The notes under the pieces: generated by a model | What the model was told of the DNA's origin: nothing | Database searches by the model: none | What the model saw: only the letters and a program-made list of their open reading frames with translations | Part shown: positions 1-64,000 of the stretch, one piece after another | Numbering within the stretch: position 1 is the first letter of the stretch | How the letters are laid out: every line of letters starts with the position of its first letter | Assembly (NCBI RefSeq): GCF_002964605.1 | Contig: NZ_PQDH01000002.1 | Span: forward strand, 541,090-605,089 | DNA length: 64,000 nt | Source: Vallitalea okinawensis | Lineage (GTDB): Bacteria; Bacillota; Clostridia; Lachnospirales; PQDH01 | Reading direction: 5' to 3' | Position numbers and translations under genes: made by a program

Positions 1-719
1 TCATCATCTAAGAGGCTTATAACACCTAAAGCAGGATAATATTCACTGTATACCTTCACACCTTGACTTTTTAAGAAAGCATATACTTTCTCACAACGAA
101 CTACATTATCTCTTATATCTTTGTCACTGAAAGCGAGTATATGGGAGAGCATCTGTAACCCATTACTTTTTCTAAACCCAAATTCATTAAGCATATCATA
201 ATACTTTTCTAATGCATTTAGTTGACGGTCTGCACTGGCTAGTAGTATTGCAAGCGCATAATCATCACCACTGGTGAGGAAAGGATGGTTGTCCTTCATC
301 TCTCGGTAAATAGTCATCGCTTTTTTAGAAAAGTGATTTACATCTACTCCATCATATACATTTTCAAGGGTATATAGAGCAGTTGGTAGGTAACTCGAAT
401 TCTTAAAACCAGTAGATTTAAGTATTTTCTCGTTAGCTAACATGGAGTTAACTGCTTCAGTTGGATTTTTTTGACCAACACTGAGTAGTCCACTAATTAC
501 ATAGCTGCTAACCCCTCTAAAGGGAGAAAACATCCCTGTTTCGCTCTTAATATACGATTTTATATCTTTAATCTTTTGTATATCCAATTCTTTTCCTCTT
601 ATAGCACAGTTTAGCGCAATGAGATGAGAGGCTAGGTCATGCTCCCACTTAAAAGCATTACGTAACGACTCAAAATTAGACATCATCAACTCTATCTTTT
701 TTTCATACTCTAATTTCAT
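1..719 (-). CDS. DUF4003-family protein, partial (N-terminal part in window; gene runs off the left edge)
   Basis: Minus-strand ATG at 719-717 with GGAGG about 10 nt upstream. Translation MKLEYEKKIELMMSNFESLRNAFKWEHDLASHLIALNCAIRGKEL... is open to position 1. The family call is from memory of DUF4003 N-termini. Confidence 0.5.
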   Translation of the reverse strand, partial: MKLEYEKKIELMMSNFESLRNAFKWEHDLASHLIALNCAIRGKELDIQKIKDIKSYIKSETGMFSPFRGVSSYVISGLLSVGQKNPTEAVNSMLANEKILKSTGFKNSSYLPTALYTLENVYDGVDVNHFSKKAMTIYREMKDNHPFLTSGDDYALAILLASADRQLNALEKYYDMLNEFGFRKSNGLQMLSHILAFSDKDIRDNVVRCEKVYAFLKSQGVKVYSEYYPALGVISLLDD

Positions 720-818
720 TTATACCAAACCTCCAATTTTCGCTACATGATGACTCTATTTACTATTGTACCCTTACATCATAAATAATTTCTATTATTA
801 TACGTACATGAAAGCAAA

Positions 819-1244
819 CTATTTCATATGATTATGTCGTTGCTCATACCAACGGTAGAACATAATAAATGGCCACCATATTATAACGAATAGTGGATAT
901 ACAAACCAAATAACATTAGGTGTATAATAGAAATTCATGAATATCAATAATGAGATGATAAGACCTGCGGCGCAGATTGAGAACATGAGTCTCATAGAAC
1001 TTTTAGTTGGACTGTTCTTTGTTGAGTATTGATCTATTAGTTCTTTCTTGATATCATCGATATCACCAAAGTCAATAAGTGCTTTATTAATAGCATCCTC
1101 TTCATCTTTTCCTTCATCCATCATATCCATAACTTTCTCTTCCAAATTCTGAATGATTTCTTCTACAATGCTCTTTTTGGTTTCACTATCTGGGATTTCT
1201 TTAAATAATTTATGAACATAAGATTCTATACGTTTCATTCCCAA
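819..1244 (-). CDS. PadR-associated membrane protein with a C-terminal 2TM hairpin motif (W-x-x-YP...WWP)
   Basis: Overlaps the PadR gene stop and start. Acidic soluble N-terminus, then a 2-helix segment TPNVIWFVYPLFVIIWWPFIMFY. The same motif recurs four times in ORF 3548..4306. Confidence 0.6.
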   Translation of the reverse strand: MGMKRIESYVHKLFKEIPDSETKKSIVEEIIQNLEEKVMDMMDEGKDEEDAINKALIDFGDIDDIKKELIDQYSTKNSPTKSSMRLMFSICAAGLIISLLIFMNFYYTPNVIWFVYPLFVIIWWPFIMFYRWYEQRHNHMK

Positions 1245-1564
1245 TCCTCCATAAAAATATTGATTACTTTTTTAGTTGTTTCCCACTCAATGATTTTTTC
1301 TCTATAATATGCCCTACCAAGTGTTGTTATGCGGTAATATTTTCTCTTCCGCCCATGGGTCACATCTCCATGATAACTTTTAATTAGATCTTTTTTCTCT
1401 AAACGTTGAAATACCGCATAAAGTGTGGCTTCTTTTATTTCAAACATATTCTCAGTACGTGCTAATATCTCTTTAGATATCTCATATCCATATCTATCTT
1501 TCTCGATAATCAATCGTAAGATGATTGCATCTAGATGACCTCTTATAGTATCACTACTTAACAT
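1235..1564 (-). CDS. PadR family transcriptional regulator
   Basis: 109 aa. Winged-helix signature ...RYGYEISKEI...ATLYAVFQRLEKKDLIKSY...RKYYRITTLGR is typical of PadR. Confidence 0.85.
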   Translation of the reverse strand: MLSSDTIRGHLDAIILRLIIEKDRYGYEISKEILARTENMFEIKEATLYAVFQRLEKKDLIKSYHGDVTHGRKRKYYRITTLGRAYYREKIIEWETTKKVINIFMEDWE

Positions 1565-1659
1565 ACTTCACCTCCAAGCAAATTACTCCATCTGTTATAA
1601 TTATTCTATCATCAATTACTCAACCTGTCAAAGTAATTAATAGTTTACTATCTTCTTGC

Positions 1660-2265
1660 CTAGACATGTAAAAACTTCTCTAATACTAATGTATAATCTC
1701 TACCAAAAATCATAGCCATCAGTGCAAGTGTACCAATGCCCCACACCAGAGCTACTATGCTTGGCCATGGAGTTTGGGATATATTTATCATGAACATAAT
1801 ATTTAAGGCTACTGCTATAAGTACTGTGTATATCTGTAAACCTACATATTGTTCCCATCCCTTATGTTTTATTAACATTGCTATAATAATGCAAGTAATC
1901 GCACCAATCAATAATAGAGGGATAATATAATCAATTGACCAATTTAATCTGCCGTCTCCCAAGTCTATTAGAACTACCATACCCATCATTACTAATACAA
2001 TGAAGAATAACTTACTTGACCTCTTGCGATACTCATGTTGAACAATTTGCATGCATATACTTATTCCTAATAAGCCAGTAGCTACATATATATACCATGG
2101 AAAAATAGTCGTTAATAATAGACTAATTCCTAAAAACATACTTATTAATTTCAAGAGTGGGTATCTTATTCGTCTCTCGCAAAAATCCTGTTCATACATA
2201 GGGTACAAACACTCATCATATTTTTTGATATTAGAGTTATAGATTTGATTCTGATGTGATTTCAT
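1660..2265 (-). CDS. polytopic membrane protein, function unknown
   Basis: 201 aa with several hydrophobic helices. Translationally coupled to the downstream acyltransferase (ATGA overlap at 2262-2265). Confidence 0.5.
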   Translation of the reverse strand: MKSHQNQIYNSNIKKYDECLYPMYEQDFCERRIRYPLLKLISMFLGISLLLTTIFPWYIYVATGLLGISICMQIVQHEYRKRSSKLFFIVLVMMGMVVLIDLGDGRLNWSIDYIIPLLLIGAITCIIIAMLIKHKGWEQYVGLQIYTVLIAVALNIMFMINISQTPWPSIVALVWGIGTLALMAMIFGRDYTLVLEKFLHV

Positions 2266-3551
2266 TTGTTCTCGCTCCTACCATTTGAATAAAGTTCTAC
2301 TGTTAATCCTGATTCCTTTGTTAAGTAATCAAAATAATAATCAACAAGGTTATGTTCCTGCATTGCCCTAGAGATAGATACGACTAAATGATCATTGTAG
2401 GAACAGACAGCTGTATTGATATAATGAGGTTTTGATGCATATAGTACGCATTCAAAATGTTCCACATATGCTTTCATTACCTCTGGCATATGAATTATTC
2501 CAGGATTTGTTAATGTAGTGGTAACGACTTTCTTGCTTTTATAGGTACGAACCTGCTTAAGTAACAGATTTTTTATAAAATTTGGAGTTAGTCGTAAAAC
2601 TATATTTTTTTCAAAACTAACGTTATGATGTATATGAGTATAGAGTGTTTCTTTCTTTAGACCTTCTTTCATCTGTTTTTTAATCTGCTGAATAATCTGA
2701 TCCAGTGTCAAGTTATCTGATGGCTTTACTACCACATTAACAAAGTATGAAAAATTCCTCATAGTCTCTGAAGGAAAAATGCGCCTTAAGTTAACCGGGA
2801 CAGCTACAACAATTGGTCGCTGCACTTTCATTCTTTGTTTATTCATATTATTTATGGTCATGATTAAAATAGCTGTCAAGTATACGGTTATGGTAGCTCC
2901 TCGCTTCTTAGCAATTTGATTCAACTGTGAGGCACTCATTCTTCCATGACTTACTATTATAGTATTTTCCCTCATTGGAGTCCCCACAATATGTTGAGCA
3001 CCGACATCTCTTGGTCTAGGCTTAACCTGAATATCTGATTCATAATATGCTTTAAAACTATCTTCTAACTCTTCTCGATTAATCTGCTCTCCAGCCACTT
3101 TAATCATCTTATCTGGCTCCATATCTGGATACTCATATTTTATATATGCAAACACGAGTGCTTTCAGAAACTCTATCCCACCATAGCCATCTGTTAAAGC
3201 ATGAAAACACTCCACTGCAATTCTTTTTTTATAATAAAATACTTTGAATAAATAACCATTATTTTCTTCTTTATCAATTGCCCTACATGGACTCGCTGAT
3301 TCTAAATGGACCAATGGTTTATTCGGATTGGGTTCAAAATAGTACCAAAACAACCCTTTTCTCATAGACACCGCCATAGAAGGAAATCGTCCCATAATAG
3401 ACTCCAGGGCTTTCTGTAATTGTTCTGGATTAATATTATCATATAAAATGGCAGCCAATCGAAAAGTAGCTGTATCTTCCTTTGTGGCAAATGCAGGATA
3501 GATTTTTGCTGCATTATCTAATCGAAACCATTTAGGCATATTTCTACTCAT
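2262..3551 (-). CDS. acyltransferase with HxxxDG active-site motif (alcohol acetyltransferase / WS-DGAT / condensation-domain-like fold)
   Basis: 429 aa. The motif FHALTDGYGG (HxxxDG) near residue 135 is the catalytic signature of CAT-like acyltransferases. No signal peptide. Confidence 0.55.
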   Translation of the reverse strand: MSRNMPKWFRLDNAAKIYPAFATKEDTATFRLAAILYDNINPEQLQKALESIMGRFPSMAVSMRKGLFWYYFEPNPNKPLVHLESASPCRAIDKEENNGYLFKVFYYKKRIAVECFHALTDGYGGIEFLKALVFAYIKYEYPDMEPDKMIKVAGEQINREELEDSFKAYYESDIQVKPRPRDVGAQHIVGTPMRENTIIVSHGRMSASQLNQIAKKRGATITVYLTAILIMTINNMNKQRMKVQRPIVVAVPVNLRRIFPSETMRNFSYFVNVVVKPSDNLTLDQIIQQIKKQMKEGLKKETLYTHIHHNVSFEKNIVLRLTPNFIKNLLLKQVRTYKSKKVVTTTLTNPGIIHMPEVMKAYVEHFECVLYASKPHYINTAVCSYNDHLVVSISRAMQEHNLVDYYFDYLTKESGLTVELYSNGRSENK

Positions 3552-4306
3552 TTAATCATGCCTTTCTTCTTTGTAATGTGGTCATCTTTATGTTTCATAT
3601 AACCAAAGCAATAGGTAACTAAAGGCCACCACATAGCAGCAAATATTGGATATATTGCCCATATTGTTGAGGGTGTTGATATCCAGTTAACAAGGATAAA
3701 AAATACTGATATTAAGAATGTACCAACTAGAGAAAAAAGCATATATCTTTTTTTAATCACACAATACCGAATCAGAGGCCACCATAAAAAAATAAATGTT
3801 GTGAAAATAGACCAAGGGTATCCTGGTGAAAGATATACATTAAGTACAATATAGTAAGCAATAATACTAGCACTTGATAATATCGTAAAACTGATTTTGT
3901 TACGCCATTTACCAGCATACATAATTATAGGCCACAACAGAATCGGATATGTCGCATAGAGAAACCAAAGATGTGCACTCGATGTCACATAATTTATGAT
4001 TACTAAGAAAGTTACTAGGGATAATGCACTCACAAGAGATAAGGCATTATATTTCTTGGTGGCATAATGATAAACAATGATGGGCCAAAATATAACAACA
4101 AAACTAGGATATATACTCCAATGATCACTAGGGTTGACTATTTTGTTGATACTAATTAAAAAACCACTAATTAATAATGCTCCAACAATCGAAAAAACTA
4201 CCTTAGATTTATTCATTTCCATCGACTCCATTTCAATATTTAAGAAAGTAATATTAATTACTCTATCTGATATAGTTATATTATCACTAATTACTCTATT
4301 TGTCAA
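3548..4306 (-). CDS. membrane protein composed of four tandem 2TM-hairpin repeats
   Basis: Four copies of the pattern (S/T)P..W.IYP.F....WWP.I.Y: HWSIYPSFVVIFWPIIVYHY, LWFLYATYPILLWPIIMY, PWSIFTTFIFLWWPLIRY, IWAIYPIFAAMWWPLVTY. The true start may be the internal MNKSKVV. Confidence 0.6.
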   Translation of the reverse strand: MTNRVISDNITISDRVINITFLNIEMESMEMNKSKVVFSIVGALLISGFLISINKIVNPSDHWSIYPSFVVIFWPIIVYHYATKKYNALSLVSALSLVTFLVIINYVTSSAHLWFLYATYPILLWPIIMYAGKWRNKISFTILSSASIIAYYIVLNVYLSPGYPWSIFTTFIFLWWPLIRYCVIKKRYMLFSLVGTFLISVFFILVNWISTPSTIWAIYPIFAAMWWPLVTYCFGYMKHKDDHITKKKGMIK

Positions 4307-4470
4307 AGTAATTTATATTTACTTCATGATTATTTCTACATAAACCCACTTCTTAATGGGCTTTGTATAGATAAATTATTATAATTATATTATTCTTTTA
4401 TATATAGTAATTTAATTTTTATTACTCTTCCTCTTATAATTAACTGACTAATATAAGTTTTGACATTGAC

Positions 4471-4528
4471 AAAAAAAACCCCTAAGCAGTTGAGCTAATT
4501 TTTATTAATTAGACCGTCTACTTAGGGA
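4471..4528 (-). terminator. rho-independent terminator downstream of the flavodoxin-like gene
   Basis: Minus-strand stem CCCTAAGTAG / CTGCTTAGGG (one G-U wobble) followed by a run of 8 T (plus-strand A8 at 4471-4478). The loop is unusually long and contains its own small palindrome CTAATT...AATTAG. Confidence 0.6.
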
Positions 4529-4589
4529 GTATCATATCAAAACCTTCAACTAACCCTCACTCTAAATAATAAGTGAGGGATGGTTATAG

Positions 4590-5222
4590 CTAGCGTATAA
4601 AATTAGTAAATGTTTTCTCTTCTTTTTCAGGTGATTTTATAGTACCCTTACCATTGTCAATCAACTTCATAATCCATGCCATATTTTTACCAAGTACTCT
4701 CATAATTTGAACACCTTCATCATCTTGCAACGCTTCTCCTGGTCGAGTGCCATGAATAACATTCCAGTAATTCGATGTAGGCATAATCATCTCTGAATAA
4801 TTGATATAATTATTCAACTGATCAAAAGTAGGAATACCACCTGAACGTCTAACAGCAACAACAGATGTTCCTACCTTATGTCTTAACATTCCACCATTAA
4901 CACCAGTAACATAAAAGGCTCTATCTAGAAATGATTTCATAGTGCCACCAATAGCTGAATAATGAACAGGAGATCCTAAAATTATCCCATCTGCATCTTT
5001 CATAGCTTGAATCCATTCATTAACCTCATCATTAATTGCACATCTTTCATTTTTGTTCTTCCAGCAATAGCCACATGCCATGCACCCTTTAATGCCCTTA
5101 TTACCTACATGAATAATTTGGGTTTCTATCCCCTCTTTTTCAAGTTCATCTGTAACAATTTTGATTGCATGATAAGTATTTCCTTCTTTTCTCGGACTTC
5201 CATTAAATGCTATAACTTTCAT
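4590..5222 (-). CDS. flavodoxin-fold NADPH-dependent FMN reductase / iron-sulfur flavoprotein
   Basis: MKVIAFNGSPRKEGNT N-terminus (FMN_red signature), CxxC..C cluster (CMACGYCWKNKNERC), GSPVHYSAIGGTMKSFLDR. Confidence 0.8.
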   Translation of the reverse strand: MKVIAFNGSPRKEGNTYHAIKIVTDELEKEGIETQIIHVGNKGIKGCMACGYCWKNKNERCAINDEVNEWIQAMKDADGIILGSPVHYSAIGGTMKSFLDRAFYVTGVNGGMLRHKVGTSVVAVRRSGGIPTFDQLNNYINYSEMIMPTSNYWNVIHGTRPGEALQDDEGVQIMRVLGKNMAWIMKLIDNGKGTIKSPEKEEKTFTNFIR

Positions 5223-5370
5223 TTTTTTCCTCCTTATATATCGTCAATCCTAAACAATAACGAATTCTCCGTTCATTCATCAATTATAAATTGTAGTAAG
5301 CATACATACAAGTACGCACTTTTATGTAAGATAACTTACCAAAAGGTTTGAATTGTTATAATCTTTAACT

Positions 5371-5712
5371 TTACTCTTCATCTTTACAATATAAATCATA
5401 GTGCTTTGTTGTCCAACTTTCAATCATCTTTAAAGCTGGATACAGCTCCTTTCCTTTTTCAGAAAGGTAATATTCTACTCTTGGAGGTACTTCTGGATAA
5501 ACCACCTTTTCTATTAAACCATCAGCTTCTAAACTCCTCAACTGTTGATTCAATACTTTTTGACTTATACCATCAATTATTCTTTGAAGCTCTAAAAATC
5601 TTTTTGCACCATTCCCAAGGTGACATAGTATAACGACTTTCCATTTTCCCTTTATAAGATTAAACCCAAAATCTAATGCACAGACATATTCTTTACCATT
5701 ATAACTGATCAT
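5371..5712 (-). CDS. HxlR family transcriptional regulator
   Basis: 113 aa. ...GKWKVVILCHL...RFLELQRIIDGISQKVLNQQLRSLEADGLIEK... matches the HxlR/MarR-like HTH. Confidence 0.85.
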   Translation of the reverse strand: MISYNGKEYVCALDFGFNLIKGKWKVVILCHLGNGAKRFLELQRIIDGISQKVLNQQLRSLEADGLIEKVVYPEVPPRVEYYLSEKGKELYPALKMIESWTTKHYDLYCKDEE

Positions 5713-5888
5713 GCTATCTGCCTACTTTCTGCCTACTCTCAATACTTTACCTTATTCTAACACACATACAATGAAATGCAAATTACTTCATGATAACCTC
5801 ATACTATCTGAATGGTTTGATTGTCTATAGTACTATAAGTTTATGTTTTATTATTGAAATAAGCATATCAAGTATTTAATGTTTAAAG

Positions 5889-5925
5889 CTGAAAAACCCA
5901 TGACATTATGTAATATCATGGGTTT
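5889..5925 (-). terminator. terminator hairpin downstream of the GH31/sulfatase/ABC operon
   Basis: 10-bp stem AAACCCATGA / TCATGGGTTT. On the minus strand it is followed by TTTTT. Confidence 0.5.
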
Positions 5926-6019
5926 CTTTGGTATAATAAAATATTAATTATTGAATTCAGAGTTAAGTAATCTTCATTTTTGACCATACTAAAATGATAA
6001 CTGATGCTAATCAATATTC

Positions 6020-8335
6020 TTAATTATATCGAATAATCTCTGACAATTTAACTTTAACATAATGAATATCTTGATTTATCATTTCGCAATAGCTACTTTG
6101 TAATTCAAATATTTCATTATTTATTCTAAGTTGCTTATCGAGATGGTTGATGATCTTAATCTCTATATACTTATAATCTGATGTGAAATTGCAATTAGAT
6201 ACTTCTACATCTACAGTAAGTACGTTATTAACATAACACTGCTTTACTTCAATTAATTCATGTTTCTCCAAATAATCTATAGACATACCATCATCTTCAT
6301 ACTGAGAAAAACGACATCCCTGTTGGCTAGGGAATAGATAGATATCTAATTGATCACAATTACCATCGGATACATGATTCTGACTATCGTCTTTCATCGT
6401 TAAGATACTTCCTTCTTTCATAAACAATGGAATAGTCTCAAGGGGTGCATTCACATCTACTGTTTGTTGCTTTTCGCTATCATGAATTACTCCATTTCCT
6501 AGTTCCAACCATTTCCCTTTTGGTAAGACAACCCTTCGTTTATAGGTATCTTTTTCATATACAGGCGCTACTAATAAAGCATCTCCAAACATCCACTGAT
6601 CCCAAATAGTTGCTAACTCCTTATTTTCACTATATGCCATAGCCATAGGTTGTACAGGTGGTACGGCTTTGGTATGCATCTTCCATATAAGCGAGTAAAT
6701 ATAAGGCATTAATCGCATTCTGAGCTGAAGGATATCTCTTGCAATGGATTCAGTAGATGTACCATATAACCAAGGCTCTTTTGGAAATCTTCCATGTGTT
6801 CTTGCTACGGCAATAAAACATCCGAATTGTAGCCAACGGATAAACAGATCTTTCTTTGGCTCTCCCTGAATACCACCGATATCCATCGTCCAAAATGGTA
6901 AACCTGACATAGACATTTCCATTCCCGCCATGATCTCAGAACGCAGATCTTCCCAGGTACTTTCATGATCACCAAACCACACCAAACCATAACGCTGACT
7001 TCCTGAAGTTGCAGCTCTTGTTAAGCCAAACATCCTCTCATTAGGTTTAGCTTCTCTCATAGCTTCAACTACCGTCTTATTGTACAGTAATCCCCATATA
7101 TTAGCCATTTCCTCAGGATACATACCATTATAAAACTTCCCACCATAGACATTCCAGTTCATGAAATTTTCATTCATGCCCTTACCTTCACCACCATCAA
7201 CCATGAATCCTTTAGTTCCTTCATCTATCAATGGTCTTATCTGATTTTTCCAGTGTTCTATATGGGCTGGATTACTAAAATCTTTAGCTTCAATATTGCA
7301 TGTGGTATTAACATGTGTAATCAGCTTTATATTCATTTGATCCAGTTCTTCAATCATGGCTATAGGATCTGGGAAACATTCATAATCCCACGTAAGGTCT
7401 GTTACTTCATTAGGTCTATATACCCCTCGCCACATGAGGTCAAGAAAAAGAACATCGCATGGAATATTTTTTTCTCGGAACTTTTTTGCATTATCTAGAA
7501 CCTCTTCCTGTGTTCTATAACTATATCGACCATTCCAATACCCTAGTGACCATTTTGGCGGCATAAAAGGCATACCAGTTAGCTGATGATAGCTATACAG
7601 GACTTCTTTATAATCACCAAAAAATAAATAAGCATCCAACACATCAGATTTAGGTACTATGATTTCCACTTCATCACCGTTAAAATTGAAGGAAGTATCC
7701 CATTGTGATGTATTTACAAACACCCCATAACCTTGACTACTCATATAAAAAGGAACAGATTTACCATCCCATGTATTTTTTTCAATCTTATGCAGAATAG
7801 TATTCTCATTTAATGGATAACATCTCCTGAGTCCAGTTCCATAGAAATGCTCTTCACTCTTTTTGCTCATATCCCAGAACAGTTCTCTCTCATTCCAACA
7901 TATAGTACTACCATCAAGAATGCAGTATGTATTCCAATCAAATTTATCTTCATCTTCTTGCATTACAACTTTTAGGTCAAAATTATCTTTAGATATGCAT
8001 ACTAAATATTTTTCAATTTTCACCTGAATTTCTTCGTTATTATCTTTAATAATTTCAAATTCACATTCTTTTAGGCACGTATTCTCAATCATATACGGCT
8101 GATTCTCACCTAAAGGATAAGGTTGACTTTCCTGACCTGTTGTTGATAAATATAAGTGCACTGAATCGTTCACTAAAAAATCCATTCTTCCGATTGCACC
8201 CGAACTACATGTAAAGGATAATCCTGTTTTAGTCACTTGACTATCAACAATACTCCCAATTTCCTTTATACTAAATCTCTCTCGTTTAAAAGGTGTACTT
8301 ATACCTACACCTTCAAGCACGTCAATTACAGCCAT
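6020..8335 (-). CDS. glycoside hydrolase family 31 (alpha-glucosidase/alpha-xylosidase-like)
   Basis: 771 aa. Block ...TRAATSGSQRYGLVWFGDHESTWEDLRSEIMAGMEMSMSGLPFWTMDIGG... matches the GH31 W.GD..S.W..L...PF...DIGGF region. No signal peptide. Confidence 0.8.
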   Translation of the reverse strand: MAVIDVLEGVGISTPFKRERFSIKEIGSIVDSQVTKTGLSFTCSSGAIGRMDFLVNDSVHLYLSTTGQESQPYPLGENQPYMIENTCLKECEFEIIKDNNEEIQVKIEKYLVCISKDNFDLKVVMQEDEDKFDWNTYCILDGSTICWNERELFWDMSKKSEEHFYGTGLRRCYPLNENTILHKIEKNTWDGKSVPFYMSSQGYGVFVNTSQWDTSFNFNGDEVEIIVPKSDVLDAYLFFGDYKEVLYSYHQLTGMPFMPPKWSLGYWNGRYSYRTQEEVLDNAKKFREKNIPCDVLFLDLMWRGVYRPNEVTDLTWDYECFPDPIAMIEELDQMNIKLITHVNTTCNIEAKDFSNPAHIEHWKNQIRPLIDEGTKGFMVDGGEGKGMNENFMNWNVYGGKFYNGMYPEEMANIWGLLYNKTVVEAMREAKPNERMFGLTRAATSGSQRYGLVWFGDHESTWEDLRSEIMAGMEMSMSGLPFWTMDIGGIQGEPKKDLFIRWLQFGCFIAVARTHGRFPKEPWLYGTSTESIARDILQLRMRLMPYIYSLIWKMHTKAVPPVQPMAMAYSENKELATIWDQWMFGDALLVAPVYEKDTYKRRVVLPKGKWLELGNGVIHDSEKQQTVDVNAPLETIPLFMKEGSILTMKDDSQNHVSDGNCDQLDIYLFPSQQGCRFSQYEDDGMSIDYLEKHELIEVKQCYVNNVLTVDVEVSNCNFTSDYKYIEIKIINHLDKQLRINNEIFELQSSYCEMINQDIHYVKVKLSEIIRYN

Positions 8336-8336
8336 C

Positions 8337-9707
8337 TTAAACCTCCTTCGTCAATTCTGGTAAATCAAAACTGTCTTCCGTATCTGTAATCCATTGTTGT
8401 AGTCTATCATTCAGTTCTATTCTTTTTTCTATAAATTTTGAGTTATGAGCAAGGTTGACCTGCTCATAAGGATCTTCATTAAGGTTAAACATTAACCATG
8501 GTGTTCTTTTGAAGCAAATATACTTCCAACCATCTTTAGTCACGATTCCTCTCCACGGTCTATCTACACTGTTATGATGACCCGTCGGTATAACCGATTG
8601 TAAATAAGCACTGTCCGGCTCCTCATCAATCCTTCTACCTTTTATACGATAGTGGGCATAATCCGTTCCTTCCATCCAATCAGGTACATCTAAACCACAG
8701 AGTCCTAATGTTGTTGGTGCTATATCCACATGATTAATCGGTACATGGCAATCTCCATTTAAGCGACCATTATACCTTGCAAGTTCTCCACCAATGATAA
8801 AGGGTATGCTAATCGATTCTTGCATAGGTGACATTTTAAGGTACTGTCCATGACTACCATGCATATCTCCATGATCACTGAAAAATACAATATGTGTATC
8901 ATCAGTTAAGCCAAACTCATTTAATGCCTCTCTTATTCGACCTAAATTATAATCCAAATTCTCAATTTGAGCATAATAACCTGCTAAATCTTCTCTGGCC
9001 TTTTCCTGAACATTCTTGATATTGGGAACATTTCCTCTTAACTTGATACGTCCTGGTGTATAATTCTTTTGAAATTTTGCAGGTGCTACATAAGGATTAT
9101 GTGGTGGCTGTACTGAAAGAACAGCAAAAAATGACTCACCATCTTCTTGTTTTTCTTTTAAATAATCAATTAACATATCCGATAAAACATCTGTTTCATA
9201 GCCATCTAACTTAAATGACCTTGTTTCATCACCATCTCCACCATGTACCCATGTATCCCATGGTGAGTTGTTATTATCATAACCAATCCATCTTTTAAAT
9301 CCACCACGACGTTCTGGCGGAACAATATGCATAGCTGCACGTCCGTCATGAATTTTGTCATTACAATCCTTCAAGCGCATATTAAACTCTTCAAATCCAT
9401 CTAAGTGCCATTTACCAAAATAAGCAGTATGATAACCTTGATCATTGAAGGCATGAGCAATGGTCTTATGATTAGTATCTAATGGATATTCATGACCCGG
9501 AACACACTTATGTGGATATTTACTTGTTAACAAAGAGCCTCTAAATGGACAGCAAAGCGGAAATCCAGATACAGCATTTTTAAAATTAACACCTAGGCGT
9601 GCAAGATTATCAATATTAGGTGTGTAAATATTAGGATCGCCATTAATTCCTAGAGCTTGACCGCGGTGCTGGTCTCCAAAAATCCAAATTACATTTTTCT
9701 TGTTCAT
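8337..9707 (-). CDS. formylglycine-dependent sulfatase
   Basis: 456 aa. C-x-P-x-R motif in LCCPFRGSLLT and C-terminal FFSDHGDMHGSHGQYLKMS block. No signal peptide. Confidence 0.85.
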   Translation of the reverse strand: MNKKNVIWIFGDQHRGQALGINGDPNIYTPNIDNLARLGVNFKNAVSGFPLCCPFRGSLLTSKYPHKCVPGHEYPLDTNHKTIAHAFNDQGYHTAYFGKWHLDGFEEFNMRLKDCNDKIHDGRAAMHIVPPERRGGFKRWIGYDNNNSPWDTWVHGGDGDETRSFKLDGYETDVLSDMLIDYLKEKQEDGESFFAVLSVQPPHNPYVAPAKFQKNYTPGRIKLRGNVPNIKNVQEKAREDLAGYYAQIENLDYNLGRIREALNEFGLTDDTHIVFFSDHGDMHGSHGQYLKMSPMQESISIPFIIGGELARYNGRLNGDCHVPINHVDIAPTTLGLCGLDVPDWMEGTDYAHYRIKGRRIDEEPDSAYLQSVIPTGHHNSVDRPWRGIVTKDGWKYICFKRTPWLMFNLNEDPYEQVNLAHNSKFIEKRIELNDRLQQWITDTEDSFDLPELTKEV

Positions 9708-9743
9708 TTTTTATTCCCTTCTTTGAACGTTTATAGTTTTGAA

Positions 9744-10610
9744 TTAACCTTTTATGCCTCCTAATTGAATACCATTTATCATATTCTTTTGAAAAATCGA
9801 AAATAAAATAACTGGAGGTACGATTGTAAAAAACAGAGATACTACTATATAATCATCAGGAAATGTTGACATACTGAATAATTTAACCATAACTGTTTTA
9901 ACATTTTCTTTTCTTAATATTAAATAAGGCATCAAGAAGTCTGACCACGCAGCATTAAGTGCAAAAATAGTGATAACAGTGTTAACCGCCTTACTCATTG
10001 GCGTTATGATATGGGTGAATATTTTGAGTTTGGAACAACCATCAATCCGAGCTGCTTCAATGTAGGACTTAGGAATTGCATCAAAAAATTGCTTATAAAG
10101 TATACAAAAATATGCATTTGCACCGACGCCCAGCATTAGTGGAATATAGGAGTTTAGCAACTTCACATCAACAATATTTTTGAATAAAGTCATCATACTG
10201 ACTGTGGTTGGTATCATCATACTCATGACAACCAGATTAAATACTACCTTGCTCCCTTTTGGTTTCAGTATAGATACAGCATAAGCCAACATGCCATTAA
10301 ATAGCATTGCGCACACGACACTACCAAACACAACAATAAGGGAATTGATAAAATATTTAGTGAAACCAACAGAGTTCCATACAATCCATAGCTTTTCTGG
10401 ATTAAAACTACGAGGTATAATGGTTGCTGGTATACCATAAAACTCCTTCGTATCTTTTAAACTTGATAAGATCACCCACAATGGTGGAAAAATGCATAAA
10501 ATAATAATTAAAAATCCAAATACCATAATGAAGCTGTAGAGGATCTGTATTCTTTTTTGCTTTAAATCGATTTGACTAATGAATCCATAATTTTTATTCT
10601 CAAAAAACAC
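9744..10610 (-). CDS. carbohydrate ABC transporter permease (MalG-like)
   Basis: 288 aa, 6 TM. EAARIDGCSKLKIFTHIITPMS is the EAA-loop signature of ABC permeases. Confidence 0.85.
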   Translation of the reverse strand: MFFENKNYGFISQIDLKQKRIQILYSFIMVFGFLIIILCIFPPLWVILSSLKDTKEFYGIPATIIPRSFNPEKLWIVWNSVGFTKYFINSLIVVFGSVVCAMLFNGMLAYAVSILKPKGSKVVFNLVVMSMMIPTTVSMMTLFKNIVDVKLLNSYIPLMLGVGANAYFCILYKQFFDAIPKSYIEAARIDGCSKLKIFTHIITPMSKAVNTVITIFALNAAWSDFLMPYLILRKENVKTVMVKLFSMSTFPDDYIVVSLFFTIVPPVILFSIFQKNMINGIQLGGIKG

Positions 10611-10625
10611 AATGGTTCCTCCTTT

Positions 10626-11522
10626 CTAAGCTTCTTTATTTTTCGTCACCTTCATATAGATGAAAGAAATGACAAATAATAAAATACCCACCAAACTACC
10701 TACAGTTGCTGCCATATCAATCTTATTATATTTAAATGCATATTTATAGGTTAGTAACAGTAATGACATAGAGGAATTTAAAGGTCCCCCGTCTGTCATA
10801 ATTAAAGGTTCCTGCATTACCTTGAAGACGTTGATAAACTGAAGAATCAACATCATTTTAGCTAAAGGCATAATCTTCGGAATAGTTATATGTCTAATTT
10901 TTGTCCATATACCACCACCATCGATAGCAACTGCCTCATACAAGTTCTGATCCACACTTTGTAGAGATGCCATGTAGATTAAAACTGCTCCACCAAAAGC
11001 CTTCCATGTCATAGTCATGATAATCAATGGTATACTATACCTAGGATCTTGAATCCACATGAATGGTCCTAAACCAAACCAACCAATGATTGTATTGAAA
11101 ACGCCACCCTCTCCTGGTGCCATCAACATTTTCCACATGAGATATGCAGCTAAACCTGGTACAATATTAGGAAAATACACTCCCAATCTAAATACACCTT
11201 TAAAATGAACCAATTCATTGAGAAATATTGCAATAATAATGGGCGCAAAATATCCAATAATAATGGACCAAAAAGCATATGAAAATGTATTATTCAAAGC
11301 ATTATAAAAATCTGAACTACTTAAAACATTTATATAATTATCAAAACCTACGAATTCAATCATTTTGAACCCATTCATTTTGAAGAAAGAGTAACGAATT
11401 CCAGATAATAATGGATGCCAAATAAAAAAAGAAAAGAGTATGATACTAGGTATTATAAATAACCATGATGTAAAATTTTGCTTAAAACTTATTAACGCTC
11501 CTTTTTTCAAATCTTTCACCAA
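10626..11522 (-). CDS. carbohydrate ABC transporter permease (MalF-like)
   Basis: 298 aa polytopic. EAVAIDGGGIWTKIRHITIPKIMP EAA loop. Confidence 0.85.
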   Translation of the reverse strand: MVKDLKKGALISFKQNFTSWLFIIPSIILFSFFIWHPLLSGIRYSFFKMNGFKMIEFVGFDNYINVLSSSDFYNALNNTFSYAFWSIIIGYFAPIIIAIFLNELVHFKGVFRLGVYFPNIVPGLAAYLMWKMLMAPGEGGVFNTIIGWFGLGPFMWIQDPRYSIPLIIMTMTWKAFGGAVLIYMASLQSVDQNLYEAVAIDGGGIWTKIRHITIPKIMPLAKMMLILQFINVFKVMQEPLIMTDGGPLNSSMSLLLLTYKYAFKYNKIDMAATVGSLVGILLFVISFIYMKVTKNKEA

Positions 11523-11629
11523 CTTCCCATAATAAAGAGGTAAGCAGTTTTCACCACTTCCCTCTTATATTCAGTAATACTTATTGCATTATAACCTTTT
11601 CGGAGCACAATTAAGGCAACAGTTGCTTA

Positions 11630-13072
11630 CTAGTTTAATGTATCAAGATAATCCTTTTGGAACTTCTCATCAGCTGCTTTAACAATTCCTTCAATATCAG
11701 AGTCTGGTGATGCTAAAGTAGCTTGAATAACATCATCAAGAGTAGCGTATAATTCTTGTGTGAAAACTGGCTCTTCAGGTTTTAAGATATTTGGTGTCAC
11801 TTCAAAATAATCATTAAATAGTTTCATGTCCACGTTTGTATATTTTTCAATGATTTCATTTTCCGCTTTAACTCTATCTTCATCAATCCAGACTGGAATG
11901 GATGTTGGTCCGACTACTTCACCATTCTCAGCTTTTGTACTGTAAGTATTGTCCCAAGAAGTTTTTAGTTCTTCACTTATATTAGGTGAAAAACCTGTTA
12001 TCTCCATAAACTTAAGACATGCATCGATTTGCTCTGGGGTTGCATCAGCAGAAAACATATAGATATTACCACCTGTCAAAGCATATTGACCTCCTGGACC
12101 TTCTGGCATAGGAGCAATTGCAATGGCATCTTTATTCATGCTGTATTGTTGAACAGGATTATTGATTGCATCTACAGCCGCTAAAACCATACCTACATTA
12201 TCTGTACCATAGTTTTGTACCCATTCCCCCCATGCTAACAATGCATCAGGTAACAATACATTTGAATCATATTTCAAAGATCGAATAAACTTTAAAGATT
12301 CAATAACTTCTGGTGAATCAATATTACTCATCCACTTACCATCTTCTAGCACTTCAAACTCTGCACCAAAATTCCATGCTAAGTTTGTGAAATGCCATCC
12401 ACCAACATTACTATTTGTCGCAATATACATACCAGCCTTACCTGTTTTTTCAGTAATTATTTCAGCAGTCTTAACCAACTCATCATAAGTTTTTGGGTAT
12501 AAAGGCATTCCCTCTGAGTCAACTAAGCCGGCTTCTCTAAATAGATTCATATTCATCAAAAGCCCTAAGCCATAACCACTATATGGAAGACCATACAATC
12601 GACCTTCTTTTGATGTAATCTCCAAAAATCCTGGATTAATTTTTTTATCATAGCCTGTTTCCTGGATAATTTCTGTAATATCAGCTACATAGCCGCCTTC
12701 AATTAATTTCTTAGGTTCAGTAAACCAAGTACTAAATACTGTTGGTGTCTCACCTGCTAAGGCCATTGGTAAAAATGTACTTTCATCGTATTTATAATAG
12801 TCTGGAATAACCGTTATGTACGGGTATTTTTCTTCACAAATTTTCTTATACTCTTCAAACTCTACTAATTCATTTTCTCTATCTTCAGCTGGCCAAAAGC
12901 CAATACGTATCTCTACAGGTTCTTGATCACTCATATTGGTTTTAGTCTCTGATTGATCAGAACCCGTTGTCGCATTGGTTGTGTCACCATTTTCAGAGTC
13001 AATACTCCCACAACCAACTAATAAAGAACTAATAAGTGTTATGCATAAAAATAAACTTATGATCTTTTTCAT
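11630..13072 (-). CDS. extracellular sugar-binding lipoprotein (ABC transporter substrate-binding protein)
   Basis: 480 aa. Lipobox LLVGCGS after the signal peptide. Size and position are typical of a family-1 solute-binding protein, upstream of two permeases. Confidence 0.8.
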   Translation of the reverse strand: MKKIISLFLCITLISSLLVGCGSIDSENGDTTNATTGSDQSETKTNMSDQEPVEIRIGFWPAEDRENELVEFEEYKKICEEKYPYITVIPDYYKYDESTFLPMALAGETPTVFSTWFTEPKKLIEGGYVADITEIIQETGYDKKINPGFLEITSKEGRLYGLPYSGYGLGLLMNMNLFREAGLVDSEGMPLYPKTYDELVKTAEIITEKTGKAGMYIATNSNVGGWHFTNLAWNFGAEFEVLEDGKWMSNIDSPEVIESLKFIRSLKYDSNVLLPDALLAWGEWVQNYGTDNVGMVLAAVDAINNPVQQYSMNKDAIAIAPMPEGPGGQYALTGGNIYMFSADATPEQIDACLKFMEITGFSPNISEELKTSWDNTYSTKAENGEVVGPTSIPVWIDEDRVKAENEIIEKYTNVDMKLFNDYFEVTPNILKPEEPVFTQELYATLDDVIQATLASPDSDIEGIVKAADEKFQKDYLDTLN

Positions 13073-13272
13073 TGCTGTAAAACCTCCAACATTTATTTAT
13101 TTGATAATTTCACTAATGTGCTTTTCCGGAACTCACATCTATATTATAACAGGCATCATAGAAATAAAAAATCGATAAAACTATCAAATGGTTTGTAATA
13201 ATATCCACTTTCTTTACCCACCTATTCACCTATGTTATACTAAAGAAAAATTACTTAAGAAAGTTCTAGGAT

Positions 13273-14601
13273 GTGAATGCTATGTTAAAACTGATTATTG
13301 TTGACGATGAATATCTTGTTAGAAAAGGACTTATATCGACGATAGACTGGATATCTATGGATATGGAAGTGGTTGGTGAAGCTGAAGACGGTGAAGAAGG
13401 TCTTGAATTAGTTAAGATTCTACGACCAGATATTATTATTACTGATATCCGAATGCCTAACATGAACGGTATAGAATTCATGGAAGCCGTACGTCAATTA
13501 TATTCAGATCAATCGGATTACTATGCTCACTTTATTATACTTAGCGGCTTTGATGAGTTTGAATATGCAAAAAAAGCTATTGAGAACGGAGCCCTAGCTT
13601 ATTTATTGAAGCCAATTGATAACGAAGTTATTTACGATACAATGAAAACAATTATTAAGAAAATAAAAAAGCAGCGTAGCACTCATAATTATTACAATAA
13701 ATTGCAACAAGAATTAACAAGTATTAAGCGTCAGTTTATTTATAATCTCATCCAAGGATCTATACATGAATTAGATATAATCCAAGAAAAAATAAAGTTT
13801 TTAGATTTGCCATTTAGTGAAGACAATCAATTGATTCTCTTTTTACAGCTTGATCAGCGCCATCGAGTTGGGGAGTCTTTAACAATAACAGAGCGTAATC
13901 AATTTCAGTATTTTTTAGAGAAAAATATTTCTCATCAGCTTCTCTTAGCTTCTGAGTACTATGGACTATTTGTTCAAATTGCTCCTTTTCAATGGGCAAT
14001 ACTACTCCAATCCATGGTCACAGATAAAGAGCGATTACATCATCAACTAAGGATAGCTTGTAATAGTTTTTTTAAGCAAACAGAAGAAACTATAGACAGA
14101 AAAGGGATGTCCAACCTTCCTAAACACTTGACATATTCCATAGGTATCAGTCAACTGAATCAGTCCATGTTGGAACTTAACCAACAATACAAACAGGCTA
14201 TACAGGCTGCTGATCACAAGTTGATTTTAGACGCATCAACTTTAACTTTTTATGATGATTTATTTAACACTCGTTATCGACCAGAGATACAAAATGCAAT
14301 CCATTATATTCATAAACATTATCAAGAAAATATAACCATCAAAGAAGCTGCTGAAGCATTGCACCTAAGTGCGTCACATCTCATGAGGTTATTTAAATCA
14401 GAAGTATCTGTAACCTTTAACGATTATCTTACCAACTACCGCATCAAACTTGCAGAGGAATTATTAATGCGGGGTGAATACAAAGTCTATGAAGTAGCTA
14501 ATAAAGTCGGTTATTATGATGTTAAATATTTTAGTCAGGTATTCAAAAAAAGAACAGGATTGACCCCTAGAGAATATAAACAAAAGAAAGGGAATTATTA
14601 G
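13273..14601 (+). CDS. two-component response regulator, AraC-type output (YesN-like)
   Basis: Receiver domain (LKLIIVDDE...DIIITDIRMPNMNGIEF) plus C-terminal AraC HTH (...YYDVKYFSQVFKKRTGLTPREYK). Confidence 0.85.
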   Translation: MNAMLKLIIVDDEYLVRKGLISTIDWISMDMEVVGEAEDGEEGLELVKILRPDIIITDIRMPNMNGIEFMEAVRQLYSDQSDYYAHFIILSGFDEFEYAKKAIENGALAYLLKPIDNEVIYDTMKTIIKKIKKQRSTHNYYNKLQQELTSIKRQFIYNLIQGSIHELDIIQEKIKFLDLPFSEDNQLILFLQLDQRHRVGESLTITERNQFQYFLEKNISHQLLLASEYYGLFVQIAPFQWAILLQSMVTDKERLHHQLRIACNSFFKQTEETIDRKGMSNLPKHLTYSIGISQLNQSMLELNQQYKQAIQAADHKLILDASTLTFYDDLFNTRYRPEIQNAIHYIHKHYQENITIKEAAEALHLSASHLMRLFKSEVSVTFNDYLTNYRIKLAEELLMRGEYKVYEVANKVGYYDVKYFSQVFKKRTGLTPREYKQKKGNY

Positions 14602-14606
14602 TTATC

Positions 14607-16361
14607 ATGAAATCTAAATCTACAAAAAGAACTATTCATCTATTTCAGAAATTCAAGATTCGATATACTTTTTTGCTTCCGATGATTTTATGGATTATGG
14701 TCTCTTCTATTGTTTTATCAACGATAGTTTTCTTTGTTTCAGGAAAATTTATAGAAAATGAAAACACTAAATTTATTCATAAGATACATGAAGAGACTGG
14801 TAGCCAATTGGAACTTAATTTTAATCGTCTGAGTATTTTTAGTTCAAATCTACTTAAAAACAATACCTTTCATAAATTACTACGAGATAATTCTAAGACC
14901 TTTGATGAAAAATCAGAATCACTTAGTCGTATTTTTGGTGATATAGGTTATGAGACTTCAGTTATAGGCTTTATTAAGATCATCACTAATGATTTGATAA
15001 TCTATAACCATACCCTAGAAGATATTCAGTTACCTACACCACCAATTGAAATACTGAACCAGTATTTATCAGAAAAATTCATATGGCAATGGGGTGAAAT
15101 GGTTCATGATCAGAATGGTAAGGCTTACTTACCCTATATACTAAAAGTGCATAACCTTTCGACTATGAAAGATAGTGGCATAGCTATCATCTACCTTAGA
15201 GAAGATACCTTACATGCTAGTTATAATAATTTATTGCCACAAGGAAGCGAATCCTTTATCCTATCTGGAGAGAACTACGTCATCTCTCATTCTAAGTCGG
15301 ATTATATTGGCTATAAGCTCTTTGACAATAATCTCTATATGGATACAAACTCCTTTTCATCCAATCGAGTCAATCAATTTGGTAAATCTGATGTTATTGT
15401 CGCAACTAACCTAGATGACTATATAGGAGGGTATCATCTGAACTGGACTATCATTACGAAGATTCCTACTTATATCCTATTCAAAGAGTTGGATCAGATT
15501 CGAACCAGCATTATTATCATAACTATATTGACTGTAACATTAGTTTCTCTAGTGATTCTTTCATTGTCCAAAACTTTATCAACGTCCATCTCCAACTTCA
15601 ATCAAAGGATTCAACAATATATAAAGGGAAATGTTACTGAGACCGAAAAGGGATCTGTTAGTAATGAAATACTGGAGTTAGAGCATGCGTATGATGCTTT
15701 GATACAAAGAATCCAATACTTGATTGAGACTAATAACCAAGAAAAAGAGAAGCAAAGAGATTTGGAATTACAAGCTCTCCAAGCCCAAATTAATCCTCAT
15801 TTTCTTTACAATACTCTTGATGCCGTTGCTTGGATTGCTAAAATGAAAAATCAAAAAGATATCGTTGATATTATTCTCTCTTTAGCTACCTTTTTCCGCT
15901 TAAGTCTTCATAAAGGTGACAAATACATTACTTTAGAAGAAGAACTGGATATAGTAAAAAGTTATGTAGCTATTGAGAAAATCCGTTTTCCAAATAAGTT
16001 TGAGTTGATTACTGACATTGACGAGGACTTATTGGACTATACAGTATTAAAGCTTATTTTTCAGCCCTTTGTTGAAAATGCCATCAAACATGGTATCAGT
16101 AAGAAGAAAGGTCCTGGGACTATTCACATCTCAGGTTTCTTAAAAGAAGGTACTTTAATCTTCCAGATTTCTGATGACGGTATTGGAAATGATGATATCA
16201 GTGCATTTTTTAAACCTGCCAAGGTTCAATCAGGGGGCTATGGTATCTTAAATGTTCGTGAACGTATGCGCATTGAATACGGTAAAGGCACTGATCTTTC
16301 TATAACTTCAGCTGCTGGTAAGGGCACTCTCATTACAATAACAATACCTATGATTGATTAA
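14607..16361 (+). CDS. sensor histidine kinase (YesM-like, His_kinase + HATPase)
   Basis: 2 TM flanking an extracytoplasmic sensor domain. QAQINPHFLYNTLDAVAW H-box and C-terminal GPGTIHISG...DDGIG ATPase motifs. Confidence 0.85.
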   Translation: MKSKSTKRTIHLFQKFKIRYTFLLPMILWIMVSSIVLSTIVFFVSGKFIENENTKFIHKIHEETGSQLELNFNRLSIFSSNLLKNNTFHKLLRDNSKTFDEKSESLSRIFGDIGYETSVIGFIKIITNDLIIYNHTLEDIQLPTPPIEILNQYLSEKFIWQWGEMVHDQNGKAYLPYILKVHNLSTMKDSGIAIIYLREDTLHASYNNLLPQGSESFILSGENYVISHSKSDYIGYKLFDNNLYMDTNSFSSNRVNQFGKSDVIVATNLDDYIGGYHLNWTIITKIPTYILFKELDQIRTSIIIITILTVTLVSLVILSLSKTLSTSISNFNQRIQQYIKGNVTETEKGSVSNEILELEHAYDALIQRIQYLIETNNQEKEKQRDLELQALQAQINPHFLYNTLDAVAWIAKMKNQKDIVDIILSLATFFRLSLHKGDKYITLEEELDIVKSYVAIEKIRFPNKFELITDIDEDLLDYTVLKLIFQPFVENAIKHGISKKKGPGTIHISGFLKEGTLIFQISDDGIGNDDISAFFKPAKVQSGGYGILNVRERMRIEYGKGTDLSITSAAGKGTLITITIPMID

Positions 16362-16396
16362 ATTGGACAATATTTTATAGAAAGGAGTAGATCATC

Positions 16397-17362
16397 ATGC
16401 TGAAAAAATTGAATCTTAAATACAAGTTTATTCTTTTTCTCATATTGTCCATACACATCTTATTAATAGGTATTTTTTGTTACTATTATAGCAGAGATAT
16501 TATCAAGAAAAATTATCTATCCTTAAGTTCTTCTAACATTGCTCAAAAAGGAGAAAACATTGAAACCTATATGCAACTAATAGAAGGAGCATTTGAAAAA
16601 GTAGGAAAAGATGAACGTTTATTAAATCAAATAAATACTTATGCATATAATGACCAGCTAGACCATCTCCTACAAAATTACAAACTGACTATACCGGGTA
16701 TCTTTAAAATTAGCTTAGTTAGTAAGAGTGGTGAACTCTATGTAACTGACATAACTGATACTGTCTATAAACCTAGTTATACGATACCACCTCAATCAGC
16801 TCTACTAAAAAAAGGGTGGTCCATAAGCTCCCCTCTATTAAACGAAGATCAAACTTTTCTTCATTTTACTCAAAATCTCGAGTCATCTAATGCAATTGCT
16901 GAAGGTAAGATAATTCTACAAATTGATACTAAATATTTAGGTAACATTATCCACTCTACAAGTACAGAAGACACTGACATTCTATTAAACAATATAGGTC
17001 AATCCATTACCTTATTTCATTCGACTAATGAAATCAATGACCCCCTTGAAGCTATTAAGACTGATATGCGTAATGGTACACTTTATAGTAACCCATATCC
17101 CAATGGTAATGTGGATATCTATGATATTAACACTAAATATGTATTTATATATGATTATGACAATTATCCTTTTCAACTTATAGCTGTTCAACCATCTACA
17201 GCCATTAATGACAAGTTAACCTGGCTAAGATATGTTATCTTATGGACAAGTATTGCTTTAACATTGATTTCTTTCGTTATTAGCGTTCTTCTATCCAACA
17301 TGGTATGGCATCCCTTGGAAGCTATCCTTAGAAGGTTTAATTCAGATTATCAAGATAAGTAA
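16397..17362 (+). CDS. membrane sensor-domain protein resembling the N-terminal half of a YesM-type kinase, with no kinase core
   Basis: N-terminal TM, about 250-aa extracytoplasmic domain, second TM, then a stop after ...WHPLEAILRRFNSDYQDK. No H-box or ATPase motifs. Confidence 0.5.
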   Translation: MLKKLNLKYKFILFLILSIHILLIGIFCYYYSRDIIKKNYLSLSSSNIAQKGENIETYMQLIEGAFEKVGKDERLLNQINTYAYNDQLDHLLQNYKLTIPGIFKISLVSKSGELYVTDITDTVYKPSYTIPPQSALLKKGWSISSPLLNEDQTFLHFTQNLESSNAIAEGKIILQIDTKYLGNIIHSTSTEDTDILLNNIGQSITLFHSTNEINDPLEAIKTDMRNGTLYSNPYPNGNVDIYDINTKYVFIYDYDNYPFQLIAVQPSTAINDKLTWLRYVILWTSIALTLISFVISVLLSNMVWHPLEAILRRFNSDYQDK

Positions 17363-17450
17363 CTATATACTAATAACTCTTAATCAATAGTAGCCTAAGC
17401 AGACAACAATTGATTAAGCCGAATCTCTGGACAAATCTATTATAAGTAGA

Positions 17451-17481
17451 AAACCCGAAATACATTGAATATTTCGGGTTT
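17451..17481. terminator. bidirectional terminator between convergent genes
   Basis: 12-bp perfect stem AAACCCGAAATA / TATTTCGGGTTT, flanked by A-run and T-run. Confidence 0.6.
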
Positions 17482-17489
17482 ACTATTCT

Positions 17490-18278
17490 TTAATTATTAA
17501 CTTCTTGCATTTGACGAATTTGTTTCAACATCATTTTCTTCGGCATCACTGGAGCCATTCCCATAATCATTCGTTGACCGAATGAAACACCAGCAATAAC
17601 ATTAAGCTTTCCTTCAACCATACCATTATACCCGTCTCTTGCTACATCATTAGCACTAAAGGTATTCTCAAATAAACTTGTTTTATCCATTCCTGATGTA
17701 CTTGCAAATTCTGTCTCAGTTGCTCCTGGTAAAAGAGCTGTTACTGTAATATTGGTATCATGTAACTCTTCTGAAATAGCATTACTGAATGAAGTTACAT
17801 AGGCCTTTGTTGCATAATAAACCGCTTGTAAAGGGCCTGGCATCAGGGATGCTGTAGATGATACATTTAATATTTTTCCTTTATTTCTCTTAACAAAATC
17901 GGGTAAGAATAATCTAGTCAATGTTGTTAATGCAACAACATTCAAATTAATCATAGCTAAATCCTTCTCCCAATCTCTTTCATGGAACTTACCTCTTCCA
18001 CCAAAACCAGCATTATTGATCAAATAATCTACTTTGATTCCTGATGCTTTTATTTCATTGTAGATTTCTGAAGCAGCTTCTGGCAATGTCAAGTCCTTGA
18101 CTATTACCATTACCTTTACATGGTGTTTCTTTTCCAACTCACTTTGTAACGCCTTAAGCTTATCTTCACGTCTTGCTACAATGATCAGATCGCCACCTTT
18201 TGAAGCATGGATGCGTGCAAATTCTTTTCCAATACCACTTGATGTACCTGTGATAAGCGCTGTTTTCTTTCTCATCAT
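17490..18278 (-). CDS. SDR family oxidoreductase (short-chain dehydrogenase)
   Basis: TGTSSGIGKEFA Rossmann motif, NNAG, and the YxxxK catalytic pair (YYATKAY). Confidence 0.85.
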   Translation of the reverse strand: MMRKKTALITGTSSGIGKEFARIHASKGGDLIIVARREDKLKALQSELEKKHHVKVMVIVKDLTLPEAASEIYNEIKASGIKVDYLINNAGFGGRGKFHERDWEKDLAMINLNVVALTTLTRLFLPDFVKRNKGKILNVSSTASLMPGPLQAVYYATKAYVTSFSNAISEELHDTNITVTALLPGATETEFASTSGMDKTSLFENTFSANDVARDGYNGMVEGKLNVIAGVSFGQRMIMGMAPVMPKKMMLKQIRQMQEVNN

Positions 18279-18377
18279 TGACCTCCTTCATATCTTATGG
18301 TTATTAAATTCCTAAATCTAACTTATCATATACTATCAATTATCTCTGAAATTTATAACATTACCATATAATCTAGA

Positions 18378-18770
18378 TTAACTGTTTATAAAATCGTATA
18401 CTTCATCAGTTAAGTCGCTAAAGAATGCTCTGCTAAAGCTTGAAATATTATTATTCCTAGAAATTCGATTAATCTGCATTGATGCAATAGCGCTATTCGT
18501 AAGTGTAACTACTTTTTTGGGGTTATTGGTATCAATCCCTTCAATATCACTCCAAAGCTGATTGATGTCTTGTGCCCAAACTCCTTTAGCTTCTCTATTA
18601 TCGATAATCAATGCTCTAGTTGTAGTATCACTAAAAGCATGTTGCAATAGTTCTGCGATTGCCTTACCTTCTTCTAATGTTACATGAAAGCTTTTATGCT
18701 TTACAAAAAACATTTCATTTTCTTTCCAATAACTTGTTGTTTTTGGTAGCTTATTATCAAAACTGTTCAT
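18378..18770 (-). CDS. hypothetical protein
   Basis: 130-aa ORF with uniform coding appearance. I do not recognise the family. Confidence 0.4.
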   Translation of the reverse strand: MNSFDNKLPKTTSYWKENEMFFVKHKSFHVTLEEGKAIAELLQHAFSDTTTRALIIDNREAKGVWAQDINQLWSDIEGIDTNNPKKVVTLTNSAIASMQINRISRNNNISSFSRAFFSDLTDEVYDFINS

Positions 18771-18936
18771 TTGTATTCACCATTCCTCCACAGATTTTAA
18801 CTGACAATATGTTTCTTATGTATCTCATTATAAGTAACACATTGTTATTTGTCAAGATAATATTATTACTTTTTTGAACTATAATATATAGTATCGGCTT
18901 TATAAATATCATAGTGTTGTCTATTTTCCATCATTA

Positions 18937-18945
18937 TGCTATAAT
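18937..18945 (+). promoter_or_regulatory. putative extended -10 promoter element (TGcTATAAT) for the TetR-family gene
   Basis: TGCTATAAT sits 27 nt upstream of the ATG, with AGGTGA RBS between them. A 15-bp palindrome ACTATAATATATAGT at about 18868-18884 could be an operator. Confidence 0.3.
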
Positions 18946-18972
18946 ATAGAGCAATAAAAGCGAGGTGATTAT

Positions 18973-19623
18973 ATGGCATTTGAACGGGCTCGAAATGAAG
19001 AAAATAAAAAAATCCGCTTGCAACAGATTAAAGATGCAGCAACAAAGTTATTTGATGAGATGAATTTCCACGATATTTCATTATCTAAAATCGGGAAAGA
19101 AATTAATTTCACCAGAGGTAATCTCTACAAATATATTTCTTCCAAAGAAGATATTTATTTATATGTTTTACTTGATGAAATGGCTGCTCTGGTTGAGGAT
19201 CTAGAATTTAATCTAATAAAAGAAGAAACGTTAGATACGAAAAATTTAGCTTATCAATGGGCAACTATCCTCGCAAGGCATCCTAGATATTTAAAGTTGA
19301 TGTCATTGCTATTCATGATTTTAGAACGTAATTCCAATTTAGACACACTGATATATTTTAAAAACAATTTGTTACCTATTCAAGTTCGAATGCTGGATGC
19401 TATCAAACATAATATTCCAGAATTCAATCAAGAAGATAGCTCTAAGTTATTAGAGTTGTCAATGTCGCTTGCTATAGGTAAATACCCACTATGTAACCCT
19501 TCTGAAATTCAGAAAGAGGCCACTGAACTTTCAAATATAAACTACTGCTTTCCAAATTTTATTGAAAGTTATTCAGAAGCTCTTGTGCTTCTAATCAACG
19601 GGATTAAGTTATCAAAAATGTAG
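18973..19623 (+). CDS. TetR/AcrR family transcriptional regulator
   Basis: N-terminal HTH ...FHDISLSKIGKEINFTRGNLYKYISSKEDIY is the classic TetR_N motif. Confidence 0.8.
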   Translation: MAFERARNEENKKIRLQQIKDAATKLFDEMNFHDISLSKIGKEINFTRGNLYKYISSKEDIYLYVLLDEMAALVEDLEFNLIKEETLDTKNLAYQWATILARHPRYLKLMSLLFMILERNSNLDTLIYFKNNLLPIQVRMLDAIKHNIPEFNQEDSSKLLELSMSLAIGKYPLCNPSEIQKEATELSNINYCFPNFIESYSEALVLLINGIKLSKM

Positions 19624-19632
19624 TAATAAATA

Positions 19633-19665
19633 GGAGAGCATCTAATTATCATTGATGCTCTCCTT
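19633..19665 (+). terminator. possible terminator hairpin after the TetR gene
   Basis: 11-bp stem AGGAGAGCATC / GATGCTCTCCT. The 3' T-tract is weak. Confidence 0.4.
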
Positions 19666-19828
19666 CAACTTTATATATATTATTTACCACTAAAATAATA
19701 ATACATGTGATTATATTTACACTTTTCACCATATCAAATCAACAAAAACACCTACCTCTTACAGGTAGATGCTTTCTTATGATTAATTTAGTTTTTAGAA
19801 TCTTATTTTAAACTGGTTGAAAAGATAA

Positions 19829-21583
19829 CTAGTATGAAAACCAAAAAACAACACCGTCATTGACATTATAAACACCATATTTCAACTCATGTGCCTCAAT
19901 TATACTTTTAACAATAGAAAGTCCAAGTCCTGTTCCATCGACCTCTCGATTATGTGAAAGATCTTTCTTATAGAATTTTTCCCAAACTCTGACTTTATCT
20001 TCTTCAGTAAATGACTCACAGCAATTTTCAATTTCAAACTTATGTTGAGTATCATACATGATGCTCCGAATTTTAATGATACTGTTATCATCAGCATATT
20101 TGATTGCATTGCTCATTAAATTTTGGATAGCACTTTTCATCATCTTTTCTTCACAGTTTATATGACCCCATTCACCTGAGAAATCAATGAGTAGTCCCCG
20201 ATCTGATAGCATATGTTCAAAACTCTGTATTAAGTTAAAAACCATGACTTCTAGGTCCATATCTTCTTTAGTTAATTTGTTACCCAAAAGATCAAATTTA
20301 GATATTTGAAGCATACTCTGTACTAAGTCATCCATTTTTTTACTCTCTTCCACTATAGCATCAACATATTCTTCGGTATGATCTTTTCCAACACCATCTC
20401 TAATGCCTTCCGCATAGCCCCTTATGATACCTATAGGCGTTTTTAATTCATGAGATGCATTGGCAACAAACTCGTGTTGTGCCTTTTGCCTTCTAACTTC
20501 TAAATCATAGTCTTCTTGTAGTTGATCTTTTGCCTTTGTTAATTCATTGATAGATCTTTCTAGACTTTTTGACATAGAGTTTAAGCTCCTTGATAGCTGC
20601 CCCAATTCATCACTACGTGATTCCTCAAGCTTAATGTCAAAATCTAGATGTGCCATCTTATTAGCAGCATTATTAATTGTAATAATGGGTCTACTGACCC
20701 AGAAGGAATGTATAAATGCAAGAATTAAGGAAGCTATTAGAGAAAACAACAGCATGTATGGATAAAAAGATGTTAGTACGCGGACTGTTTCACTAATGGG
20801 TTGTAGTGATGCCAAGACATATAAGTACTTGTCACTACCATTAATTCTTATCGCTCTTCTCAGCTCAACTTGTCTGATATCTGTATGGGGAATTTCACTG
20901 ATTGTATAGATAACATCACTTTTGGACCCTGTTTCTTGTATAGAGAAGATCTCATCTCCGGTCTTACTTGGAAGGGTTAAGTTTTCTTTAACACTAATAA
21001 TCTGAGCATATATGTTTATGATATCGCCTTTAATATTTTCATTATTATTGACATCCATCACAACGGAGTTCATATGAATAGGTGTTATGACATCATTTTC
21101 ACCGATTACTCCTTCAAGGTCAATCCAGTCTCCCTGCTGAATGTTAAGGTTATCATATTCTTCAGATGTAATAAATAGATCATAATAATTGTTATCACTT
21201 TCCACAATAGTCAATAAAACATATTTCGCCTTTTCATCATTATGACTTTCTTCAATACCATCTATTTCTTCCTCAGTGTTTTTGTCCTCTTTCTCTCTTT
21301 CTTCTCTTTCTTCTCTTTCTTCGTTAACTTCATCTGCAACTGATATGGTTACATTATTATTCACAGAAAATAAGTCTAGTTGTCTATAAAGTTCATCATT
21401 CGACCAATTGTTCAGTTCATAGTCTACTTCGAATTGATTAATAGCATTTATAAGTTGATTGATTTTAGCTTGCTCATAATACTGACTAAAATATATATTT
21501 AAAGCAATAACTAAGACAGCGATTAGTAAGATAAAGCCAACAAATATAGCACTGAAAAGCTTATAACTAATGGACTTTTTCAT
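19829..21583 (-). CDS. sensor histidine kinase (HAMP-HisKA-HATPase) with a large extracytoplasmic domain
   Basis: N-terminal TM, second TM near residue 280, H-box FVANASHELKTPIG, C-terminal N/G-box NLMSNAIKYA...GTGLGLSIVK. Confidence 0.85.
   Translation of the reverse strand: MKKSISYKLFSAIFVGFILLIAVLVIALNIYFSQYYEQAKINQLINAINQFEVDYELNNWSNDELYRQLDLFSVNNNVTISVADEVNEEREEREEREKEDKNTEEEIDGIEESHNDEKAKYVLLTIVESDNNYYDLFITSEEYDNLNIQQGDWIDLEGVIGENDVITPIHMNSVVMDVNNNENIKGDIINIYAQIISVKENLTLPSKTGDEIFSIQETGSKSDVIYTISEIPHTDIRQVELRRAIRINGSDKYLYVLASLQPISETVRVLTSFYPYMLLFSLIASLILAFIHSFWVSRPIITINNAANKMAHLDFDIKLEESRSDELGQLSRSLNSMSKSLERSINELTKAKDQLQEDYDLEVRRQKAQHEFVANASHELKTPIGIIRGYAEGIRDGVGKDHTEEYVDAIVEESKKMDDLVQSMLQISKFDLLGNKLTKEDMDLEVMVFNLIQSFEHMLSDRGLLIDFSGEWGHINCEEKMMKSAIQNLMSNAIKYADDNSIIKIRSIMYDTQHKFEIENCCESFTEEDKVRVWEKFYKKDLSHNREVDGTGLGLSIVKSIIEAHELKYGVYNVNDGVVFWFSY
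21291..21323. repeat. in-frame tandem 9-bp repeat (TTCTCTTTC, about 3 copies) encoding EEREEREERE in the kinase sensor domain
   Basis: Direct reading of the sequence. The repeat unit is a multiple of 3, so changes in copy number keep the frame. Confidence 0.7.
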
Positions 21584-22248
21584 TCCGTCACCTCAAACTT
21601 ATACCCTTTGCCTACAACAGTTATGATATACTTCGATGCTTCTTTTAATTTTTTTCTCAGCATTTTAATATTTGTATCCACTATCCTACCATCACCAAAA
21701 TAATCATACTCCCATATCAAATTAATTAACTTATCTCTAGAATAAACATACCCTTCATTATTAACGAGTTCTAGAAGAAGATCATATTCTCTAGCAGTTA
21801 ATGTGATTGCTTCTTTACTAACAGTTACTTTTAATTTATTAGTCTCAATGGTTATGATGCCTTTACTTATGATATCTTTATCTTTGTTACGGAAAACTCT
21901 CTTAATTAAAGCATTCACTCTAGCCAACAACACTTTTGGGCTAAATGGTTTTACGACATACTCATCTGCACCATACTCAAACCCCATCAATTTGTCATCT
22001 TCTTCACTTCTTGCACTAACAATGACAATAAGTACATCAGATTTATTGCGTAATCGACGACATACTGAAAAACCATCCAGTTTAGGTATCATAACATCTA
22101 AAATCACAAGATCAATATTTTCCTCATCAAATATAGTTAACGCTTCTTCGCCATCATAGGCAGAAAAAACTTTATATTCTTCTTGAAGTAAATAATCTTT
22201 TATAAGTTTATTCATTTTTTTATCATCTTCAACAACTAAAATATTCAT
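21580..22248 (-). CDS. OmpR-family response regulator
   Basis: Receiver domain (NILVVEDD...DLVILDVMIPKLDG) and winged-helix C-terminus (...GYVYSRDKLINLIWEYDYFGDGRIVDTNIKMLRKKL). Confidence 0.85.
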   Translation of the reverse strand: MNILVVEDDKKMNKLIKDYLLQEEYKVFSAYDGEEALTIFDEENIDLVILDVMIPKLDGFSVCRRLRNKSDVLIVIVSARSEEDDKLMGFEYGADEYVVKPFSPKVLLARVNALIKRVFRNKDKDIISKGIITIETNKLKVTVSKEAITLTAREYDLLLELVNNEGYVYSRDKLINLIWEYDYFGDGRIVDTNIKMLRKKLKEASKYIITVVGKGYKFEVTE

Positions 22249-22370
22249 ATCATCACCTAAATCATTAACTATGTATTCATCATTAATATCATCCTATATG
22301 TATAGTAAAAAGTATACAATACCTGTTTTATTGTGGCAAGGTAATATCAAATCCTTTTTGTTACTTGTGT

Positions 22371-22399
22371 AAAAAGCAGTCACCCTGACTGCTTTTTAA
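22371..22399. terminator. bidirectional terminator between the secreted-protein genes and the response-regulator gene
   Basis: Stem AAAAAGCAGTCA / TGACTGCTTTTT with a 3-nt loop. Runs of A and T flank it. Confidence 0.55.
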
Positions 22400-22407
22400 C
22401 TCATCTA

Positions 22408-23595
22408 TTAATCATTTCTACCTTCAGATCCCTCACTTCCATGAGATTCTCCGCTCTCTTTAGATTCAGATGTACCCTCTCTTGAACCTCCACTACTCTC
22501 TCCAGATTCAGTAGACGTACCGCTTTCTGCATTTTCACCATTCTCGCCATTTCCAAATTCTGCGTGAGTTACCCATGTGTTAAAACTCTCGTTAGTTGGT
22601 AATGATAAATTAATGTTTTCTCCTACTGCCAAGTTAACGGGTGTTGTTGGACCAAGTTCTGTTCCATTGTTTAAGTGTATTTCCACTCTTGCTCTTGTTA
22701 ATACCTGATTACCCACATTTTGCAATGTTCCTTCAAAGGCTTTTTTTGAGCTGTTATATTGAAGTACTAATCTTGCACCATTCTTTGTCACATCATAGGT
22801 TTCATTTTTTGCTAAGGTCATTGCTCCTGTACTCATTCCTTCTTCACCTGACTCTGATCCTTCTCCACTATGGGATTCACCAGCTTCACCGCTTCCCTCT
22901 ACTCCTTCTCCAGTCTCTTTACCTTGGCCTTCTGCTTCTGGGTGTATTTCCCATGCATCAAACTGTACACCTTTTGCTTCTGGTTCTTTGCTAACTAATA
23001 ATTCTACAGTAACTTTTTCTCCTGGTTGTAGATCCCCTACTGGTTCTGGTCCAAGTTCTACCACAGTTTTTGCTCCTGATTTTAAATTTAACTCGATTAG
23101 AATACCATTAATAACTTGATCCGTTACATTTTCAACGATTCCATAAAATCTTCCTTTGGCTTGATCATATTGCATGTTTGTACGGATACCATTGACTACG
23201 CCATCCCAACTTTCATCTAATTGTAAGATAGGGCTTGATGGATCTCCACTTTCGCCTTCATCATTTTCAGAATATCCTTCACTACCCTCTGGATGGGTAG
23301 CTCCTGATTCATTACCTTCGTAAGAAGCACTTGTGATGATGACAGAGTTCGTATTTTCATCCCACTCCACTGTAGCTCCAAAATTTTCAGCAATAAATCT
23401 TAATGGGACCATCGTCCTTCCGTCTATTATTATGGGTTCTATATCACTTTGTATTTGATTTCCATCAATAAATATGCTCACTGGATTTATAGTTGCGCTA
23501 ACTGTACCAATACTTAATATCAATACTAAAACAATTGTTATTATTATACTTTTTCTATTTCTTTTCATTTTTTGTTTTCTCCTTTCGTTCTTCAC
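22408..23595 (-). CDS. secreted protein with a copper-amine-oxidase N-terminal-like domain, then two copies of a novel repeat domain (about 110 aa) joined by acidic G/S/E linkers
   Basis: Signal peptide (IIITIVLVLILSIGTVSA). The cpl_amine_ox_N-like block is VPLRFIAENFGATVEWDENTNSVII. The repeats end in W(E/V)(I/T)H(P/A)E(A/F)(E/G). Low-complexity GE/GS-rich segments lie between them. Confidence 0.6.
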   Translation of the reverse strand: MKNERRKQKMKRNRKSIIITIVLVLILSIGTVSATINPVSIFIDGNQIQSDIEPIIIDGRTMVPLRFIAENFGATVEWDENTNSVIITSASYEGNESGATHPEGSEGYSENDEGESGDPSSPILQLDESWDGVVNGIRTNMQYDQAKGRFYGIVENVTDQVINGILIELNLKSGAKTVVELGPEPVGDLQPGEKVTVELLVSKEPEAKGVQFDAWEIHPEAEGQGKETGEGVEGSGEAGESHSGEGSESGEEGMSTGAMTLAKNETYDVTKNGARLVLQYNSSKKAFEGTLQNVGNQVLTRARVEIHLNNGTELGPTTPVNLAVGENINLSLPTNESFNTWVTHAEFGNGENGENAESGTSTESGESSGGSREGTSESKESGESHGSEGSEGRND

Positions 23596-23602
23596 CTATT
23601 AT

Positions 23603-24676
23603 TTAGTTGCTACCATTTTCATTATGGGATTCACTTGCTTCACCACTTCCACTTTCACCTGAGGTACCATGTTCTGAAGCTTCACCACTCTCCCCGTTTT
23701 CACCACTACCAAATTCAGCGTGTGTTACCCATGAACTAAAGTCCTCATTAACTGGTAAAGAGAAATTAATGGTTTCTCCTGCAGCCAAGTCTACTGGAGT
23801 TGTTGGGCCAAGTTCTGTTCCACTATCTAAGTGAATTTCTACTCTTGCTCTTGTTAAAACTTGGTTACTTACATTTTGCAGTGTACCCTCAAAAGCTTTT
23901 TTTGAACTATTATATTGAAGAATCAATCTTCCGCCATTCTTCGCTATATCATAAATTTCATTCTTAGCTAGAGTTAACGCTCCTGTACTGGTTCCTTCCT
24001 CACCTGACTCTGATCCTTCTCCACTATGAGATTCCCCAGCTTCACCGCTTCCTTCTTCGCCCTCACCACTTTCACTGCCTTGGCCTTCAGCCTCTGGATG
24101 TATTTCCCATGCATCAAATTTAACTCCCTTTGCTTCTGGTTCTTCACTTACTAATAATTCTACATTAGCTTTTTCTCCAGGTTGTAGATCCCCTACTGGT
24201 TCTGGTCCAAGTTCCACTACTGTTTTTGTTCCTGATTTTAAATTTAACTCAATTAAAATACCTTTAATAACTTGGTCGGTTACATTTTCAACGATTCCGT
24301 AAAATCTTCCTTTGGCTTGGTCATATTGCATATCCGTACGGATACCATTAACTACACCATCCCAACCTTCATCTAATTGTAAAATTGGACTTGATGGATC
24401 TCCACTCTCACCTTCGCCGCCTTCTTCTGAATGCCCTTCGCCTCCTTCAGTGTGAGTTGCTCCTGACTCGTTACCACCTTCTGCCTCACTGCCTTCACCA
24501 TTCTCATTTTCTTGATGTGATTCTGCAATTTCATTGTTACCATTTTCAACATCAACATTAGGTGAGTCTGAACATCCTACCATTAATGCTATTGTCAGCA
24601 TACTCACTACCCCTAAAATCAAGAATCTCTTCATATATATCTTTTTCATAATCTTTAACTCCTTTCCTTTAATCAA
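23603..24676 (-). CDS. lipoprotein paralog of 22408..23595 (same two repeat domains, acidic linkers)
   Basis: Lipobox MVGCSDS. Long stretches are near-identical to the downstream gene at both protein and DNA level, for example SSPILQLDEGWDGVVNGIRT... Confidence 0.6.
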   Translation of the reverse strand: MIKGKELKIMKKIYMKRFLILGVVSMLTIALMVGCSDSPNVDVENGNNEIAESHQENENGEGSEAEGGNESGATHTEGGEGHSEEGGEGESGDPSSPILQLDEGWDGVVNGIRTDMQYDQAKGRFYGIVENVTDQVIKGILIELNLKSGTKTVVELGPEPVGDLQPGEKANVELLVSEEPEAKGVKFDAWEIHPEAEGQGSESGEGEEGSGEAGESHSGEGSESGEEGTSTGALTLAKNEIYDIAKNGGRLILQYNSSKKAFEGTLQNVSNQVLTRARVEIHLDSGTELGPTTPVDLAAGETINFSLPVNEDFSSWVTHAEFGSGENGESGEASEHGTSGESGSGEASESHNENGSN

Positions 24677-24742
24677 AATGTAATGATCATGAACATATTT
24701 ATACTATAGCAGTTGCGTGTGAGGATAATGTGAGTCTAAGAT

Positions 24743-24782
24743 GTTAGATAAAAGAAAAGAATCTCCTATATAAAGAGATTCT
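24743..24782 (-). terminator. terminator hairpin after the PhzF-family gene
   Basis: 14-bp stem AAGAAAAGAATCTC / GAGATTCTTTTCTT. Followed on the minus strand by TTTTAT. Confidence 0.5.
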
Positions 24783-24814
24783 TTTCTTATGTTAAGATCC
24801 ATATGTACTTTGAG

Positions 24815-25735
24815 TTATATCATCAATTCTGATTGAAAAACATTTACTGCTTCTCCGGAAATTTTCACTTCAACAGGCTCTTTATTTTCTATACTAACTT
24901 CAACTTCAATAATACCAGACCTACCAATAGCCTCTCCTTGCTTAGCTTTGAATTTGAAAAATGCCCCCTTGTGTTTTACCAGTTTATGATGAACAAGGTA
25001 AGCCCCTAGAGGTCCATTAGCATTTCCTGTGACTGGATCTTCATTTATACCGATTGCAGGAGCGAACATTCTACCTTTAACAAAGATGTTTTTACTTGGG
25101 GAATCCAGTGTAAAAACATAATATCCATTACTTCCTATGATTTCACTCAACTTAGAAAGAGCGTTGTAGTCTGGTCCTAGATGATTTAACTTTGTACTGC
25201 TTCTTATGCCTATCATAACTTTAGAGTGACCAGTTGATGCAATTTGAATAGGACAGTTTTCTAATAGATCTTCTTCACTAATACCTATAGCCAATAATAA
25301 AGCTTCCTTGTTCACACCCTCAATATAATTACCAAATTCAATTTTTCCCTGGGTCATTACAATTTTATAATCATCCTTTGTCTTGATGATATCAACTGGA
25401 AGAATCCCAACACCTGATTTTTGTTTGATTCTTGTAGTATTAAGATTATTTTCTACAGCACGTGCATAGTGTGCAGCTATAGTAGCATGCCCACATATTG
25501 GAACCTCATTTACAGGAGTAAAATAACGTATATAAACATCATGGTCAGTTGAATCTGAAGAAAAAATAAAAGCTGTTTCAGAGTTGTTTAACTCTCTTGC
25601 TATTTTCTGCATCTCACTTTCACTTAACCCATCAGCGTTTGTTACAACACCAGCCGGATTTCCAGTAAATTTTTCCTTTGTAAATGAATCGATTTGATAT
25701 AAACGATATTTTTTACTCATGTTTTCCTCCTTCAT
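24815..25735 (-). CDS. PhzF family isomerase (phenazine biosynthesis-like)
   Basis: 306 aa. YQIDSFTKEKFTGNPAGVV N-terminus and overall PhzF/DAP-epimerase-like pattern. Confidence 0.8.
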   Translation of the reverse strand: MKEENMSKKYRLYQIDSFTKEKFTGNPAGVVTNADGLSESEMQKIARELNNSETAFIFSSDSTDHDVYIRYFTPVNEVPICGHATIAAHYARAVENNLNTTRIKQKSGVGILPVDIIKTKDDYKIVMTQGKIEFGNYIEGVNKEALLLAIGISEEDLLENCPIQIASTGHSKVMIGIRSSTKLNHLGPDYNALSKLSEIIGSNGYYVFTLDSPSKNIFVKGRMFAPAIGINEDPVTGNANGPLGAYLVHHKLVKHKGAFFKFKAKQGEAIGRSGIIEVEVSIENKEPVEVKISGEAVNVFQSELMI

Positions 25736-25846
25736 ATTAGGTCTTACTCAATATTTCCATATCATATATGATTTAGATTCGCATCTGTTTATACTTGTTT
25801 TCCCCTTACAAGTAGCTAGGTGAACTACTTAGTTTCAAAGTAAATT

Positions 25847-25878
25847 GCTATACTATGAAACAAATCTCATAGTATAGC
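25847..25878 (-). terminator. hairpin downstream of the giant ATPase gene
   Basis: 12-bp stem GCTATACTATGA / TCATAGTATAGC. The T-tract is weak. Confidence 0.4.
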
Positions 25879-25932
25879 AATAAACAATCCTAACTTCCAA
25901 GTCATGATCTTTTGGTCGTAATCAATCCCTAT

Positions 25933-28900
25933 TTAAGATCTCCCCTTAGCTAGTATATCTTTGATCACTTCTATATTCTCAGTAAGATTACTTAAAACCA
26001 TTACTGCCTGACCTAGCTTATCATCACCCTTGACTAACTTATTTTTTACAAATATCTTCTTAATCTCATCCCAGCGTTGTTGTTCTTCACCGGTTAGACG
26101 ACCCACTATCTCTTTCCACTTAAGCATATTTGCCTCTGCCCCAGTTGTTAATGTCTGTGAATCATTTTCATAGCTTCCAAGAATGACTTGGAACAGCTCT
26201 TCTTCATTCATAACAGAAACAACTTTCTCAGCAATCTTGTTCATATTTCTATAAGAACCTTGAAGCTTAAAAGGTGGTTCACTCCTATACTCATCAGCTT
26301 GAGCAGCAGAATAGATATATGCCATATTCACTTTCAGAACAATATCTCTCACATGAGATAACTTTTCGATAACACCAACATATTCATTAAGTTCATCGAT
26401 AGAGTAATTGCTCTCAAAGTTAACATTTTCTCTTTCGGCTCCACTAGCCATTTCAATAAGACCGTAAAGATCCTTTTGGCTTCTACTAGATAGCTTACTC
26501 AGTACGGTATTAGAAGTTAAGCTATTTTCAATATAACTAAGTTTAAATGCTTCTTCATTTTCTCTAAGCATATCTCCAAGATTATAGACATCAGCTCTAT
26601 TAGAAAGCATATCTGGTATCTTGAATTTTTCACCACTTTCTGTGTAAGGGTTCCCAGCCATAACAACGGCTACCTTCTTACCTCTTAAATCATAGGTCTG
26701 CCCTACACCATTGTAAACCCCTTCTATCTTTCGTTGACCATCGCATAATGAAATGAACTTTTGTAAAAACTCTGGGTTACAGTGTTGAATATCATCAACA
26801 TAGATCATAACATTGTTACCCATCTTTAAGGCTAGATTCAACTTTCTCAGTTCATCTCTTGCACTGGTATTATTAGCTTTAGCTGGGTCTAATGATGTCA
26901 CTTCATGACCTAGGGAAGGACCATTAACTTTGACTAAAATAATGCCAAGTCTGCTTGCAATATACTCCATTAAAGTCGTTTTACCATAACCAGGCGGAGA
27001 AACTAATAGCAACATCCCCATAAGGTCTGTTCGCTTATTCTCTCCAACAACACCGATTTGTTTAGCAAGATTATCTCCTATTAAAGGCAAGTAAACTTCG
27101 TCTATTAACCTATTTCTAACAAATGAGGTGAGTACTTTAGGTTTAAAGTCATCTAAATGCAGTTCATCTTTAAAGCCTTGTATAAGTTCCTTCTTAATTT
27201 CCTGAAACTTCATATAATCTATAGCTATGACATCATCATAATGTACTAACTTATTCATAAACTGAGTATAAGCTAGTTTATATGAACCATTATCAATAAC
27301 CCTATGTGTTCCAACTAATCCTGTTATATTTAATTTAGTGTCAACGCTAATAACTCTACCCAAATTAGAGTTATTTTCAATGAGCAAAACAATAACCTCA
27401 TCAAGTACACCAAACAATTCTTCCTCATCAATATTTTCAAATATACTCACATTGATATCAGAAAGCTCTTCAGATTCAGTTTGATTATTTTGTACCAAGA
27501 TATCTAATCGATAAGCATGAATCCACTCTTTGATAAGATAGAATAGTCCTTCTATATCTTTTGAACTATTTTTTATGGATGCTGTGAAATCATCCATTGC
27601 CTTCTTATCCCTTAAATACATCATGAATCCATCATATATTCTTTTAGCTTCTCTACTGACAACAAATTCTTCACCTTTCATGATCTCTTTACAAAGATAT
27701 TCTGCCGCGCTAGGAACATCTTCTTTATCAAAGAAAGTCATCGAATCAAATGTCTTTTCAAGCTTTTCAATAATATATGGAATGTAGCTCTCTAAATTAG
27801 GTGTTGCTTTAAAATATAAATTAACCTTTGCTAATTCCCTTAATCTAAGAAAGAGCAAATCCTTTGTTTCAGCATCAGCTAAACAATTCCAGTACATTCT
27901 TCCTAACGCCCGAACCTCGCTCTTATAGACTAGCAAATCAATGTTTTGATGTAGTTCTAGTAATGCTTTTAGAATCTTTGCTCCATCGAAATCATGTACA
28001 CCTTTTGTATAACCCTCTTTGTATCTTGGTTCCATGAACTTTTGAACCACTTCAACCAATTGAGACTCAGACATAGAATATAAATTATCTATGCTTTCTA
28101 ATTCTTTATTACTTGCAGCTTTAAACACTAAATAGGCAAGGTATTCAGCTCTATAAACATCTTCATTCTCTGACACGATACTCTGTCCAAACACATGCCC
28201 ATACTTGTCAATCTCCTCATGATTTACTTTATCCCAGAAATCAGTTCCTGTTATATGGTAATACAGGTCGGCATCCTTTTGAACAATAGACAAGTCGATG
28301 GCTTTTGTATTAACAGAGAAATGATGTTGACCCAATTTGATAACATTATCATTTCCGACATAAAGTTCTTGCTTATCTTTTAGTTGACGAATGGCATCCT
28401 CTTTTAAGGTCTTTAATTTTGAGCTGATCTCGTCAGCTTTAACGGTATCCCCTAGTTCTCTTAAAGTAGCTATGATGTCGCGAACCTTTTCTGCCATAAT
28501 GTCAGTAGCTAGATAGCCATTAATATCTTCAACAGAATCAAAATTCTTTACCCTATTGGCAATTCCACTCATAATACGTTCAGATGAGTTAAATAGAGAG
28601 GTCATCCGCTTATTAAGCTTATCTAAAAGGGCTTGTTTCTTACTTTCAAAAGCGCTATAGAGTTCTTCTCTTTTTTCACTAAGTTGAATGACATACTCAT
28701 CAAATTCAGCGAACTTGCCTTCTAATTCCTGTATTTGAACCATAACCTTATTAAGGTACTGATCACATTTATCTACCGTATCTGAGACATCCAGATAATT
28801 GACTACAGCCTGGCTAAGTAGTTTCATTTGAGAATTAAACTGGGTTGTCATTTCACTTTTAGTAAATTCTTCTACCCTTGTTTTTAATCTCGCTTTAGCA

Positions 28901-30906
28901 TTATTAAGGAGTGAGAATAGGGATGAAATTTTCTCTATGATCTCTGTTGTCATTGTAGGATCTTCTATCTTAAAGTTACTTACAATATCGATAAGAAGCT
29001 CTAAATCAGCAGAAGTGTCATCCATCTTTTCTGCAAGCTCCTTACCTTCCTTCGATTTATGAACATCTTCGATTTCATCATGTAACTTTTGTACTTGATC
29101 AGCATAAGGTTTAAGCCCTTCTGGCTTAATTAAGAACTCAACACATTTTTTAGAGAACTCTTCATTCTTTTCTCTTACTCTCGTATCAAGGGATTCAACA
29201 ATATCAAGGTCTGTATACCTTAAATCTCTTAGTGAAACAATTTTACCTCGTAGATTCCGTATGTCAGCTAATACCTTGACGTATTCGTTTACTGAATCAA
29301 AGGTACCGTACTGAAGTTTTTTAAGGAGTTCTTCAGATTCATTATTAACATCAGTAATTTGCTTTTTAGTTGAATTCTTTATTCGAACTACTTTTTCAAA
29401 CTCACCAATGGCGAAAGTAGAGGTCTCTTTTATACTTAAAAGAACTTCTTTTAAATTATATACTTCTTGTTTATCTAACCAGAAATACCCATCAATGATT
29501 TGCTCAGCTTCTTTAACTATATCAATATAAATACTCTGGTAACTCTCACCTTTTGTAATGAGCTTGTAGACAATTTTGCAATCAGCCATGCAGTTAACTA
29601 TATCTTTATTGCCGATATTAAAAAGAATGGAATCACTTTGACCTTCTCTTACATAATTTTTACCTACATAAGGCGTTTGCCAAATTTGTATCATGTGATT
29701 CTTTCTTGGCTCATTTTCATGTTTGAATACAATCATTTCACCGTTATTAAAATGAGAGTAGCCGCTACATACGATTGGTGTCTCTATTGTTTGCTCGATG
29801 ATGTTATAGGAATAGACAATGTATATACCGCTATCCATGTTATAAAAAATATACTGATAATCTTCTCCATTTGATGAAGTGACCATCTGATCAAAAACTG
29901 AATTTTCATTGGGAACATCAAATATTTTATGTTCACCATTTTGTAAATAATAGCCTTTCGGAAAAATAAGTCCATGATTCCCAGGCAATAATAAACAAGT
30001 ATCTTTTATTGAATCGATTCTAACAATATTCTTTAATTTGTTGTTAAAAACAAAATATCTGAAGTCTGTTTCATTAAATGGTCGGATTTTTAATATGATC
30101 AATTGGTCTAAGTCTGCATAGTAAATCTCTGCATCGTCAAGATTCTGATCTTTGTCCTCTACAGCTTCTGAATATATGCCCTTACCAGTCTCTGTATTAT
30201 CCTCAACTTTAATTGTAAGATCACCATTGATTGTTTCAACAAAAACTTTATCTAGAATAGAAACATGAGGATAAAGTCCATTGCGTTGGTCATCCCGGGT
30301 GGCTTTGATATAGTTAAACTCATTTTTATTTGTAAACTTAACCTCATGGTCACTTCTACTATCAACGTATGTGAGCTTATTGCCTTCAATCAACCATTTA
30401 AATACTTTAATATCTGTGGCACTCTTTCCAGTCTGAAAAATCATATAGAAATAGGGTTCTGTTATAGTAAATTTGGCAAAAAATGTATTCTTATAATATT
30501 TGTACAGTTCATCGAAGTCTTTTACAAACTGCTGGTCATTAATGAGATTAAGATTTTGTTTCTGAAAGGTACGATCTTTAAAGTGATAAATAGAAAATAC
30601 ATCACTCAGCTCAACTTTAGTTTTAAGGCCAATATGGACATTGTAACCAAATATAAAGCAATCATCTACAGGTGCCATATCTCGTGGTATACAATTGTTC
30701 TCAGTTATGATTCGCTCACTACCAAGAAGCTTTGTCTCAATGGAGCCAAAGACTTCTTTTCTCACTGTGTTAAGCTTTTCCAAACGTTCCTTTAAGTCAT
30801 CTCCATGTTTAATAAGACGATTTCTAATGACCTCATAAGTACCATTTTCCATACCATCATTGTTATTTCCTTTTTTCTTTATCTCTTTATCATCTCTAAC
30901 GTCCAA
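25933..30906 (-). CDS. giant (1657 aa) cytoplasmic protein with a single internal AAA_5 (MoxR/McrB/dynein-type) NTPase domain; function unknown
   Basis: Continuous ORF starting at a TTG (30906-30904), with GAGGT about 9 nt upstream. Walker A VSPPGYGKTTL near residue 1230, Walker B-like IYVDDIQHCNPEFL, sensor-like VVMAGNPYTESGEKFKIPDMLSNRADV. Long predicted coiled-coil and helical regions. No TM segments. Confidence 0.7.
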   Translation of the reverse strand: MDVRDDKEIKKKGNNNDGMENGTYEVIRNRLIKHGDDLKERLEKLNTVRKEVFGSIETKLLGSERIITENNCIPRDMAPVDDCFIFGYNVHIGLKTKVELSDVFSIYHFKDRTFQKQNLNLINDQQFVKDFDELYKYYKNTFFAKFTITEPYFYMIFQTGKSATDIKVFKWLIEGNKLTYVDSRSDHEVKFTNKNEFNYIKATRDDQRNGLYPHVSILDKVFVETINGDLTIKVEDNTETGKGIYSEAVEDKDQNLDDAEIYYADLDQLIILKIRPFNETDFRYFVFNNKLKNIVRIDSIKDTCLLLPGNHGLIFPKGYYLQNGEHKIFDVPNENSVFDQMVTSSNGEDYQYIFYNMDSGIYIVYSYNIIEQTIETPIVCSGYSHFNNGEMIVFKHENEPRKNHMIQIWQTPYVGKNYVREGQSDSILFNIGNKDIVNCMADCKIVYKLITKGESYQSIYIDIVKEAEQIIDGYFWLDKQEVYNLKEVLLSIKETSTFAIGEFEKVVRIKNSTKKQITDVNNESEELLKKLQYGTFDSVNEYVKVLADIRNLRGKIVSLRDLRYTDLDIVESLDTRVREKNEEFSKKCVEFLIKPEGLKPYADQVQKLHDEIEDVHKSKEGKELAEKMDDTSADLELLIDIVSNFKIEDPTMTTEIIEKISSLFSLLNNAKARLKTRVEEFTKSEMTTQFNSQMKLLSQAVVNYLDVSDTVDKCDQYLNKVMVQIQELEGKFAEFDEYVIQLSEKREELYSAFESKKQALLDKLNKRMTSLFNSSERIMSGIANRVKNFDSVEDINGYLATDIMAEKVRDIIATLRELGDTVKADEISSKLKTLKEDAIRQLKDKQELYVGNDNVIKLGQHHFSVNTKAIDLSIVQKDADLYYHITGTDFWDKVNHEEIDKYGHVFGQSIVSENEDVYRAEYLAYLVFKAASNKELESIDNLYSMSESQLVEVVQKFMEPRYKEGYTKGVHDFDGAKILKALLELHQNIDLLVYKSEVRALGRMYWNCLADAETKDLLFLRLRELAKVNLYFKATPNLESYIPYIIEKLEKTFDSMTFFDKEDVPSAAEYLCKEIMKGEEFVVSREAKRIYDGFMMYLRDKKAMDDFTASIKNSSKDIEGLFYLIKEWIHAYRLDILVQNNQTESEELSDINVSIFENIDEEELFGVLDEVIVLLIENNSNLGRVISVDTKLNITGLVGTHRVIDNGSYKLAYTQFMNKLVHYDDVIAIDYMKFQEIKKELIQGFKDELHLDDFKPKVLTSFVRNRLIDEVYLPLIGDNLAKQIGVVGENKRTDLMGMLLLVSPPGYGKTTLMEYIASRLGIILVKVNGPSLGHEVTSLDPAKANNTSARDELRKLNLALKMGNNVMIYVDDIQHCNPEFLQKFISLCDGQRKIEGVYNGVGQTYDLRGKKVAVVMAGNPYTESGEKFKIPDMLSNRADVYNLGDMLRENEEAFKLSYIENSLTSNTVLSKLSSRSQKDLYGLIEMASGAERENVNFESNYSIDELNEYVGVIEKLSHVRDIVLKVNMAYIYSAAQADEYRSEPPFKLQGSYRNMNKIAEKVVSVMNEEELFQVILGSYENDSQTLTTGAEANMLKWKEIVGRLTGEEQQRWDEIKKIFVKNKLVKGDDKLGQAVMVLSNLTENIEVIKDILAKGRS

Positions 30907-30930
30907 TATTATCTACCTCATCTATATACA

Positions 30931-30969
30931 TTGAACTAAGATTTAATACAGCTCTCAATCTTAGTTCAA
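30931..30969. other. perfect 13-bp inverted repeat (TTGAACTAAGATT ... AATCTTAGTTCAA) in the 83-bp spacer between the flotillin and giant ATPase genes
   Basis: Direct reading of the sequence. Stem 13 bp, loop 13 nt, no strong T-tract. Confidence 0.6.
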
Positions 30970-30989
30970 TATATTTTCCTTGATTCAAC

Positions 30990-33020
30990 TTATTTAAGTT
31001 TAGTGTCAATCATTTTTGCTGGTAAATTACCTACTCCTGCCTTATCAACAGTGTCCAACAATTTACCTAGCATTGTCTTATCTTCTCCATCAGCATTTTT
31101 CATCATTTTATTAACAGCACCAGCTATGGATAGGTTTTTCAAGTCTTCTGATGTTAAGTTAAATCGACTAACTAAATCCTGTAACTGTTTTTGGAAGTAC
31201 TCTGGATCACCAGTAATAAATGTCTCTTTAATGTCTGAAAGTACTTCACTATTATTAACTAGACGATCATAGGATTTACCTTGAGCAATTGAACCAATGA
31301 TCTTATCAAAGAACATGGTTTCTCCACCAACGATATCAATTTTAGCTGACTTAAGTGCCTCTCTAATAACTGAAGCTTGTGATTGAGCAATTTCTGTCTG
31401 AATATTGATATTAGCAAGCTCAATTTCTTTCTCTTTTTCAAGTTGAAGTTTGAACTCTTCATGACCTCTGCCCACTTCATCTAATGCCTTCATACTATTA
31501 GCTTTCTCTTTGATACCTTCTGCTTCTGCAAGGTATTTTTTCTTTAAGACATCTGCTTCAACGGTTCCTTCTTTTTCTTTTACCTCAATCTTCGCTGTAT
31601 CGCCTTTCGCCTGCGCTAAAGCTTTTGCTTCAATAACTTTTGCTTCAGCAATACCACTGGTAGACTCTTCAAGAATATTAGCATCTACAATAACCTTAAT
31701 TGCTTCTGCTTCTTTTTGTGATGCTTTTAATTTTGCATCTGCATCAATAACAGTTTTTTCTGCATTTCTTTCAGCTGCTTGTTTAGAAGCCTCTGCCGTT
31801 TGAACCTTGATAATAAGGTCTTGCTCTGCTTGCTCCTCTGCCTTTTTAATAGCCACAGTCTTATAACGATCTGCCTCAGCAATCGCACGAGTATCTTTGA
31901 TCTTCTCTTCTTCTACAACTGTATCTTTCTCAACAGCTACTCTTTCTCTGATGACTGTCTGAATATTCTTCTTTTCAACTTCTACTTCTTTTTCTTTCGC
32001 AATAGTAGCAAGCTCCACTAATTTATCTTTCTCGGTTCTTTCAAGTAACCTTTTTCTATCAACTCTTTCAGTTTCAACAGCGTCTGTACTTTCTTTTGCT
32101 TTCTGAGCAATAATTACTTGTCTCTCTTTGTTTTGTTCAGCAACTTCAATTTCCTCATCAGCCTTAACTCTTGCCATCTCTGACTTAAATCGCTCTTCTT
32201 GAGCAACCTTTTCAGCTTCTGCAGTTTCTCTAGAATTGATAATAGAAACCTCACGTTTTTGCTTTGCCTCTGCCTCTGCATTTTGCTTCTCAAGTTCAAG
32301 TATAGCTTCTCTTGCTGTTACATCCTGTTGCTTAAGTGTCTTTTGCTCATCTCTTTCTATTTGGTTAGCTAAGATACGTTGCTCTGCAGTAAGCTCTGTG
32401 ATTTTCTTAATACCTTCTGAATCTAAAATATTATTGCTATTTAATAGATTAACGTCTGTTTGTTCTAGATAATCGATAGCTGCATCATCCATGACATAAC
32501 CATTTAAGTCTGTTCCAATGATCTGGAGAATTTCACTTTTAAAAGTCTCTCTTTCAGTATAAAGCTGAACAAAGTCAAACTTTTTACCTACTGTTTTTAA
32601 GGCTTCTGAGAACTTTGCATCAAAAAACTCCATTAAAGTAGTAGGATCGGATGCCTTTTGGCAACCTAATGATTGTGCTACTTTTAAAACATCCTCACTG
32701 GTTTGGTTTACTCTAACGAAAAAAGCAACTCTAATATCGGCTCTTAAATTATCCTTACAAATTAAGCCATCTTTACCTTCTCTGGCAATCTCTACTCTCT
32801 TTACTGAAATATCCATCACTTCATATCTGTGTATGATTGGTACGACAAACATGCCGCCAAAACTTACGATAGGACCACCAACACCATTTCTAACAATGAC
32901 CTTACCTTGCTCAACTTTATGATAGAACCTTGAAAACAGCGCTAATAATCCTACAATGACAATAACCGCTACCCCAATACTGACTAAAGTAACTTGACTT
33001 AAAAAATCCATTCTTATCAC
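30990..33020 (-). CDS. flotillin-like SPFH/band-7 protein (FloT/YqiK type)
   Basis: 676 aa. N-terminal TM (VTLVSIGVAVIVIVGLLALF), SPFH domain, then a very long Ala/Glu-rich coiled coil (EAEAKQKRE..., AEEQAEQDL...) as in YqiK/FloT. Confidence 0.85.
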   Translation of the reverse strand: MIRMDFLSQVTLVSIGVAVIVIVGLLALFSRFYHKVEQGKVIVRNGVGGPIVSFGGMFVVPIIHRYEVMDISVKRVEIAREGKDGLICKDNLRADIRVAFFVRVNQTSEDVLKVAQSLGCQKASDPTTLMEFFDAKFSEALKTVGKKFDFVQLYTERETFKSEILQIIGTDLNGYVMDDAAIDYLEQTDVNLLNSNNILDSEGIKKITELTAEQRILANQIERDEQKTLKQQDVTAREAILELEKQNAEAEAKQKREVSIINSRETAEAEKVAQEERFKSEMARVKADEEIEVAEQNKERQVIIAQKAKESTDAVETERVDRKRLLERTEKDKLVELATIAKEKEVEVEKKNIQTVIRERVAVEKDTVVEEEKIKDTRAIAEADRYKTVAIKKAEEQAEQDLIIKVQTAEASKQAAERNAEKTVIDADAKLKASQKEAEAIKVIVDANILEESTSGIAEAKVIEAKALAQAKGDTAKIEVKEKEGTVEADVLKKKYLAEAEGIKEKANSMKALDEVGRGHEEFKLQLEKEKEIELANINIQTEIAQSQASVIREALKSAKIDIVGGETMFFDKIIGSIAQGKSYDRLVNNSEVLSDIKETFITGDPEYFQKQLQDLVSRFNLTSEDLKNLSIAGAVNKMMKNADGEDKTMLGKLLDTVDKAGVGNLPAKMIDTKLK

Positions 33021-33577
33021 TCCTCAAATTTCACGATGTAATATATATTCTTATCGGTGTCTTTTCTATTAACGAATGCAACTTCACCTTTTACAAATGA
33101 ATCTCCATCATATTCTGACTTAACATTAAAGATTAAGGGAGCTCCATCTCTTTTTATTTCTGCCTGTCCTATTCTCCCACTATTGACATCACAAATAAGT
33201 ACACATAGTTGTTTGATTACTTGATTACCTCTATTATCTTGCATATTGCTATACTTAAATATACCTTTTAACGGTTTTGACTCAAACTTAGTAATGATCA
33301 TACTCACGATTAAAGCTGGTAGTAGCAATATCCCTTGTATCGCCCCTCCAGCAGTTATGGGTAAGTAATACATCATCATAGTTACTATCCAAAAGTTGAG
33401 CATCCATATACTAAAAACCAACATAAAAGGCAACTCAGCTACATTTAGAAAGGCTAATATAGCATAAAAAGGTCCTGATTGATCAGCAGCATCAAGGTCT
33501 ATATCAAAATCAAGAAAATCAAAATCTAAAGTACCAACAATAACACTGATCCAATAAAACAATACTAACCCTAACAA
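33017..33577 (-). CDS. NfeD/YqiJ(YuaF)-like membrane protein, the usual flotillin partner
   Basis: 186 aa. N-terminal membrane helices, then a C-terminal soluble beta-rich segment. Overlaps the flotillin start by 4 nt (translational coupling), as in yuaF-floT and yqiJ-yqiK pairs. Confidence 0.65.
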   Translation of the reverse strand: MLGLVLFYWISVIVGTLDFDFLDFDIDLDAADQSGPFYAILAFLNVAELPFMLVFSIWMLNFWIVTMMMYYLPITAGGAIQGILLLPALIVSMIITKFESKPLKGIFKYSNMQDNRGNQVIKQLCVLICDVNSGRIGQAEIKRDGAPLIFNVKSEYDGDSFVKGEVAFVNRKDTDKNIYYIVKFEE

Positions 33578-33902
33578 TACAGTAGGTATAATATTAACCC
33601 CTGTAACAGCATATTGTAATAACTCCGTCGTAACAACCCCCTAACTCTATATATTATGATTATATCAGCTCATTTCCTTATTATAACAAAAAACATCTTG
33701 GTAATAAATACCTGTAATCATAAAAACACCAAAATATATTATACTTGTAATTTTATTACCACCTCTAAAGATAGTCAAGGTAAATTGCTTATAGACATAA
33801 TAATCTTGCTTATCTTATACATTTTAAATCATAAAATCGCAGATAACTATTATAATTCGACATATATACCATGCTAATAATACTCTTAGCTTTTTTCCAC
33901 TA

Positions 33903-33925
33903 TAAAAGAGGAGGTAACCCTCCTC
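33903..33925 (-). terminator. terminator downstream of the BCCT transporter gene
   Basis: Stem GAGGAGG / CCTCCTC with a 4-nt loop. Followed on the minus strand by TTTTAT. Confidence 0.5.
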
Positions 33926-34056
33926 ATAAATTATAACTTCTATTATCATCACCAATATCAGTACAGAAATGCTTCTCAAACAATTCTTACTACGATTCTT
34001 TTGCTTTCATAATTACTGAACTTAGTTTTATCCTCTCTAAAGAAGTTATCTTGCAT

Positions 34057-35619
34057 TTATCCGTCCTTGGAAACCACATCGTACTTGTCTGATTTTTTCA
34101 TCATCAGTAACAAAGAAACTATGCTTAAGACACCTAAGAATAATGCTGGAAAACCACCTAGATATGAAAGCATTTTTATTCCATCAATACCAAGGGTTGC
34201 AATGAAAATTAAAGATACTGCACCGATGATAATTCCCCAAACTACCTTAATTAATAATGGTGCTTCTTGGCTTCCATCTTTAATGCCAGAAGTACATATA
34301 CTTGCCATAGCATTGGTTGTTGAATCTGTAGCTGTGATAAAAGAAATCATTACCGCGATCAAATAAATACCTATAATTAAACCTGAAAGAGGTAATTCAC
34401 TGAGAACAGCATACGCTGCAGCTGCAGATCCTTGCTCATTCATCTTAGCAATTACATCCACTTTTCCTGTCAATTGAAAATTAATAGTTGTACCTGAGAG
34501 TATTGTCATCCAAACAGTACTAAAAATACTAGGTACAATGAAATTCATCATAATAACTTCCTTAATTTTGTAACCATAAGCTATCCTTGCTAGAAATACA
34601 GCTGAAACAGGAGCCCATGCCATCCAGTTAGACCAGTAAAACATTGTCCAACCTGAAGCCCATGAATCTCCAGAAGATGCACCTGTAAACAAAGCTTTAG
34701 AAAAAAAGTTATCAATAAATCCTCCAAAAGCTTCAGTACCCAAACTCGAAAAATAAGTGAAAGGACCCAGAAATAGCAATGCTGCAATTATGACATAATA
34801 AAGATATACATTAACATCGGATAATACCCTAATTCCTTTCATTAAACCTGTACCAGAAGAAATGATAAAAGCTATTGTACCCATAATGGTGATCATTATC
34901 CAAAGGGTTTTATCATTATCCATACCAAAAAGGGCGTTTAATCCGCCCCCCATATTCATAACAGCAGTACCGAATGAAGAAGATATCCCCGCAGCTACTG
35001 TAAAGAGAACAATAGCATCTATGATTCCGTTTATTTTTCTTTGATTATTATGCGATATTAGAGGTGATATTTGAGATCCAACACTAAATGAACGCTTCAT
35101 ATTATAATAAGCAAAAGCAAATACGATAGTTGGTACTGCATAGATTCCATAAGGTATGAAAGTCCAATGAAGAAACATGGTCTCCATAGCAAATTTGGCT
35201 GCTTCTGGCGACATAGGAGCTATTCCTAATGATTCTGGTGGATAAGCTAAATGCCACATTGGTTCAGCTGTACCCCAAAAAAGTATGCCTGCTGCTATGG
35301 TTGTACACAATGTTATGGCAAACCATGATGATTTTTTTAGCATTGGTTTCGCGTTTTTTCCACCAAGTCTCACTTCCCCTAGTGGTGAAAAATACGCCAA
35401 GACAATGACGATGACACACATTACTCCAACAATACTAAACACCCACCCCATGTCAATGACCATGAAATCTTTAGCTAATGTTGTTATGCTTAAAAAAGCA
35501 TCATAGTTCACAAAGTTCAATACAATTGTCATAATCAGCAAAATAAATGCTGGAAAAAAAACAAATGGTCTAATTTTTGCTAATAATGATTTTTCAGTAT
35601 TACTATTTGTATTATTCAA
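34057..35619 (-). CDS. BCCT family transporter (betaine/carnitine/choline)
   Basis: 520 aa, about 12 TM. The GILFWGTAEPMWH motif is the BCCT family signature. Confidence 0.85.
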   Translation of the reverse strand: MNNTNSNTEKSLLAKIRPFVFFPAFILLIMTIVLNFVNYDAFLSITTLAKDFMVIDMGWVFSIVGVMCVIVIVLAYFSPLGEVRLGGKNAKPMLKKSSWFAITLCTTIAAGILFWGTAEPMWHLAYPPESLGIAPMSPEAAKFAMETMFLHWTFIPYGIYAVPTIVFAFAYYNMKRSFSVGSQISPLISHNNQRKINGIIDAIVLFTVAAGISSSFGTAVMNMGGGLNALFGMDNDKTLWIMITIMGTIAFIISSGTGLMKGIRVLSDVNVYLYYVIIAALLFLGPFTYFSSLGTEAFGGFIDNFFSKALFTGASSGDSWASGWTMFYWSNWMAWAPVSAVFLARIAYGYKIKEVIMMNFIVPSIFSTVWMTILSGTTINFQLTGKVDVIAKMNEQGSAAAAYAVLSELPLSGLIIGIYLIAVMISFITATDSTTNAMASICTSGIKDGSQEAPLLIKVVWGIIIGAVSLIFIATLGIDGIKMLSYLGGFPALFLGVLSIVSLLLMMKKSDKYDVVSKDG

Positions 35620-35823
35620 GATAAAGCCCCCTATATAATCTTATTTTTTCTTGTGTATACTCTCAACCTCTCTATATACGATTCTCAAAAGTAATTTTTT
35701 TATATCATTAGTCATGTTATCAAAATAAGTCGATTTTAAGTATAATTAACTTGATATTAGTCATCAATGTTGTATAATAATTATATAACTTATGCTACTA
35801 AATTGATTAAAGAGGTGGTTACT

Positions 35824-36387
35824 ATGAAAAACTTACTTTCCCTATTAGAAGATAATCCAATCATAGGTGGTGTTAAAGACAACAAAGGTTTAGATGAAGT
35901 CCTAAGATCCGATTGCAACGTTGTATTTGTTCTATATGGTAACATATTAACCATCAGCGATATCATAGATAAAGTTAAAAATTCAGGCAAACTTGCATTT
36001 GTTCATGTTGATTTACTGGAAGGTACATCTCACAAAGATGTAGTTATTGAATATATTAAGGAAAAGACAAAAGCAGATGGTATTATTAGTACGAAAGCAC
36101 ATATGATACAAGTGGCTAGAGAATATGGTCTTTTCACAGTACATCGTTTCTTTCTTGTGGACTCAATGTCTTTTTACAGTCTAGAAAAACAAATATCACA
36201 TTCCAAGCCTGACTGCATTGAAATTATGCCAGGCTGTATGCCAAAAGTATTAGGTTGGGTTGTTGACTTGGTTGATGTTCCTATCATAGCAGGTGGCTTA
36301 GTATGTGCAAAAGATGATGTTGTTAACGCCCTTAAAGCTGGAGCTACTGCAATTTCTACAACAAATATGGGGGTTTGGAAGGTGTAG
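35824..36387 (+). CDS. glpP: GlpP-family glycerol-3-phosphate-responsive antiterminator
   Basis: Start moved to ATG 35824 (RBS AAGAGGTGG upstream). MKNLLSLLEDNPIIGGVKD...FVHVDLLEGTSHKDV... matches GlpP. Confidence 0.7.
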   Translation: MKNLLSLLEDNPIIGGVKDNKGLDEVLRSDCNVVFVLYGNILTISDIIDKVKNSGKLAFVHVDLLEGTSHKDVVIEYIKEKTKADGIISTKAHMIQVAREYGLFTVHRFFLVDSMSFYSLEKQISHSKPDCIEIMPGCMPKVLGWVVDLVDVPIIAGGLVCAKDDVVNALKAGATAISTTNMGVWKV

Positions 36388-37633
36388 TTTCTTTCAAAGC
36401 TTCAAGAATGTACTGCTTTAATTTACCTATACCGTTTTCAGTAAAAATCGTCGCACCTTTTAAATAATTTTCAATAGATACCCTTTTGATGATTTCTTTT
36501 GCTTCCATATATTCATGATAATTCTGTGGTAGGAAATTTATATGTAAATGTGCATCTAGCATATGCCCAAATACTACATATCGAATATCTGTTTGTAGAT
36601 TCACATAATGACATATATCTTTAATATTACTTATATCAGTTGATAATTTTGTTATTCTATTATCTGATTTTTTTGCTTGCTCGATGGACATATTGCAACA
36701 TTCAGCTGCTGCATGTCTATAATTCGCCATTTTATCCAAGTCATCTTCCGTGGATACTGCTAAAGCTTGATCAATATCTGAGTGGTTATTAGCTGCTAAA
36801 TCCATCAAAATCTCTGCTGATCTTTCAATATCTTCTTCATTATCCGAAAAAATTTCTGTATAAATCATATGGACATCTTTTTCAAATTCAGGAACTCCTT
36901 TTAGCTTATCCATGCCATACCGAAATTCTTGAATAAGAGCAATCGCACTAGCGCTCATATACTCAAAACTCATTATATTCTCGATTTTACTTTCTTCCAC
37001 ATCTTTGGCAAAACCAACAGCATCCTCTGTTCTATCAAAAAGAAAAACAATACCCCATATATGCTCCGCTTTTTTTAGTAATTTTAATCGAAGTTGGGTA
37101 ACTACGCCTGCTTTTCCTTCCTTTTTATAGTAATTATATATTTTCTCATCTTCCGTGGAAATGATGTGCTTACGACCATCAAAGTCGATTACTTCTATCC
37201 CAGCAAAGTACTTGATGCTGTCACCTAAGCTATAATTTCTAGGACCTCTAGCCCCCGTTGAGAAAATCCCTCCAATACTTGCTGTTTTCTCTGTACAATC
37301 TACAGGAAAAAAGTATCCCTTTTTCTCACGATTAACAAATTCATTTATGGCAAATAGCGGTACACCAGGCATTACTGAAAGTATATCATCATCAATAGTG
37401 AATATCTTATCCATTTTACTCAAATTTATTAGTAGACCACCATGAGGTACACTTCCACCAACAATTCCAGTTCTACCACCTTGTACAGTTATAATGCTGT
37501 TTTCTTTATTATTGCTTTTTAGTAAGTCAATAACCTCTTCTTCGCATGTAGGGAACTCGATATAGTCACAGAATCCTTGCAATTTAGACTCATCACTTAA
37601 ATAATCAACATACTTATCTTGATATTTATTCAT
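36356..37633 (-). CDS. FAD-binding oxidoreductase (FAD_binding_4 / GlcD-like FAD-linked oxidase)
   Basis: VQGGRTGIVGGSVPHGGLLINLSKMDKI is the FAD-binding PCMH-type motif. Overlaps the upstream ETF-alpha gene. Confidence 0.8.
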   Translation of the reverse strand: MNKYQDKYVDYLSDESKLQGFCDYIEFPTCEEEVIDLLKSNNKENSIITVQGGRTGIVGGSVPHGGLLINLSKMDKIFTIDDDILSVMPGVPLFAINEFVNREKKGYFFPVDCTEKTASIGGIFSTGARGPRNYSLGDSIKYFAGIEVIDFDGRKHIISTEDEKIYNYYKKEGKAGVVTQLRLKLLKKAEHIWGIVFLFDRTEDAVGFAKDVEESKIENIMSFEYMSASAIALIQEFRYGMDKLKGVPEFEKDVHMIYTEIFSDNEEDIERSAEILMDLAANNHSDIDQALAVSTEDDLDKMANYRHAAAECCNMSIEQAKKSDNRITKLSTDISNIKDICHYVNLQTDIRYVVFGHMLDAHLHINFLPQNYHEYMEAKEIIKRVSIENYLKGATIFTENGIGKLKQYILEALKETTPSKPPYLL

Positions 37634-38519
37634 ATAACCCCTCCAAATAATTCACAATATCTTTATAATCACTTTGAATACAGTAATCTGAATATTTCAT
37701 GATGGGTGCATCTTTATCTTCATTAATAGAAATAATCACTTTACTCTTTTCAATTCCCGGATAAAACGCTAAAGCTCCTGATACACCTAGTGTTATACAT
37801 ATCTTAGGACTATAAATCTTACCAGAAACGCCTACTAAATGTTCTAAAGATACATAACCACCCATGCATATTGGTCTTGATGCACCTAAATCTGCATCCA
37901 TATGGGCTGTAAGGGTTTTAATTTTATTCAGATCATTGGTTACATCAACACCTCTTCCAATAACAATGAGCATATCTTTATCCTTTTCTTTTAGTATGGG
38001 ATTAACTGATAGAACCTTTACAGTACTATCCATACTCACTTGATGTACTTTATTAATGGTTGATGGTTTTAATGATTCTTCTGACTTAGGTACTGTCTTT
38101 GACAGGGTAATACAAAAATCTATTGTTTCAAATTCTGCAACCAAATTAGCTGCATAGACATGCTTGGTAAAAATTACACTTTCATTATTACTCTTCATTG
38201 CTCTTACATCAATCAAACCAGGAATATTGAGTTTGTAAGATAATCTCCCTGCTAACTCTCTTGATAAAATACTGGAATCAAAAATTATTTTTCTTGATGG
38301 CTCTAAATGTTTTGCTATATAATTTGCAATAACTTCTGAATCATATGCTTCAAATTCTATGACATCAATCCTGTCTACTATAGAAGCGTATTGACTAGCT
38401 TTATCAGTAATCACAATTACTTTTACAGATGCTATACAATCTTTGATAAAACTCTTCAACTGTTTGAAATAGGTTTCATGTTCTCCTGCAAAATCAGAAA
38501 TAATGACCGTTATATTCAT
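37626..38519 (-). CDS. etfA: electron transfer flavoprotein alpha subunit (EtfA/FixB)
   Basis: C-terminal FAD-binding block PKICITLGVSGALAFYPGIEKSKVIISINEDKDAPIMKYSDY. Confidence 0.85.
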   Translation of the reverse strand: MNITVIISDFAGEHETYFKQLKSFIKDCIASVKVIVITDKASQYASIVDRIDVIEFEAYDSEVIANYIAKHLEPSRKIIFDSSILSRELAGRLSYKLNIPGLIDVRAMKSNNESVIFTKHVYAANLVAEFETIDFCITLSKTVPKSEESLKPSTINKVHQVSMDSTVKVLSVNPILKEKDKDMLIVIGRGVDVTNDLNKIKTLTAHMDADLGASRPICMGGYVSLEHLVGVSGKIYSPKICITLGVSGALAFYPGIEKSKVIISINEDKDAPIMKYSDYCIQSDYKDIVNYLEGLYE

Positions 38520-39292
38520 TGACCACTGCCCCCAATAAGCTGAATCAGCTCTTCTTTCTTAATGACTTCATGATTTCTAGAATTATCAATAGGACTTAAC
38601 TTAACAGGTTTCATTACATTTATAGAGGATACTTTACAGCTGTCCATATCTATCTCATAGACTTCCTTTTTACTTCCTTGCATTTTATCTTTCAAAGTAG
38701 GTATTCTCAAAGTAGTACCCGGCGCATTCTCTACTATAAGAACAATGGGTAAAGATACTTTTATTTTAACCATTCCTATGTCCCCTTGCTGGGTAATCAT
38801 CAATTCCTGATCATTTATCTTTCTGACATCGATTACATTACTGACACATTTCATGTCTAATATCTCGGCTGCATAAAATGGTGTTAGAAAATTATTGCCA
38901 TTTGGTGCATTGGATCCAAAGGTAATAATGTCTGCTTCGATATCAATAGCATAATCTGCGATGATGCGACTAATAATGTCTGGTCTAAATCGGAGGTCTT
39001 CCCCTTTACTGTTGCAAACTGCAACTTCATCATATTTTAGTCCATATAATTGTTTTATAAAACTTCTAACTTTTTTATCCGTGATGGTGATACCATAAAC
39101 ATTGGTCTCACCATCACTATCGTCTCTTAGGCGTAGAGCAAGTTCAATAGCACTTGCATCACTTTCATTAAGCATTGTTTTAATAAAAGATGTATCGACA
39201 AATAGACGACCAGCAATTTGCCAGTCATCTTTTGTCATTTTATCTAAGTCTTCAATTACTTTAAAACAGTTTAGAATCTTCATTCTTAACAC
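38516..39292 (-). CDS. etfB: electron transfer flavoprotein beta subunit (EtfB/FixA)
   Basis: 258 aa. MKILNCFKVIEDLD start and overall EtfB pattern. Coupled to etfA. Confidence 0.85.
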   Translation of the reverse strand: MLRMKILNCFKVIEDLDKMTKDDWQIAGRLFVDTSFIKTMLNESDASAIELALRLRDDSDGETNVYGITITDKKVRSFIKQLYGLKYDEVAVCNSKGEDLRFRPDIISRIIADYAIDIEADIITFGSNAPNGNNFLTPFYAAEILDMKCVSNVIDVRKINDQELMITQQGDIGMVKIKVSLPIVLIVENAPGTTLRIPTLKDKMQGSKKEVYEIDMDSCKVSSINVMKPVKLSPIDNSRNHEVIKKEELIQLIGGSGQ

Positions 39293-40746
39293 CCAAATAT
39301 TTCATATGATTTTTTTAGAAGCTCATCTGTAGATGAAGTAATATGTTTGTAGACTTCTTCATTCATTTTCCTATAGATACGTACATTGTCATCAATTGGA
39401 GCAAAGGTATCTCTACGTTTTACCATATGTTCTATAGCTTCTTGTCTGTTATTGTAAATTCCAAGAGCTAAGGCTGTACAAATCGCAGCACCCATACTGG
39501 CAGAACCATTTATGATATTTCTGTGAGCAGGAACACCAAAAACATCAGCAAAAATTTGCATAAACAGCTCACCATTAGACCCTCCTCCACTGACAATGAT
39601 ATTCGTTAGTTCTATACCTAACTCATCACACATTGCTTGAGCGTTATTCTTCATGGTTAAAGCAATACCTTCAAGAACTGATCTGAAGATATGAGGACCT
39701 TTATGAGTCCCATTAAAGCCGATAATGGTCCCCCGCTTATACTGTTTATCAGGAGGAGCTAACCAATCTAGAACAGTATAGAGCCCATCGCATCCAATAG
39801 GGACATCACTTGCTAATATATTCAAATATGCTTCGGGAGATATTTTTCTTTTTTCAGCTTCCATGATGACATCACTACCCATTAAGTCTTTAATCCATGT
39901 CACAGTCGTCATTCCTCGTCTGATGCCACTACTTTCATATAAGTACTCATCCTTAGTAGCACCAGGATTCGTCCAATAATTCACGGTGTTTTGATTATTT
40001 TTTTCACCGACCATCATGGATGTAATGTATGTACCTAGTGAAACAAGTACAGTACCATCATTCACTAATCCCGCTCCTAAGCCTTCAACAGCCTTATCAT
40101 TTGATGTTGATACAACAGGAACACCTACTGGAATACCAGTGGCTTCACTAGCAAACTCCGTTATATAACCCATTACCGTTGATGGGTCAACTAGTTCAAA
40201 AAGCATTTCTCTAGGCGTTGTATAAGTATCAAATTTTGCTTTGTCATCATACCATTCCAACGTCACTGGATCAATGGGCCAGGGTCCAACATAATTACTC
40301 CTTGTATCTTTCGTCTCACCGGTTAATCGATATGTTAGGTAACCTGTAGTCGTTGTAACATATCTTACATCATCATCATCATGTTCATAGGGTTTTGATA
40401 ATCGTATATCCATCCAACTTTGAACTGGAGATGCTAAGTTACCATCCTCTTTGACCAATGCTCTGCAACATCTAATTGATCCTAAGCCAACACCAATGAT
40501 ATCTTTTTTGTCACCTGGTAATTGCTTAAACATTTCTCTACACGCTTTTTTTAGACTCTCCCAAAGATCATCATCTGGATGCAAAGCTTTACCATTTTCA
40601 TAGAGTTCAATTTCACGCAGTTTTACTGAGTGGGAACAAACTTCATTACCCAACACATCAAAAATTGCTACTTTCGTACTTTGTGTTCCTCCATCTATTG
40701 CTACAATATATTGATTGTTCATTTCTTCACTCCTATGCAACGTCAT
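39286..40746 (-). CDS. FGGY-family carbohydrate kinase
   Basis: 486 aa. N-terminal YIVAIDGGTQSTKVAIFD and C-terminal IIVSGGGSNGELFMQIFADVFGVP are FGGY_N/FGGY_C signatures. It is not a canonical GlpK. Confidence 0.8.
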   Translation of the reverse strand: MTLHRSEEMNNQYIVAIDGGTQSTKVAIFDVLGNEVCSHSVKLREIELYENGKALHPDDDLWESLKKACREMFKQLPGDKKDIIGVGLGSIRCCRALVKEDGNLASPVQSWMDIRLSKPYEHDDDDVRYVTTTTGYLTYRLTGETKDTRSNYVGPWPIDPVTLEWYDDKAKFDTYTTPREMLFELVDPSTVMGYITEFASEATGIPVGVPVVSTSNDKAVEGLGAGLVNDGTVLVSLGTYITSMMVGEKNNQNTVNYWTNPGATKDEYLYESSGIRRGMTTVTWIKDLMGSDVIMEAEKRKISPEAYLNILASDVPIGCDGLYTVLDWLAPPDKQYKRGTIIGFNGTHKGPHIFRSVLEGIALTMKNNAQAMCDELGIELTNIIVSGGGSNGELFMQIFADVFGVPAHRNIINGSASMGAAICTALALGIYNNRQEAIEHMVKRRDTFAPIDDNVRIYRKMNEEVYKHITSSTDELLKKSYEIFGC

Positions 40747-42013
40747 TTGGTGCTATTTCTTCTTTGTCATTATTATTCATAGTAATAGTATTATCCGATG
40801 CTTTCTTCAAGAAAATTAATGATACAAAGGCGATTCCTAACAGTATAAGTATGTATATAAACACCATCTTATAGCCGCCTATTCCTGGGTTATTATCAAG
40901 AATTCTACCCACAATCTTAAAATTAAACATATCTGAAGCAAAAGCAATTGTTGATATCAGACCCATTGCAGCTCCAAGTAATCGTTTAGGCGTTCCGACT
41001 TCACCAACTGGAGCAAAATATAGACCTCTTAATACAAATGTCATTAATCCAATAAGTGCAATAACAATACTTATAGCAAATACAAATGCTGTTGATACTG
41101 GAAGCACTAATGTAATACCGATAAGAACCGCTAAGAAAATGACACTAATTTTCATGGACGGTATGGATGATCCTGTTTTATTCGTTAGAGCAGTTCCAAC
41201 AATACCTGAGATTGGTCTAAATAAGTGATTTTTAAAAGTTGCTACTAAGGCTGCTGTTGCCGCTGAAACCCCAAAAACTTCTGTCATGAATGGCGTAAAG
41301 TAACTTGATGTTGTATAAACGGTATAAATTGAAAATATGCAAATTGCAAGTAACCATGTAATAGGCATTTTTGCAACTTCAACCATATCTTTTATAACAT
41401 TCATACCATTTTCTCTATCCTCTGAAGGAATTTTGTTATGGGGTACAAAGATAACGGCTGCTATACCAACTAGAATACAAACAACTGAATATAAATATAG
41501 TACAAAAATAAATTGTTCGGGATTACCACCAAGTCTAGCTATCATAGCCGTTGCCACAAGTGCCATAACTGAAGTAATAATACCTCTTCCGCCTTCAGTT
41601 AAAGCAAAAAGTTTACCTTGCTCGCTCTTGTCACCAAGCATACTTGTCGCTTTTAGCAAAGTAGACCAAAATGTAAATACAGATGTAACCCCCCAAAAGG
41701 CAAATAGTATTTTTGCTGAACCAAAATCTGGCCATGTTGATAGATAAAAACCCCCAAGTCCCGTTCCTATCAAAGAAAATCCTAATAAATATTTATGAGA
41801 GATTCTATCTGCCAACCATCCCCCAGGCAAATAGAAAATGAATGCTAATGTACCATAAAAACTCATAAGTTCCCCAAATTGCTCATGTGTTAATCCAAGT
41901 CCCTCTCTAAGCGGGTCGTAAAAGGTATACCGCATATAAGGTAACTCAAATATGATACCTGCAGCAGTTGCAAGAATCGCAACAATTATCCATTTTCTTG
42001 TGCTTTTTTTCAT
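40733..42013 (-). CDS. MFS transporter
   Basis: 426 aa, 12 predicted TM, GxLaDRxGrk-like motif (GGWLADRISHK). Confidence 0.8.
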   Translation of the reverse strand: MKKSTRKWIIVAILATAAGIIFELPYMRYTFYDPLREGLGLTHEQFGELMSFYGTLAFIFYLPGGWLADRISHKYLLGFSLIGTGLGGFYLSTWPDFGSAKILFAFWGVTSVFTFWSTLLKATSMLGDKSEQGKLFALTEGGRGIITSVMALVATAMIARLGGNPEQFIFVLYLYSVVCILVGIAAVIFVPHNKIPSEDRENGMNVIKDMVEVAKMPITWLLAICIFSIYTVYTTSSYFTPFMTEVFGVSAATAALVATFKNHLFRPISGIVGTALTNKTGSSIPSMKISVIFLAVLIGITLVLPVSTAFVFAISIVIALIGLMTFVLRGLYFAPVGEVGTPKRLLGAAMGLISTIAFASDMFNFKIVGRILDNNPGIGGYKMVFIYILILLGIAFVSLIFLKKASDNTITMNNNDKEEIAPNDVA

Positions 42014-42038
42014 AATTCCATCTCCTTATGAATCTAAT

Positions 42039-43478
42039 TTATTTTTTTCCAAGAATAGTTCCTGGATTCATAATGTTATTAGGATCAAAAGATTCGATTA
42101 AATTCTCAAGCATGTAATATGAAGATTGATACTCATCTTTTATCCAATAACTTCTATGCTTACCAACACCATGATGATGACACATACTTCCACCTCGTTT
42201 AAGTGTCTCCTCAACCAATATTTCTTTAATAGCTAAATGGTATTTCTTCAATTCTTCATCAACAGGACATTCCACATTATAAAAGTAGACAAAATACATA
42301 TTGGTTCCATTTAAATAACTATGAGAAGAATGTCCACCCATTAGTGTTACATCAGGAAATTTCTCTTTGATTCTTTTCTTACCAGCTTCAAATATATCAC
42401 ATATAACATCCCAATTTCCTGAGACTTCAGTTGTGTGACAAATATTGTTGGTTTCAAGGGTTTCTTTTCTCTCTTCAATCAATGATTGAGGATCCCAATT
42501 AAGATGATTGAACCAATTTTCAATAAGCTTTGGATTAACTTCTTCTAATTCACTATATTTGACTAATATTTCTCTAATCCCATCAGCAGTTGCTTTCGCT
42601 AAATGTTTATTGCCCTCTGCAACAAAAATAAGAACACATCGTCCATCAGCAAAATGTGAAAAATGATATTCACCATCTTCTTCATCATAAAGTCTTGCAA
42701 CAGAAGGCTTGTATCCTTCAACCATTACTTCTCTGAGAATACTGAATCCTAGTCGCATATCATCTAATAAGAATCCCATGAATTGGTTATTTTCTGGATG
42801 ATATTTAAAAATCTTAACCGTCACTTCAGTGATGAAACATACAGCTCCTTCGTTACCTATAATAATATGACGAATATCTGGACCAGCAGCACGCCTTGGT
42901 ACATTTTTAATCTTGCAGATATCACCACTAGGGAAAACTGCTTCAAGCCCAACAACCATATCCTCAATACCACCATACAGTGTTGAAAATTGGCCGATGC
43001 TTCTAGTTGCAACAAGACCTCCAAACTGTGCTAATGGTTTTGACTGTGGTGAATGTCCTGTTGTATAACCTTTTTCTCTTAATTTATTTTCAAGAACTTC
43101 CAATGGTACACCACAAGCTACTGTTGCTAACATGTTTTCTTCATTAATTTCTATAATTTCATTCATCTCACTACCATCCAGAACGATGGTGTTTTCTACA
43201 ACCACTTCAAGACCACCTTCAGTTGCAGATTCTCCCGTTCTTGGTATGACAGGTATTAGATTTTCATTGGCGTATTTCAAGATTTCTGATACCTCTTCAG
43301 CTGAATGTACTTTACATACACAACTTGGCATAAAATCGCTTTGTCTGCCGTGGTACTTCTCATATCTTCTAAATCGATCCAAACTACTTTCTACTAAAAC
43401 TTCCTGTTCTGTGATAACATTCCCTTTGCCCACTACAGCAGTAAGGAAATCTATGATTTGCTCTTTCGATGTCTTCAT
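42039..43478 (-). CDS. FAD-linked oxidase (alkyl-DHAP synthase / D-2-hydroxyacid dehydrogenase-like)
   Basis: 479 aa. FAD_binding_4 motif PRTGESATEGG. The C-terminal CHHHGVGKHR resembles the His-rich motif of alkylglycerone-phosphate synthase-type FAD oxidases. Confidence 0.75.
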   Translation of the reverse strand: MKTSKEQIIDFLTAVVGKGNVITEQEVLVESSLDRFRRYEKYHGRQSDFMPSCVCKVHSAEEVSEILKYANENLIPVIPRTGESATEGGLEVVVENTIVLDGSEMNEIIEINEENMLATVACGVPLEVLENKLREKGYTTGHSPQSKPLAQFGGLVATRSIGQFSTLYGGIEDMVVGLEAVFPSGDICKIKNVPRRAAGPDIRHIIIGNEGAVCFITEVTVKIFKYHPENNQFMGFLLDDMRLGFSILREVMVEGYKPSVARLYDEEDGEYHFSHFADGRCVLIFVAEGNKHLAKATADGIREILVKYSELEEVNPKLIENWFNHLNWDPQSLIEERKETLETNNICHTTEVSGNWDVICDIFEAGKKRIKEKFPDVTLMGGHSSHSYLNGTNMYFVYFYNVECPVDEELKKYHLAIKEILVEETLKRGGSMCHHHGVGKHRSYWIKDEYQSSYYMLENLIESFDPNNIMNPGTILGKK

Positions 43479-43518
43479 AATAGCCTCCTAAATAATTGAA
43501 TATCTTAATCTATGATTA

Positions 43519-44319
43519 TTATCTAACTAAATAACCACCATCAACATTGATCATGGCACCATTTACATAATCAGATGCTCTACTTGCTAAGAAAACACAA
43601 GTCCCCATTAAATCCTGCGTCTCCCCCCATCTGTTCGCTGGTATATGGTCGAGTACACGCTTGTTTGTTTCTGGATTTGATCTTGTTGCAGTTGTTAACT
43701 CTGTTGCGTAATACCCAGGAGCAATACCATTGACTTGTATGTTAAATTGAGCCAACTCATCACAGTATGCTCTCGTAAAACCCAATAAGCCTGTTTTTGA
43801 AGTTGCATAAGCTGGTGACCACTGACCTCCAAGATAAGAGAACATTGAACCAATATTTATGATTTTTCCTGAACGTTGTGGAATCATGTACTTAGCTGCT
43901 TCATGAGCTAATTCAAATGCAGCTGTTAAATTTACGGCCAACATTTTATCCCACTCTTTTCGAGTGAACATTGTTACATCTTCAATATTGATGCATAATC
44001 CAGCTGAATTCACAAGTATGTCAATAGAACCGAAAGTTTCGACACAGGCATCAATAATTCTCTTTGGTGCTCCTTCTTCTGTTATGTCAACTTCCATAAA
44101 ACCCATTTTTTGTCCAGTTTCTTCGATTAATTTTTGAGTAGTTCCGTCATCTGACATAAGACTGGGTATAAATACATTAGCTCCTGCTTTTGCAAGTGCT
44201 AGAGCAAAGGTTTGACCTAAACCAGTATTTCCTCCAGTAACAATGGCATTTTTACCTTTTAATGAAAAGAAATCAAGTGAAAAATCTTGAATATTAGTAC
44301 TCATAAAACTACCTCCCAA
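43519..44319 (-). CDS. SDR family oxidoreductase, KduD-like (2-dehydro-3-deoxy-D-gluconate 5-dehydrogenase family)
   Basis: LKGKNAIVTGGNTGLGQ, NSAG, and the YATSKTG catalytic YxxxK. Confidence 0.75.
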   Translation of the reverse strand: MGGSFMSTNIQDFSLDFFSLKGKNAIVTGGNTGLGQTFALALAKAGANVFIPSLMSDDGTTQKLIEETGQKMGFMEVDITEEGAPKRIIDACVETFGSIDILVNSAGLCINIEDVTMFTRKEWDKMLAVNLTAAFELAHEAAKYMIPQRSGKIINIGSMFSYLGGQWSPAYATSKTGLLGFTRAYCDELAQFNIQVNGIAPGYYATELTTATRSNPETNKRVLDHIPANRWGETQDLMGTCVFLASRASDYVNGAMINVDGGYLVR

Positions 44320-44516
44320 TTTAAATTTGAATATTTGAATAATTAGTAATTTTTTGTATCAAAAAAGAGAGCATAAAAAAAACCAAATTTCACAAATAAA
44401 ACACAACAAAAAGTGTCTTTTTGTTAAATTTGATTACTTTTCTCTGCTCTCTAGTAATCTAGGTATAAGTCTATCATAGCATATTGCTGTTGTCAAGCAC
44501 TAATCGACTGTTTTTT

Positions 44517-45455
44517 TTATAGGATTTGAATAACCTCATACATATCCGCTAAAATAGGATAGTGTGCTACACTAAACATTCTACAATCTTTATCAGTATT
44601 AACAGCAATAATTGTATCAGCACTTCTAACTCCTGAAAGAAATTGTATGGAGCCGGATACACCAAATGTTATTAATACTTTTGGACTGATATAACTACCT
44701 GAAAGACCAATTTGCTTATCCCCTGGCATGATCCCTCTTTCAACAAGCGCTCTAGTACTACATAAAACTCCACCAATACTCTCGGTAAATGCTTCAAAGG
44801 GTTCAATATCCTTTTTATTCTTTATGGCATTACCAACAACCACCACAAAATCATACTCTGAAATTTTTCGACTGCTTTTTTTGACAGTCGTATTCATTAT
44901 CTCATAAGAACTTCTGGGTAAAATAGAACCACTCATTAATATTGGTTTATATTCTATTTGCGGTCTATAGGGCTGAAAAGTATTAGGTCTAATAGTAGCC
45001 ATTTGAGGTCTCGCAAATTCAGTAATAATCTCTGCGATTATGTTACCACCAAAGGCAGGTCTTATCTGAATAATCCTTCCCTTCTCATCCATTTGAAGGT
45101 CCGTACAATCAGCTGTCAAACCTGTTTCCAATATCCCACTAGCCAATGCAGCTGTGGATTTACCGATAGGGGTCCCACCAATTAGTACAGCACTTGGACT
45201 TAATAACCTAACAGCATCAACAAAGCAATCTGCATAGATCTTGGAGTCAAAAGAATCTAAACCTTCGAAATAGACAATCTTATCAAAGGGTAGAAAATTC
45301 AACTCTTTCTCTAATTTTTTAATACTTTTTGTAATACATACACCATAAATCTTATCCATCTTAAGTTCTAAGGATTTTTGAACTATTTCATAGACCACTT
45401 GACTAACTTTTTCATTATCGTTTTCAATTAAAATCAATACACTATTATTCATCAT
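44517..45455 (-). CDS. etfA: electron transfer flavoprotein alpha subunit, second copy
   Basis: 312 aa. PKVLITFGVSGSIQFLSGVRSADTIIAVNTDKDCRMFSVAHY FAD-binding block. Confidence 0.85.
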   Translation of the reverse strand: MMNNSVLILIENDNEKVSQVVYEIVQKSLELKMDKIYGVCITKSIKKLEKELNFLPFDKIVYFEGLDSFDSKIYADCFVDAVRLLSPSAVLIGGTPIGKSTAALASGILETGLTADCTDLQMDEKGRIIQIRPAFGGNIIAEIITEFARPQMATIRPNTFQPYRPQIEYKPILMSGSILPRSSYEIMNTTVKKSSRKISEYDFVVVVGNAIKNKKDIEPFEAFTESIGGVLCSTRALVERGIMPGDKQIGLSGSYISPKVLITFGVSGSIQFLSGVRSADTIIAVNTDKDCRMFSVAHYPILADMYEVIQIL

Positions 45456-46224
45456 TGTTAATCCCCAATCCGTTGTATATTATATTTTTTACTTCTACAA
45501 GGGGAACACTTAAAACATTGTTTTTAGCCATCAGCTTCTTTGAATAGACTTTACTTACCTTTGTTGGTGAACCTTTAATACCTATAGATTTATGATCATA
45601 ATGGGAACTCAAACTGAAGTGATTGATTTCCTTCTTCTTAGCTTGTATCTTCAATTTCAATGATGCTAGCCTTGATATATATATATCCTTTTCCACAGCA
45701 ATCAAACAAGGCAACTGACATTTTATTGTCTGTATCTTTGTTCCTAAATCTTGTCTAACAATAATATAGGCTTCGTTAATCTCTACAATTTCACAGACAT
45801 TTCCAATATACGGTACATCTAACCTCACTGAAATGGATGCGCCAACTTGACCCGTATCACCATCGGTTGTTTGTTTTCCGCAGATAATCAAATCATAATC
45901 ATCAGCGATTTCAATGGATTTAGCGATAGTGTATGCTGTAGCAAGTACATCCGAGCCAGAAAATGCTTTATCACTAATAAGATAACCATCATCAGCGCCA
46001 AGAGCATAACACTCTTTGATAGTCTTTTCTGCTCGCTTAGGTCCCATGGAGAAAACATCAACATGGGAATCTGGTAATCTATCCTTAATTTGAAGTCCAG
46101 TTTCTACTGCTACAAGATCATAAGGGTTAGTCGTAACCCCTAGAGTCTTTCTGTCCAAGTTTCCAGTTTGAAAATCCATTCCCTTGTCTTGATTATTAGG
46201 CACCTGCTTAACACATATAGCCAT
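45445..46224 (-). CDS. etfB: electron transfer flavoprotein beta subunit, second copy
   Basis: Start placed at the internal ATG (MAICVKQVPNN...), which matches the canonical EtfB N-terminus. The ORF track extends to 46257. Confidence 0.75.
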   Translation of the reverse strand: MAICVKQVPNNQDKGMDFQTGNLDRKTLGVTTNPYDLVAVETGLQIKDRLPDSHVDVFSMGPKRAEKTIKECYALGADDGYLISDKAFSGSDVLATAYTIAKSIEIADDYDLIICGKQTTDGDTGQVGASISVRLDVPYIGNVCEIVEINEAYIIVRQDLGTKIQTIKCQLPCLIAVEKDIYISRLASLKLKIQAKKKEINHFSLSSHYDHKSIGIKGSPTKVSKVYSKKLMAKNNVLSVPLVEVKNIIYNGLGINNDE

Positions 46225-46653
46225 TTTCAAACCCAATTGCAAACACTCCTCTCTCAATTATACTTTCAAGCTGATTATATTCTTGAAAAGTTTTTATGTC
46301 AATCACTAATTCTTGTATCTCTGGAATTATTCTCATCCATTACATGGCCTTTAAGTTCTTTATAAGCATTCACTTTTGCTTCATATGTTCATCATTTAGA
46401 CAACAAGAAAAGTGACTACCATCACGTTCCAAGTATGTGCAGGAAAGTGCGATTTCTTATAACTTTAGTAATAGAGTACTCATATGACTTTTTTACAACC
46501 TACACTATCACATTTATCACCTATGACAGATTTTAATTAGTCTAAATATATGATAAATTAAGGCACAAGAAATGATAAGTGATATAGGAGCCAAATAAAG
46601 AAAACACATATTAGCAAAGAAATACTATACATAATGATTAAAGGAGAGATAGT

Positions 46654-47805
46654 ATGTTATCTAAATATTTCATGTTAACTTGGCTAATTCTAAGTATACT
46701 TTTATCAGTAGGATGCAATAATGTAAGTGCAAATCAAGATTATGAGGAAAATTACCCTGAAACTTTGAAAGATAGTTCAGAATATTATTTCCCCCATGAA
46801 GGTGCAGAGCATGAAGGAACCTGGCTTCAATGGCCTCATGATTATACTTATAGCGGTGTGATTCAGGTCTATGAACCCATTTGGATTGAAATGACAAGAG
46901 GTTTAGTAAAGGGTGAAAATGTGCATCTCATTGTTTATGATGAAAACGAGAAGGAACGGGTTAAAGAAGTATTAGAAAATGAAAAGATTGATATGAATAA
47001 GATAGATTTCTATATCTTTCCCTCAGATGATGTCTGGATTAGAGATAATGGACCTATATTTGTATATGATCAAGAAGGCAATCTACTCATCCAAAATTGG
47101 CAGTTTAATGGGTGGGGAAACAAGGCACCTTATGAAAAAGATAATCTTATACCAACAAAAATAAGTGAAGCTATAGGCATTCCAAAGATAGATATTGACA
47201 TGGTAATGGAGGGAGGGGCCCTTGAATTAGATGGTAATGGCACCTGTATATCCACATTAAGCTGTGTAAATAATGATAATAGAACACCTGATTTTACTAT
47301 CGAAGAAATCGAAGAATACCTTACAAAATATTATGGAGTAACTAATTTTATTTGGCTCGATGGTGTAGCAGGTATGGATATTACTGATAACCATATCGAT
47401 GGTATGATAAAAATGTTTAGTGATAAAATCATTATCGCAGATTCTGAATTCGATCTAGATCCTTCTGAATTGTCCGATGATGATGATGCAAAAAAATTAT
47501 TAACCGCTAAAAACATCTACGGAGAGCCTTATGAATTCGTGTTTCTTCCATCAACTAAAGACACTGTTGTTGAGGTAGATGGTGAAAAGATGAAAGGTTC
47601 ATATTTGAACTTCTATGTCGGTAACAAAGTAGTATTAGTGCCCAATTATGATGATGAAAATGATACCATTGCAAATCAAATTCTTCAGGAATTATATTCT
47701 GATCGAGAAGTCATAGGAATTGACGTAAGAGACTTATTTGCTGATGGTGGTATGATTCACTGCGTTACGCAACAACAACCCCTACCAAAGTTACAAGAAA
47801 AGTAA
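46654..47805 (+). CDS. secreted agmatine deiminase / porphyromonas-type peptidyl-arginine deiminase family lipoprotein
   Basis: Lipobox LSVGCN. DVWIRDNGPIFV, HIDGMIKM and C-terminal GGMIHCVTQQ (catalytic Cys) are signatures of the PAD_porph/agmatine deiminase family. Confidence 0.8.
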   Translation: MLSKYFMLTWLILSILLSVGCNNVSANQDYEENYPETLKDSSEYYFPHEGAEHEGTWLQWPHDYTYSGVIQVYEPIWIEMTRGLVKGENVHLIVYDENEKERVKEVLENEKIDMNKIDFYIFPSDDVWIRDNGPIFVYDQEGNLLIQNWQFNGWGNKAPYEKDNLIPTKISEAIGIPKIDIDMVMEGGALELDGNGTCISTLSCVNNDNRTPDFTIEEIEEYLTKYYGVTNFIWLDGVAGMDITDNHIDGMIKMFSDKIIIADSEFDLDPSELSDDDDAKKLLTAKNIYGEPYEFVFLPSTKDTVVEVDGEKMKGSYLNFYVGNKVVLVPNYDDENDTIANQILQELYSDREVIGIDVRDLFADGGMIHCVTQQQPLPKLQEK

Positions 47806-47852
47806 CTTACTCAACACAGTACATACTACACTAAGATATTATTTAAAATTGA

Positions 47853-48851
47853 TTGATTCACCCCTATATGATACAATATCTCTTGTGCAGAGGATTATTT
47901 ATAGGGGTGAATTTTTTGGAGAATCTACTCTTTACATACAATATCATTTTAACAATTTTTTTTACTATTGCTCTAACAGGCTATTATATTGTCTATATGA
48001 AAAGTAAAAGAAGAGGATTTTTATTTTTGTCATTACTTTTTTTCCTTATGATCATTGATAATTCCATTATATATATCTCAGAGTTTTCATCGAGTTTTGG
48101 TTCGTTGTATGAAACTAGCGACATTCTCTATATCGTTATTGACTTAATATATTTCGGGATAATAGTAACTATAAGGTTAATCATCTCACACTTATTTCAA
48201 GATCCATTTACGACTAGGGAAAAACAACTCTGTATAGTGGTACCGATTATCTTATTAATATTGAGTATAGTGGCTCCTTTTCAAGTAAGTGAACTTCTGA
48301 TTTATTTATCTTTTTATGCAACACTTTCTTATTTGGCATTGAGACTCTACAGACATATGAACTGTAACACTGAAGAATTTAGCGAAAGACGATCAAAGGC
48401 ATATAGCGTTTTTTTGTTTGTAAGTATTCTATTAAGCTTCCTAGGCATTGTTGAATCAGGCTTTTATTTTATGTCTTATTTAAGTGATCCATACCTAAGC
48501 TCTTCTCCATTGTCATTAGAGTATAGGAGTGTAGCCTTTGATATCATAAAACTATTGATTTTCGTTATTGGAATCAAAAATCTATATAACTGCTTCGAGA
48601 ATCTCTTTGATCAGAAAGATGTCAGTGATAAGAGTACAGATGAGAAACTGAATGAATTTTGTATAAAATATTCTTTGACCAGTAGGCAAAGAGAAATAAT
48701 TGAATTAATCATTGAAGGATATTCGAACAAAGAAATTAGCACCAGTCTACATATTACAGAAGGAACTGTAAAAACACACATATATAATATTTTTAAGAAA
48801 ACTGATATATCGAGTCGAAATCAAATAATGAAAAAAATAATGCAGGATTAA
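47853..48851 (+). CDS. membrane-anchored LuxR-family transcriptional regulator
   Basis: About 6 TM, then the C-terminal LuxR HTH LTSRQREIIELIIEGYSNKEISTSLHITEGTVKTHIYNIFKK. Confidence 0.65.
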   Translation: MIHPYMIQYLLCRGLFIGVNFLENLLFTYNIILTIFFTIALTGYYIVYMKSKRRGFLFLSLLFFLMIIDNSIIYISEFSSSFGSLYETSDILYIVIDLIYFGIIVTIRLIISHLFQDPFTTREKQLCIVVPIILLILSIVAPFQVSELLIYLSFYATLSYLALRLYRHMNCNTEEFSERRSKAYSVFLFVSILLSFLGIVESGFYFMSYLSDPYLSSSPLSLEYRSVAFDIIKLLIFVIGIKNLYNCFENLFDQKDVSDKSTDEKLNEFCIKYSLTSRQREIIELIIEGYSNKEISTSLHITEGTVKTHIYNIFKKTDISSRNQIMKKIMQD

Positions 48852-48892
48852 TAAAACTCATCAGTATAATTAAACCTTTTTCTTAGTAATTT

Positions 48893-48946
48893 CAAGCCCA
48901 GATTAGTTCTAAAAAAATTAGAATTTAATCTAGGCTTTTTTTATAC
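48893..48946 (+). terminator. rho-independent terminator after the LuxR-type gene
   Basis: Imperfect stem AGCCCAGATTAGTTCT / AGAATTTAATCTAGGCT, followed by TTTTTTTAT. Confidence 0.5.
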
Positions 48947-49180
48947 AATTGAACTTCATCCTACAACTATTATCTCAGATTAGCTATTATCAGTGGTTTA
49001 AGCCCCTATCACTTTAGTTATAGCATATCCTTTATAACTTTTTTAAACTATCTTTATCAAAAAATCATACTTTCAACAGATTTTAATGATCGTGAATTTT
49101 TGCTATATTTGACTTAGCTAGATAACATATAATTCATTGGATTAAAAAATCAAAATACTAATTCTAAAGGAGATGAGAGG

Positions 49181-50263
49181 ATGACAAAGACTAGTTATTT
49201 TATAGATGTTATTACAAATGACTACGGTCAATATATAAAAAAACAGTCAAAAGAACGCATTCAAACATTTGATTTTATTAGAGGATTAGCAGTCTTCTTT
49301 ATGGTTATTGTTCATGTATTAATGACTTATGGAACGGATGATGTCAATAGTTCTTTTTTTGGTGGTGTTATAGACTTTTTTGGTGGACCGCCAGCAGCTC
49401 CTGTTTTTATGTTTTCAATGGGTGTATTTTTTATACTTTCCACTCGCTCAAGTAATCTCAAAGCTAGCGTCAAAAGAGGTATTACGCTACTTCTACTAGG
49501 CTATTTACTGAGTTTTTTAAGAACTGACTTACTTTTGTTGATAGAAAACTATCTAACTCAAAAACATTTGACTAGCGTTCAACTCTTTACTCTTTGGGAA
49601 GTAGATATCCTTATATTTGCAGGCTGGGCATATATCCTGATGAGTATCATTAGATTTTACTTTAAAAAACCAATTTGGTGGTTATTTATAGCCATAATGG
49701 TGTTGATTGCTAGTCCATTCTTATGGGGTATATCGTCAGATATTAAGATTGTAGATTGGATTTTTAATTTTCTTTGGGGTAATAGAGAAGAGGTCTACTT
49801 TCCTATATTTGGATGGCTGTTTTATCCATTAATTGGTATGACTTTGGGAGTATTAATGAAAGCTTCTTCTGATATAGAGACTCTATTTAAATCCCTCTTA
49901 AAAGTAGGTTTATCTCTTCTATTTGTTGGTAGTATCATAACTGCTACCAATTTTGATTTTCACATTGGCGATTATTATAGAAGCGGACCAGGTTCAATGA
50001 TTTGGATTATGGGATTTGTTTTCATTTGGTTATGGTTATGCCACAAAACGATTAACAAAATTAGAGACATTAGACTCTTTAATATCATATATTATTGGGG
50101 CAAAAATACTCCTTTAGTATATTTCATTCACTGGTTATTAATTTCATGGGGAACCATCCTATTGGGATATGAAGCATATGGCTATTTAGGTACTGCTCTG
50201 TTAATGGGATTGTTTTTAATAGCGACACACTTATCAACCAAGGTCATTAAAGCAATTACATAA
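49181..50263 (+). CDS. DUF1624 / heparan-alpha-glucosaminide N-acetyltransferase (HGSNAT)-like polytopic membrane protein
   Basis: 360 aa, about 10 TM. N-terminal RIQTFDFIRGLAVFFMVIVHV resembles the conserved start of DUF1624/HGSNAT-like acyltransferases. Confidence 0.5.
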   Translation: MTKTSYFIDVITNDYGQYIKKQSKERIQTFDFIRGLAVFFMVIVHVLMTYGTDDVNSSFFGGVIDFFGGPPAAPVFMFSMGVFFILSTRSSNLKASVKRGITLLLLGYLLSFLRTDLLLLIENYLTQKHLTSVQLFTLWEVDILIFAGWAYILMSIIRFYFKKPIWWLFIAIMVLIASPFLWGISSDIKIVDWIFNFLWGNREEVYFPIFGWLFYPLIGMTLGVLMKASSDIETLFKSLLKVGLSLLFVGSIITATNFDFHIGDYYRSGPGSMIWIMGFVFIWLWLCHKTINKIRDIRLFNIIYYWGKNTPLVYFIHWLLISWGTILLGYEAYGYLGTALLMGLFLIATHLSTKVIKAIT

Positions 50264-50317
50264 CTTTCAGTATTCGTAGATGAATTCACTCTATGCCTAC
50301 TCACATAGTCTATTAAC

Positions 50318-50355
50318 CCAACCTATTTCAGTCAAAGTCTTATGAAATAGGTTGG
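50318..50355. terminator. hairpin between the convergent DUF1624 and ACP-AOS genes
   Basis: 13-bp perfect stem CCAACCTATTTCA / TGAAATAGGTTGG. Weak T-tracts. Confidence 0.45.
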
Positions 50356-50379
50356 TCACTTACCTGCAGTATTTTAATT

Positions 50380-51954
50380 TTATACTACATTTTTTAGTCT
50401 AGTCAATTGATATGTATTTTCTTTAATTAAGTTAAATAAAATATCAATGGCTTGATCAATTTGCTCTGGTCTATGCATACTTGTTAAGCAAAAGCGAAGC
50501 CTTGCTTCCCCCATTGGCACAGCAGGATATATGGCAGGAGGGACAAACACTCCTTTTTGAAGCATTTGATTGGATAATTCACATGCTAACCCCTCATCAC
50601 CAATTATAATTGGAACAATGGCCGACTCCTTAGCTAAACCAGTATCAAAACCTTTATGATGAGCAACCTTTAGAAAGTACTTAATTGACTCATGTAGTTG
50701 TTTAACCAACGTATTATCCTTTCGTATATGTTTGATGGCTTCTAGGGAAGATGCAGCAAGTATAGGGCTAATTCCTGCTGCAAATACAAAGCCTGGAATA
50801 CAATACTTTAAGTAATCAATCAGACTATAACTTCCTGCTATGTATCCCCCACAAGTTCCTACTCCTTTAGACAATGTACCCATTTTAATATCTATATCAT
50901 TTGGCATTAAGCCAAAATATTCATCTACACCATTTCCCCTTTCACCAATAACACAGGAAGAGTGTGCTTCATCTACCATTAAGAAACATTGGTGTTTCTT
51001 TTTTATATAAACAAAATCTTTCACTGGTGCTATATCTCCATCCATTGAATAGACACCTTCAATGACAATCAATACCTTTTCGTAGTACTTTCTATTTTTT
51101 TCTAACAGTAAATCAAGTGTTTTAAAATCATTGTGCGGGAAAGATCTTGCTGTAGCATCTGATAATTTGCATCCTTGAATGATAGAGTTATGAGAAAGTG
51201 AATCATACATAATCAAGTCATTGTCATTACATAAATTCCCAATAACTGTTGTATTTGTTGCATTACCAGACACTAAAACAATTGCATCATCTGCATGCTT
51301 CCAATTTGCAATTTCCCGCTCCAATTCTATGTATAAACTCTTCTCACCTGCAAGAATTCTACTACCACTTGAGGATGTCCCATACTTCTCAGCTGCATCT
51401 TTAGCAGCCTTAACTGTTATCGGATGTCCAGACAAGCCAAGATAATTATATGAACCAAAATTAAGTACTTCTTTACCATTTATAATAGAAGTATCTCTTA
51501 CAACAGAATCATGAGGTATGAAATAAGGAAGTTCTACATCACCTAGAGCTTTCTTTTTCGCAGTTAATTCCATATATTCTCTAGAATTCTCAAATAAGGA
51601 TACAGGGATTATATCTTTTCCTTTATGATGCTCACTATGTAATTCCCTACCATATTTCTTGTAATAGATTTGCTTAGCGATATCTTCTACAGAATATTTA
51701 TTTGTATACTCAATATTATCTAACATTAAATCTAATTCACTCTCAAGTGCCATAACAATTTCTAAACTAGTGAGACTATCGCACAAAAGGTCATTACTAA
51801 AACTTGAACTGGCTGCAATCTCATCCATACCAATACCTAATTTATCCGAGCATATCTTTCTAACTTTCTGTAAGATCTCATCGTAATATAGATTGAATTC
51901 CTCTTTACAATCTTTTATTAAGTTTTGTCTGTTCGCTTTATTTACCATAACCAC
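50380..51954 (-). CDS. acyl-carrier-protein domain fused to an alpha-oxoamine synthase (serine palmitoyltransferase / AONS / KBL family, PLP-dependent)
   Basis: 524 aa. N-terminal about 80-aa ACP-like domain with phosphopantetheine-site motif LLCDSLTSLEIV. The class-II aminotransferase body has VLNFGSYNYLGLSGHP, SGNATNT, DEAHSSCVIGERG and PLP lysine TLSKGVGTCGGY. Confidence 0.8.
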   Translation of the reverse strand: MVMVNKANRQNLIKDCKEEFNLYYDEILQKVRKICSDKLGIGMDEIAASSSFSNDLLCDSLTSLEIVMALESELDLMLDNIEYTNKYSVEDIAKQIYYKKYGRELHSEHHKGKDIIPVSLFENSREYMELTAKKKALGDVELPYFIPHDSVVRDTSIINGKEVLNFGSYNYLGLSGHPITVKAAKDAAEKYGTSSSGSRILAGEKSLYIELEREIANWKHADDAIVLVSGNATNTTVIGNLCNDNDLIMYDSLSHNSIIQGCKLSDATARSFPHNDFKTLDLLLEKNRKYYEKVLIVIEGVYSMDGDIAPVKDFVYIKKKHQCFLMVDEAHSSCVIGERGNGVDEYFGLMPNDIDIKMGTLSKGVGTCGGYIAGSYSLIDYLKYCIPGFVFAAGISPILAASSLEAIKHIRKDNTLVKQLHESIKYFLKVAHHKGFDTGLAKESAIVPIIIGDEGLACELSNQMLQKGVFVPPAIYPAVPMGEARLRFCLTSMHRPEQIDQAIDILFNLIKENTYQLTRLKNVV

Positions 51955-52170
51955 TTAGCTCCTCCCTAAATTATTACGTATAATACTCCCTAATCTTACT
52001 GTTTGTAGCATTACATAAACAAGATTTATTTTCATTATTTACCATTTTACACTTATATTGTATGTTTTGCAACTTCTTTTTTTGCTATTAATTATGAACC
52101 ACTAACATCCTTCTTGCCCATCCTTCACATATAACCTAAAGTAATAACCTTATATTTTGTCACATAGACT

Positions 52171-52525
52171 ATTTATGTTTTCAATGGGTGTATTTTATAT
52201 ACTCTCTTCAAAGTAAAAGAGTCTAAAAGCTGGTTTGGGAGTATTAATGAAAGCTTCTTCTGATATGGACACTCTATTTAACTCCCTCTCAAAAGCAGGT
52301 TTATCTCTTCTATTCGTTGGTAGTATCATAACTGTTACCAGATTGGATTATGGGATTTGTTTTCATTTGGTTATGGTTAAGCCACATGACGATTAAAAAA
52401 GTAAGAGAGAATAGACTCTTTAATTTCATATATTACTAAGGCAAAGAAACGCCAATTTATTTTTCATACACTGACTTTAATTTCATGGGGAACCATCCTA
52501 TTGGGATCTGAAGTTTATGGATCCT
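52171..52525 (+). pseudogene. decayed partial copy of the 3' half of gene 49181..50263 (DUF1624-like), with internal deletions and a frameshift
   Basis: ATGTTTTCAATGGGTGTATTTT at 52171 matches 49407. GGAGTATTAATGAAAGCTTCTTCTGATAT... through ...TTAATTTCATGGGGAACCATCCTATTGGGAT matches 49846-50180 at about 85-90% identity, with a 50-nt deletion. No intact ORF. Confidence 0.6.
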
Positions 52526-52596
52526 CCCATTATCATGGTATCCAATGCTTCGTGGCACACATCTATTTGGTTACTCAATGGCTTGAACCATGCTCT

Positions 52597-52627
52597 AAAA
52601 GAACTATAACATAATAGTTATAGTTCT
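52597..52627 (-). terminator. terminator hairpin after the PHP-domain gene
   Basis: 11-bp perfect stem AGAACTATAAC / GTTATAGTTCT with loop ATAATA. Followed on the minus strand by TTTT. Confidence 0.4.
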
Positions 52628-52702
52628 TTATTAGTGCGTCTTACTTAGCTATGGATGCTGTTCATTACTTATAATTAAGGTGATGTTTATCGTAGTTACA
52701 GG

Positions 52703-53662
52703 TTAAAGAAAGATTGGGTTGGTCCATGCGGTTTTTCCATAGATATCTTTACATTCTATACGGACATATAGCTCACTACCATCTAATTGATGTGTTGCCT
52801 TTGTCAAAGTATTTCCTGCTGCTATCTCCATTTGGGATCTTTTTTTATACGTAATAAAGTTTATGCTTTGAACAGGTGAACACTCAATATATACTTTACC
52901 TTCTATAACGCCATAATCGTATATTTCAGGTCCACATGAAGAATAAAATCTTCCTTCTAAAAGAGCATCTGCGATTGCATCTTGTGTAAGTTCAGGAGCT
53001 TTAACACACACCCAACCCCCAAATGAATCACTTCTTGGGTCTGATTCATCAAACTTATTGTGGTTATCATCTGTAGCAATACCCCATATCTTTCTTCCCT
53101 CTCTCAGTAACATATCCCAAAAAACTGTTCCTCTACCATCATCATCTCCTACTCTTTCACAATTGTAATTATAAATTTCCATGGCAAAAAAACCATCTAA
53201 CTCCGAAATATCATCAAAATCTAATTGAGACCATATAGGATGATTTAGTATTACAAGATTCCCCTTATCTCTCATTTCATCAAAGAAAGCACTTTTAGCC
53301 TCATTGGAGTCTTCTATATCTAATTTTCTAATTCGAGTATTATGTTGCAAAGGGTCCTTTTTTGAATTTTTCTGAAAGGAATCTGACCCCTGTATGGCTT
53401 GATAATGATGTTTTTTCCCTTTATTAAGCATGCTAACACCAACTTCAACTGCAGGCATAACTATAAAATCTTCTGTATCAAATTCCTTAGTACAACTAAA
53501 TAATCCATGATCACTCAGTCCAAGAAAAGAATATCCTCTCTTCTTATACATTTCAACTATCTTAACCGGATCATGCCTACCATCTGATCTTGTTGAATGT
53601 GAATGTAAATTTCCCTTATACCAAGTACCTTCTACTTCAAATGGACATAAATTTGATAGCAT
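52703..53662 (-). CDS. PHP-domain metallohydrolase (CehA/McbA-like)
   Basis: N-terminal GNLHSHSTRSDGRHDP (PHP motif I) and GLSDHG (motif II). Paralogous to 56376..57356, with a shared C-terminus ...GKTAWTNP. Confidence 0.7.
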   Translation of the reverse strand: MLSNLCPFEVEGTWYKGNLHSHSTRSDGRHDPVKIVEMYKKRGYSFLGLSDHGLFSCTKEFDTEDFIVMPAVEVGVSMLNKGKKHHYQAIQGSDSFQKNSKKDPLQHNTRIRKLDIEDSNEAKSAFFDEMRDKGNLVILNHPIWSQLDFDDISELDGFFAMEIYNYNCERVGDDDGRGTVFWDMLLREGRKIWGIATDDNHNKFDESDPRSDSFGGWVCVKAPELTQDAIADALLEGRFYSSCGPEIYDYGVIEGKVYIECSPVQSINFITYKKRSQMEIAAGNTLTKATHQLDGSELYVRIECKDIYGKTAWTNPIFL

Positions 53663-53766
53663 ACGATCATTCCTCTCCCAGTGCGCAATGCACGAACTTT
53701 ATTAGATATTTATCCATTGTTTGAAGAAAAAGAACGATCCTTCGACCGTACTTTTCTTCTGGTTTA

Positions 53767-54894
53767 TTAAAATATATTATTTTCCCAACCAAGCAACTTT
53801 GCTATAGCTTCAATATAAAAGTAGTCTCCATAAATAAGCGAAACATTTACATTTTTATTTTTGACTCTATTTCCTACACCCTCACGAAGTAAGCCTTCAT
53901 ACTCTGGTTGGTCCCATGTTGCATAATGATTAGTAAGTGAATGAATGATCCTTTTTGCAGCTTTTTTATACATCCTTCCTTCTTGCTCTGGAAGATGATT
54001 GGCAATTTCAATTAAGCCTGATGCAGCACATGCTGCAGCAGATGTATCTCTAGGTTCTCCGTCAAAATTAGGAACTCTAAAATCCCAATATGGTACATAA
54101 TCATCAGGTAATGCAGCTAAAAAGAAATGTGCAACTTTTTGAGCTGCTCTTAGGTAACGTACTTCTCCTGTATATTTATATGTATTTGCCATACCATAAA
54201 TTGCCCAAGCTTGACCACGGCTCCAAGCAGAATGAGGATCATAGCCTTGTCCACCCAATGATTCAATAAATTCTCCACTCTCTGCATCAAAACTAGCAAT
54301 GTGGCATACTGAACCATCTTCTCTAATAAAGTTCTTTAATACCGTATCAGCATGAGCTTTTGCAATATGCTTAAAACGAGGGTCACCTATCTCCTCGGCT
54401 GCCCAAAATAGTAACGATATATTCATAGAAGAATCGATAATGGCCCAACCATTTTGATCATTCCATGCGCGCAAATAATTCCCCGCAATATTAAATCGTC
54501 CAGATAAGAAATTTGCAGCTTGGAGACCTCTACGTCTTGCATCTTGATCTCCTGTTATTTTATGTTTGATAACAGCTGTTGGTAGAAATTGAAAACCAAC
54601 ATCATGATGTAATCTGGACTCTTCAATAAAGCATTGCTCTATACGTACATCCCATTCCCAAGCAGCATTATGGTATTCTTTTTTCTTCGTCATATCATAC
54701 ATAATCCATAATATTCCTGGCCAAAAACCGGAAGTCCACCAGTCAACAGGGATATTATCATAAACACCCTCAGCTGAAACATGGGCAGATTTATTTTCTT
54801 TCACCATACGATCTATTTTTACTTGTAAAGCACCCCATAATTCCTGTAGATAACTATCAAATTTTTCAAAGTTATTAAATTCATTCATCATCAT
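53767..54894 (-). CDS. glycoside hydrolase family 88 (unsaturated glucuronyl hydrolase)-like
   Basis: 375 aa. DWWTSGFWPGILW and the overall alpha6/alpha6-barrel UGL pattern. GH105 cannot be excluded. Confidence 0.7.
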   Translation of the reverse strand: MMMNEFNNFEKFDSYLQELWGALQVKIDRMVKENKSAHVSAEGVYDNIPVDWWTSGFWPGILWIMYDMTKKKEYHNAAWEWDVRIEQCFIEESRLHHDVGFQFLPTAVIKHKITGDQDARRRGLQAANFLSGRFNIAGNYLRAWNDQNGWAIIDSSMNISLLFWAAEEIGDPRFKHIAKAHADTVLKNFIREDGSVCHIASFDAESGEFIESLGGQGYDPHSAWSRGQAWAIYGMANTYKYTGEVRYLRAAQKVAHFFLAALPDDYVPYWDFRVPNFDGEPRDTSAAACAASGLIEIANHLPEQEGRMYKKAAKRIIHSLTNHYATWDQPEYEGLLREGVGNRVKNKNVNVSLIYGDYFYIEAIAKLLGWENNIF

Positions 54895-54918
54895 TTTCTC
54901 CTCTTAATAAAATTTATT

Positions 54919-56337
54919 TTATTCAAAATTAACCCAATCACCATGGCTTGCTCCCCATTGCTTACATTTATCATGTAAAGCAATAACTAACTTCTCATAA
55001 TCCTTTTCTTCTGCTATATTAAACATTTCATGTGGATCCATCAATAAATCATATAATTCTTGCTCATTACTGCCATCATAAATGTATTTATAACGCGATG
55101 TAATAATAGCTCGCCGAACATAGCCTAGTGAAGGATTACCGGAATATTGACAAAAAACTTGTCTATCTTCCTCCTTATTTTCATAATCAATAAGATGTTT
55201 TACTGAAGCTCCATCCAAACACTCATCATGGTTAATTTCTAATAGATCAAGCAAAGTAGGCATGACATCCAAATGAGATACAACAGTATTAATCTGTTTA
55301 TGTTGGACATTAGGTATCTTTATAATTAATGGTACTTTAATGGCCTCCTCATACATCTCCATCTTTTGGTACATACTATGCTGTCCTAAATGATCACCAT
55401 GATCAGCTGTAAAAACGATAATAGTATTATTAAGTTCACCTATAGTCTCAAGTGTATCGATCAAGTGCCCTATCTGCTCATCCACAAAGTGAACTAACCC
55501 TAAATGAGCTGCCCAAGCTTTACGCCATTCATCCATGCTTACACTTTCTGCTAGTTGAGCTGCTATACCATCCCTTCTGCTAATAGGTTCTTTTGATGAG
55601 ATTTTACCTACATTATCAGGCAATGTGATTCGCTTAGGATCAAACTTGTATGCATGAGGTTCTGGAACGATAAGTGGTGGATGGGGGGCCCAAAAATAAG
55701 TGAAAAGTGCAAAAGGTTTCTTATGATTTTGCTTTAGAAAATCTATACTTTCTTCGCAGAAATAACAATCACGAAAATCCTTAACATCGTGTGGCCATAC
55801 TGATGTCCTGGAATTAGAATACTTCTTTCTATAGCGCTCTCCTGTATCCTTTTGTTCCCACACTTCTTTCTTATGATCAAGGCTTTGGCTTGAATTAATG
55901 CCTTTTGATTTCAGACCTGACATATGATCTTTTTGAGTAACCCATTTCTTAAAGGATACTCTATCCTTTAGTGATGGTTGGGTACGTATATGATCGACTC
56001 CCACATGAGCCATTTCATATCCTGCTTCATACAAATATTCATGTATTGGCTTATGATTACCAGCTTTTACGCCCTCCCAATCATTATAGACAATACTATT
56101 ATTAGTGGGGTACCTGCTTGTAGCCAATGCCGTCCTAGCTGGCACACAAAGAGGACAGGCATTATATGCTCGATTAAACACAACCCCTTTAGCTGCAAGC
56201 TTATTTAAGTTAGGTGTAACTTCCATTCCATCCTGAATCATACCTATACTATCAGCTCTCTGATGATCCGTCATAATAAACACAACATTAGGTTTTTTCA
56301 ATAATACTTCACTCCTCACAAAACTCGTTATTACCAA
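54919..56337 (-). CDS. formylglycine-dependent sulfatase
   Basis: 472 aa. VVFIMTDHQRADSIG, CxPxR motif in CPLCVPARTAL, FTADHGDHLGQHSMYQK. Confidence 0.85.
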   Translation of the reverse strand: MVITSFVRSEVLLKKPNVVFIMTDHQRADSIGMIQDGMEVTPNLNKLAAKGVVFNRAYNACPLCVPARTALATSRYPTNNSIVYNDWEGVKAGNHKPIHEYLYEAGYEMAHVGVDHIRTQPSLKDRVSFKKWVTQKDHMSGLKSKGINSSQSLDHKKEVWEQKDTGERYRKKYSNSRTSVWPHDVKDFRDCYFCEESIDFLKQNHKKPFALFTYFWAPHPPLIVPEPHAYKFDPKRITLPDNVGKISSKEPISRRDGIAAQLAESVSMDEWRKAWAAHLGLVHFVDEQIGHLIDTLETIGELNNTIIVFTADHGDHLGQHSMYQKMEMYEEAIKVPLIIKIPNVQHKQINTVVSHLDVMPTLLDLLEINHDECLDGASVKHLIDYENKEEDRQVFCQYSGNPSLGYVRRAIITSRYKYIYDGSNEQELYDLLMDPHEMFNIAEEKDYEKLVIALHDKCKQWGASHGDWVNFE

Positions 56338-56375
56338 TTAAGCTACATACAAAAAACTATATAATTTATATTCAT

Positions 56376-57356
56376 TTATTTTTGAAGGATAGGGACTAGA
56401 TTATTTGTCCAGGCTAATTTCCCTTCTGCATCTTCAATTTCAATAAATAAATATTGTGTTTTTCCAATAAACCCTTTACCTTCAACTAAAAAGTCTATCG
56501 GAGCTAAATCAATACTTGAGGAAGTTAGATTGTCGCCCCTTTCTATTTTTAAGAGATCTTTATTTGCATAAAAACGTATGTAACTCACAGATGAACACTC
56601 CATATATATTTCGCCATTAATAATCTCTAAATGTCTTATTTCTGGGCCCATTGAAGCGTAATACCTACCATTTTGAATACTAGAAAATATTTTATTCTTT
56701 GTTGAATCGTCTGCCTGAACTGAAATAAATCCACCTATATGTCTGTCGACTAGCTCAATTGATGGCTTTATATACTTTACTTTTTCCTTAGCATGAAAAT
56801 CATCAGCGGATATAGCTAACAAATTGCATCCTTTTGCAAGTGCATAAGTATAATGGCTCAAAGCTACTCCATTATTTGCCCTTATACAGGAACCATGGTT
56901 ATACACTTCTATACTGGTTAAAGCTGTGAGTTTAAGTATGTCGTCATAATTTATGTAGGATGTGCGTGGATGATTAAGTGTGATAATTGCTTCTTCTATA
57001 GGCTCCAGAAATTCATTAAGTTCTTCATATGAATGAACATGATATTTAAAACCAGCTTCCCCCATAAAGTATCTATACCTTGTCTTTTCATCTTTAAAAA
57101 TGACATTAATGTGTATAGGAAGTTTCCTTTCAGATAAATAAAAAGTTAATTCACAACCACACAGCACAATTAGTTCCATAATTAATGCGTCAAAATTACT
57201 GATAAACCTATTATGGTCTGAGATGGCTAAAAAATCGTACCCTCTGTCTTTATATATTTTAAGAACTTCTTTAGGAGTATATCTACCATCAGAGAACGTT
57301 GTGTGGGTATGTGTTGACCCTTTAAAGAAGGGTTGATTTTTATCCAATATAACCAA
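56376..57356 (-). CDS. PHP-domain metallohydrolase (CehA/McbA-like), paralog of 52703..53662
   Basis: GSTHTHTTFSDGRYTP and AISDHN motifs. Similar C-terminus ...GKLAWTNN. Confidence 0.7.
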   Translation of the reverse strand: MVILDKNQPFFKGSTHTHTTFSDGRYTPKEVLKIYKDRGYDFLAISDHNRFISNFDALIMELIVLCGCELTFYLSERKLPIHINVIFKDEKTRYRYFMGEAGFKYHVHSYEELNEFLEPIEEAIITLNHPRTSYINYDDILKLTALTSIEVYNHGSCIRANNGVALSHYTYALAKGCNLLAISADDFHAKEKVKYIKPSIELVDRHIGGFISVQADDSTKNKIFSSIQNGRYYASMGPEIRHLEIINGEIYMECSSVSYIRFYANKDLLKIERGDNLTSSSIDLAPIDFLVEGKGFIGKTQYLFIEIEDAEGKLAWTNNLVPILQK

Positions 57357-57422
57357 TCTATTCGCCCCTATAATCTAAACTTTGCATTGCACTCTACCGC
57401 TCAATGCTTAACACTATCCCCT

Positions 57423-57737
57423 TTATATATCTAAATTATTGTGAAAGGTTATTCTATTACTGATTGCAAATCGAGTCAGCCCTTGCTTATATTCTTCGAA
57501 ATATTTTTTATTTTTTAATTTTGGATATAGAATGGGATGACTTGATTGAGATGTATTAATAACTATTCTCTCTGATGATACAACATTGAAATATCTAAAT
57601 TCTCGACATGGTTCAAAAATAATTGCTTGAATGTCCTCATAAGTCAAATTTAATGTCTTAACTTCTTTCTTTCCTGCAACAATTAAAACCAGCTCTGTTT
57701 TATCAAGCAGAATACGTCTTCCCTTCATGCCTTCCAC
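57423..57737 (-). CDS. hypothetical protein
   Basis: 104-aa ORF in an operon-like arrangement. No recognisable motifs. Confidence 0.35.
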   Translation of the reverse strand: MEGMKGRRILLDKTELVLIVAGKKEVKTLNLTYEDIQAIIFEPCREFRYFNVVSSERIVINTSQSSHPILYPKLKNKKYFEEYKQGLTRFAISNRITFHNNLDI

Positions 57738-57833
57738 CTCATTTATATATACATAGATTCATAACCTCTATTCAATTTCTAAGTTTCATTATCTTCATTA
57801 CCTCATTCTAAGCTTTTTATTACGGTCTATAAT

Positions 57834-58520
57834 TTACTCTGCCTTGATCTTATGGATTTGAAGATTTTCATATTCAGCAATTAGGGGTGCCATCTGTCTA
57901 AATCCAATCTTCCCATCTTTAAGAATATTACCATATGATTCCCCATCATCCTTCCACGAGAATAATTTAAGATTATTTTCATCGTTAGCTATGTAAAATT
58001 CCACGATAGAACCATACTTAACGATTTTAATCCTATAAGGACCTTGGGCTAAGTTGACTGATGGAATTGGATCTGCGCCCTGTGCTACTAAGTTAAAACC
58101 ATGGCTCTTTCTAAGATTGCACACATTGTATGATCTTTGTGCTCTTCGTCTGAAATAGGATACATGGAGAGCATTTATATCACTGCTATGATACTGTGGG
58201 TACATGCCTTCTCTTTTGCTTAAAGAGGGACTAAAAATACTTTCACCATTTCTCCCTTTAGCGGCAAAAAACATTATGGCTAACCCAACATCACTTAAAG
58301 GATAAAAATCCCAAGAAATCTCAATGTTATCCGGAAAATCCTTATCGCACCAGAACACAATATTTGATCGTTGTAATTCTGAGGGATCAAGGACACTTTC
58401 AAGTCTCATCCTTTTCATAGGAAAAGTTACAGCACCGAAACCCTCCATCTTAAAATCTTTAACATCTTCTTGACAGGATAACTTGTTCGAATAAATTAAC
58501 TCCGTTCTACTATATCTCAT
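57834..58520 (-). CDS. DUF1961 (YesU-like, concanavalin-like fold) protein
   Basis: 228 aa. Size and motifs such as ...KIGFRQMA... resemble YesU-type proteins found in Bacillus pectin/glycan loci. Assigned from memory. Confidence 0.45.
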   Translation of the reverse strand: MRYSRTELIYSNKLSCQEDVKDFKMEGFGAVTFPMKRMRLESVLDPSELQRSNIVFWCDKDFPDNIEISWDFYPLSDVGLAIMFFAAKGRNGESIFSPSLSKREGMYPQYHSSDINALHVSYFRRRAQRSYNVCNLRKSHGFNLVAQGADPIPSVNLAQGPYRIKIVKYGSIVEFYIANDENNLKLFSWKDDGESYGNILKDGKIGFRQMAPLIAEYENLQIHKIKAE

Positions 58521-58570
58521 ATTTTTACACCTCAGATAATAGATTTGTCAACATCTTGTGAAACCATGAT

Positions 58571-59641
58571 TCATGATAACTCTGAAATATCAGCATATAC
58601 CACTTCAACTTTATGATCATTGACTGGATGAACAAAATAAACTCTTTTACCATCTCTTGAAAACACAGGATTTGCGTGTGCACGCCCCTCCCAAACAGGA
58701 GTAGTATAATCACTACTATCAAGTACTGCTATAGGCTTTATCTCATGACATCTATATAAGTTGACCTCTACTGGTGCTTCATGATAAAAGTTATCACTTA
58801 CATACCATTTTTTATCTGGAGATAGGTCAATATGATTACCCTTTCCTGCCAATAACCTAATTTGATTTCCAGTTAAATCGTATTGATAGATCTTTCTATC
58901 ACTCTTATCGTTTTTATTAACAGCAATAATCGTATTGTCATCAAACCATAATTGATGTAAAGGTTTGTTTGGAATAATAAAGTGTTCATTCTTGGATAAA
59001 TCTTTAGTAACAATAACCTTGCATTCCTCTAAAACTAATCTGATCATGACTTTATCCGCTGATGGATTTAATTGAACATGAGACACACTACTATCATCTA
59101 TTGGTGTATAGCCTTTCTGTCGGATAAAATCAAAAATTTCACCTATTGGTACAAGTTTCTCTATTTTCATAGTCTTCATATCCAGTTGGTAGATACCGGG
59201 TTCATCAATATTTGAATGGTCACTATTATGTTTAATATGTTGCTCCTTTACAGCAAAGGGTATTTTGCTTTTTTCAGCTTGATGGCCTAAAGAAGCTGCA
59301 ACAGGTCCATACATAACTTCTTTTGAATGAACATTCATTACTGAAAACTGACTTATGCCCTCATTGCTGATTTCCTGAAAAATTATGTGGTCATTATCAA
59401 CCCATGATGTATCTGCTCCATTGTGTTGATTGATTAATACATCTGTGACTTTCATATGATTTTCGAGATCAACGTCGCATATCCATATTTCTAAATTTAC
59501 TGGTTTATTATCTTTTGACAAATCTTTAATTTTTGCATAACATAATCGTTTTCCATCTGGACTCTCTGGACAAGTGCCATTATAGCCCATTACTGTAGAT
59601 TCTTGCCCCTTGTAAATAGGTACTAATGTGAGATTTTTCAT
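58571..59641 (-). CDS. TolB-like beta-propeller protein, possibly an oligouronide lyase (PL22-like)
   Basis: 356 aa, beta-strand-rich repeats, cytoplasmic. The lyase call rests only on the neighbouring GH88 and the beta-propeller character. Confidence 0.4.
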   Translation of the reverse strand: MKNLTLVPIYKGQESTVMGYNGTCPESPDGKRLCYAKIKDLSKDNKPVNLEIWICDVDLENHMKVTDVLINQHNGADTSWVDNDHIIFQEISNEGISQFSVMNVHSKEVMYGPVAASLGHQAEKSKIPFAVKEQHIKHNSDHSNIDEPGIYQLDMKTMKIEKLVPIGEIFDFIRQKGYTPIDDSSVSHVQLNPSADKVMIRLVLEECKVIVTKDLSKNEHFIIPNKPLHQLWFDDNTIIAVNKNDKSDRKIYQYDLTGNQIRLLAGKGNHIDLSPDKKWYVSDNFYHEAPVEVNLYRCHEIKPIAVLDSSDYTTPVWEGRAHANPVFSRDGKRVYFVHPVNDHKVEVVYADISELS

Positions 59642-59667
59642 TATTTATCATCATTCCTTTCATTTTT

Positions 59668-61464
59668 CTAATACCTTCTTGCTAATAACCTTAAGAAATA
59701 GGCTGCCATATCCTTTTTGTCATCTGGTAAAACTTCCACAGCAAATTTTTCCACATGTTCAACGGTTATTTTCTTATGTTTATTGACGAACTGCTTCTGA
59801 AACTCTTCTCTTATTTCATCTCGTTCTTCTCTACTACTCATGTTCATGAGAGCAACAAATTCTTCTCTGGCATAATCATCCCACTGTATATCTATACCAA
59901 AATCAACTTGAAAAGCTTTCTCATACTCTTGTTTTTGTAACATTAAGTCTTCTCTTGTTATATGACCTTTTTCCGAAATTCCTAAGCTATTAAATCCCTC
60001 TGGTTGTACATCATTTTCCTTCATCAATGTTACCATCTCTTTAATCATAACCATTTCTTTATGGATATCATCTATAGGCTTCAATTGCCCTGGATCCTCT
60101 TTTACGTTGTACAAAACAGAAGGAAAACGATAATAACTGTTTATTCCATCTACTTTTATCTTTAAACACTGAATACCCTTGGTAAAACTTAATGCATCCG
60201 TAAGGCTCATATCTTGTAGTTCGCTAATTCTAAAACGACTTCTAAGATGGGTTGGCATTAAGGTGTATTCATAGAGATATTCTTCTTCAAGCTGACTTGG
60301 GGAACGCATATAAACATATCGCCCGTCGGTTATATTAACCTGTTTTCCATGATAGCCATAGAGTACATAATCATGTATCTTCTCGTTATTTTGAATGGTC
60401 TTTGCTAAAGATTTTCCTAGCATATCCTTTGGAATTTCCATATCAAAAAAGTCCAGTATGGTAGGGGCAATATCGATGGTTTGAGCCAAGGCATCCCTTC
60501 TATCGCCAGCACATTTTTGTTTAGGGTTCCATATGAAAAAGGGGATGTGCGCTATTTCATTATAGACAGGCATAATGTTTTTAGACCACCAATCATGCTC
60601 TCCTAGTAAAAAGCCATGGTCTGTGCAAACAATCAACATGGTGTCTTCCCACATATTATAGGCATCCATTTTATCTAAGACTTTACCTAGATAATGATCA
60701 CACATGGATACCAGCGCTGCATATTCACATCGTATGTGATCTCTAGCTTCCTCTCCTTCAGTCAACATGTAATGGTCCGGCCAATCAAAAGGGTTTCCTT
60801 TATAATCATGATGATACAGCTCTCTAAATCTTTCTGGTGTATAATAAGGTTCGTGAGGATCAAATTCTTCTATTTGCAAAAACCATTGGTCCTCATCTTT
60901 ATTTTCTTCTATGAACTCCAGAGCATCTTTAAAAACACGGGCTTGGCTAAATTTTTCTTCTGTATCCATATACTTTCTATTCGTATATTCCTGTGCCCAC
61001 ATATAACTTGCATCCCCTTCACTTGAAGATTGAAAGAGTCTTTGGGGAGCAATAGCCTTTTCAGGTATTGGGGGCTTTTTTAATGAACTCTTCCACGGCT
61101 CACCTTCTTGTCCCCTTTCAAATTCCCATGTATTATACCTTCCATGATAGGTTGCTCCTCCGTCAGCCCAATAGAAGGGATGATCGGAAATTAAATGCGT
61201 GTATATACCATTTTTCTTTAATATTTCTGGCATGGAATCATCATATGGTTCAAGAGGTCCCCAGCTCCTATGAAGGAAATTATATCTTCCTGTATGTAAC
61301 TCTCTTCTTGCTGGCATACAAGGAAGACTCCCCGCGTAAAACTGATCAAAGGTCACTGTTTTTTCCCCTAGCCTTTTAAAGTTTGGAGCAACAGTAAAAT
61401 CACACCCATAGTTGGGTAAATAATGTCTATTTAAACTATCAAACATCAACATTATAGCTCGCAT
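59668..61464 (-). CDS. sulfatase-family hydrolase (alkaline-phosphatase superfamily)
   Basis: 598 aa. CxPxR in SLPCMPARRELHTGRY and VCTDHGFLLGEHDWWSK block. The N-terminal metal-ligand region (MFDSLN) is divergent. Confidence 0.75.
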   Translation of the reverse strand: MRAIMLMFDSLNRHYLPNYGCDFTVAPNFKRLGEKTVTFDQFYAGSLPCMPARRELHTGRYNFLHRSWGPLEPYDDSMPEILKKNGIYTHLISDHPFYWADGGATYHGRYNTWEFERGQEGEPWKSSLKKPPIPEKAIAPQRLFQSSSEGDASYMWAQEYTNRKYMDTEEKFSQARVFKDALEFIEENKDEDQWFLQIEEFDPHEPYYTPERFRELYHHDYKGNPFDWPDHYMLTEGEEARDHIRCEYAALVSMCDHYLGKVLDKMDAYNMWEDTMLIVCTDHGFLLGEHDWWSKNIMPVYNEIAHIPFFIWNPKQKCAGDRRDALAQTIDIAPTILDFFDMEIPKDMLGKSLAKTIQNNEKIHDYVLYGYHGKQVNITDGRYVYMRSPSQLEEEYLYEYTLMPTHLRSRFRISELQDMSLTDALSFTKGIQCLKIKVDGINSYYRFPSVLYNVKEDPGQLKPIDDIHKEMVMIKEMVTLMKENDVQPEGFNSLGISEKGHITREDLMLQKQEYEKAFQVDFGIDIQWDDYAREEFVALMNMSSREERDEIREEFQKQFVNKHKKITVEHVEKFAVEVLPDDKKDMAAYFLRLLARRY

Positions 61465-61491
61465 TGCATCATCGCCTTTATACTAAAACTT

Positions 61492-63417
61492 TTATTTCGC
61501 ATGAACCCAGATAGGACTGGACCATGCCATTTGATTGTCTATTTGAACTACCTTTATATAGAACCAGCTATCGGTTTGGACATCCAGTTGACCATCCAGT
61601 TCAAGATATCTCTTGTTATCCTTGTATTCCCATATTCTCCGTGTACCTAAAGAGGAAACCAATTCAACATATGAAATGGGTGCTGTACCGCCTACTTTTA
61701 TAGTATATGTACAGGTTTGACTTACATCTTTGTCGTATTCACTTCCCATTAGTTGCCCATCGATTCTAAAGTCAAGGAATATACGTGCACCAGAGGTTGC
61801 GTAGCAACGACGATGATACATCCCATCATAGATGGCTTCTCTTGTTAATTCAGGTGCTAAAACTGCTGCAAGTCCGCCGCTATACACTAAGTTCGTAAAG
61901 CGTGAAGGGGTTGCCGATAAACCTGGTGCACCGTTATGATTATCACTTGATGAGATGAACCCTACTTTATATCCCTTATTAAGAATATCAATGGCTGACA
62001 GTCCAGTTTCAGCTTTCCTTGGTGAAGTCAGATAATTATTAAAGGCTGAATCATAATCTTCACTTGTACAATGCATGGAGTACATTTCGATGACCCTTGA
62101 GTATTTATCATTATCAAGATGTGGCTGTGTACCCCATATAATATGATGATGTGGAATCACAAGGGCTTCATGACCTTCTAAGTAGTCATACAATTCAGCT
62201 AATGTTTCTCCTCTAAACAGTCCAGGTGCAATACCTCTAAAATAGATATTTCTATGTCCCACATAATCCCTAAGAATATTCTGTTCAAAGGCTTGGATGG
62301 TAACAAAATTACCTGGCTTATTGTAGGCTTCACATGCTGCTTGTATCTGTTCATAAGCTTCATCGCTCATTTGTTTGGTAAAGGGTCCTTCTATGTAACT
62401 TGCTTCAACACAGTTGTGGTCAGCAATAGCTGCAAAATCCAGTAATGCTACCTCCTTTGCATGTTTAAAATAATCCATAGGGCTGTTAAGACCATCACTT
62501 AGGTTGGTTTTTGCATGGGTATCCCCAAAGTACACATTCATTTCTTTTTCGTGGTCAAGGACTATTTCATTGGTAACACCTTTTAAATTAAGTTGCCTGT
62601 TAAAAAGTACAAACTCACAACTGTTTCCTTCTTTTGGAGCTTTCACTGTTACTTCCCCATAGCCCATGGCATCTTTTTTTATGTTGGCTTTCCCTATTGG
62701 AACCGCAGGGTCCTTGGTAGAAAATGCAAACACCTCATGTTCTTTATATGGGAATGAGCGATTATTACAAAAATCCAGAGCTGAAAACTTTATTTTTATA
62801 TCTTCCCCAGGCTTAACAGTGGCAGGTCCAGTAGTATTAAGCCATGCAGCAGGTGCTGCATTGATGATGGGTTTTTGTGTAGCTTTTGAATGAACAACTT
62901 TATAATCACCATCTGACTTGTAATCAATGATAACACGCATGGAACTTCTCCAATTTGTATATTCCCGTTGTGGAAAACGCTGAATGGTAACATCTTTATA
63001 ATGAACCTTAATGACATCATTATCACTACTTGTATTTTTAACATTGATCCACCATTGAAGATTCCTGTTATGGGTCATATAACTTTCTAATTCATGCCCC
63101 TCTTTATCAAGTACTTTTACGAATCCAGGAGAGTTTTCATCTTCTGTCTGTGGTTGTGTCCATGTCCTTGGAATACTGAATTTAACTGTACTGTTGTCTT
63201 CTAATAACTGATCCGTATCATAATAGGTTAAAGCTATATCATAGGTATGACCGACTATTAATGGTTGGTTCGGTACAAACCTTGTGTACCCTGTTGTGAA
63301 CTTTAATCCTCTTCCTTCAGGAAGCTTTGCAATAAAGTTTGAATAAGCTTCTTCTTCTTCAAGTTTCTTTTCACCATATATTGGATCAAAATAGAATTTA
63401 TCTCCCACTAAAATCAT
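61492..63417 (-). CDS. large PHP-like metallohydrolase (DUF3604-like)
   Basis: 641 aa. Central NVYFGDTHAKTNLSDG ... AIADHN ... IPHHHIIWG histidine-rich motifs. N-terminal about 280 aa is beta-rich, possibly Ig-like or carbohydrate-binding. Confidence 0.45.
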   Translation of the reverse strand: MILVGDKFYFDPIYGEKKLEEEEAYSNFIAKLPEGRGLKFTTGYTRFVPNQPLIVGHTYDIALTYYDTDQLLEDNSTVKFSIPRTWTQPQTEDENSPGFVKVLDKEGHELESYMTHNRNLQWWINVKNTSSDNDVIKVHYKDVTIQRFPQREYTNWRSSMRVIIDYKSDGDYKVVHSKATQKPIINAAPAAWLNTTGPATVKPGEDIKIKFSALDFCNNRSFPYKEHEVFAFSTKDPAVPIGKANIKKDAMGYGEVTVKAPKEGNSCEFVLFNRQLNLKGVTNEIVLDHEKEMNVYFGDTHAKTNLSDGLNSPMDYFKHAKEVALLDFAAIADHNCVEASYIEGPFTKQMSDEAYEQIQAACEAYNKPGNFVTIQAFEQNILRDYVGHRNIYFRGIAPGLFRGETLAELYDYLEGHEALVIPHHHIIWGTQPHLDNDKYSRVIEMYSMHCTSEDYDSAFNNYLTSPRKAETGLSAIDILNKGYKVGFISSSDNHNGAPGLSATPSRFTNLVYSGGLAAVLAPELTREAIYDGMYHRRCYATSGARIFLDFRIDGQLMGSEYDKDVSQTCTYTIKVGGTAPISYVELVSSLGTRRIWEYKDNKRYLELDGQLDVQTDSWFYIKVVQIDNQMAWSSPIWVHAK

Positions 63418-63429
63418 CCTTTCAGCACC

Positions 63430-64000
63430 TTAAAACCATATTTTGATTGTCTTTATCTCGTAGGGTTTTATCTCTATTGGTATAGTATTAACTTTTACAT
63501 CAACACTACTTAATTCTTCTTCCATCATGGTACATTCATAGGCTTTCTTAATATTAAAGCATGTGGTTAGTAGAACTTCACTTCTTCTATTAAATGCCTC
63601 ATATAGTCTTATAATCAATGCATCATCATCTTCAGCCTTCTTTACGGTTTCAATAATGACATTATCTTGATCAACAGACATAAAGGAGAAATGATTTTCA
63701 ATCTGACCTTCTTGTACCGTTAATGTCTTCGTCATCAACTCAAAGTTCAAATCATAACCCATCTTATGGGTATTGGCTGATCTCCAGCCTTCTTTATGAG
63801 GATAAAGAGCGTATGTAAACTGATGAACTTCCCTATCTGCCTTATCATATGGAAACATACCTGACTTTAATAAGGTAAGTCGCATGGTGTTATCGTGTAT
63901 ATCGCAGCCATACTTTGAATCATTTAAAAGACTAACCCCATAGCCATCCTCAGAAAGATCCATCCACTTATGGCTACATACTTCAAAACGTGCTTCATCC
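63430..64000 (-). CDS. GH38 alpha-mannosidase, C-terminal part (gene continues beyond the window end)
   Basis: ...GYGVSLLNDSKYGCDIHDNTMRLTLLKSGMFPYDKADREVHQFTYALYPH... matches the conserved GH38 C-terminal domain. Reading frame is open to position 64000. Confidence 0.6.
   Translation of the reverse strand, partial: DEARFEVCSHKWMDLSEDGYGVSLLNDSKYGCDIHDNTMRLTLLKSGMFPYDKADREVHQFTYALYPHKEGWRSANTHKMGYDLNFELMTKTLTVQEGQIENHFSFMSVDQDNVIIETVKKAEDDDALIIRLYEAFNRRSEVLLTTCFNIKKAYECTMMEEELSSVDVKVNTIPIEIKPYEIKTIKIWF

Follow-up and report, generated by a model that had tools for sequence, protein, structure and literature searches.

A conserved operon couples a flotillin and an NfeD-like membrane protein to a giant AAA+ ATPase in Vallitalea okinawensis and across bacterial phyla

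The role of bacterial flotillins is a long-standing open question. In Bacillus subtilis and Escherichia coli their genes lie in the yuaF-floT-yuaI and yqiJ-yqiK operons, and the flotillins themselves, FloT and YqiK, are about 509 and 553 aa long. Other SPFH cages work together with AAA+ machines, HflK/C with FtsH and prohibitin with the m-AAA protease. The ATPases of the MoxR class act by remodelling specific protein complexes and normally need a VWA/MIDAS partner.

An operon in which an NfeD-flotillin pair is joined by an ATPase was described by Ravi et al. 2024 (PMC11237479), contrary to the original prediction that such an arrangement was undescribed. These authors distinguished an operon with CesT/Tir-PspA from a widespread abbreviated form, linked it to PSP envelope-stress systems and proposed roles in sub-membrane dynamics and complex assembly; the abbreviated operons were suggested to work with a PspA encoded elsewhere in the genome. 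Their study is one of comparative genomics only, without family name, structure or experiment. An earlier publication (Hinderhofer 2009) mentions no ATPase partner, and a literature search for DUF3686, PF12458, DUF7902 or “DNA repair ATPase” with flotillin found no paper on the family. Since the association of flotillin with the ATPase was reported in silico in 2020 and 2024, it is not new. The present contribution is to confirm it, to describe the structure and to correct the annotation; it is not a discovery.

The DNA analysed here, referred to as the window, is a 64-kb stretch from Vallitalea okinawensis. Its minus strand carries a gene for a YqiJ/NfeD-like membrane protein, followed by genes for a 673-aa flotillin and for a giant protein of 1657 aa. 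The features of the region are listed in the order of transcription, the subdivisions of the giant protein following its gene:

33925-33908: terminator of the BCCT transporter gene, with the promoter candidate downstream of it
33750..33778, minus strand: sigma-70-like promoter candidate TTGACT-17-TAAAAT upstream of the operon (consensus match only)
33017..33631, minus strand: gene for a YqiJ/YuaF-type NfeD-like small membrane protein (hydrophobic segments, homologues at other loci)
30990..33011, minus strand: flotillin family SPFH/Band_7 protein, 673 aa (Band_7 match, 100% identity to a database flotillin)
30926..30974, minus strand: intercistronic stem-loop, located after the flotillin stop and before the ribosome-binding site of the giant gene
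25933..30906, minus strand: giant soluble protein, 1657 aa, DUF3686 + DUF7902 + AAA+ (open reading frame and Pfam matches)
29677..30858, minus strand: N-terminal helix (residues 17-53) and beta-propeller-like domain (59-410, about 27 strands; AF2, pLDDT 84.6)
28363..29628, minus strand: helical rod, residues 427-848, of spectrin-repeat-like antiparallel helix bundles, including DUF7902 (597-679)
27157..28344, minus strand: middle region, residues 855-1250 (AF2, pLDDT mostly > 90)
26572..27057, minus strand: AAA+ alpha/beta core, residues 1284-1445, with Walker A, Walker B, sensor-1 and Arg-finger candidate
25936..26571, minus strand: AAA+ lid and conserved C-terminal helical domain, residues 1446-1657, holding the invariant PFKLQGSYRNMN block (1545-1556)
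25844..25881, minus strand: terminator-like hairpin

The three genes, which had been predicted to be co-directional and indeed are, form one operon, as seen from their tight spacing, a promoter-like site that precedes them, a terminator-like hairpin that follows them and the lack of a terminator inside the cluster. Across the region as a whole, promoter-like sites are no more numerous than expected from shuffled sequence. The downstream hairpin lies 52 nt past the giant stop codon. It is formed by arms of 15-17 bp, its T tail is weak, and the operon probably ends here. The distance from the flotillin stop to the giant start was measured at the predicted 83 nt. The 4-nt overlap proposed for the first two genes gives way to a 5-nt gap after the NfeD stop (33019-33017) because the flotillin starts at ATG 33011, as annotated, and not at GTG 33020; for the same reason the protein has 673 rather than the 676 residues first assigned to it.

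Between flotillin and giant, an inverted-repeat search located a stem-loop with 18-nt arms, a 13-nt loop and no U tract (MFE -21.4 kcal/mol, z = -3.6). Strong hairpins are also present in most other loci in which this gap measures at least about 85 nt, their sequences being unrelated. The stem-loop is thus a candidate processing, stability or attenuation element, which would set the ratio of flotillin to ATPase expression. There are no Rfam matches in 24000-36500. The operon is flanked in the window by genes for a BCCT transporter, PhzF, a two-component system, ETF and an FAD oxidase, which are not obviously the accessory genes that had been invoked as its context.

The giant gene begins with a TTG codon preceded, 8 nt upstream, by a GAGG ribosome-binding site, and its product is identical to NCBI WP_242985356.1, “DNA repair ATPase [Vallitalea okinawensis]”. 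As foreseen, the open reading frame (30906..25933) encodes 1657 aa, and the protein is taken to be soluble because no hydrophobic segment is found in it. Pfam matches DUF3686 (PF12458) to residues 37-475 with E = 3.4e-177, DUF7902 with E = 4.5e-25 and AAA with 29.7 bits, an architecture common to more than 4900 homologues. We assign to the DUF3686 family those proteins in which a full-length DUF3686 is followed by DUF7902 and then by a C-terminal AAA within about 1600-1800 aa, and the giant has all of these. Within Clostridia, identity amounts to 62-83% over 1650 aa. Sequence searches of the PDB with the giant gave nothing useful. A dynamin-like identity was rejected, Pfam finding no GTPase domain.

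AlphaFold models and Foldseek searches confirm the beta-rich N-terminus and the long helical region that had been read from the sequence. The beta-propeller-like domain is the core of Pfam DUF3686; Foldseek relates it to propeller proteins at E values of 1e-6 to 1e-3, with low TM-scores, and it is confined almost entirely to the N-terminus of proteins of 1600-2036 aa. After the rod, the middle region is modelled as a small beta-sheet, a conserved helical domain without recognised relatives and a long connecting helix, and its invariant residues include Y966, G969, H971 and D972. As a side observation, the top Foldseek hits comprise IFT-A, clathrin, Elp1 and a nucleoporin, which have the same order of propeller and helical rod and superimpose poorly. 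The arms of the giant, a beta-propeller and an alpha-helical rod, thus resemble the domain order of membrane-coat proteins; a protocoatomer likeness, suggested by the models, is speculation.

The catalytic motifs had been placed near residue 1230 but are actually found at 1306-1440: Walker A (GYGKTT) at 1306-1311, Walker B (VDDIQ) at 1370-1374 and a sensor-1/Arg block at 1417-1440, with N1419 as sensor-1 and R1437 as Arg-finger candidate. The two Walker motifs, sensor 1 and the Arg residue do not vary among 57 sequences, at identities down to 40%, and with its catalytic residues intact and invariant the giant looks like an active ATPase. The similarity to AAA_5 in sequence is marginal, just above the Pfam threshold, and classical AAA (PF00004) scores slightly higher. 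The closest solved folds are those of the MoxR ATPases CbbQ and NorQ, dynein and midasin coming next. The model has a pre-sensor-1 beta-hairpin at 1389-1411; between beta2 and alpha2 it has a conserved 18-residue loop without a beta-hairpin, the helix-2 insert usual in the MoxR clade is not evident, and the conserved loop at the position of pore-loop 1 lacks an aromatic residue. Judged by its modelled fold, the giant, a cytoplasmic protein, belongs to the MoxR/dynein/midasin structural class of AAA+ ATPases.

The flotillin is 100% identical to a “flotillin family protein [Vallitalea okinawensis]”, and JGI names its homologues YqiK. It matches Band_7 with 31.6 bits (cut-off 23.6); since many orthologues score below Band_7 detection, the flotillins concerned represent a divergent subfamily. 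The protein comprises an N-terminal membrane anchor, the SPFH domain, a coiled coil of about 350 aa rich in E, A and K, and a conserved C-terminal region. The anchor spans approximately residues 1-33 counted from ATG 33011, equivalent to the hydrophobic segment 4-36 of the 676-aa frame starting at GTG, and residues 200-550 consist to 54-70% of E/K/R/D/Q/A, with G and P nearly absent. PDB sequence searches with the flotillin returned nothing significant.

The first gene is more difficult to delimit. The 186 aa encoded by the open reading frame with a canonical start (33577..33017, TTG) include 3-4 hydrophobic segments, the C-terminal part being soluble. The true start is uncertain because the conserved N-terminus continues in frame upstream of TTG 33577 as far as an ACG (33631-33629), at which relatives have ATG. 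YqiJ_N matches the window protein weakly (16.8 bits, cut-off 23) and no longer does so with the extended N-terminus; a homologue from a Verrucomicrobiota locus (L069), related to the window protein by tblastn (E = 6e-16), passes YqiJ_N at 29 bits. Models of the NfeD C-terminal domain do not match the window protein, and the protein collection holds no exact entry for the GTG-start flotillin or the TTG-start NfeD sequence.

In 61 of the 62 loci with enough upstream DNA, a flotillin gene lies directly upstream of the giant gene on the same strand, and an NfeD-like gene accompanies them in 56 of 57 informative loci. The loci span Bacillota, Planctomycetota, Bacteroidota, Verrucomicrobiota, Fibrobacter, Chitinispirillaceae, Riflebacteria and Sumerlaeota, and the recurrence of the same order in so many phyla is far beyond chance. 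Carriers of homologues include Clostridium beijerinckii and C. paraputrificum and, according to Ravi et al., Dokdonia. The only exception (L077) is a decayed locus, in which a single deletion has cost the flotillin gene most of its length and the giant gene its 5' end. Conservation is high in all three proteins, and they have diverged in parallel: their identities to the proteins of the window correlate with r = 0.97 for giant versus flotillin and r = 0.96 for giant versus NfeD. In 7-8 loci, genes are inserted between flotillin and giant, the inserts being mutually unrelated. All-vs-all clustering of the open reading frames in 80 loci yields just the three families and their antisense shadow ORFs, hence no conserved fourth gene of the VWA, nuclease or protease kind; no VWA, nuclease or effector partner is found in the window flanks either, in keeping with the original prediction. 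The tie between the giant and the NfeD/flotillin pair, which that prediction put forward from a single locus, therefore stands as near-obligate: the neighbourhood survey finds the homologues with flotillin and NfeD-like genes, and the protein belongs to no characterised family. A single ATPase, very highly conserved, accompanies a flotillin subfamily almost obligately in at least seven phyla, and this gives a direct experimental handle on flotillin function.

In 2 of about 57 loci the NfeD-like gene is immediately preceded by PspA genes; one of these loci is from Bacteroidota (L049), the other from Verrucomicrobiota (L069, two copies). The former reads HTH-S24 regulator (on the opposite strand), CesT_Tir_1, PspA, YqiJ-like, flotillin, giant, and its giant is 49% identical to that of the window with an identical set of Pfam domains. 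Because this locus carries the full form together with a DUF3686 giant, the ATPase of Ravi et al. (PMC11237479) is the DUF3686 family. Their operon comprises the three proteins found in the window, in identical order; genes for CesT/Tir, PspA and phospholipase D are absent from the window. Since neither PspA nor CesT is encoded within the 64 kb, the window holds the abbreviated form.

The operon may encode a membrane-scaffold machine, in which the giant docks on the flotillin/NfeD assembly and remodels it at the expense of ATP, in membrane maintenance or envelope stress; we think that this reading could go either way. By homology, flotillin and its YqiJ/NfeD-like partner would build an oligomeric scaffold of the SPFH type on the cytoplasmic face of the membrane. 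The giant, which has no transmembrane segment in contrast to the membrane-anchored flotillin and NfeD-like protein, would oligomerise through its AAA+ ring and dock on this assembly by its propeller and rod arms. ATP hydrolysis would then assemble, open or disassemble the cage, and this remodelling would serve membrane maintenance or an envelope-stress response functionally allied to the PspA systems. We infer the physical interaction of the giant with flotillin and NfeD from gene linkage and co-divergence only.

How the ATPase is put to use could also be understood in other ways. If the flotillin cage were a platform only, the giant would extract, unfold or insert clients in flotillin microdomains, or load a cofactor. 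The propeller head could bind such clients, the nearest folds (CbbQ, NorQ) belong to MoxR remodellers, there is precedent for SPFH cages that enclose or regulate AAA+ machines, and flotillin stabilises unfolded membrane proteins according to one report (PMC11222466). However, no client gene is conserved beside the operon in the 80 loci, the giant has no protease domain, VWA/MIDAS adaptor or membrane anchor, and an aromatic residue is missing from the loop at the pore-loop-1 position. The close co-divergence with flotillin is explained at least as readily by a direct partner as by a mere platform. We consider action on clients rather unlikely, albeit worth keeping in mind. Quite improbable is a Vps4-like motor that would disassemble or remodel polymers of PspA, a member of the ESCRT-III superfamily, recruited to flotillin domains in membrane damage. 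It would explain the PspA genes next to the operon in L049 and L069 and agree with Ravi et al. (PMC11237479), who count the operon among the partners of PspA. But this linkage, in 2 of about 57 loci, compares poorly with that of flotillin (61/62), the window itself is devoid of PspA, and the giant combines the lack of an MIT-like domain with an AAA+ module that is MoxR-like and not of the classical Vps4 clade.

The original prediction saw a likeness to conflict or defence systems, or to cytoskeleton-like machines, with a membrane scaffold recruiting a large NTPase; such a conflict system might act against phages. A patchy distribution across phyla and, in a few loci, selfish or defence-like inserts between flotillin and giant (e.g., Schlafen AlbA_2/Fic-like_C in L069) are what a system of this kind might leave behind. 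Nevertheless, PADLOC gives only P-loop noise for the giant (IetA, E = 3e-5 over 30 residues) and no matches for the flotillin and NfeD-like proteins, nuclease and effector genes are missing, and the neighbouring genes are metabolic in the window and vary among the 80 loci. Together with the very high conservation within Clostridia, the fixed gene order without a conserved extra gene and the in-step divergence, this renders an anti-phage function very improbable. The database names, finally, would make the giant a DNA-repair ATPase related to RuvB, SbcC or SMC, which we find scarcely credible. The text of Pfam DUF3686 speaks of an “ATPase involved in DNA repair”, NCBI uses “DNA repair ATPase”, and there are weak matches to RuvB_N and RuvB; yet these reach 20-22 bits against cut-offs of 282-299, over some 45-60 residues around Walker A, and matches in the PDB have E >= 0.0018. 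DNA-binding and nuclease domains are absent, and the rod is spectrin-like, with a single C-terminal AAA+ module, rather than the antiparallel coiled coil with split ABC heads of SMC/Rad50. Moreover, the invariable neighbours are membrane proteins. The name, borne by thousands of proteins, is almost certainly wrong and carries no evidence.

Returning to the remodelling of the flotillin/NfeD assembly, a more specific version can be offered only tentatively and with some doubt, namely that the giant may be a machine, the first of its kind, dedicated to the ATP-driven assembly and disassembly of an SPFH/flotillin cage, Vps4-like logic being applied to flotillin. If this were true, bacterial flotillin domains would be actively cycled structures and not passive scaffolds.

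With respect to its motor, the giant has the pre-sensor-1 beta-hairpin in common with the MoxR-class ATPases, whereas its Walker B reads DD and not DE as in CbbQ, NorQ and RavA, and a VWA/MIDAS partner gene is found neither in the window flanks nor as a conserved neighbour in the 80 loci. As in dynein and midasin, the motor is tied to long helical elements. What sets it apart from all of these is a single AAA+ module at the C-terminus of 1657 aa, joined to a propeller and a spectrin-like rod.

With respect to its partners, the operon begins like yuaF-floT-yuaI and yqiJ-yqiK, with a small gene of the YqiJ/YuaF type followed by that of an anchored SPFH coiled-coil flotillin. The flotillins at these loci are longer (664-741 aa) than FloT and YqiK and are always followed by the giant, whereas the NfeD-flotillin operons of B. 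subtilis and E. coli contain no ATPase. HflK/C-FtsH and prohibitin-m-AAA likewise couple an SPFH scaffold to an AAA+ ATPase, the coupling being seen here in operon linkage. The giant differs from FtsH and m-AAA in being soluble, in lacking a protease domain and in its AAA+ clade, and the predicted flotillin scaffold lies on the cytoplasmic side, that of HflK/C on the periplasmic side. The logic would be similar to that of Vps4 and ESCRT-III, in which an ATPase is dedicated to a membrane-bound polymer of helical proteins, and the giant is occasionally linked to PspA. However, it has no MIT domain and stands outside the classical AAA clade to which Vps4 belongs, and its constant partner is flotillin, not PspA.

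The giant AAA+ protein is a specific, nearly obligate partner of the flotillin/NfeD pair, as follows from synteny, co-divergence, the absence of another conserved gene and the restricted occurrence of its N-terminal domain. Scanning one genome per species gave 298 relatives of the giant, of which 80 loci were retrieved (L-numbers below), with identities of 42-83% and a range that covers Bacillota, Planctomycetota, Bacteroidota, Verrucomicrobiota, Fibrobacter, Chitinispirillaceae, Lentisphaeria, Riflebacteria and Sumerlaeota. The neighbourhood search beside SPFH/NfeD genes that the original prediction had proposed placed flotillin just upstream on the same strand in 61 of the 62 loci whose upstream sequence exceeds 2.3 kb (median gap about 26 nt), and the NfeD-like gene in 56 of the 57 where it exceeds 3.1 kb. 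The sole locus without flotillin among these 62, in Pseudobacteroides cellulosolvens ATCC 35603 (L077:9843-10300), is a decayed one: an out-of-frame deletion fuses flotillin codon ~55 with giant codon ~92, which destroys the flotillin and truncates the giant N-terminally. Identity to the window proteins co-varies among the three proteins (r = 0.97 and 0.96). Moreover, the N-terminal domain of the giant, found in 512 clusters at 50% identity (E ≤ 1e-10) among 1.8 billion library representatives, is confined almost entirely to the beginning of proteins 1600-2036 aa long. When all ORFs of the 80 loci were clustered all-vs-all, no other conserved gene emerged, in keeping with the predicted lack of a partner VWA, nuclease or effector gene. 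The observation as a whole holds, and the linkage is both real and strong.

In the window, the three ORFs are co-directional on the minus strand, as had been predicted, in the order NfeD-like, flotillin, giant, within a region of 33-36% G+C:

33778-33750, minus strand: promoter-like site, after the terminator ending the upstream BCCT gene
33577..33017, minus strand: canonical ORF of the NfeD-like protein, 186 aa, 3-4 hydrophobic segments
33011, minus strand: ATG start of flotillin, 673 aa, from same-species database identity
30926-30974, minus strand: flotillin-giant intergenic stem-loop, 18-bp stem, no clear U tract, z = -3.6
8 nt before the TTG start, minus strand: GAGG, ribosome-binding site of the giant
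30906..25933, minus strand: giant ORF, 1657 aa, TTG start
25881-25844, minus strand: terminator-like hairpin downstream of the giant stop codon

These signals are consistent with a single transcript. The 83-nt gap between flotillin and giant, which contains the 18-bp stem-loop, and the TTG start were both correctly foreseen; the supposed 4-nt overlap of NfeD-like gene and flotillin is instead a 5-nt spacer, the annotated ATG at 33011 sitting 5 nt past the NfeD-like stop codon. From this ATG, flotillin is identical to a 673-aa V. okinawensis "flotillin family protein", and the giant matches NCBI WP_242985356.1 ("DNA repair ATPase [Vallitalea okinawensis]") at 100% identity. Both identities assign the DNA to a Vallitalea (Clostridia), in agreement with its G+C content. 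The flanking genes encode a BCCT transporter, PhzF, a two-component system, ETF and an FAD oxidase; this context, previously taken for accessory, is not obviously so and is certainly no defence island.

The YqiJ match of the NfeD-like protein is weak in itself (16.8 bits vs a cut-off of 23 in the Pfam profile search); its L069 orthologue exceeds the threshold. Its start is uncertain. Within 33577-33643 (minus strand), the conserved N-terminus TELLQYAVTGVNIIPTVLL precedes, in the same frame, the first canonical start codon, the TTG at 33577, and an in-frame TAG (33643-33641) ends the reading frame on the upstream side. Where relatives show ATG, the window has ACG (33631-33629) with AGGGGG-N5 in front, and V. 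maricola (L075) an Ile codon. The gene could thus use non-canonical initiation or encode an N-terminally shortened protein. Flotillin passes the Pfam Band_7 threshold (31.6 vs 23.6 bits) and carries an anchor at its N-terminus and ~350 residues of charged coiled coil.

Strong intercistronic hairpins of unrelated sequence form at most loci, in several phyla, whose flotillin-giant gap measures ~85 nt or more (up to the 260-nt limit examined), and loci with gaps of ~11 nt have none. Beside the window, such hairpins are present at L003, L024, L026, L028, L031, L032, L036, L037, L042, L050, L054, L055, L057, L063, L064, L066, L067 and L071; they may be a means, used repeatedly, of expressing the genes of the operon at different levels, which would set the flotillin-to-ATPase ratio. 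Several Bacteroidota, Verrucomicrobiota and Planctomycetota loci carry mutually unrelated inserts between flotillin and giant:

L069:8385-9938: Schlafen AlbA_2 + HATPase_c_4 + Fic-like_C protein
L049:9179-9928: DUF3784 membrane protein
L045:9045-9689: P-loop (GPNGAGKS) protein (sequence start only)
L033:848-1198: IS200/transposase-like ORF (sequence start only)
L046:6992-8158, L065:1722-2774 and L062:766-1470: further insert sites

In a Saprospiraceae MAG (L057:6489-7163), a 224-aa duplicate of the flotillin N-terminal part (anchor and SPFH start) separates the NfeD-like gene from the full-length flotillin. Flotillin is split into two ORFs at L035:7875-9904 and L068:3357-5411, as is the giant of Fusibacter sp. 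JL216-2 (L039:9989-14997); frameshift, assembly error and pseudogene are the candidate readings.

In the giant itself, Pfam recognises DUF3686 (residues 37-475, E = 3e-177), DUF7902 (597-679) and, marginally over threshold, AAA, AAA_22 and AAA_5 at ~1297-1424. Searches of NCBIfam and PDB sequences returned only RuvB/p97 matches of ~50 residues round Walker A, far under family cut-offs. A hydrophobicity scan of the chain gave zero hydrophobic segments, which bears out the predicted solubility. Two AlphaFold2 models from an alignment of 57 sequences (40-85% identity), with mean pLDDT of 84.6 and 85.7, together span the whole chain and predict:

residues 1-19: disordered tail
residues 17-53: long helix
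residues 59-410: beta-rich domain, ~27 strands
residues 427-848: helical rod
residues 855-1250: small sheet, conserved helical domain and connecting helix
residues 1284-1445: AAA+ alpha/beta core with pre-sensor-1 beta-hairpin
after the core: AAA+ lid and conserved C-terminal helical domain

The AAA+ motifs occupy residues 1306-1440 and are not near 1230. The alignment shows no variation in Walker A, Walker B (DD), sensor-1 N1419, R1437 or the C-terminal PFKLQGSYRNMN block, so the ATPase is very likely active. As modelled, the giant is shown to be a soluble protein with a catalytically intact AAA+ module of the MoxR/dynein class, carried on a long rod that has a propeller-like head. The best Foldseek matches of residues 1-860 (28327-30906) are proteins in which a helical solenoid follows a beta-propeller (IFT-A, Elp1, clathrin heavy chain, a nucleoporin), the order of domains known from membrane-coat proteins. 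Superposition is poor (TM no higher than 0.17), so the likeness goes no further than this order.

SPFH proteins build large membrane cages, and several pair with AAA+ machines, HflK/C with FtsH and prohibitin with the m-AAA protease. MoxR-class ATPases remodel specific protein complexes, and AAA+ modules operate as ring oligomers. Operon structure, linkage and co-divergence, membrane-anchored partners and occasional direct PspA linkage are all observed. The three proteins very probably act together. The giant would oligomerise, dock on the flotillin/NfeD assembly via its arms and spend ATP to build it up, open it or take it apart in membrane maintenance or envelope stress. Such flotillin-cage remodelling we consider about an even bet.

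That the cage is a mere platform for client remodelling seems rather doubtful to us. A Vps4-like motor for PspA is unlikely, since PspA is linked in only 2 of ~57 loci. The original prediction likened the arrangement to conflict or defence systems, or to cytoskeleton-like machines; the defence reading is unsupported and very improbable given the lack of PADLOC support, the absent effector gene, the metabolic flanks and the very high conservation. A role as DNA repair ATPase is scarcely credible: the name seems based on nothing beyond a P-loop and long helices, and this widespread database name for the family is probably wrong. The locus is a worthwhile experimental target because it opens a concrete way into what bacterial flotillins do.

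The arrangement, thought at first to be undescribed, had in fact been reported by Ravi et al. 2024 (mSystems; PMC11237479; bioRxiv 2020), who found CesT/Tir-PspA joined with three proteins, including a 3TM YqiJ/YuaF protein. Their abbreviated operons, more widely distributed, consist of flotillin and YqiJ/YuaF with, "in some cases", the ATPase, and may act with PspA encoded elsewhere; the supplement gives for Dokdonia the order CesT_Tir, YqiJ-YuaF, Band-7+coiled-coil+flotillin, beta-propeller+coiled-coil+AAA-ATPase. In our literature search no paper mentions DUF3686, PF12458 or DUF7902 or has an experiment on this ATPase, and the operon of the window is therefore a further case of an arrangement known only from comparative genomics. 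A Verrucomicrobia MAG (L069:4215-5628) has two tandem PspA genes immediately ahead of its NfeD-like gene. In a Cyclobacteriaceae MAG (L049; PspA/CesT part 4052-6173), a divergent HTH_3+Peptidase_S24 regulator on the opposite strand is followed, in this order, by CesT_Tir_1 (E = 3e-58), PspA_IM30 (E = 4e-45), the NfeD-like (YqiJ-like) gene that PspA adjoins directly, flotillin, the DUF3784 insert and a DUF3686+DUF7902+AAA giant. L049 corresponds to the full operon that Ravi et al. 2024 describe, and it shows that their ATPase belongs to the DUF3686 family.

Follow-up and report, generated by a model that had tools for sequence, protein, structure and literature searches.

The locus described here lies in a 64-kb window, by which we mean the whole stretch of Vallitalea okinawensis DNA that was analyzed. 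It comprises plus-strand genes ending in a membrane acyltransferase gene, an opposite-strand gene for a fusion of an ACP and an alpha-oxoamine synthase (ACP-AOS), a relic of the acyltransferase gene on its far side, and a metallohydrolase gene. In window coordinates, the features are as follows.

46654-47805, plus strand: PAD_porph (agmatine-deiminase-like) gene, product with an N-terminal lipoprotein-type signal (PF04371, E 2e-89)
47853-48851, plus strand: multi-pass membrane protein with a C-terminal LuxR/GerE helix-turn-helix (Pfam GerE at aa 274-326, E 2e-16)
49181-50263, plus strand: intact Acyl_transf_3/HGSNAT_cat (DUF1624-like) membrane acyltransferase, 360 aa (Pfam)
50264-50379, no strand: 116-nt spacer between the convergent stops of the acyltransferase and ACP-AOS genes (from ORF coordinates)
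50380-51954, minus strand: intact fusion of ACP and alpha-oxoamine synthase, 524 aa from a GTG at 51954 (Pfam)
51955-52169, minus strand: ACP-AOS upstream region, GC 28%, with the ribosome-binding site GGAGGAG at 51959-51965
52170-52234, plus strand: relic block A, corresponding to gene nt 224-288 (codons 75-96; blastn E 2e-9)
52234-52340, plus strand: relic block B, gene nt 663-769 (codons 222-256; 100/107 identical; blastn E 5e-41)
52343-52476, plus strand: relic blocks C and C', gene nt 822-956 (96/111 and 15/19 identical)
52477-52520, plus strand: relic block D, gene nt 958-1001 (41/44 identical)
52598-52629, no strand: 13-bp perfect AT-rich hairpin, terminator-like for the minus-strand gene at 52703-53662 (RNA fold)
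52703-53662, minus strand: CehA/McbA-family PHP metallohydrolase (NCBIfam NF038032, 97.6 bits, cut-off 80)

The three genes to the left of the site are found together in relatives as well. PAD_porph, whose signal peptide was read from the translation and which NCBIfam agmatine deiminase models match below cut-off, is 62 to 76% identical to the relatives' copies and adjoins the GerE and acyltransferase (AT3) genes in most of the loci L002 to L019. Orthologues of the GerE membrane protein adjoin PAD and AT3 in relatives, and the gene order PAD-GerE-AT3 is the same as in L010. Altogether, the cluster of PAD_porph, GerE, and acyltransferase is conserved in about 18 related loci (among L002 to L021). 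The original prediction had pointed to related genomes as the place to see whether ACP-AOS is missing from the site, and the gene was indeed absent from all of these about 18 loci; no second acyltransferase copy was present in them either, flanks included. We therefore regard both as additions made in the V. okinawensis lineage.

The acyltransferase itself matches PF01757 (E 2e-15, 57.4 bits against a cut-off of 31) and PF07786 (E 8e-15, 55.5 bits against a cut-off of 22). A Vallitalea okinawensis protein matches it at 100%, and the next best match stands at 68%, Anaeromicrobium being the closest named relative; no homologue between 100% and 68% identity was present in 5.8 billion sequences. 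A tie between this HGSNAT-like gene and the adjacent sulfated-glycan cluster was considered and dropped, since in relatives the orthologues are neighbors of PAD and GerE, not of glycan-degradation genes.

The gene lying between the acyltransferase gene and the relic is on the opposite strand, as had been predicted; it is an intact minus-strand gene of 524 aa. The matching NCBI protein (P0121) has 522 aa and is 100% identical, which fits a start at ATG 51948; the next match after it is 56% identical, and similar ACP-AOS fusions occur by the hundreds in Bacillota metagenomes (48 to 56% identity). Pfam places PP-binding at aa 29 to 93, with the serine motif DSL in the ACP domain, and Aminotran_1_2 at aa 162 to 505 (PF00155, covering 2 to 360 of 361 positions, E 1e-45). 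Like the alpha-oxoamine synthases BioF, Kbl, serine palmitoyltransferase (SPT), and CqsA, the protein has a full-length PLP-dependent AOS domain, as seen when it was aligned to solved BioF/KBL and SPT structures, and the PLP lysine motif TLSK is conserved (against 8s1y, aa 155 to 505 are aligned, with TLSK opposite TLSK). The NCBIfam equivalog scores were below the cut-offs for BioF (350 against 426), Kbl (315 against 460), and SPT (312 against 640), and none of the models for BioF, Kbl, SPT, or CqsA assigned the protein at its equivalog cut-off. The window holds no acyl-AMP ligase partner for ACP-AOS, whereas in L007 and many database homologues an AMP-binding domain is adjacent or fused. A scan of genome contigs with ACP-AOS gave only a 37%-identical Nitrospirota locus, and homologues occupy unrelated contexts (3 ACP-AOS loci). 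The idea that ACP-AOS and the acyltransferase are functionally linked was rejected, as the two genes do not co-occur in about 18 acyltransferase loci or in the 3 ACP-AOS loci.

The GC and codon-usage comparison proposed in the original prediction, made here against the window, gave no foreign signal for ACP-AOS. Its GC is 0.338 (window mean, 0.344), only one of 45 ORFs has a more typical codon usage, and its GC, GC3, and codon usage are all among the most typical in the window. GC was flat across the region, and no compositional island was found.

The spacers around these genes were searched by six-frame translation and by tblastn, using as queries the relatives' RND pump and adaptor and the genes adjoining ACP-AOS homologues (DUF1622, AMP-binding, and PHP). 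No gene relics were detected in the three spacers (50264-50379, 51955-52169, and 52521-52702); the first of them shares no repeat with the others, and the second has no similarity to the acyltransferase gene or the rest of the window and no Rfam match. An Rfam scan of 48700-52900 returned two sub-threshold chance matches and nothing else. Upstream of ACP-AOS, sigma-70-like matches were found at 52072->52044 (TTGCAA-17-TAAAAT) and 52120->52091; these are consensus matches alone, and the scan gave no more of them than shuffled sequence did. The promoter that the original prediction assigned to ACP-AOS comes down to the consensus-like match TTGCAA-17-TAAAAT, with indirect support from the terminator-like hairpin at 52598-52629. 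The fold of 52560-52660 has a free energy of -28.3 kcal/mol (z = -4.4), on the minus strand a TTTT comes after the hairpin, and the hairpin also appeared as a self inverted match in blastn. On its right, the relic is flanked by the CehA/McbA gene, with which the sulfated-glycan cluster begins. The best non-self homologue of this gene is 53% identical, and the best non-self matches for the three genes around the site stand at 68%, 56%, and 53% amino acid identity.

Using the acyltransferase gene as a blastn query against the whole 64-kb window, we found a single matching fragment, 52170-52520 on the plus strand, collinear with the intact Acyl_transf_3/HGSNAT-like gene at 49181-50263 (also plus strand; E 1e-41 to 1e-47). 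The two are in direct orientation, the intact copy lying 2.3 to 2.8 kb to the left of the relic. Three segments were matched (gene nt 822-1001 to 52343-52520, 85.2%, E 1e-47; nt 663-772 to 52234-52344, 92.8%, E 5e-41; nt 226-257 to 52172-52203, 96.9%, E 2e-9), and a repeat search within the window yielded the same set of blocks. These values are far beyond chance and bear out the claim of a decayed duplicate of the neighboring membrane gene; the direct orientation is confirmed as well. Over 318 robustly aligned nt the two sequences are 89.9% identical; when the first block is extended, the figure is 87.0% over 346 nt. They share exact runs of 31 to 37 nt, the longest being 37 nt. In translation, the relic matches the adjacent gene at 85 of 111 codons, compared to at most 76 of 111 for any relative, and blocks B to D are 72 to 85% identical in DNA to the relatives' genes. 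Block A is 34/37 identical to the adjacent gene at its start and 49/65 overall. Its identity to the relatives' genes (78 to 82% over 62 to 64 nt for L003, L014, and L013) is about equal to, or slightly above, that to the adjacent gene (75 to 78% over 60 to 65 nt), and its translation, FMFSMGVFYILSSK*KSLKAG, agrees with the relatives' consensus.

The relic is made up of four to five collinear blocks shaped by at least four deletions. It lacks the gene's 5' 223 nt and its last 82 nt, similarity to the acyltransferase gene ending at 52520, 82 nt short of the stop codon. Between blocks A and B lies a net deletion of 375 nt (125 codons, in frame; offset from 2766 to 2391), and a frameshifting deletion of 50 nt precedes block C (offset from 2391 to 2341). 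The latter had been predicted; the former had been missed. Three in-frame stop codons interrupt the relic, a TAA at codon 90 in block A and, in blocks C/C', W306->stop and W318->stop, both at tryptophans that are invariant in 10 homologues. The longest ORF in the relic is 53 aa, in line with the earlier statement that the fragment contains no ORF. The fragment had further been described as a copy of the 3' portion of the gene. The 3' blocks are present, but so are nt 224-288, from which it follows that the second copy once covered at least nt 224-1001, i.e., codons 75 to 334 of 360; the last 82 nt of the gene are missing, and the relic is therefore not simply a 3' half. We conclude that 52170-52520 is a non-coding pseudogene relic of a second acyltransferase copy, an ordinary relic, and that the intact gene is, judged from these alignments, its parent or sister copy.

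A Pfam scan of ORFs of at least 120 aa, covering all but three that lie inside larger opposite-strand genes, found no transposase, integrase, or IS domains among the scanned ORFs across the 64-kb window, in agreement with the prediction of a site without IS or integrase. The pair of genes at 19829-22248 was recognized by tblastn as a histidine kinase and a response regulator. Neither inverted nor direct repeats bracket ACP-AOS (50264-52170), there is no terminal repeat, and no DNA match was obtained in plasmid and phage collections. The relic is of the ordinary kind and not a trace left by a mobile element. A literature search found nothing on the locus or on V. okinawensis genomics.

The differences between the relic and the intact gene were compared with the residues found in relatives. 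At nine positions, including S88T and G96S, the relic has the residue common to nine relatives and the intact gene is derived; the S88 and G96 positions are invariant in the nine relatives and changed in the intact gene. The clearly gene-derived differences thus number nine and the relic-derived ones eleven. This pattern shows that both copies diverged from a common ancestor, and the view in the original prediction that the fragment is a degraded copy of the present gene sequence does not hold. Substitutions between relic and gene fall 8/14/23 on the three codon positions (n = 45; chi-square p = 0.022), and dN/dS is 0.58. The branch leading to the relic carries 11 to 15 replacements (9 to 10 on the branch of the intact gene), whereas neutrality from the start would predict about 24 (Poisson p about 0.03), an expectation that assumes an equal split of synonymous changes between the branches. 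The ancestral residues and the third-position bias imply that the second copy was probably a functional paralogue before its death, although 45 substitutions and an assumed equal synonymous split make this only suggestive. The gene-derived changes cluster in codons 84 to 96 and 287 to 309, and block B has relic-derived changes only (Fisher p about 0.05); as an alternative to a functional past, this uneven spread could reflect a mosaic or recombinant history.

Based on these data, we consider it likely that the relic is the pseudogene of a second acyltransferase copy, duplicated within the V. okinawensis lineage and then decayed, which had probably been a working paralogue earlier. The duplication is placed inside this lineage because the adjacent gene is by far the closest relative and no related locus has two copies. 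The second copy would have covered most of the gene (at least codons 75 to 334) and persisted as a working paralogue for part of the time, with both copies taking mainly third-position and conservative changes. Its 5' end with the promoter would then have disappeared, as would 125 internal codons, 50 nt (with a frameshift), and its 3' end, and three stops would have arisen. The order of events that we infer as most likely is that two direct paralogues came first and that a later illegitimate rearrangement set ACP-AOS and its upstream region between them, a rearrangement that would have cost the second copy its promoter and first 223 nt and thereby killed it. The event would be old enough for a fully native composition and would not have involved mobile-element machinery. 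Traces of the second copy's own flanks are all gone, which is a point against a demonstrable tandem arrangement. The original prediction had seen here the footprint of an insertion or segmental duplication; this stands in so far as ACP-AOS is not an ancestral neighbor, judging from the about 18 related loci, while composition gives no sign of a recent insertion.

A rather unlikely alternative is a single tandem duplication of a 2.77-kb unit, 49404-52169, with one end at acyltransferase nt 224 and the other in the ACP-AOS upstream region. ACP-AOS would already have stood beside the acyltransferase gene, the second unit would have lost everything from nt 1002 on, including a second ACP-AOS, and the second acyltransferase copy, being 5'-truncated, would never have been functional. 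The geometry fits exactly, with 52170 as the duplication junction and the 2766-nt spacing of block A as the unit length; the scheme requires just duplication and deletions, both of which are common, and it agrees with the lack of a foreign-DNA signal in ACP-AOS. However, a copy truncated from birth is expected to be neutral, yet the relic has 11 to 15 replacements compared to 9 to 10 on the gene's branch, fewer than the roughly 24 expected, and shows third-position bias. Moreover, no remnant of a second ACP-AOS or of segment 50182-52169 was found to the right of the relic.

It is improbable that foreign DNA carrying ACP-AOS integrated into the acyltransferase gene, restoring the gene and leaving the displaced part on the far side, either by site-specific recombination of the e14/icd type or by a single crossover of a circular molecule with an acyltransferase homologue. 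An intact gene with a 5'-truncated direct repeat is the geometry of Escherichia coli icd/e14/icdC (PMC13626634), ACP-AOS is absent from the cluster in all relatives, and the mosaic-like spread of gene- and relic-derived changes would suit hybrid copies. On the other hand, the repeats have no integrase or recombinase gene between them or nearby, and the supposed island would be a single gene without compositional difference and without similar DNA in plasmids or phages. The 3' terminus and stop codon of the gene are missing from the displaced fragment, which reaches back to nt 224, and the repeats are 10 to 13% diverged without a long identical core (longest exact run, 37 nt). Very doubtful, too, is a reading in which the repeat records an integrase-free gene gain, where circular or linear DNA with ACP-AOS and an acyltransferase homologue recombined with the resident gene to give a hybrid intact copy and a displaced copy, and in which the genes are perhaps still coupled; such coupling might act through recombinational loss of ACP-AOS between the surviving repeats or through an antisense leader, extending from the relic into ACP-AOS, whose RNA pairs with the acyltransferase mRNA. 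Finally, that the fragment was kept for a function, as an antisense leader or RNA against the acyltransferase mRNA or as a small membrane peptide (52235-52396, 53 aa), is scarcely credible: its minus strand is directly upstream of ACP-AOS and about 90% complementary to that mRNA, a weak minus-strand promoter-like match (52558->52529) lies upstream, and the 53-aa ORF survives, but stops at invariant residues and several deletions are a decay pattern, promoter-like matches are fewer than in shuffled sequence, and no Rfam family matched.

Under the preferred reading of a duplicated and decayed second copy, the relic itself has no function, and its sole likely consequence is that the exact runs of 31 to 37 nt could mediate rare deletion of ACP-AOS. 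The reach of the finding beyond annotation is small, in that an unannotatable stretch has been identified as a gene relic. With ACP-AOS, this lineage has added a gene to the conserved group of deiminase, LuxR-type regulator, and acyltransferase genes. The acyltransferase that was retained has changed where its relatives do not vary, a hint that the copies diverged once the duplication had taken place. As a lead, the three-gene cluster shared by about 18 anaerobe loci holds more promise than the relic does.

Compared to known systems, the site resembles an IS or transposon insertion in that direct repeats flank ACP-AOS and the gene is absent from the site in relatives. It differs from such target-site duplications in the length of the repeat, which spans about 780 nt of the gene rather than 2 to 14 bp, and in having no transposase and no terminal inverted repeats. 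In E. coli, the e14 prophage has an intact icd gene on one side and the C-terminal pseudogene repeat icdC on the other (PMC13626634). As there, a direct-repeat fragment of a gene is separated from it by non-ancestral DNA, and a recombination event joining the two repeats would excise that DNA and leave a chimeric gene, although the chimera would be non-functional here. Unlike icd/e14, the V. okinawensis site is free of integrase and prophage genes, a single 1.6-kb gene of native appearance makes up the intervening DNA, and the relic lacks the gene's C-terminus, reaches far into its 5' half, and has diverged from the gene by 10 to 13%. From typical bacterial duplication-decay pseudogenes the relic differs by the unrelated opposite-strand gene between it and the intact copy, by the changes of the surviving acyltransferase at residues invariant in relatives, and by being a patchwork of four to five blocks. 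With these pseudogenes it shares its place as a direct copy near the parent, collinear and 87 to 90% identical, with stops, a frameshift, end truncations, and no ORF, and, in a DNA search that covered the 64-kb window, a neighboring gene as its nearest relative.

The stretch 52170-52520 (+) is what remains of a now dead paralogue of the acyltransferase (copy 2) that once covered most of the gene. It is separated from the intact acyltransferase gene by the ACP-AOS gene:

49181-50263, + strand: acyltransferase, 360 aa, with Pfam Acyl_transf_3 and HGSNAT_cat, DUF1624-like family
50380-51954, - strand: ACP-AOS, an N-terminal acyl carrier protein plus a full-length alpha-oxoamine synthase domain (Pfam, NCBIfam)

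The repeat that the original prediction placed between the intact gene and about 52171-52525 is real, with collinear, same-strand matches to 52170-52520 in both a repeat search and blastn, and the relic was the only blastn match of the intact gene in the whole window (E values of 1e-47, 5e-41, and 2e-9). Affine-gap alignment defined five blocks in the relic.

Blocks shared by the intact gene and the relic (both + strand)
Block A: gene 49404-49468, relic 52170-52234; identical at 34/37 positions at its start and 49/65 overall
Block B: gene 49843-49949, relic 52234-52340; 100/107 identical
Block C: gene 50002-50112, relic 52343-52453; 96/111 identical
Block C': gene 50118-50136, relic 52458-52476; 15/19 identical
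Block D: gene 50138-50181, relic 52477-52520; 41/44 identical

The copies were 89.9% identical at 318 robust positions, or 87.0% when 346 were counted. The predicted internal 50-nt deletion was present between blocks B and C, and the relic, as expected, had no ORF longer than 53 aa; its reading frame is interrupted by a TAA at codon 90 and by stop codons in place of W306 and W318, tryptophans that are invariant across ten homologues. Three features had been overlooked, namely, the origin of block A in the 5' third of the acyltransferase gene (nt 224-288), a net deletion of 375 nt (125 codons, in frame) between blocks A and B, and the absence of the gene's final 82 nt. The relic is therefore not a duplicate of the 3' half, as had been proposed; the source copy spanned no less than nt 224-1001 of the gene's 1083 nt.

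Both copies diverged from a common ancestor. The conceptual translation of the relic matched the adjacent gene at 85/111 codons, compared to at most 76/111 for the nearest relatives, and a collection of 5.8 billion sequences held no protein between 68% and 100% identical to the intact acyltransferase. The intact gene and the relic are therefore mutual closest relatives, and the duplication is later than the split from all sampled relatives. When the 26 amino-acid differences between the copies were polarised with nine relatives, nine changes fell clearly on the intact-gene branch (F84, T88, R89, N92, S96, C287, D296, I297, and N309) and eleven on the relic branch, with six further differences of unclear branch. 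At all nine intact-gene-derived positions, the relic retains the residue of the relatives (S88 and G96 being invariant in 9/9). Thus, the relic is, as proposed, a decayed paralogue closest to the adjacent gene, but it did not decay from today's gene sequence. The derived residues of the intact gene lie in codons 84-96 and 287-309, for example S88T, K89R, G96S, N297I, and E309N, at positions that are invariant or nearly invariant in the nine relatives and ancestral in the relic; they may reflect post-duplication divergence or a recombinant history.

Constraint on the copies was assessed from 45 substitutions, which are distributed over the codon positions as 8/14/23, a third-position bias (chi-square p=0.022), with a dN/dS between copies of 0.58. 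At most 15 replacements fell on the relic branch, where about 24 would be expected under neutrality from the start (Poisson p about 0.03). This pattern is suggestive, although not proof, of copy 2 having been functional during part of its history. A single 2.77-kb tandem duplication including ACP-AOS, with subsequent loss of the second ACP-AOS, agrees with the geometry; however, it predicts a copy 2 that was neutral from birth, to which the substitution pattern is mildly contrary, and we consider it unlikely, if still worth keeping in mind.

The acyltransferase is 100% identical to a V. okinawensis "acyltransferase family protein," and the products of 50380-51954 (-) and 52703-53662 (-), the latter a CehA/McbA-family metallohydrolase gene, are each 100% identical to a V. 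okinawensis protein. The best non-self matches of the three (acyltransferase, ACP-AOS, and metallohydrolase) were 68%, 56%, and 53% identical, respectively. Solved structures of BioF/KBL and of serine palmitoyltransferase aligned with ACP-AOS end to end; ACP-AOS retained the PLP-lysine motif, and it scored below the cut-off of every NCBIfam equivalog model. One option for its start is GTG 51954, six nt past the ribosome-binding site GGAGGAG (51959-51965) on the minus strand; the database protein of 522 aa would match a start at ATG 51948, two codons inside.

ACP-AOS is not an ancestral neighbour of the acyltransferase. Related loci with 50-67% identity were read in two Wukongibacter assemblies (L002 and L003) and in metagenomic contigs (L004 and L008-L021). 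In readable relatives, the acyltransferase is clustered with two genes, one PAD_porph deiminase-like and the other for a multi-pass membrane regulator of the LuxR/GerE type; some loci add an RND pump and adaptor. L010, the closest locus (67%), has the window's order of deiminase, regulator, and acyltransferase, after which come a putative GNAT-like ORF and a gene resembling an aminotransferase. Neither ACP-AOS nor a second acyltransferase copy occurred in the flanks of any of these loci, and the suggested comparison with relatives thus found ACP-AOS missing beside the acyltransferase at every locus read. ACP-AOS homologues (54-56% identity) lay in three unrelated contexts, one with an overlapping upstream AMP-binding gene, and an acyltransferase was near none of the three. 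Having a second copy, and having ACP-AOS at this place, are therefore specific to the V. okinawensis lineage. Genes for a histidine kinase, a response regulator, and Cu_amine_oxidN1 lie 3' of the acyltransferase, convergent, in Wukongibacter and L004, whereas their window counterparts are at 19829-24676 (-), 25 kb left of the deiminase gene, which means that one of the lineages has undergone a local rearrangement of gene order.

Anaerobic Bacillota-like relatives keep the three-gene cluster (46654-50263) at about 18 loci, with varying gene order; the PAD_porph enzyme is lipoprotein-type and agmatine-deiminase-like. Between 19829-24676 (-) and L003 9298-14396 or L004 9193-11606, the histidine kinase is 46% and the response regulator 71% identical. 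In many ACP-AOS homologues, an AMP-binding (acyl-AMP ligase) domain is fused to the protein or encoded next to it (e.g., L007 6296-9548). No AMP-binding gene occurs anywhere in the 64-kb window, so the ACP-loading enzyme is encoded elsewhere or absent.

Mobile-element machinery is absent. In line with the original prediction, no transposase, integrase, or recombinase turned up in a Pfam scan of the window ORFs of at least 120 aa other than the kinase and regulator pair (identified by tblastn) and three ORFs nested on the opposite strand. No repeat pair, inverted or direct, brackets ACP-AOS except the acyltransferase repeat itself, and plasmid and phage collections held no similar DNA. The spacers (50264-50379, 51955-52169, and 52521-52702) contained no relic of other genes and no Rfam family. 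GC is flat over 49-53 kb, and the proposed comparison of ACP-AOS with its surroundings gave no foreign signal (GC 0.338 and GC3 0.242 versus window means of 0.344 and 0.261; codon usage second most typical of 45 ORFs). Integration by single crossover, or as in E. coli, where prophage e14 is flanked by icd and the icdC C-terminal pseudogene (PMC13626634), is improbable given the lack of an integrase, the missing 3' terminus in the relic, and the native composition. On the minus strand, the gene that precedes the relic terminates in a strong hairpin (52598-52629), so ACP-AOS probably uses a promoter of its own in 51955-52169, as had been claimed, although the matches there are consensus-like only.

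The original interpretation is thus partly supported, its observation being confirmed with corrections. We propose that the locus started from two direct acyltransferase paralogues, and that a later illegitimate rearrangement would have placed ACP-AOS and its upstream region between them, taking away the first 223 nt and the promoter of copy 2, which would then have decayed. That the relic functions as an antisense leader or small peptide is scarcely credible, since nothing in the evidence favours it.

Elsewhere in the window, an apparent three-gene operon (25933-33577, -) encodes three proteins: the first, of 1657 aa, combines DUF3686 ("ATPase involved in DNA repair") and DUF7902 with an AAA domain at its C terminus; then come an SPFH/Band 7 protein of 676 aa and one of 186 aa without a Pfam match. 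There are two sulfated-glycan utilisation clusters, one (52703-64000, -) with two CehA/McbA-type PHP metallohydrolases, GH88, two sulfatases with an SGSH_C domain, DUF1961, DUF3604, and GH38, and one (6020-13072, -) with GH31, a sulfatase, and an ABC sugar transporter, beside an AraC-type response regulator and histidine kinase. A further cluster (35767-46257) comprises a GlpP-type glycerol-3-phosphate antiterminator, two FAD-linked oxidase genes, an FGGY sugar kinase, two electron-transfer-flavoprotein alpha/beta pairs, an MFS transporter, and a short-chain dehydrogenase.

Two by-products are of most use: the conserved deiminase/membrane LuxR regulator/acyltransferase cluster, and a surviving acyltransferase altered at otherwise invariant residues. 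The two copies have exact runs of 37, 33, and 31 nt in common, through which a rare homologous recombination event could remove ACP-AOS and leave the intact gene joined to the relic. In E. coli, deletions of this sort between paralogous direct repeats are on record (PMC13626634). The feature itself is an ordinary gene relic arising from duplication and decay, a further instance of a well-known kind.

What the first reader, a model, noticed from the sequence alone, without database searches (positions are those of the whole stretch)
50380..51954. Single-polypeptide ACP-serine-palmitoyltransferase-like enzyme in a Firmicute
An N-terminal acyl-carrier-protein domain (DSL phosphopantetheinylation motif) is fused to a PLP-dependent alpha-oxoamine synthase with all catalytic landmarks. 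Such fusions condense an ACP-tethered acyl group with an amino acid (serine, cysteate, glycine or alanine), typically as the first step of sphingolipid-like, sulfonolipid-like or aminolipid/alkylamine signalling molecules. No other lipid-biosynthesis genes are adjacent, so it may act as a stand-alone module fed by FAS. This is unusual for low-GC Clostridia.
Basis: partly seen in the sequence, partly recalled or inferred. Interest (0 to 1): 0.6.

Follow-up and report, generated by a model that had tools for sequence, protein, structure and literature searches.

The report
Carrier-protein-fused SPT-like amino-ketone synthase
The gene really encodes an acyl carrier protein fused to a PLP-dependent enzyme related to serine palmitoyltransferase. 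It is an orphan member of a large, uncharacterised clade, found mainly in Clostridia, that probably makes sphingoid-base-like lipids in bacteria not known to produce them.

Summary
Window 50380-51954(-) is an intact ORF of 522 aa from ATG 51948. It is 100% identical to a generically named Vallitalea okinawensis protein. It has an N-terminal ACP domain (DSL, Ser58) and a complete alpha-oxoamine synthase domain (H253, D326, H329, K361, R485).

The gene is not BioF, KBL, ALAS or CqsA: every NCBIfam equivalog cut-off is missed, and NJ trees place it outside those groups.

It sits with 100% bootstrap support in a clade whose usual form is a ~1100-aa acyl-AMP-ligase-ACP-AOS protein (59 of 80 genome loci). 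An adjacent SDR is present at 25 of those 80 loci, and its best family match is 3-ketodihydrosphingosine reductase. The nearest characterised enzyme is SPT (77-81% NJ support).

"Unusual for Clostridia" is wrong, because Clostridia are this clade's main home. However, I found no paper characterising any member.

The Vallitalea copy lacks the ligase and reductase in cis, as do its two closest relatives. No lipid or biotin gene lies between 21.5 and 64 kb of the window.

Most likely function: condensation of an acyl chain held on its own ACP with serine (or alanine) to give a 3-keto long-chain base. The loader, the amino acid and the product are all unverified.

The parts
50380..51948 (-). CDS of the ACP-AOS fusion protein. 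It is 522 aa from ATG 51948. An alternative GTG start at 51954 gives 524 aa.
   Evidence: ORF list. 100% identical to the 522-aa V. okinawensis protein P0001. Sequence read.
51676..51870 (-). Acyl carrier protein (PP-binding) domain.
   Evidence: Pfam PF00550 at residues 29-93 of the 524-aa ORF, above the gathering score. NCBIfam ACP models reach E 5e-15. The AlphaFold model has ACP-region helices at 4-37, 58-72 and 87-99.
51775..51777 (-). AGT codon of Ser58 (Ser60 in GTG numbering) in the DSL motif. This is the predicted 4'-phosphopantetheine attachment site.
   Evidence: GAT-AGT-CTC read. D57 and S58 are invariant in alignment A1. The match range to E. coli ACP chain 1l0i_A puts it opposite the phosphopantetheine serine. 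It lies at the N-terminus of helix II in the model.
51583..51648 (-). Flexible inter-domain linker.
   Evidence: pLDDT is below 50 for residues 101-122. This region is poorly conserved and of variable length in A1.
50440..51471 (-). PLP-dependent alpha-oxoamine synthase domain.
   Evidence: Pfam PF00155 at residues 162-505, E 9.5e-46. PDB sequence hits to ThAOS, SPT and KBL at E 1e-57 to 1e-69. Foldseek TM-score about 0.9 to ThAOS, SPT and KBL.
50866..50868 (-). AAA codon of Lys361, the PLP Schiff-base lysine, within the TLSK motif.
   Evidence: Aligns with KBL K244 and SPT K244. Invariant in A1. Codon read.
51959..51966 (-). Shine-Dalgarno sequence GGGAGGAG.
   Evidence: Read directly from the sequence.
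52044..52072 (-). Promoter-like site TTGCAA-17-TAAAAT, about 90 nt upstream of the start codon. It is a consensus match only.
   Evidence: The region as a whole has fewer such sites than shuffled sequence, so this is weak evidence.
50318..50355 (.). Perfect 13-bp inverted repeat (hairpin) between the convergent AOS gene and the acyltransferase-3 gene. It is probably a shared terminator.
   Evidence: Sequence. RNA fold of -20.4 kcal/mol, z = -3.06 against shuffles.

Best explanation
The gene encodes a self-contained, carrier-protein-dependent alpha-oxoamine synthase.

Proposed mechanism:
1. The N-terminal ACP domain is converted to its holo form on Ser58.
2. The ACP receives a fatty acyl thioester. 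In most relatives a fused acyl-AMP ligase does this. Here no such ligase is present, so an enzyme encoded elsewhere in the genome must act in trans.
3. A disordered linker of about 20 residues (101-122 in the model) lets the ACP deliver the acyl chain to the PLP active site of the dimeric AOS domain.
4. The AOS domain holds an amino acid as an external aldimine on PLP after it displaces the Lys361 Schiff base. The amino acid is most likely L-serine, with L-alanine the next candidate.
5. A decarboxylative Claisen condensation gives a long-chain 2-amino-3-ketone, that is, a 3-ketosphinganine-type base, and releases holo-ACP.
6. In relatives an adjacent KdsR-like SDR would reduce the ketone to the amino alcohol. 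That partner is not in this window.

Shown here: the domain architecture, the catalytic residues, clade membership, the conserved partners in relatives, and the exclusion of BioF, KBL, ALAS and CqsA.

Inferred: the acyl chain length, the loading enzyme, the amino acid and the fate of the product.
For: Domains and residues:
- Both domains and all catalytic residues are confirmed.

Clade placement:
- In NJ trees of the AOS domain (98 and 104 sequences, 100 bootstraps) the window protein lies in a Clostridial clade with 100% support.
- That clade joins the B. mycoides ACP-AOS with 97-100% support.
- The whole group joins E. coli BL21 Spt plus a Bacteroides plasmid AOS with 77-81% support.
- KBL, BioF and ALAS lie outside.

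Architecture in relatives:
- 59 of 80 GTDB loci have AMP-binding, PP-binding and AOS domains contiguous; by ORF size most of them are a single ~1100-aa protein.
- Pfam confirms the three domains on L064.
- L001 has the ligase as a separate, overlapping gene.

Conserved partners in relatives:
- A family-type SDR is adjacent in 25 of 80 loci.
- The best NCBIfam hit of that SDR is NF049977, 3-ketodihydrosphingosine reductase, with full-length coverage.
- 16 of 23 adjacent SDRs match that model at E <= 1e-55, the best at 1.7e-95.
- An acyl-ACP thioesterase is adjacent in 5 loci.

Substrate loop:
- The loop SGSRIL matches S. multivorum SPT AGSRFL.
- The gating residue is Ser196, as in SPT and AONS. 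It is Val in KBL and ThAOS and Thr in ALAS (PMC11906848).

Precedents for ACP-tethered acyl chains feeding an SPT-type AOS:
- AasR/AcpR/Spt (PMC9386255; the cluster was fetched).
- The PKS SgaA with the AOS SgaB (PMC12134224).
Against: - The window has no ligase, no KdsR-like SDR, no phosphopantetheinyl transferase and no ceramide synthase. Its only nearby SDR is KduD-like.
- All three NCBIfam SPT equivalog cut-offs are missed: 312 against 640, 297 against 500, and 246 against 670 bits.
- Identity to Spt, Kbl, BioF and HemA is uniformly 31-32%.
- S. multivorum SPT Asn52 makes a water-mediated contact to the serine hydroxyl (PMC10196870). In the window and all 14 aligned fusion homologues, and in the B. 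mycoides relative, this position is an invariant Tyr.
- The SPT-sister placement rests on NJ trees with few references and 77-81% support.
- No member of the clade has been characterised, and no sphingoid lipid is reported from Vallitalea or other Clostridia in the literature I could search.
Confidence: 0.6

Rival explanations
1. It is a specialised-metabolite or signal synthase. The ACP-AOS would build a non-membrane product, such as an aminoketone or alpha-hydroxyketone signal, or an alkaloid, pyrrole or glycolipid precursor. This would resemble PigH/RedN in prodiginine synthesis or CqsA/LqsA autoinducer synthases. The product might be sensed by the neighbouring membrane-bound LuxR-type regulator.
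For: - The gene is an orphan, as are its closest relatives P0002 and P0006.
- A multi-TM LuxR/GerE-type regulator (47853-48851) and a membrane acyltransferase-3 gene (49181-50263) lie directly downstream.
- The 38%-identical B. mycoides ACP-AOS sits in a BGC-like operon. That operon also holds a glycosyltransferase, a SAM methyltransferase, two ABC transporter genes, a ketosynthase and a phosphopantetheinyl transferase.
Against: - The window protein is nested, with 100% bootstrap support, among proteins associated with the ligase and the KdsR-like SDR.
- The CqsA model scores only 159 bits against a cut-off of 428.
- No homologue of the LuxR-type regulator or the AT3 gene was found near the AOS gene in the loci compared (L001-L085).
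- There is no ketosynthase, methyltransferase, glycosyltransferase or exporter in the window.
Confidence: 0.2
2. It is a functionally stranded remnant. The gene would be an inactive or decaying copy, either a tri-domain gene that lost its ligase and reductase partners or a horizontally acquired fragment.
For: - There is no ligase or reductase in cis.
- The 750-bp upstream region holds a decayed pseudogene, which points to local rearrangement.
- No close orthologue was found in other Vallitalea; the next best hit is 56% identical.
Against: - The ORF is intact at 522 aa with a good RBS.
- Every catalytic residue and the ACP serine are retained.
- There is no ligase remnant upstream.
- Orphan di-domain genes recur in at least three separate lineages, and one 90%-identity cluster holds 2677 metagenomic sequences. 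That pattern argues for a working architecture.
- The GC content equals that of the surrounding genome.
Confidence: 0.1
3. It is a biotin-pathway AONS (BioF) that uses pimeloyl held on its own ACP.
For: The highest-scoring NCBIfam model is BioF TIGR00858, at 350 bits. From background knowledge, E. coli BioF can use pimeloyl-ACP.
Against: - The BioF score is below the 426-bit cut-off.
- NJ trees place four BioF-group sequences outside the clade, beyond SPT and KBL.
- No bioA, bioB, bioD, bioW or bioC gene was found among the Pfam-scanned ORFs from 21.5 to 64 kb of the window, and none appeared among the gene clusters recurring in the loci compared.
- The conserved partners in relatives are an acyl-AMP ligase and a KdsR-like SDR.
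Confidence: 0.03

Closest known systems
AasR / AcpR / Spt system of Caulobacter crescentus and E. coli BL21(DE3) (PMC9386255; locus L093)
   Same: The logic is the same. A dedicated acyl-AMP ligase loads a dedicated ACP, and an SPT-type AOS prefers that acyl-ACP. A reductase is encoded alongside. The gene order ligase - reductase - ACP - spt mirrors the domain order ligase-ACP-AOS seen in relatives of the window protein.
   Different: That system has three separate proteins. Here the ACP and AOS are fused, and in most relatives the ligase is fused too. The window lacks both ligase and reductase. The AOS is only 31.6% identical to E. coli Spt. Neither the ACP domain against AcpR nor the relatives' ligase domain against AasR gave a blastp hit. 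The reductase in relatives is a classical SDR of the KdsR type, not the epimerase-type Epi.
Stand-alone bacterial serine palmitoyltransferases (S. multivorum 3a2b/8guh, S. paucimobilis 2jg2)
   Same: The fold is the same (TM-score about 0.9), as are all catalytic residues. The G-S-R-x-L substrate loop is shared, with Ser at the gating position (PMC11906848). This is the nearest characterised group in the trees.
   Different: Those enzymes have no carrier domain and use acyl-CoA. The window protein misses all SPT equivalog cut-offs. SPT Asn52 is replaced by an invariant Tyr. Use of serine is untested.
PKS SgaA + AOS SgaB sphingolipid pathway of Pseudomonas fluorescens (PMC12134224)
   Same: The acyl chain is presented on a carrier protein of a dedicated synthase to an AOS with SPT activity. 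This produces sphingolipids in a lineage not known for them.
   Different: There the chain is built by an iterative type I PKS and the AOS is a separate protein. Here there is a bare ACP domain with no KS, AT or KR domains. The sequence relationship to SgaB was not tested.
PigH / RedN (prodiginine) and SxtA (saxitoxin) carrier-protein-AOS fusions (recalled from background knowledge, not tested here)
   Same: An ACP domain or domains is fused N-terminal to an AOS domain in a single polypeptide. The tethered acyl group is condensed with an amino acid.
   Different: Those proteins sit inside large pigment or toxin gene clusters and carry extra domains: two ACPs in PigH, and methyltransferase plus GNAT domains in SxtA. 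No such cluster is present in the window. Their sequences were not compared.
A-CP-AOS architecture catalogued bioinformatically (Synechococcus B1XHP8; PMC3870968, 2013)
   Same: The three-domain AMP-binding / carrier protein / Aminotran_1_2 arrangement is the one that dominates the window protein's clade. It was modelled on S. multivorum SPT.
   Different: That work gave only a domain census and a homology model, with no function assigned. The window protein is the two-domain form.

Membership tests
Alpha-oxoamine synthase (PLP fold-type I, CoA/ACP-dependent acyltransferase subfamily) | Aminotran_1_2 domain, and the AOS fold in a structural model | tested here: met
   PF00155 at E 9.5e-46. Foldseek TM-score (target-normalised) about 0.9 to ThAOS, SPT and KBL.
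Alpha-oxoamine synthase (PLP fold-type I, CoA/ACP-dependent acyltransferase subfamily) | Schiff-base Lys, PLP-stacking His, Asp and His of the D-x-x-H motif, and carboxylate-binding Arg | tested here: met
   K361, H253, D326, H329 and R485 align with KBL K244, H136, D210, H213 and R368. All are invariant in A1.
Acyl carrier protein domain | PP-binding profile above threshold, with the Asp-Ser-Leu serine at the start of helix II | tested here: met
   PF00550 scores 26.1 bits against a cut-off of 20.8. The phmmer match range to E. coli ACP chain 1l0i_A places Ser58 opposite the phosphopantetheine serine. Helix 58-72 starts at Ser58 in the model. D57 and S58 are invariant.
Acyl carrier protein domain | Actual 4'-phosphopantetheinylation and acylation | not testable with these tools
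   This needs mass spectrometry of the expressed protein. No phosphopantetheinyl transferase was seen among the scanned genes of the window.
Serine palmitoyltransferase | Score above the curated equivalog cut-off (NF047600, NF047599, NF047603) | tested here: not met
   312 against 640, 297 against 500, and 246 against 670 bits.
Serine palmitoyltransferase | Placement inside the SPT clade | tested here: inconclusive
   The window's clade is sister to E. coli Spt plus a Bacteroides AOS at 77-81% NJ bootstrap, not nested within them. Only two SPT-type references were available.
Serine palmitoyltransferase | SPT-type substrate loop (G-S-R-x-L, with Ser at the ThAOS V79 / SpSPT S102 position) | tested here: met
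   Window SGSRIL against S. multivorum SPT AGSRFL. The role of this residue is described in PMC11906848.
Serine palmitoyltransferase | Asn of the N-x-Y-L-G motif (SmSPT Asn52), which contacts the serine hydroxyl through water | tested here: not met
   The position is Tyr167, invariant in the 15 aligned fusion proteins and also Tyr in the B. mycoides relative. The contact is described in PMC10196870.
Serine palmitoyltransferase | Use of L-serine to give 3-ketodihydrosphingosine | not testable with these tools
   An enzyme assay is required.
Serine palmitoyltransferase | Co-located sphingolipid genes (KDS reductase, ceramide synthase) | tested here: not met
   None were found in the window. In relatives a KdsR-like SDR is adjacent at 25 of 80 loci, but no ceramide synthase family recurred.
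8-amino-7-oxononanoate synthase (BioF) | TIGR00858 cut-off, neighbouring bio genes, and placement in the BioF clade | tested here: not met
   350 bits against a cut-off of 426. No bio genes were found in the scanned part of the window or among recurring neighbours in related loci. The BioF group is outside the clade in the tree.
Glycine C-acetyltransferase (KBL) | Equivalog cut-off, Val at the gating residue, and a tdh neighbour | tested here: not met
   315 against 460 and 267 against 493 bits. The gating residue is Ser196, not Val. There is no tdh gene in the scanned part of the window.
5-aminolevulinate synthase | Equivalog cut-off, and Thr at the gating residue | tested here: not met
   267 against 339 bits. 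The gating residue is Ser, not Thr.
CqsA/LqsA autoinducer synthase | NF005526 cut-off | tested here: not met
   159 against 428 bits.
AMP-ligase-ACP-AOS clade (uncharacterised; defined here) | AOS domain inside the clade, ACP directly N-terminal, and the invariant motifs SYNY and GTS-SGSR | tested here: met
   100% bootstrap support. A family AOS HMM scores 633 bits on the window, against 239-326 for the BioF, KBL, ALAS, Spt and Bacteroides AOS references. Invariant columns are listed.
AMP-ligase-ACP-AOS clade (uncharacterised; defined here) | Fused or adjacent acyl-AMP ligase, and an adjacent KdsR-like SDR | tested here: not met
   Neither is in the window. The same is true of P0002, P0006 and L011.

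The most novel reading that the evidence does not exclude
Clostridia (Oscillospiraceae, Christensenellales and relatives), together with some Treponema and Pirellulales, make sphingoid-type long-chain bases. They would do so with a compact module: a single-polypeptide acyl-AMP-ligase-ACP-SPT-like enzyme plus a KdsR-like reductase. This route has not been described. The phyla involved are ones that current reviews treat as lacking SPT. V. okinawensis carries a minimal two-domain version that is fed in trans.
Probability: 0.35. Interest if true: 0.75.

Novelty: new variant of a known kind. Interest (0 to 1): 0.5.

Why it matters
Bacterial sphingolipid synthesis is usually said to be largely limited to Bacteroidota and some Proteobacteria (PMC10191378; abstract of 10.1101/632877). 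Recent work widens the picture with carrier-protein-fed routes (PMC9386255, PMC12134224).

This gene points to a large, unstudied sister clade of SPT. In that clade the carrier protein, and usually the fatty-acid-activating enzyme, are fused to the condensing enzyme, and a KdsR-like reductase is often next door. The clade is centred on anaerobic Clostridia. It includes very abundant metagenomic lineages: one 90%-identity cluster holds 2677 sequences.

If the products are sphingoid bases or 1-deoxy analogues, that would add a new source of such bioactive lipids in gut, rumen and sediment communities. It would also supply a compact one- or two-gene module for bioengineering. The Vallitalea copy itself is a modest, orphan example.

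Tried and rejected
- **Rfam scan of the whole window:** no hit, so no riboswitch or leader RNA precedes the gene.
- **Exact-sequence look-up of the protein's contig:** not on record.
- **Ligase search:** tblastn with three acyl-AMP-ligase queries found no ligase remnant in the 750-bp upstream region, and two ligase queries found none anywhere in the window.
- **SDR at 43519-44319:** it grouped with the family SDRs by single linkage and scored 217 bits on the family SDR HMM. NCBIfam shows it is KduD-like (325 bits), so I rejected it as a partner.
- **Acyltransferase-3 gene and membrane LuxR-type regulator as partners:** no homologue lay near the AOS gene in the loci compared (L001-L085), so no link is supported.
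- **PHP-domain proteins upstream of the AOS gene:** they occur in L001, L007 and L059. The window's upstream gene is a different, CehA/McbA-type PHP protein set in a sulfatase/GH88 context, so I treat this as probable coincidence.
- **Predicting the amino acid from SPT Arg378:** abandoned, because E. coli Spt itself lacks that Arg.
- **My recollection that SpSPT Asn100 lies in the YNY motif:** this was wrong. By PMC10196870 and PMC11906848 it lies three residues before the GSR loop.
- **Literature:** nine full-text searches found no paper characterising an ACP-AOS or ligase-ACP-AOS protein of this clade.
- **Cluster-member look-up for organism names:** nothing returned.
Full report
**1. The observation**

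The ORF at 50380-51954 on the minus strand is real: 524 aa from a GTG. NCBI's 522-aa protein from Vallitalea okinawensis (Clostridia, Lachnospirales, Vallitaleaceae) is 100% identical and starts at ATG 51948. A GGGAGGAG Shine-Dalgarno sequence lies 10 nt upstream of that ATG. I use the 522-aa numbering below.

Pfam finds a PP-binding domain (26.1 bits, above the 20.8 cut-off) and an Aminotran_1_2 domain (E 9.5e-46). NCBIfam ACP models reach E 5e-15.

The Asp57-Ser58-Leu motif is invariant across 15 fusion homologues. The phmmer match range to E. coli ACP chain 1l0i_A (query 27-84 against chain 4-61) puts Ser58 opposite that protein's phosphopantetheine serine. In the AlphaFold model (mean pLDDT 73) Ser58 opens helix II, and a disordered linker (residues 101-122) follows the ACP domain.

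The AOS landmarks H253, S301, D326, H329, T358, K361 and R485 align with the catalytic residues of KBL, SPT, BioF and ALAS references. The model superposes on ThAOS, SPT and KBL structures with a target-normalised TM-score of about 0.9.

**2. What it is not**

Every NCBIfam equivalog model falls below its curated cut-off:

| Model | Score (bits) | Cut-off (bits) |
|---|---|---|
| BioF | 350 | 426 |
| KBL | 315 | 460 |
| SPT (three models) | 312 / 297 / 246 | 640 / 500 / 670 |
| ALAS | 267 | 339 |
| CqsA | 159 | 428 |

Identity to annotated Kbl, Spt, HemA and BioF is a uniform 31-32%.

I built NJ trees of the AOS domain with 100 bootstraps, first with 6 and then with 12 outside reference sequences.
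- The protein falls inside a Clostridial clade with 100% support.
- That clade groups with a Planctomycete/Methylobacterium set and with a Bacillus mycoides ACP-AOS (97-100%).
- The whole assemblage is sister to E. coli BL21 Spt plus a Bacteroides plasmid AOS (77-81%).
- KBL, then BioF, then ALAS lie further out.

No bio gene was found among the Pfam-scanned ORFs of the window.

**3. The family it belongs to**

Of the best 80, most are Clostridia: Oscillospiraceae, Christensenellales, "Eubacteriales" and Tissierellia MAGs, plus Clostridium sp. 19966. About two dozen are Pirellulales, and the rest include one Treponema and two Myxococcota-type MAGs.

HMMs built from the family gave these architectures across the 80 loci:
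- 59 have AMP-binding, ACP and AOS contiguous. By ORF size most of them are a single ~1100-aa protein. Pfam confirms all three domains on L064.
- 3 have ACP-AOS with no ligase upstream.
- 11 have an AOS alone.
- The remaining 7 are cut by contig ends.

In L001 the ligase is a separate, overlapping gene. Di-domain, tri-domain and stand-alone forms are interleaved in the tree, so the architecture is evolutionarily labile.

The most frequent neighbour is a ~270-aa SDR, adjacent at 25 of the 80 loci.
- Its best NCBIfam match is NF049977, 3-ketodihydrosphingosine reductase KdsR. The match is full length at 231-237 bits, which is below the 400-bit cut-off.
- 16 of 23 adjacent SDRs match that model at E <= 1e-55, the best at 1.7e-95. 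No other family matches as many.

An acyl-ACP thioesterase lies divergently next to the gene in five loci.

Together these partners describe a pathway:
1. Fatty acid is released from FAS.
2. It is adenylated and loaded on a dedicated ACP.
3. It is condensed with an amino acid.
4. The ketone is reduced.

**4. The Vallitalea copy in its context**

The window holds none of those partners.
- tblastn with ligase queries finds nothing.
- The only SDR within 7 kb is KduD-like.

The flanking genes are as follows:
- Downstream: a convergent acyltransferase-3/HGSNAT-type membrane protein, a multi-TM LuxR-type regulator and an agmatine-deiminase-like protein.
- Upstream: a CehA/McbA-type PHP hydrolase, a GH88 and sulfatases, which is a polysaccharide-utilisation context.

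The 750 bp upstream of the gene contain a decayed copy of the acyltransferase-3 gene, with frameshifts, stop codons and an internal deletion. The AOS gene is therefore bracketed by an intact and a dead paralogue, a sign of local rearrangement. A 13-bp perfect hairpin separates the convergent genes.

The two closest relatives, at 54-56% identity, are likewise orphan di-domain genes. Other di-domain lineages keep the SDR but have no ligase nearby. One of them is a 90%-identity cluster of 2677 metagenomic sequences. The orphan di-domain form is thus recurrent and probably functional, but it must be loaded in trans.

**5. Mechanism and substrate**

By architecture and by analogy, the holo-ACP domain carries a fatty acyl thioester to the PLP site. 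There an amino acid external aldimine undergoes decarboxylative Claisen condensation to a 2-amino-3-ketone. Two characterised systems support this reading:
- AasR/AcpR/Spt, in which SPT prefers acyl-AcpR (PMC9386255). I retrieved the E. coli BL21 cluster, with gene order ligase - reductase - ACP - spt.
- The PKS SgaA with the AOS SgaB (PMC12134224).

For the amino acid, the substrate loop reads SGSRIL, matching S. multivorum SPT AGSRFL. The residue equivalent to ThAOS Val79 is Ser196. That position is Val in KBLs, Thr in ALAS and Ser in SPT and AONS, and it is an experimentally shown determinant of amino-acid scope (PMC11906848). This argues against a glycine-restricted enzyme and for serine or alanine.

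Against a canonical SPT pocket, the Asn that contacts the serine hydroxyl through water in S. multivorum SPT (Asn52; PMC10196870) is an invariant Tyr in the window and the fusion homologues examined. I therefore commit to serine as the most likely substrate and alanine as the second, with modest confidence.

**6. Comparison with what is known, and novelty**

Carrier-protein-fed AOS enzymes are known, as are ACP-AOS fusions such as PigH, RedN and SxtA (from background knowledge). The A-CP-AOS architecture was catalogued in 2013 (PMC3870968).

Nine full-text searches found no study of this clade. Reviews still describe bacterial sphingolipids as largely confined to Bacteroidota and some alpha-Proteobacteria (PMC10191378). 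I therefore class the finding as a new variant of a known kind: an SPT-sister, carrier-fused AOS.

It is fair only in the sense that nothing is known about these proteins.

**7. Verdict**

- The best explanation is an ACP-dependent synthase of a long-chain aminoketone, or 3-keto-sphingoid base (confidence 0.6).
- The rivals are a specialised-metabolite or signal synthase (0.2), a stranded relic (0.1) and BioF (0.03).
- Interest is 0.5. The single gene is an orphan of uncertain output, but it opens onto a large family with a testable and potentially significant function.

Noticed in passing
window 52172-52574 (+): A decayed pseudogene fragment of a paralogue of the acyltransferase-3 gene at 49181-50263. 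It is 76-93% identical in blocks and has frameshifts, stop codons and an internal deletion. The AOS gene therefore lies between an intact and a dead copy of that gene.
   Followed up: yes
window 47853-48851 (+) and 49181-50263 (+): A multi-TM protein with a C-terminal LuxR/GerE HTH domain is followed by an Acyl_transf_3/HGSNAT membrane acyltransferase, directly downstream of and convergent with the AOS gene. No homologues were found near the AOS gene in the loci compared (L001-L085).
   Followed up: partly
window 25933-33577 (-): A 1657-aa DUF3686/DUF7902/AAA ATPase is followed by a 676-aa SPFH/Band-7 protein and a 186-aa ORF with no Pfam hit. This is an unusual large ATPase module of unknown role.
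   Followed up: no
window 36356-39292 (-) and 42039-46257 (-): There are two separate sets of an FAD-linked oxidase (FAD_binding_4) with EtfA/EtfB pairs. They are interleaved with an FGGY kinase, an MFS transporter, a GlpP-type antiterminator and a KduD-like SDR. They may be Etf-dependent dehydrogenase complexes.
   Followed up: no
window 52703-63963 (-): A polysaccharide-utilisation stretch. It holds two CehA/McbA-type PHP metallohydrolase paralogues (52703-53662 and 56376-57356), a GH88, two sulfatases, a DUF1961 protein, a DUF3604 protein and a GH38 C-terminal fragment at the window edge.
   Followed up: partly
L086 7790-16620 (Bacillus mycoides plasmid p357): An operon encoding a glycosyltransferase, an ACP-AOS (494 aa, 38% identical to the window protein), a SAM methyltransferase, two ABC transporter genes, a beta-ketoacyl-ACP synthase and a phosphopantetheinyl transferase. 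It looks like a gene cluster for an exported, modified amino-lipid.
   Followed up: partly
L001 7472-8191, L007 5420-6157, L059 (gene directly upstream of the ligase-ACP-AOS gene): A ~245-aa YcdX-like PHP-domain protein sits directly upstream of the ligase or tri-domain gene in three loci. The window also has a PHP-type protein upstream, but of a different family. A possible phosphatase partner, or coincidence.
   Followed up: partly
L037, L039, L043, L044, L048 (gene divergent from the tri-domain gene): An acyl-ACP thioesterase-like protein (4HBT_2 / Acyl-ACP_TE) is encoded divergently next to the tri-domain gene in a Mageeibacillus/Saccharofermentanales sub-clade. This fits a hand-over of free fatty acid from FAS to the ligase domain.
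   Followed up: partly
L079 and L081 (Myxococcota-type MAGs): The AOS domain lies at the C-terminus of ~2270-aa ORFs that group with the Planctomycete sub-clade. These are presumably PKS-AOS megasynthases, reminiscent of the SgaA/SgaB logic. Their domain content was not examined.
   Followed up: no
L002/L003 (protein P0100): This di-domain ACP-AOS with an upstream KdsR-like SDR and a downstream alpha/beta-hydrolase represents a 90%-identity cluster of 2677 metagenomic sequences. It is therefore a very abundant but unnamed lineage.
   Followed up: partly
L091 4713-6245 (Methylobacterium bullatum): An unannotated AOS that is 42% identical to the window protein scores 525 bits on the family AOS HMM, far above the SPT, KBL and BioF references. 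The extended clade therefore reaches alpha-Proteobacteria. No ACP or ligase was detected nearby.
   Followed up: partly
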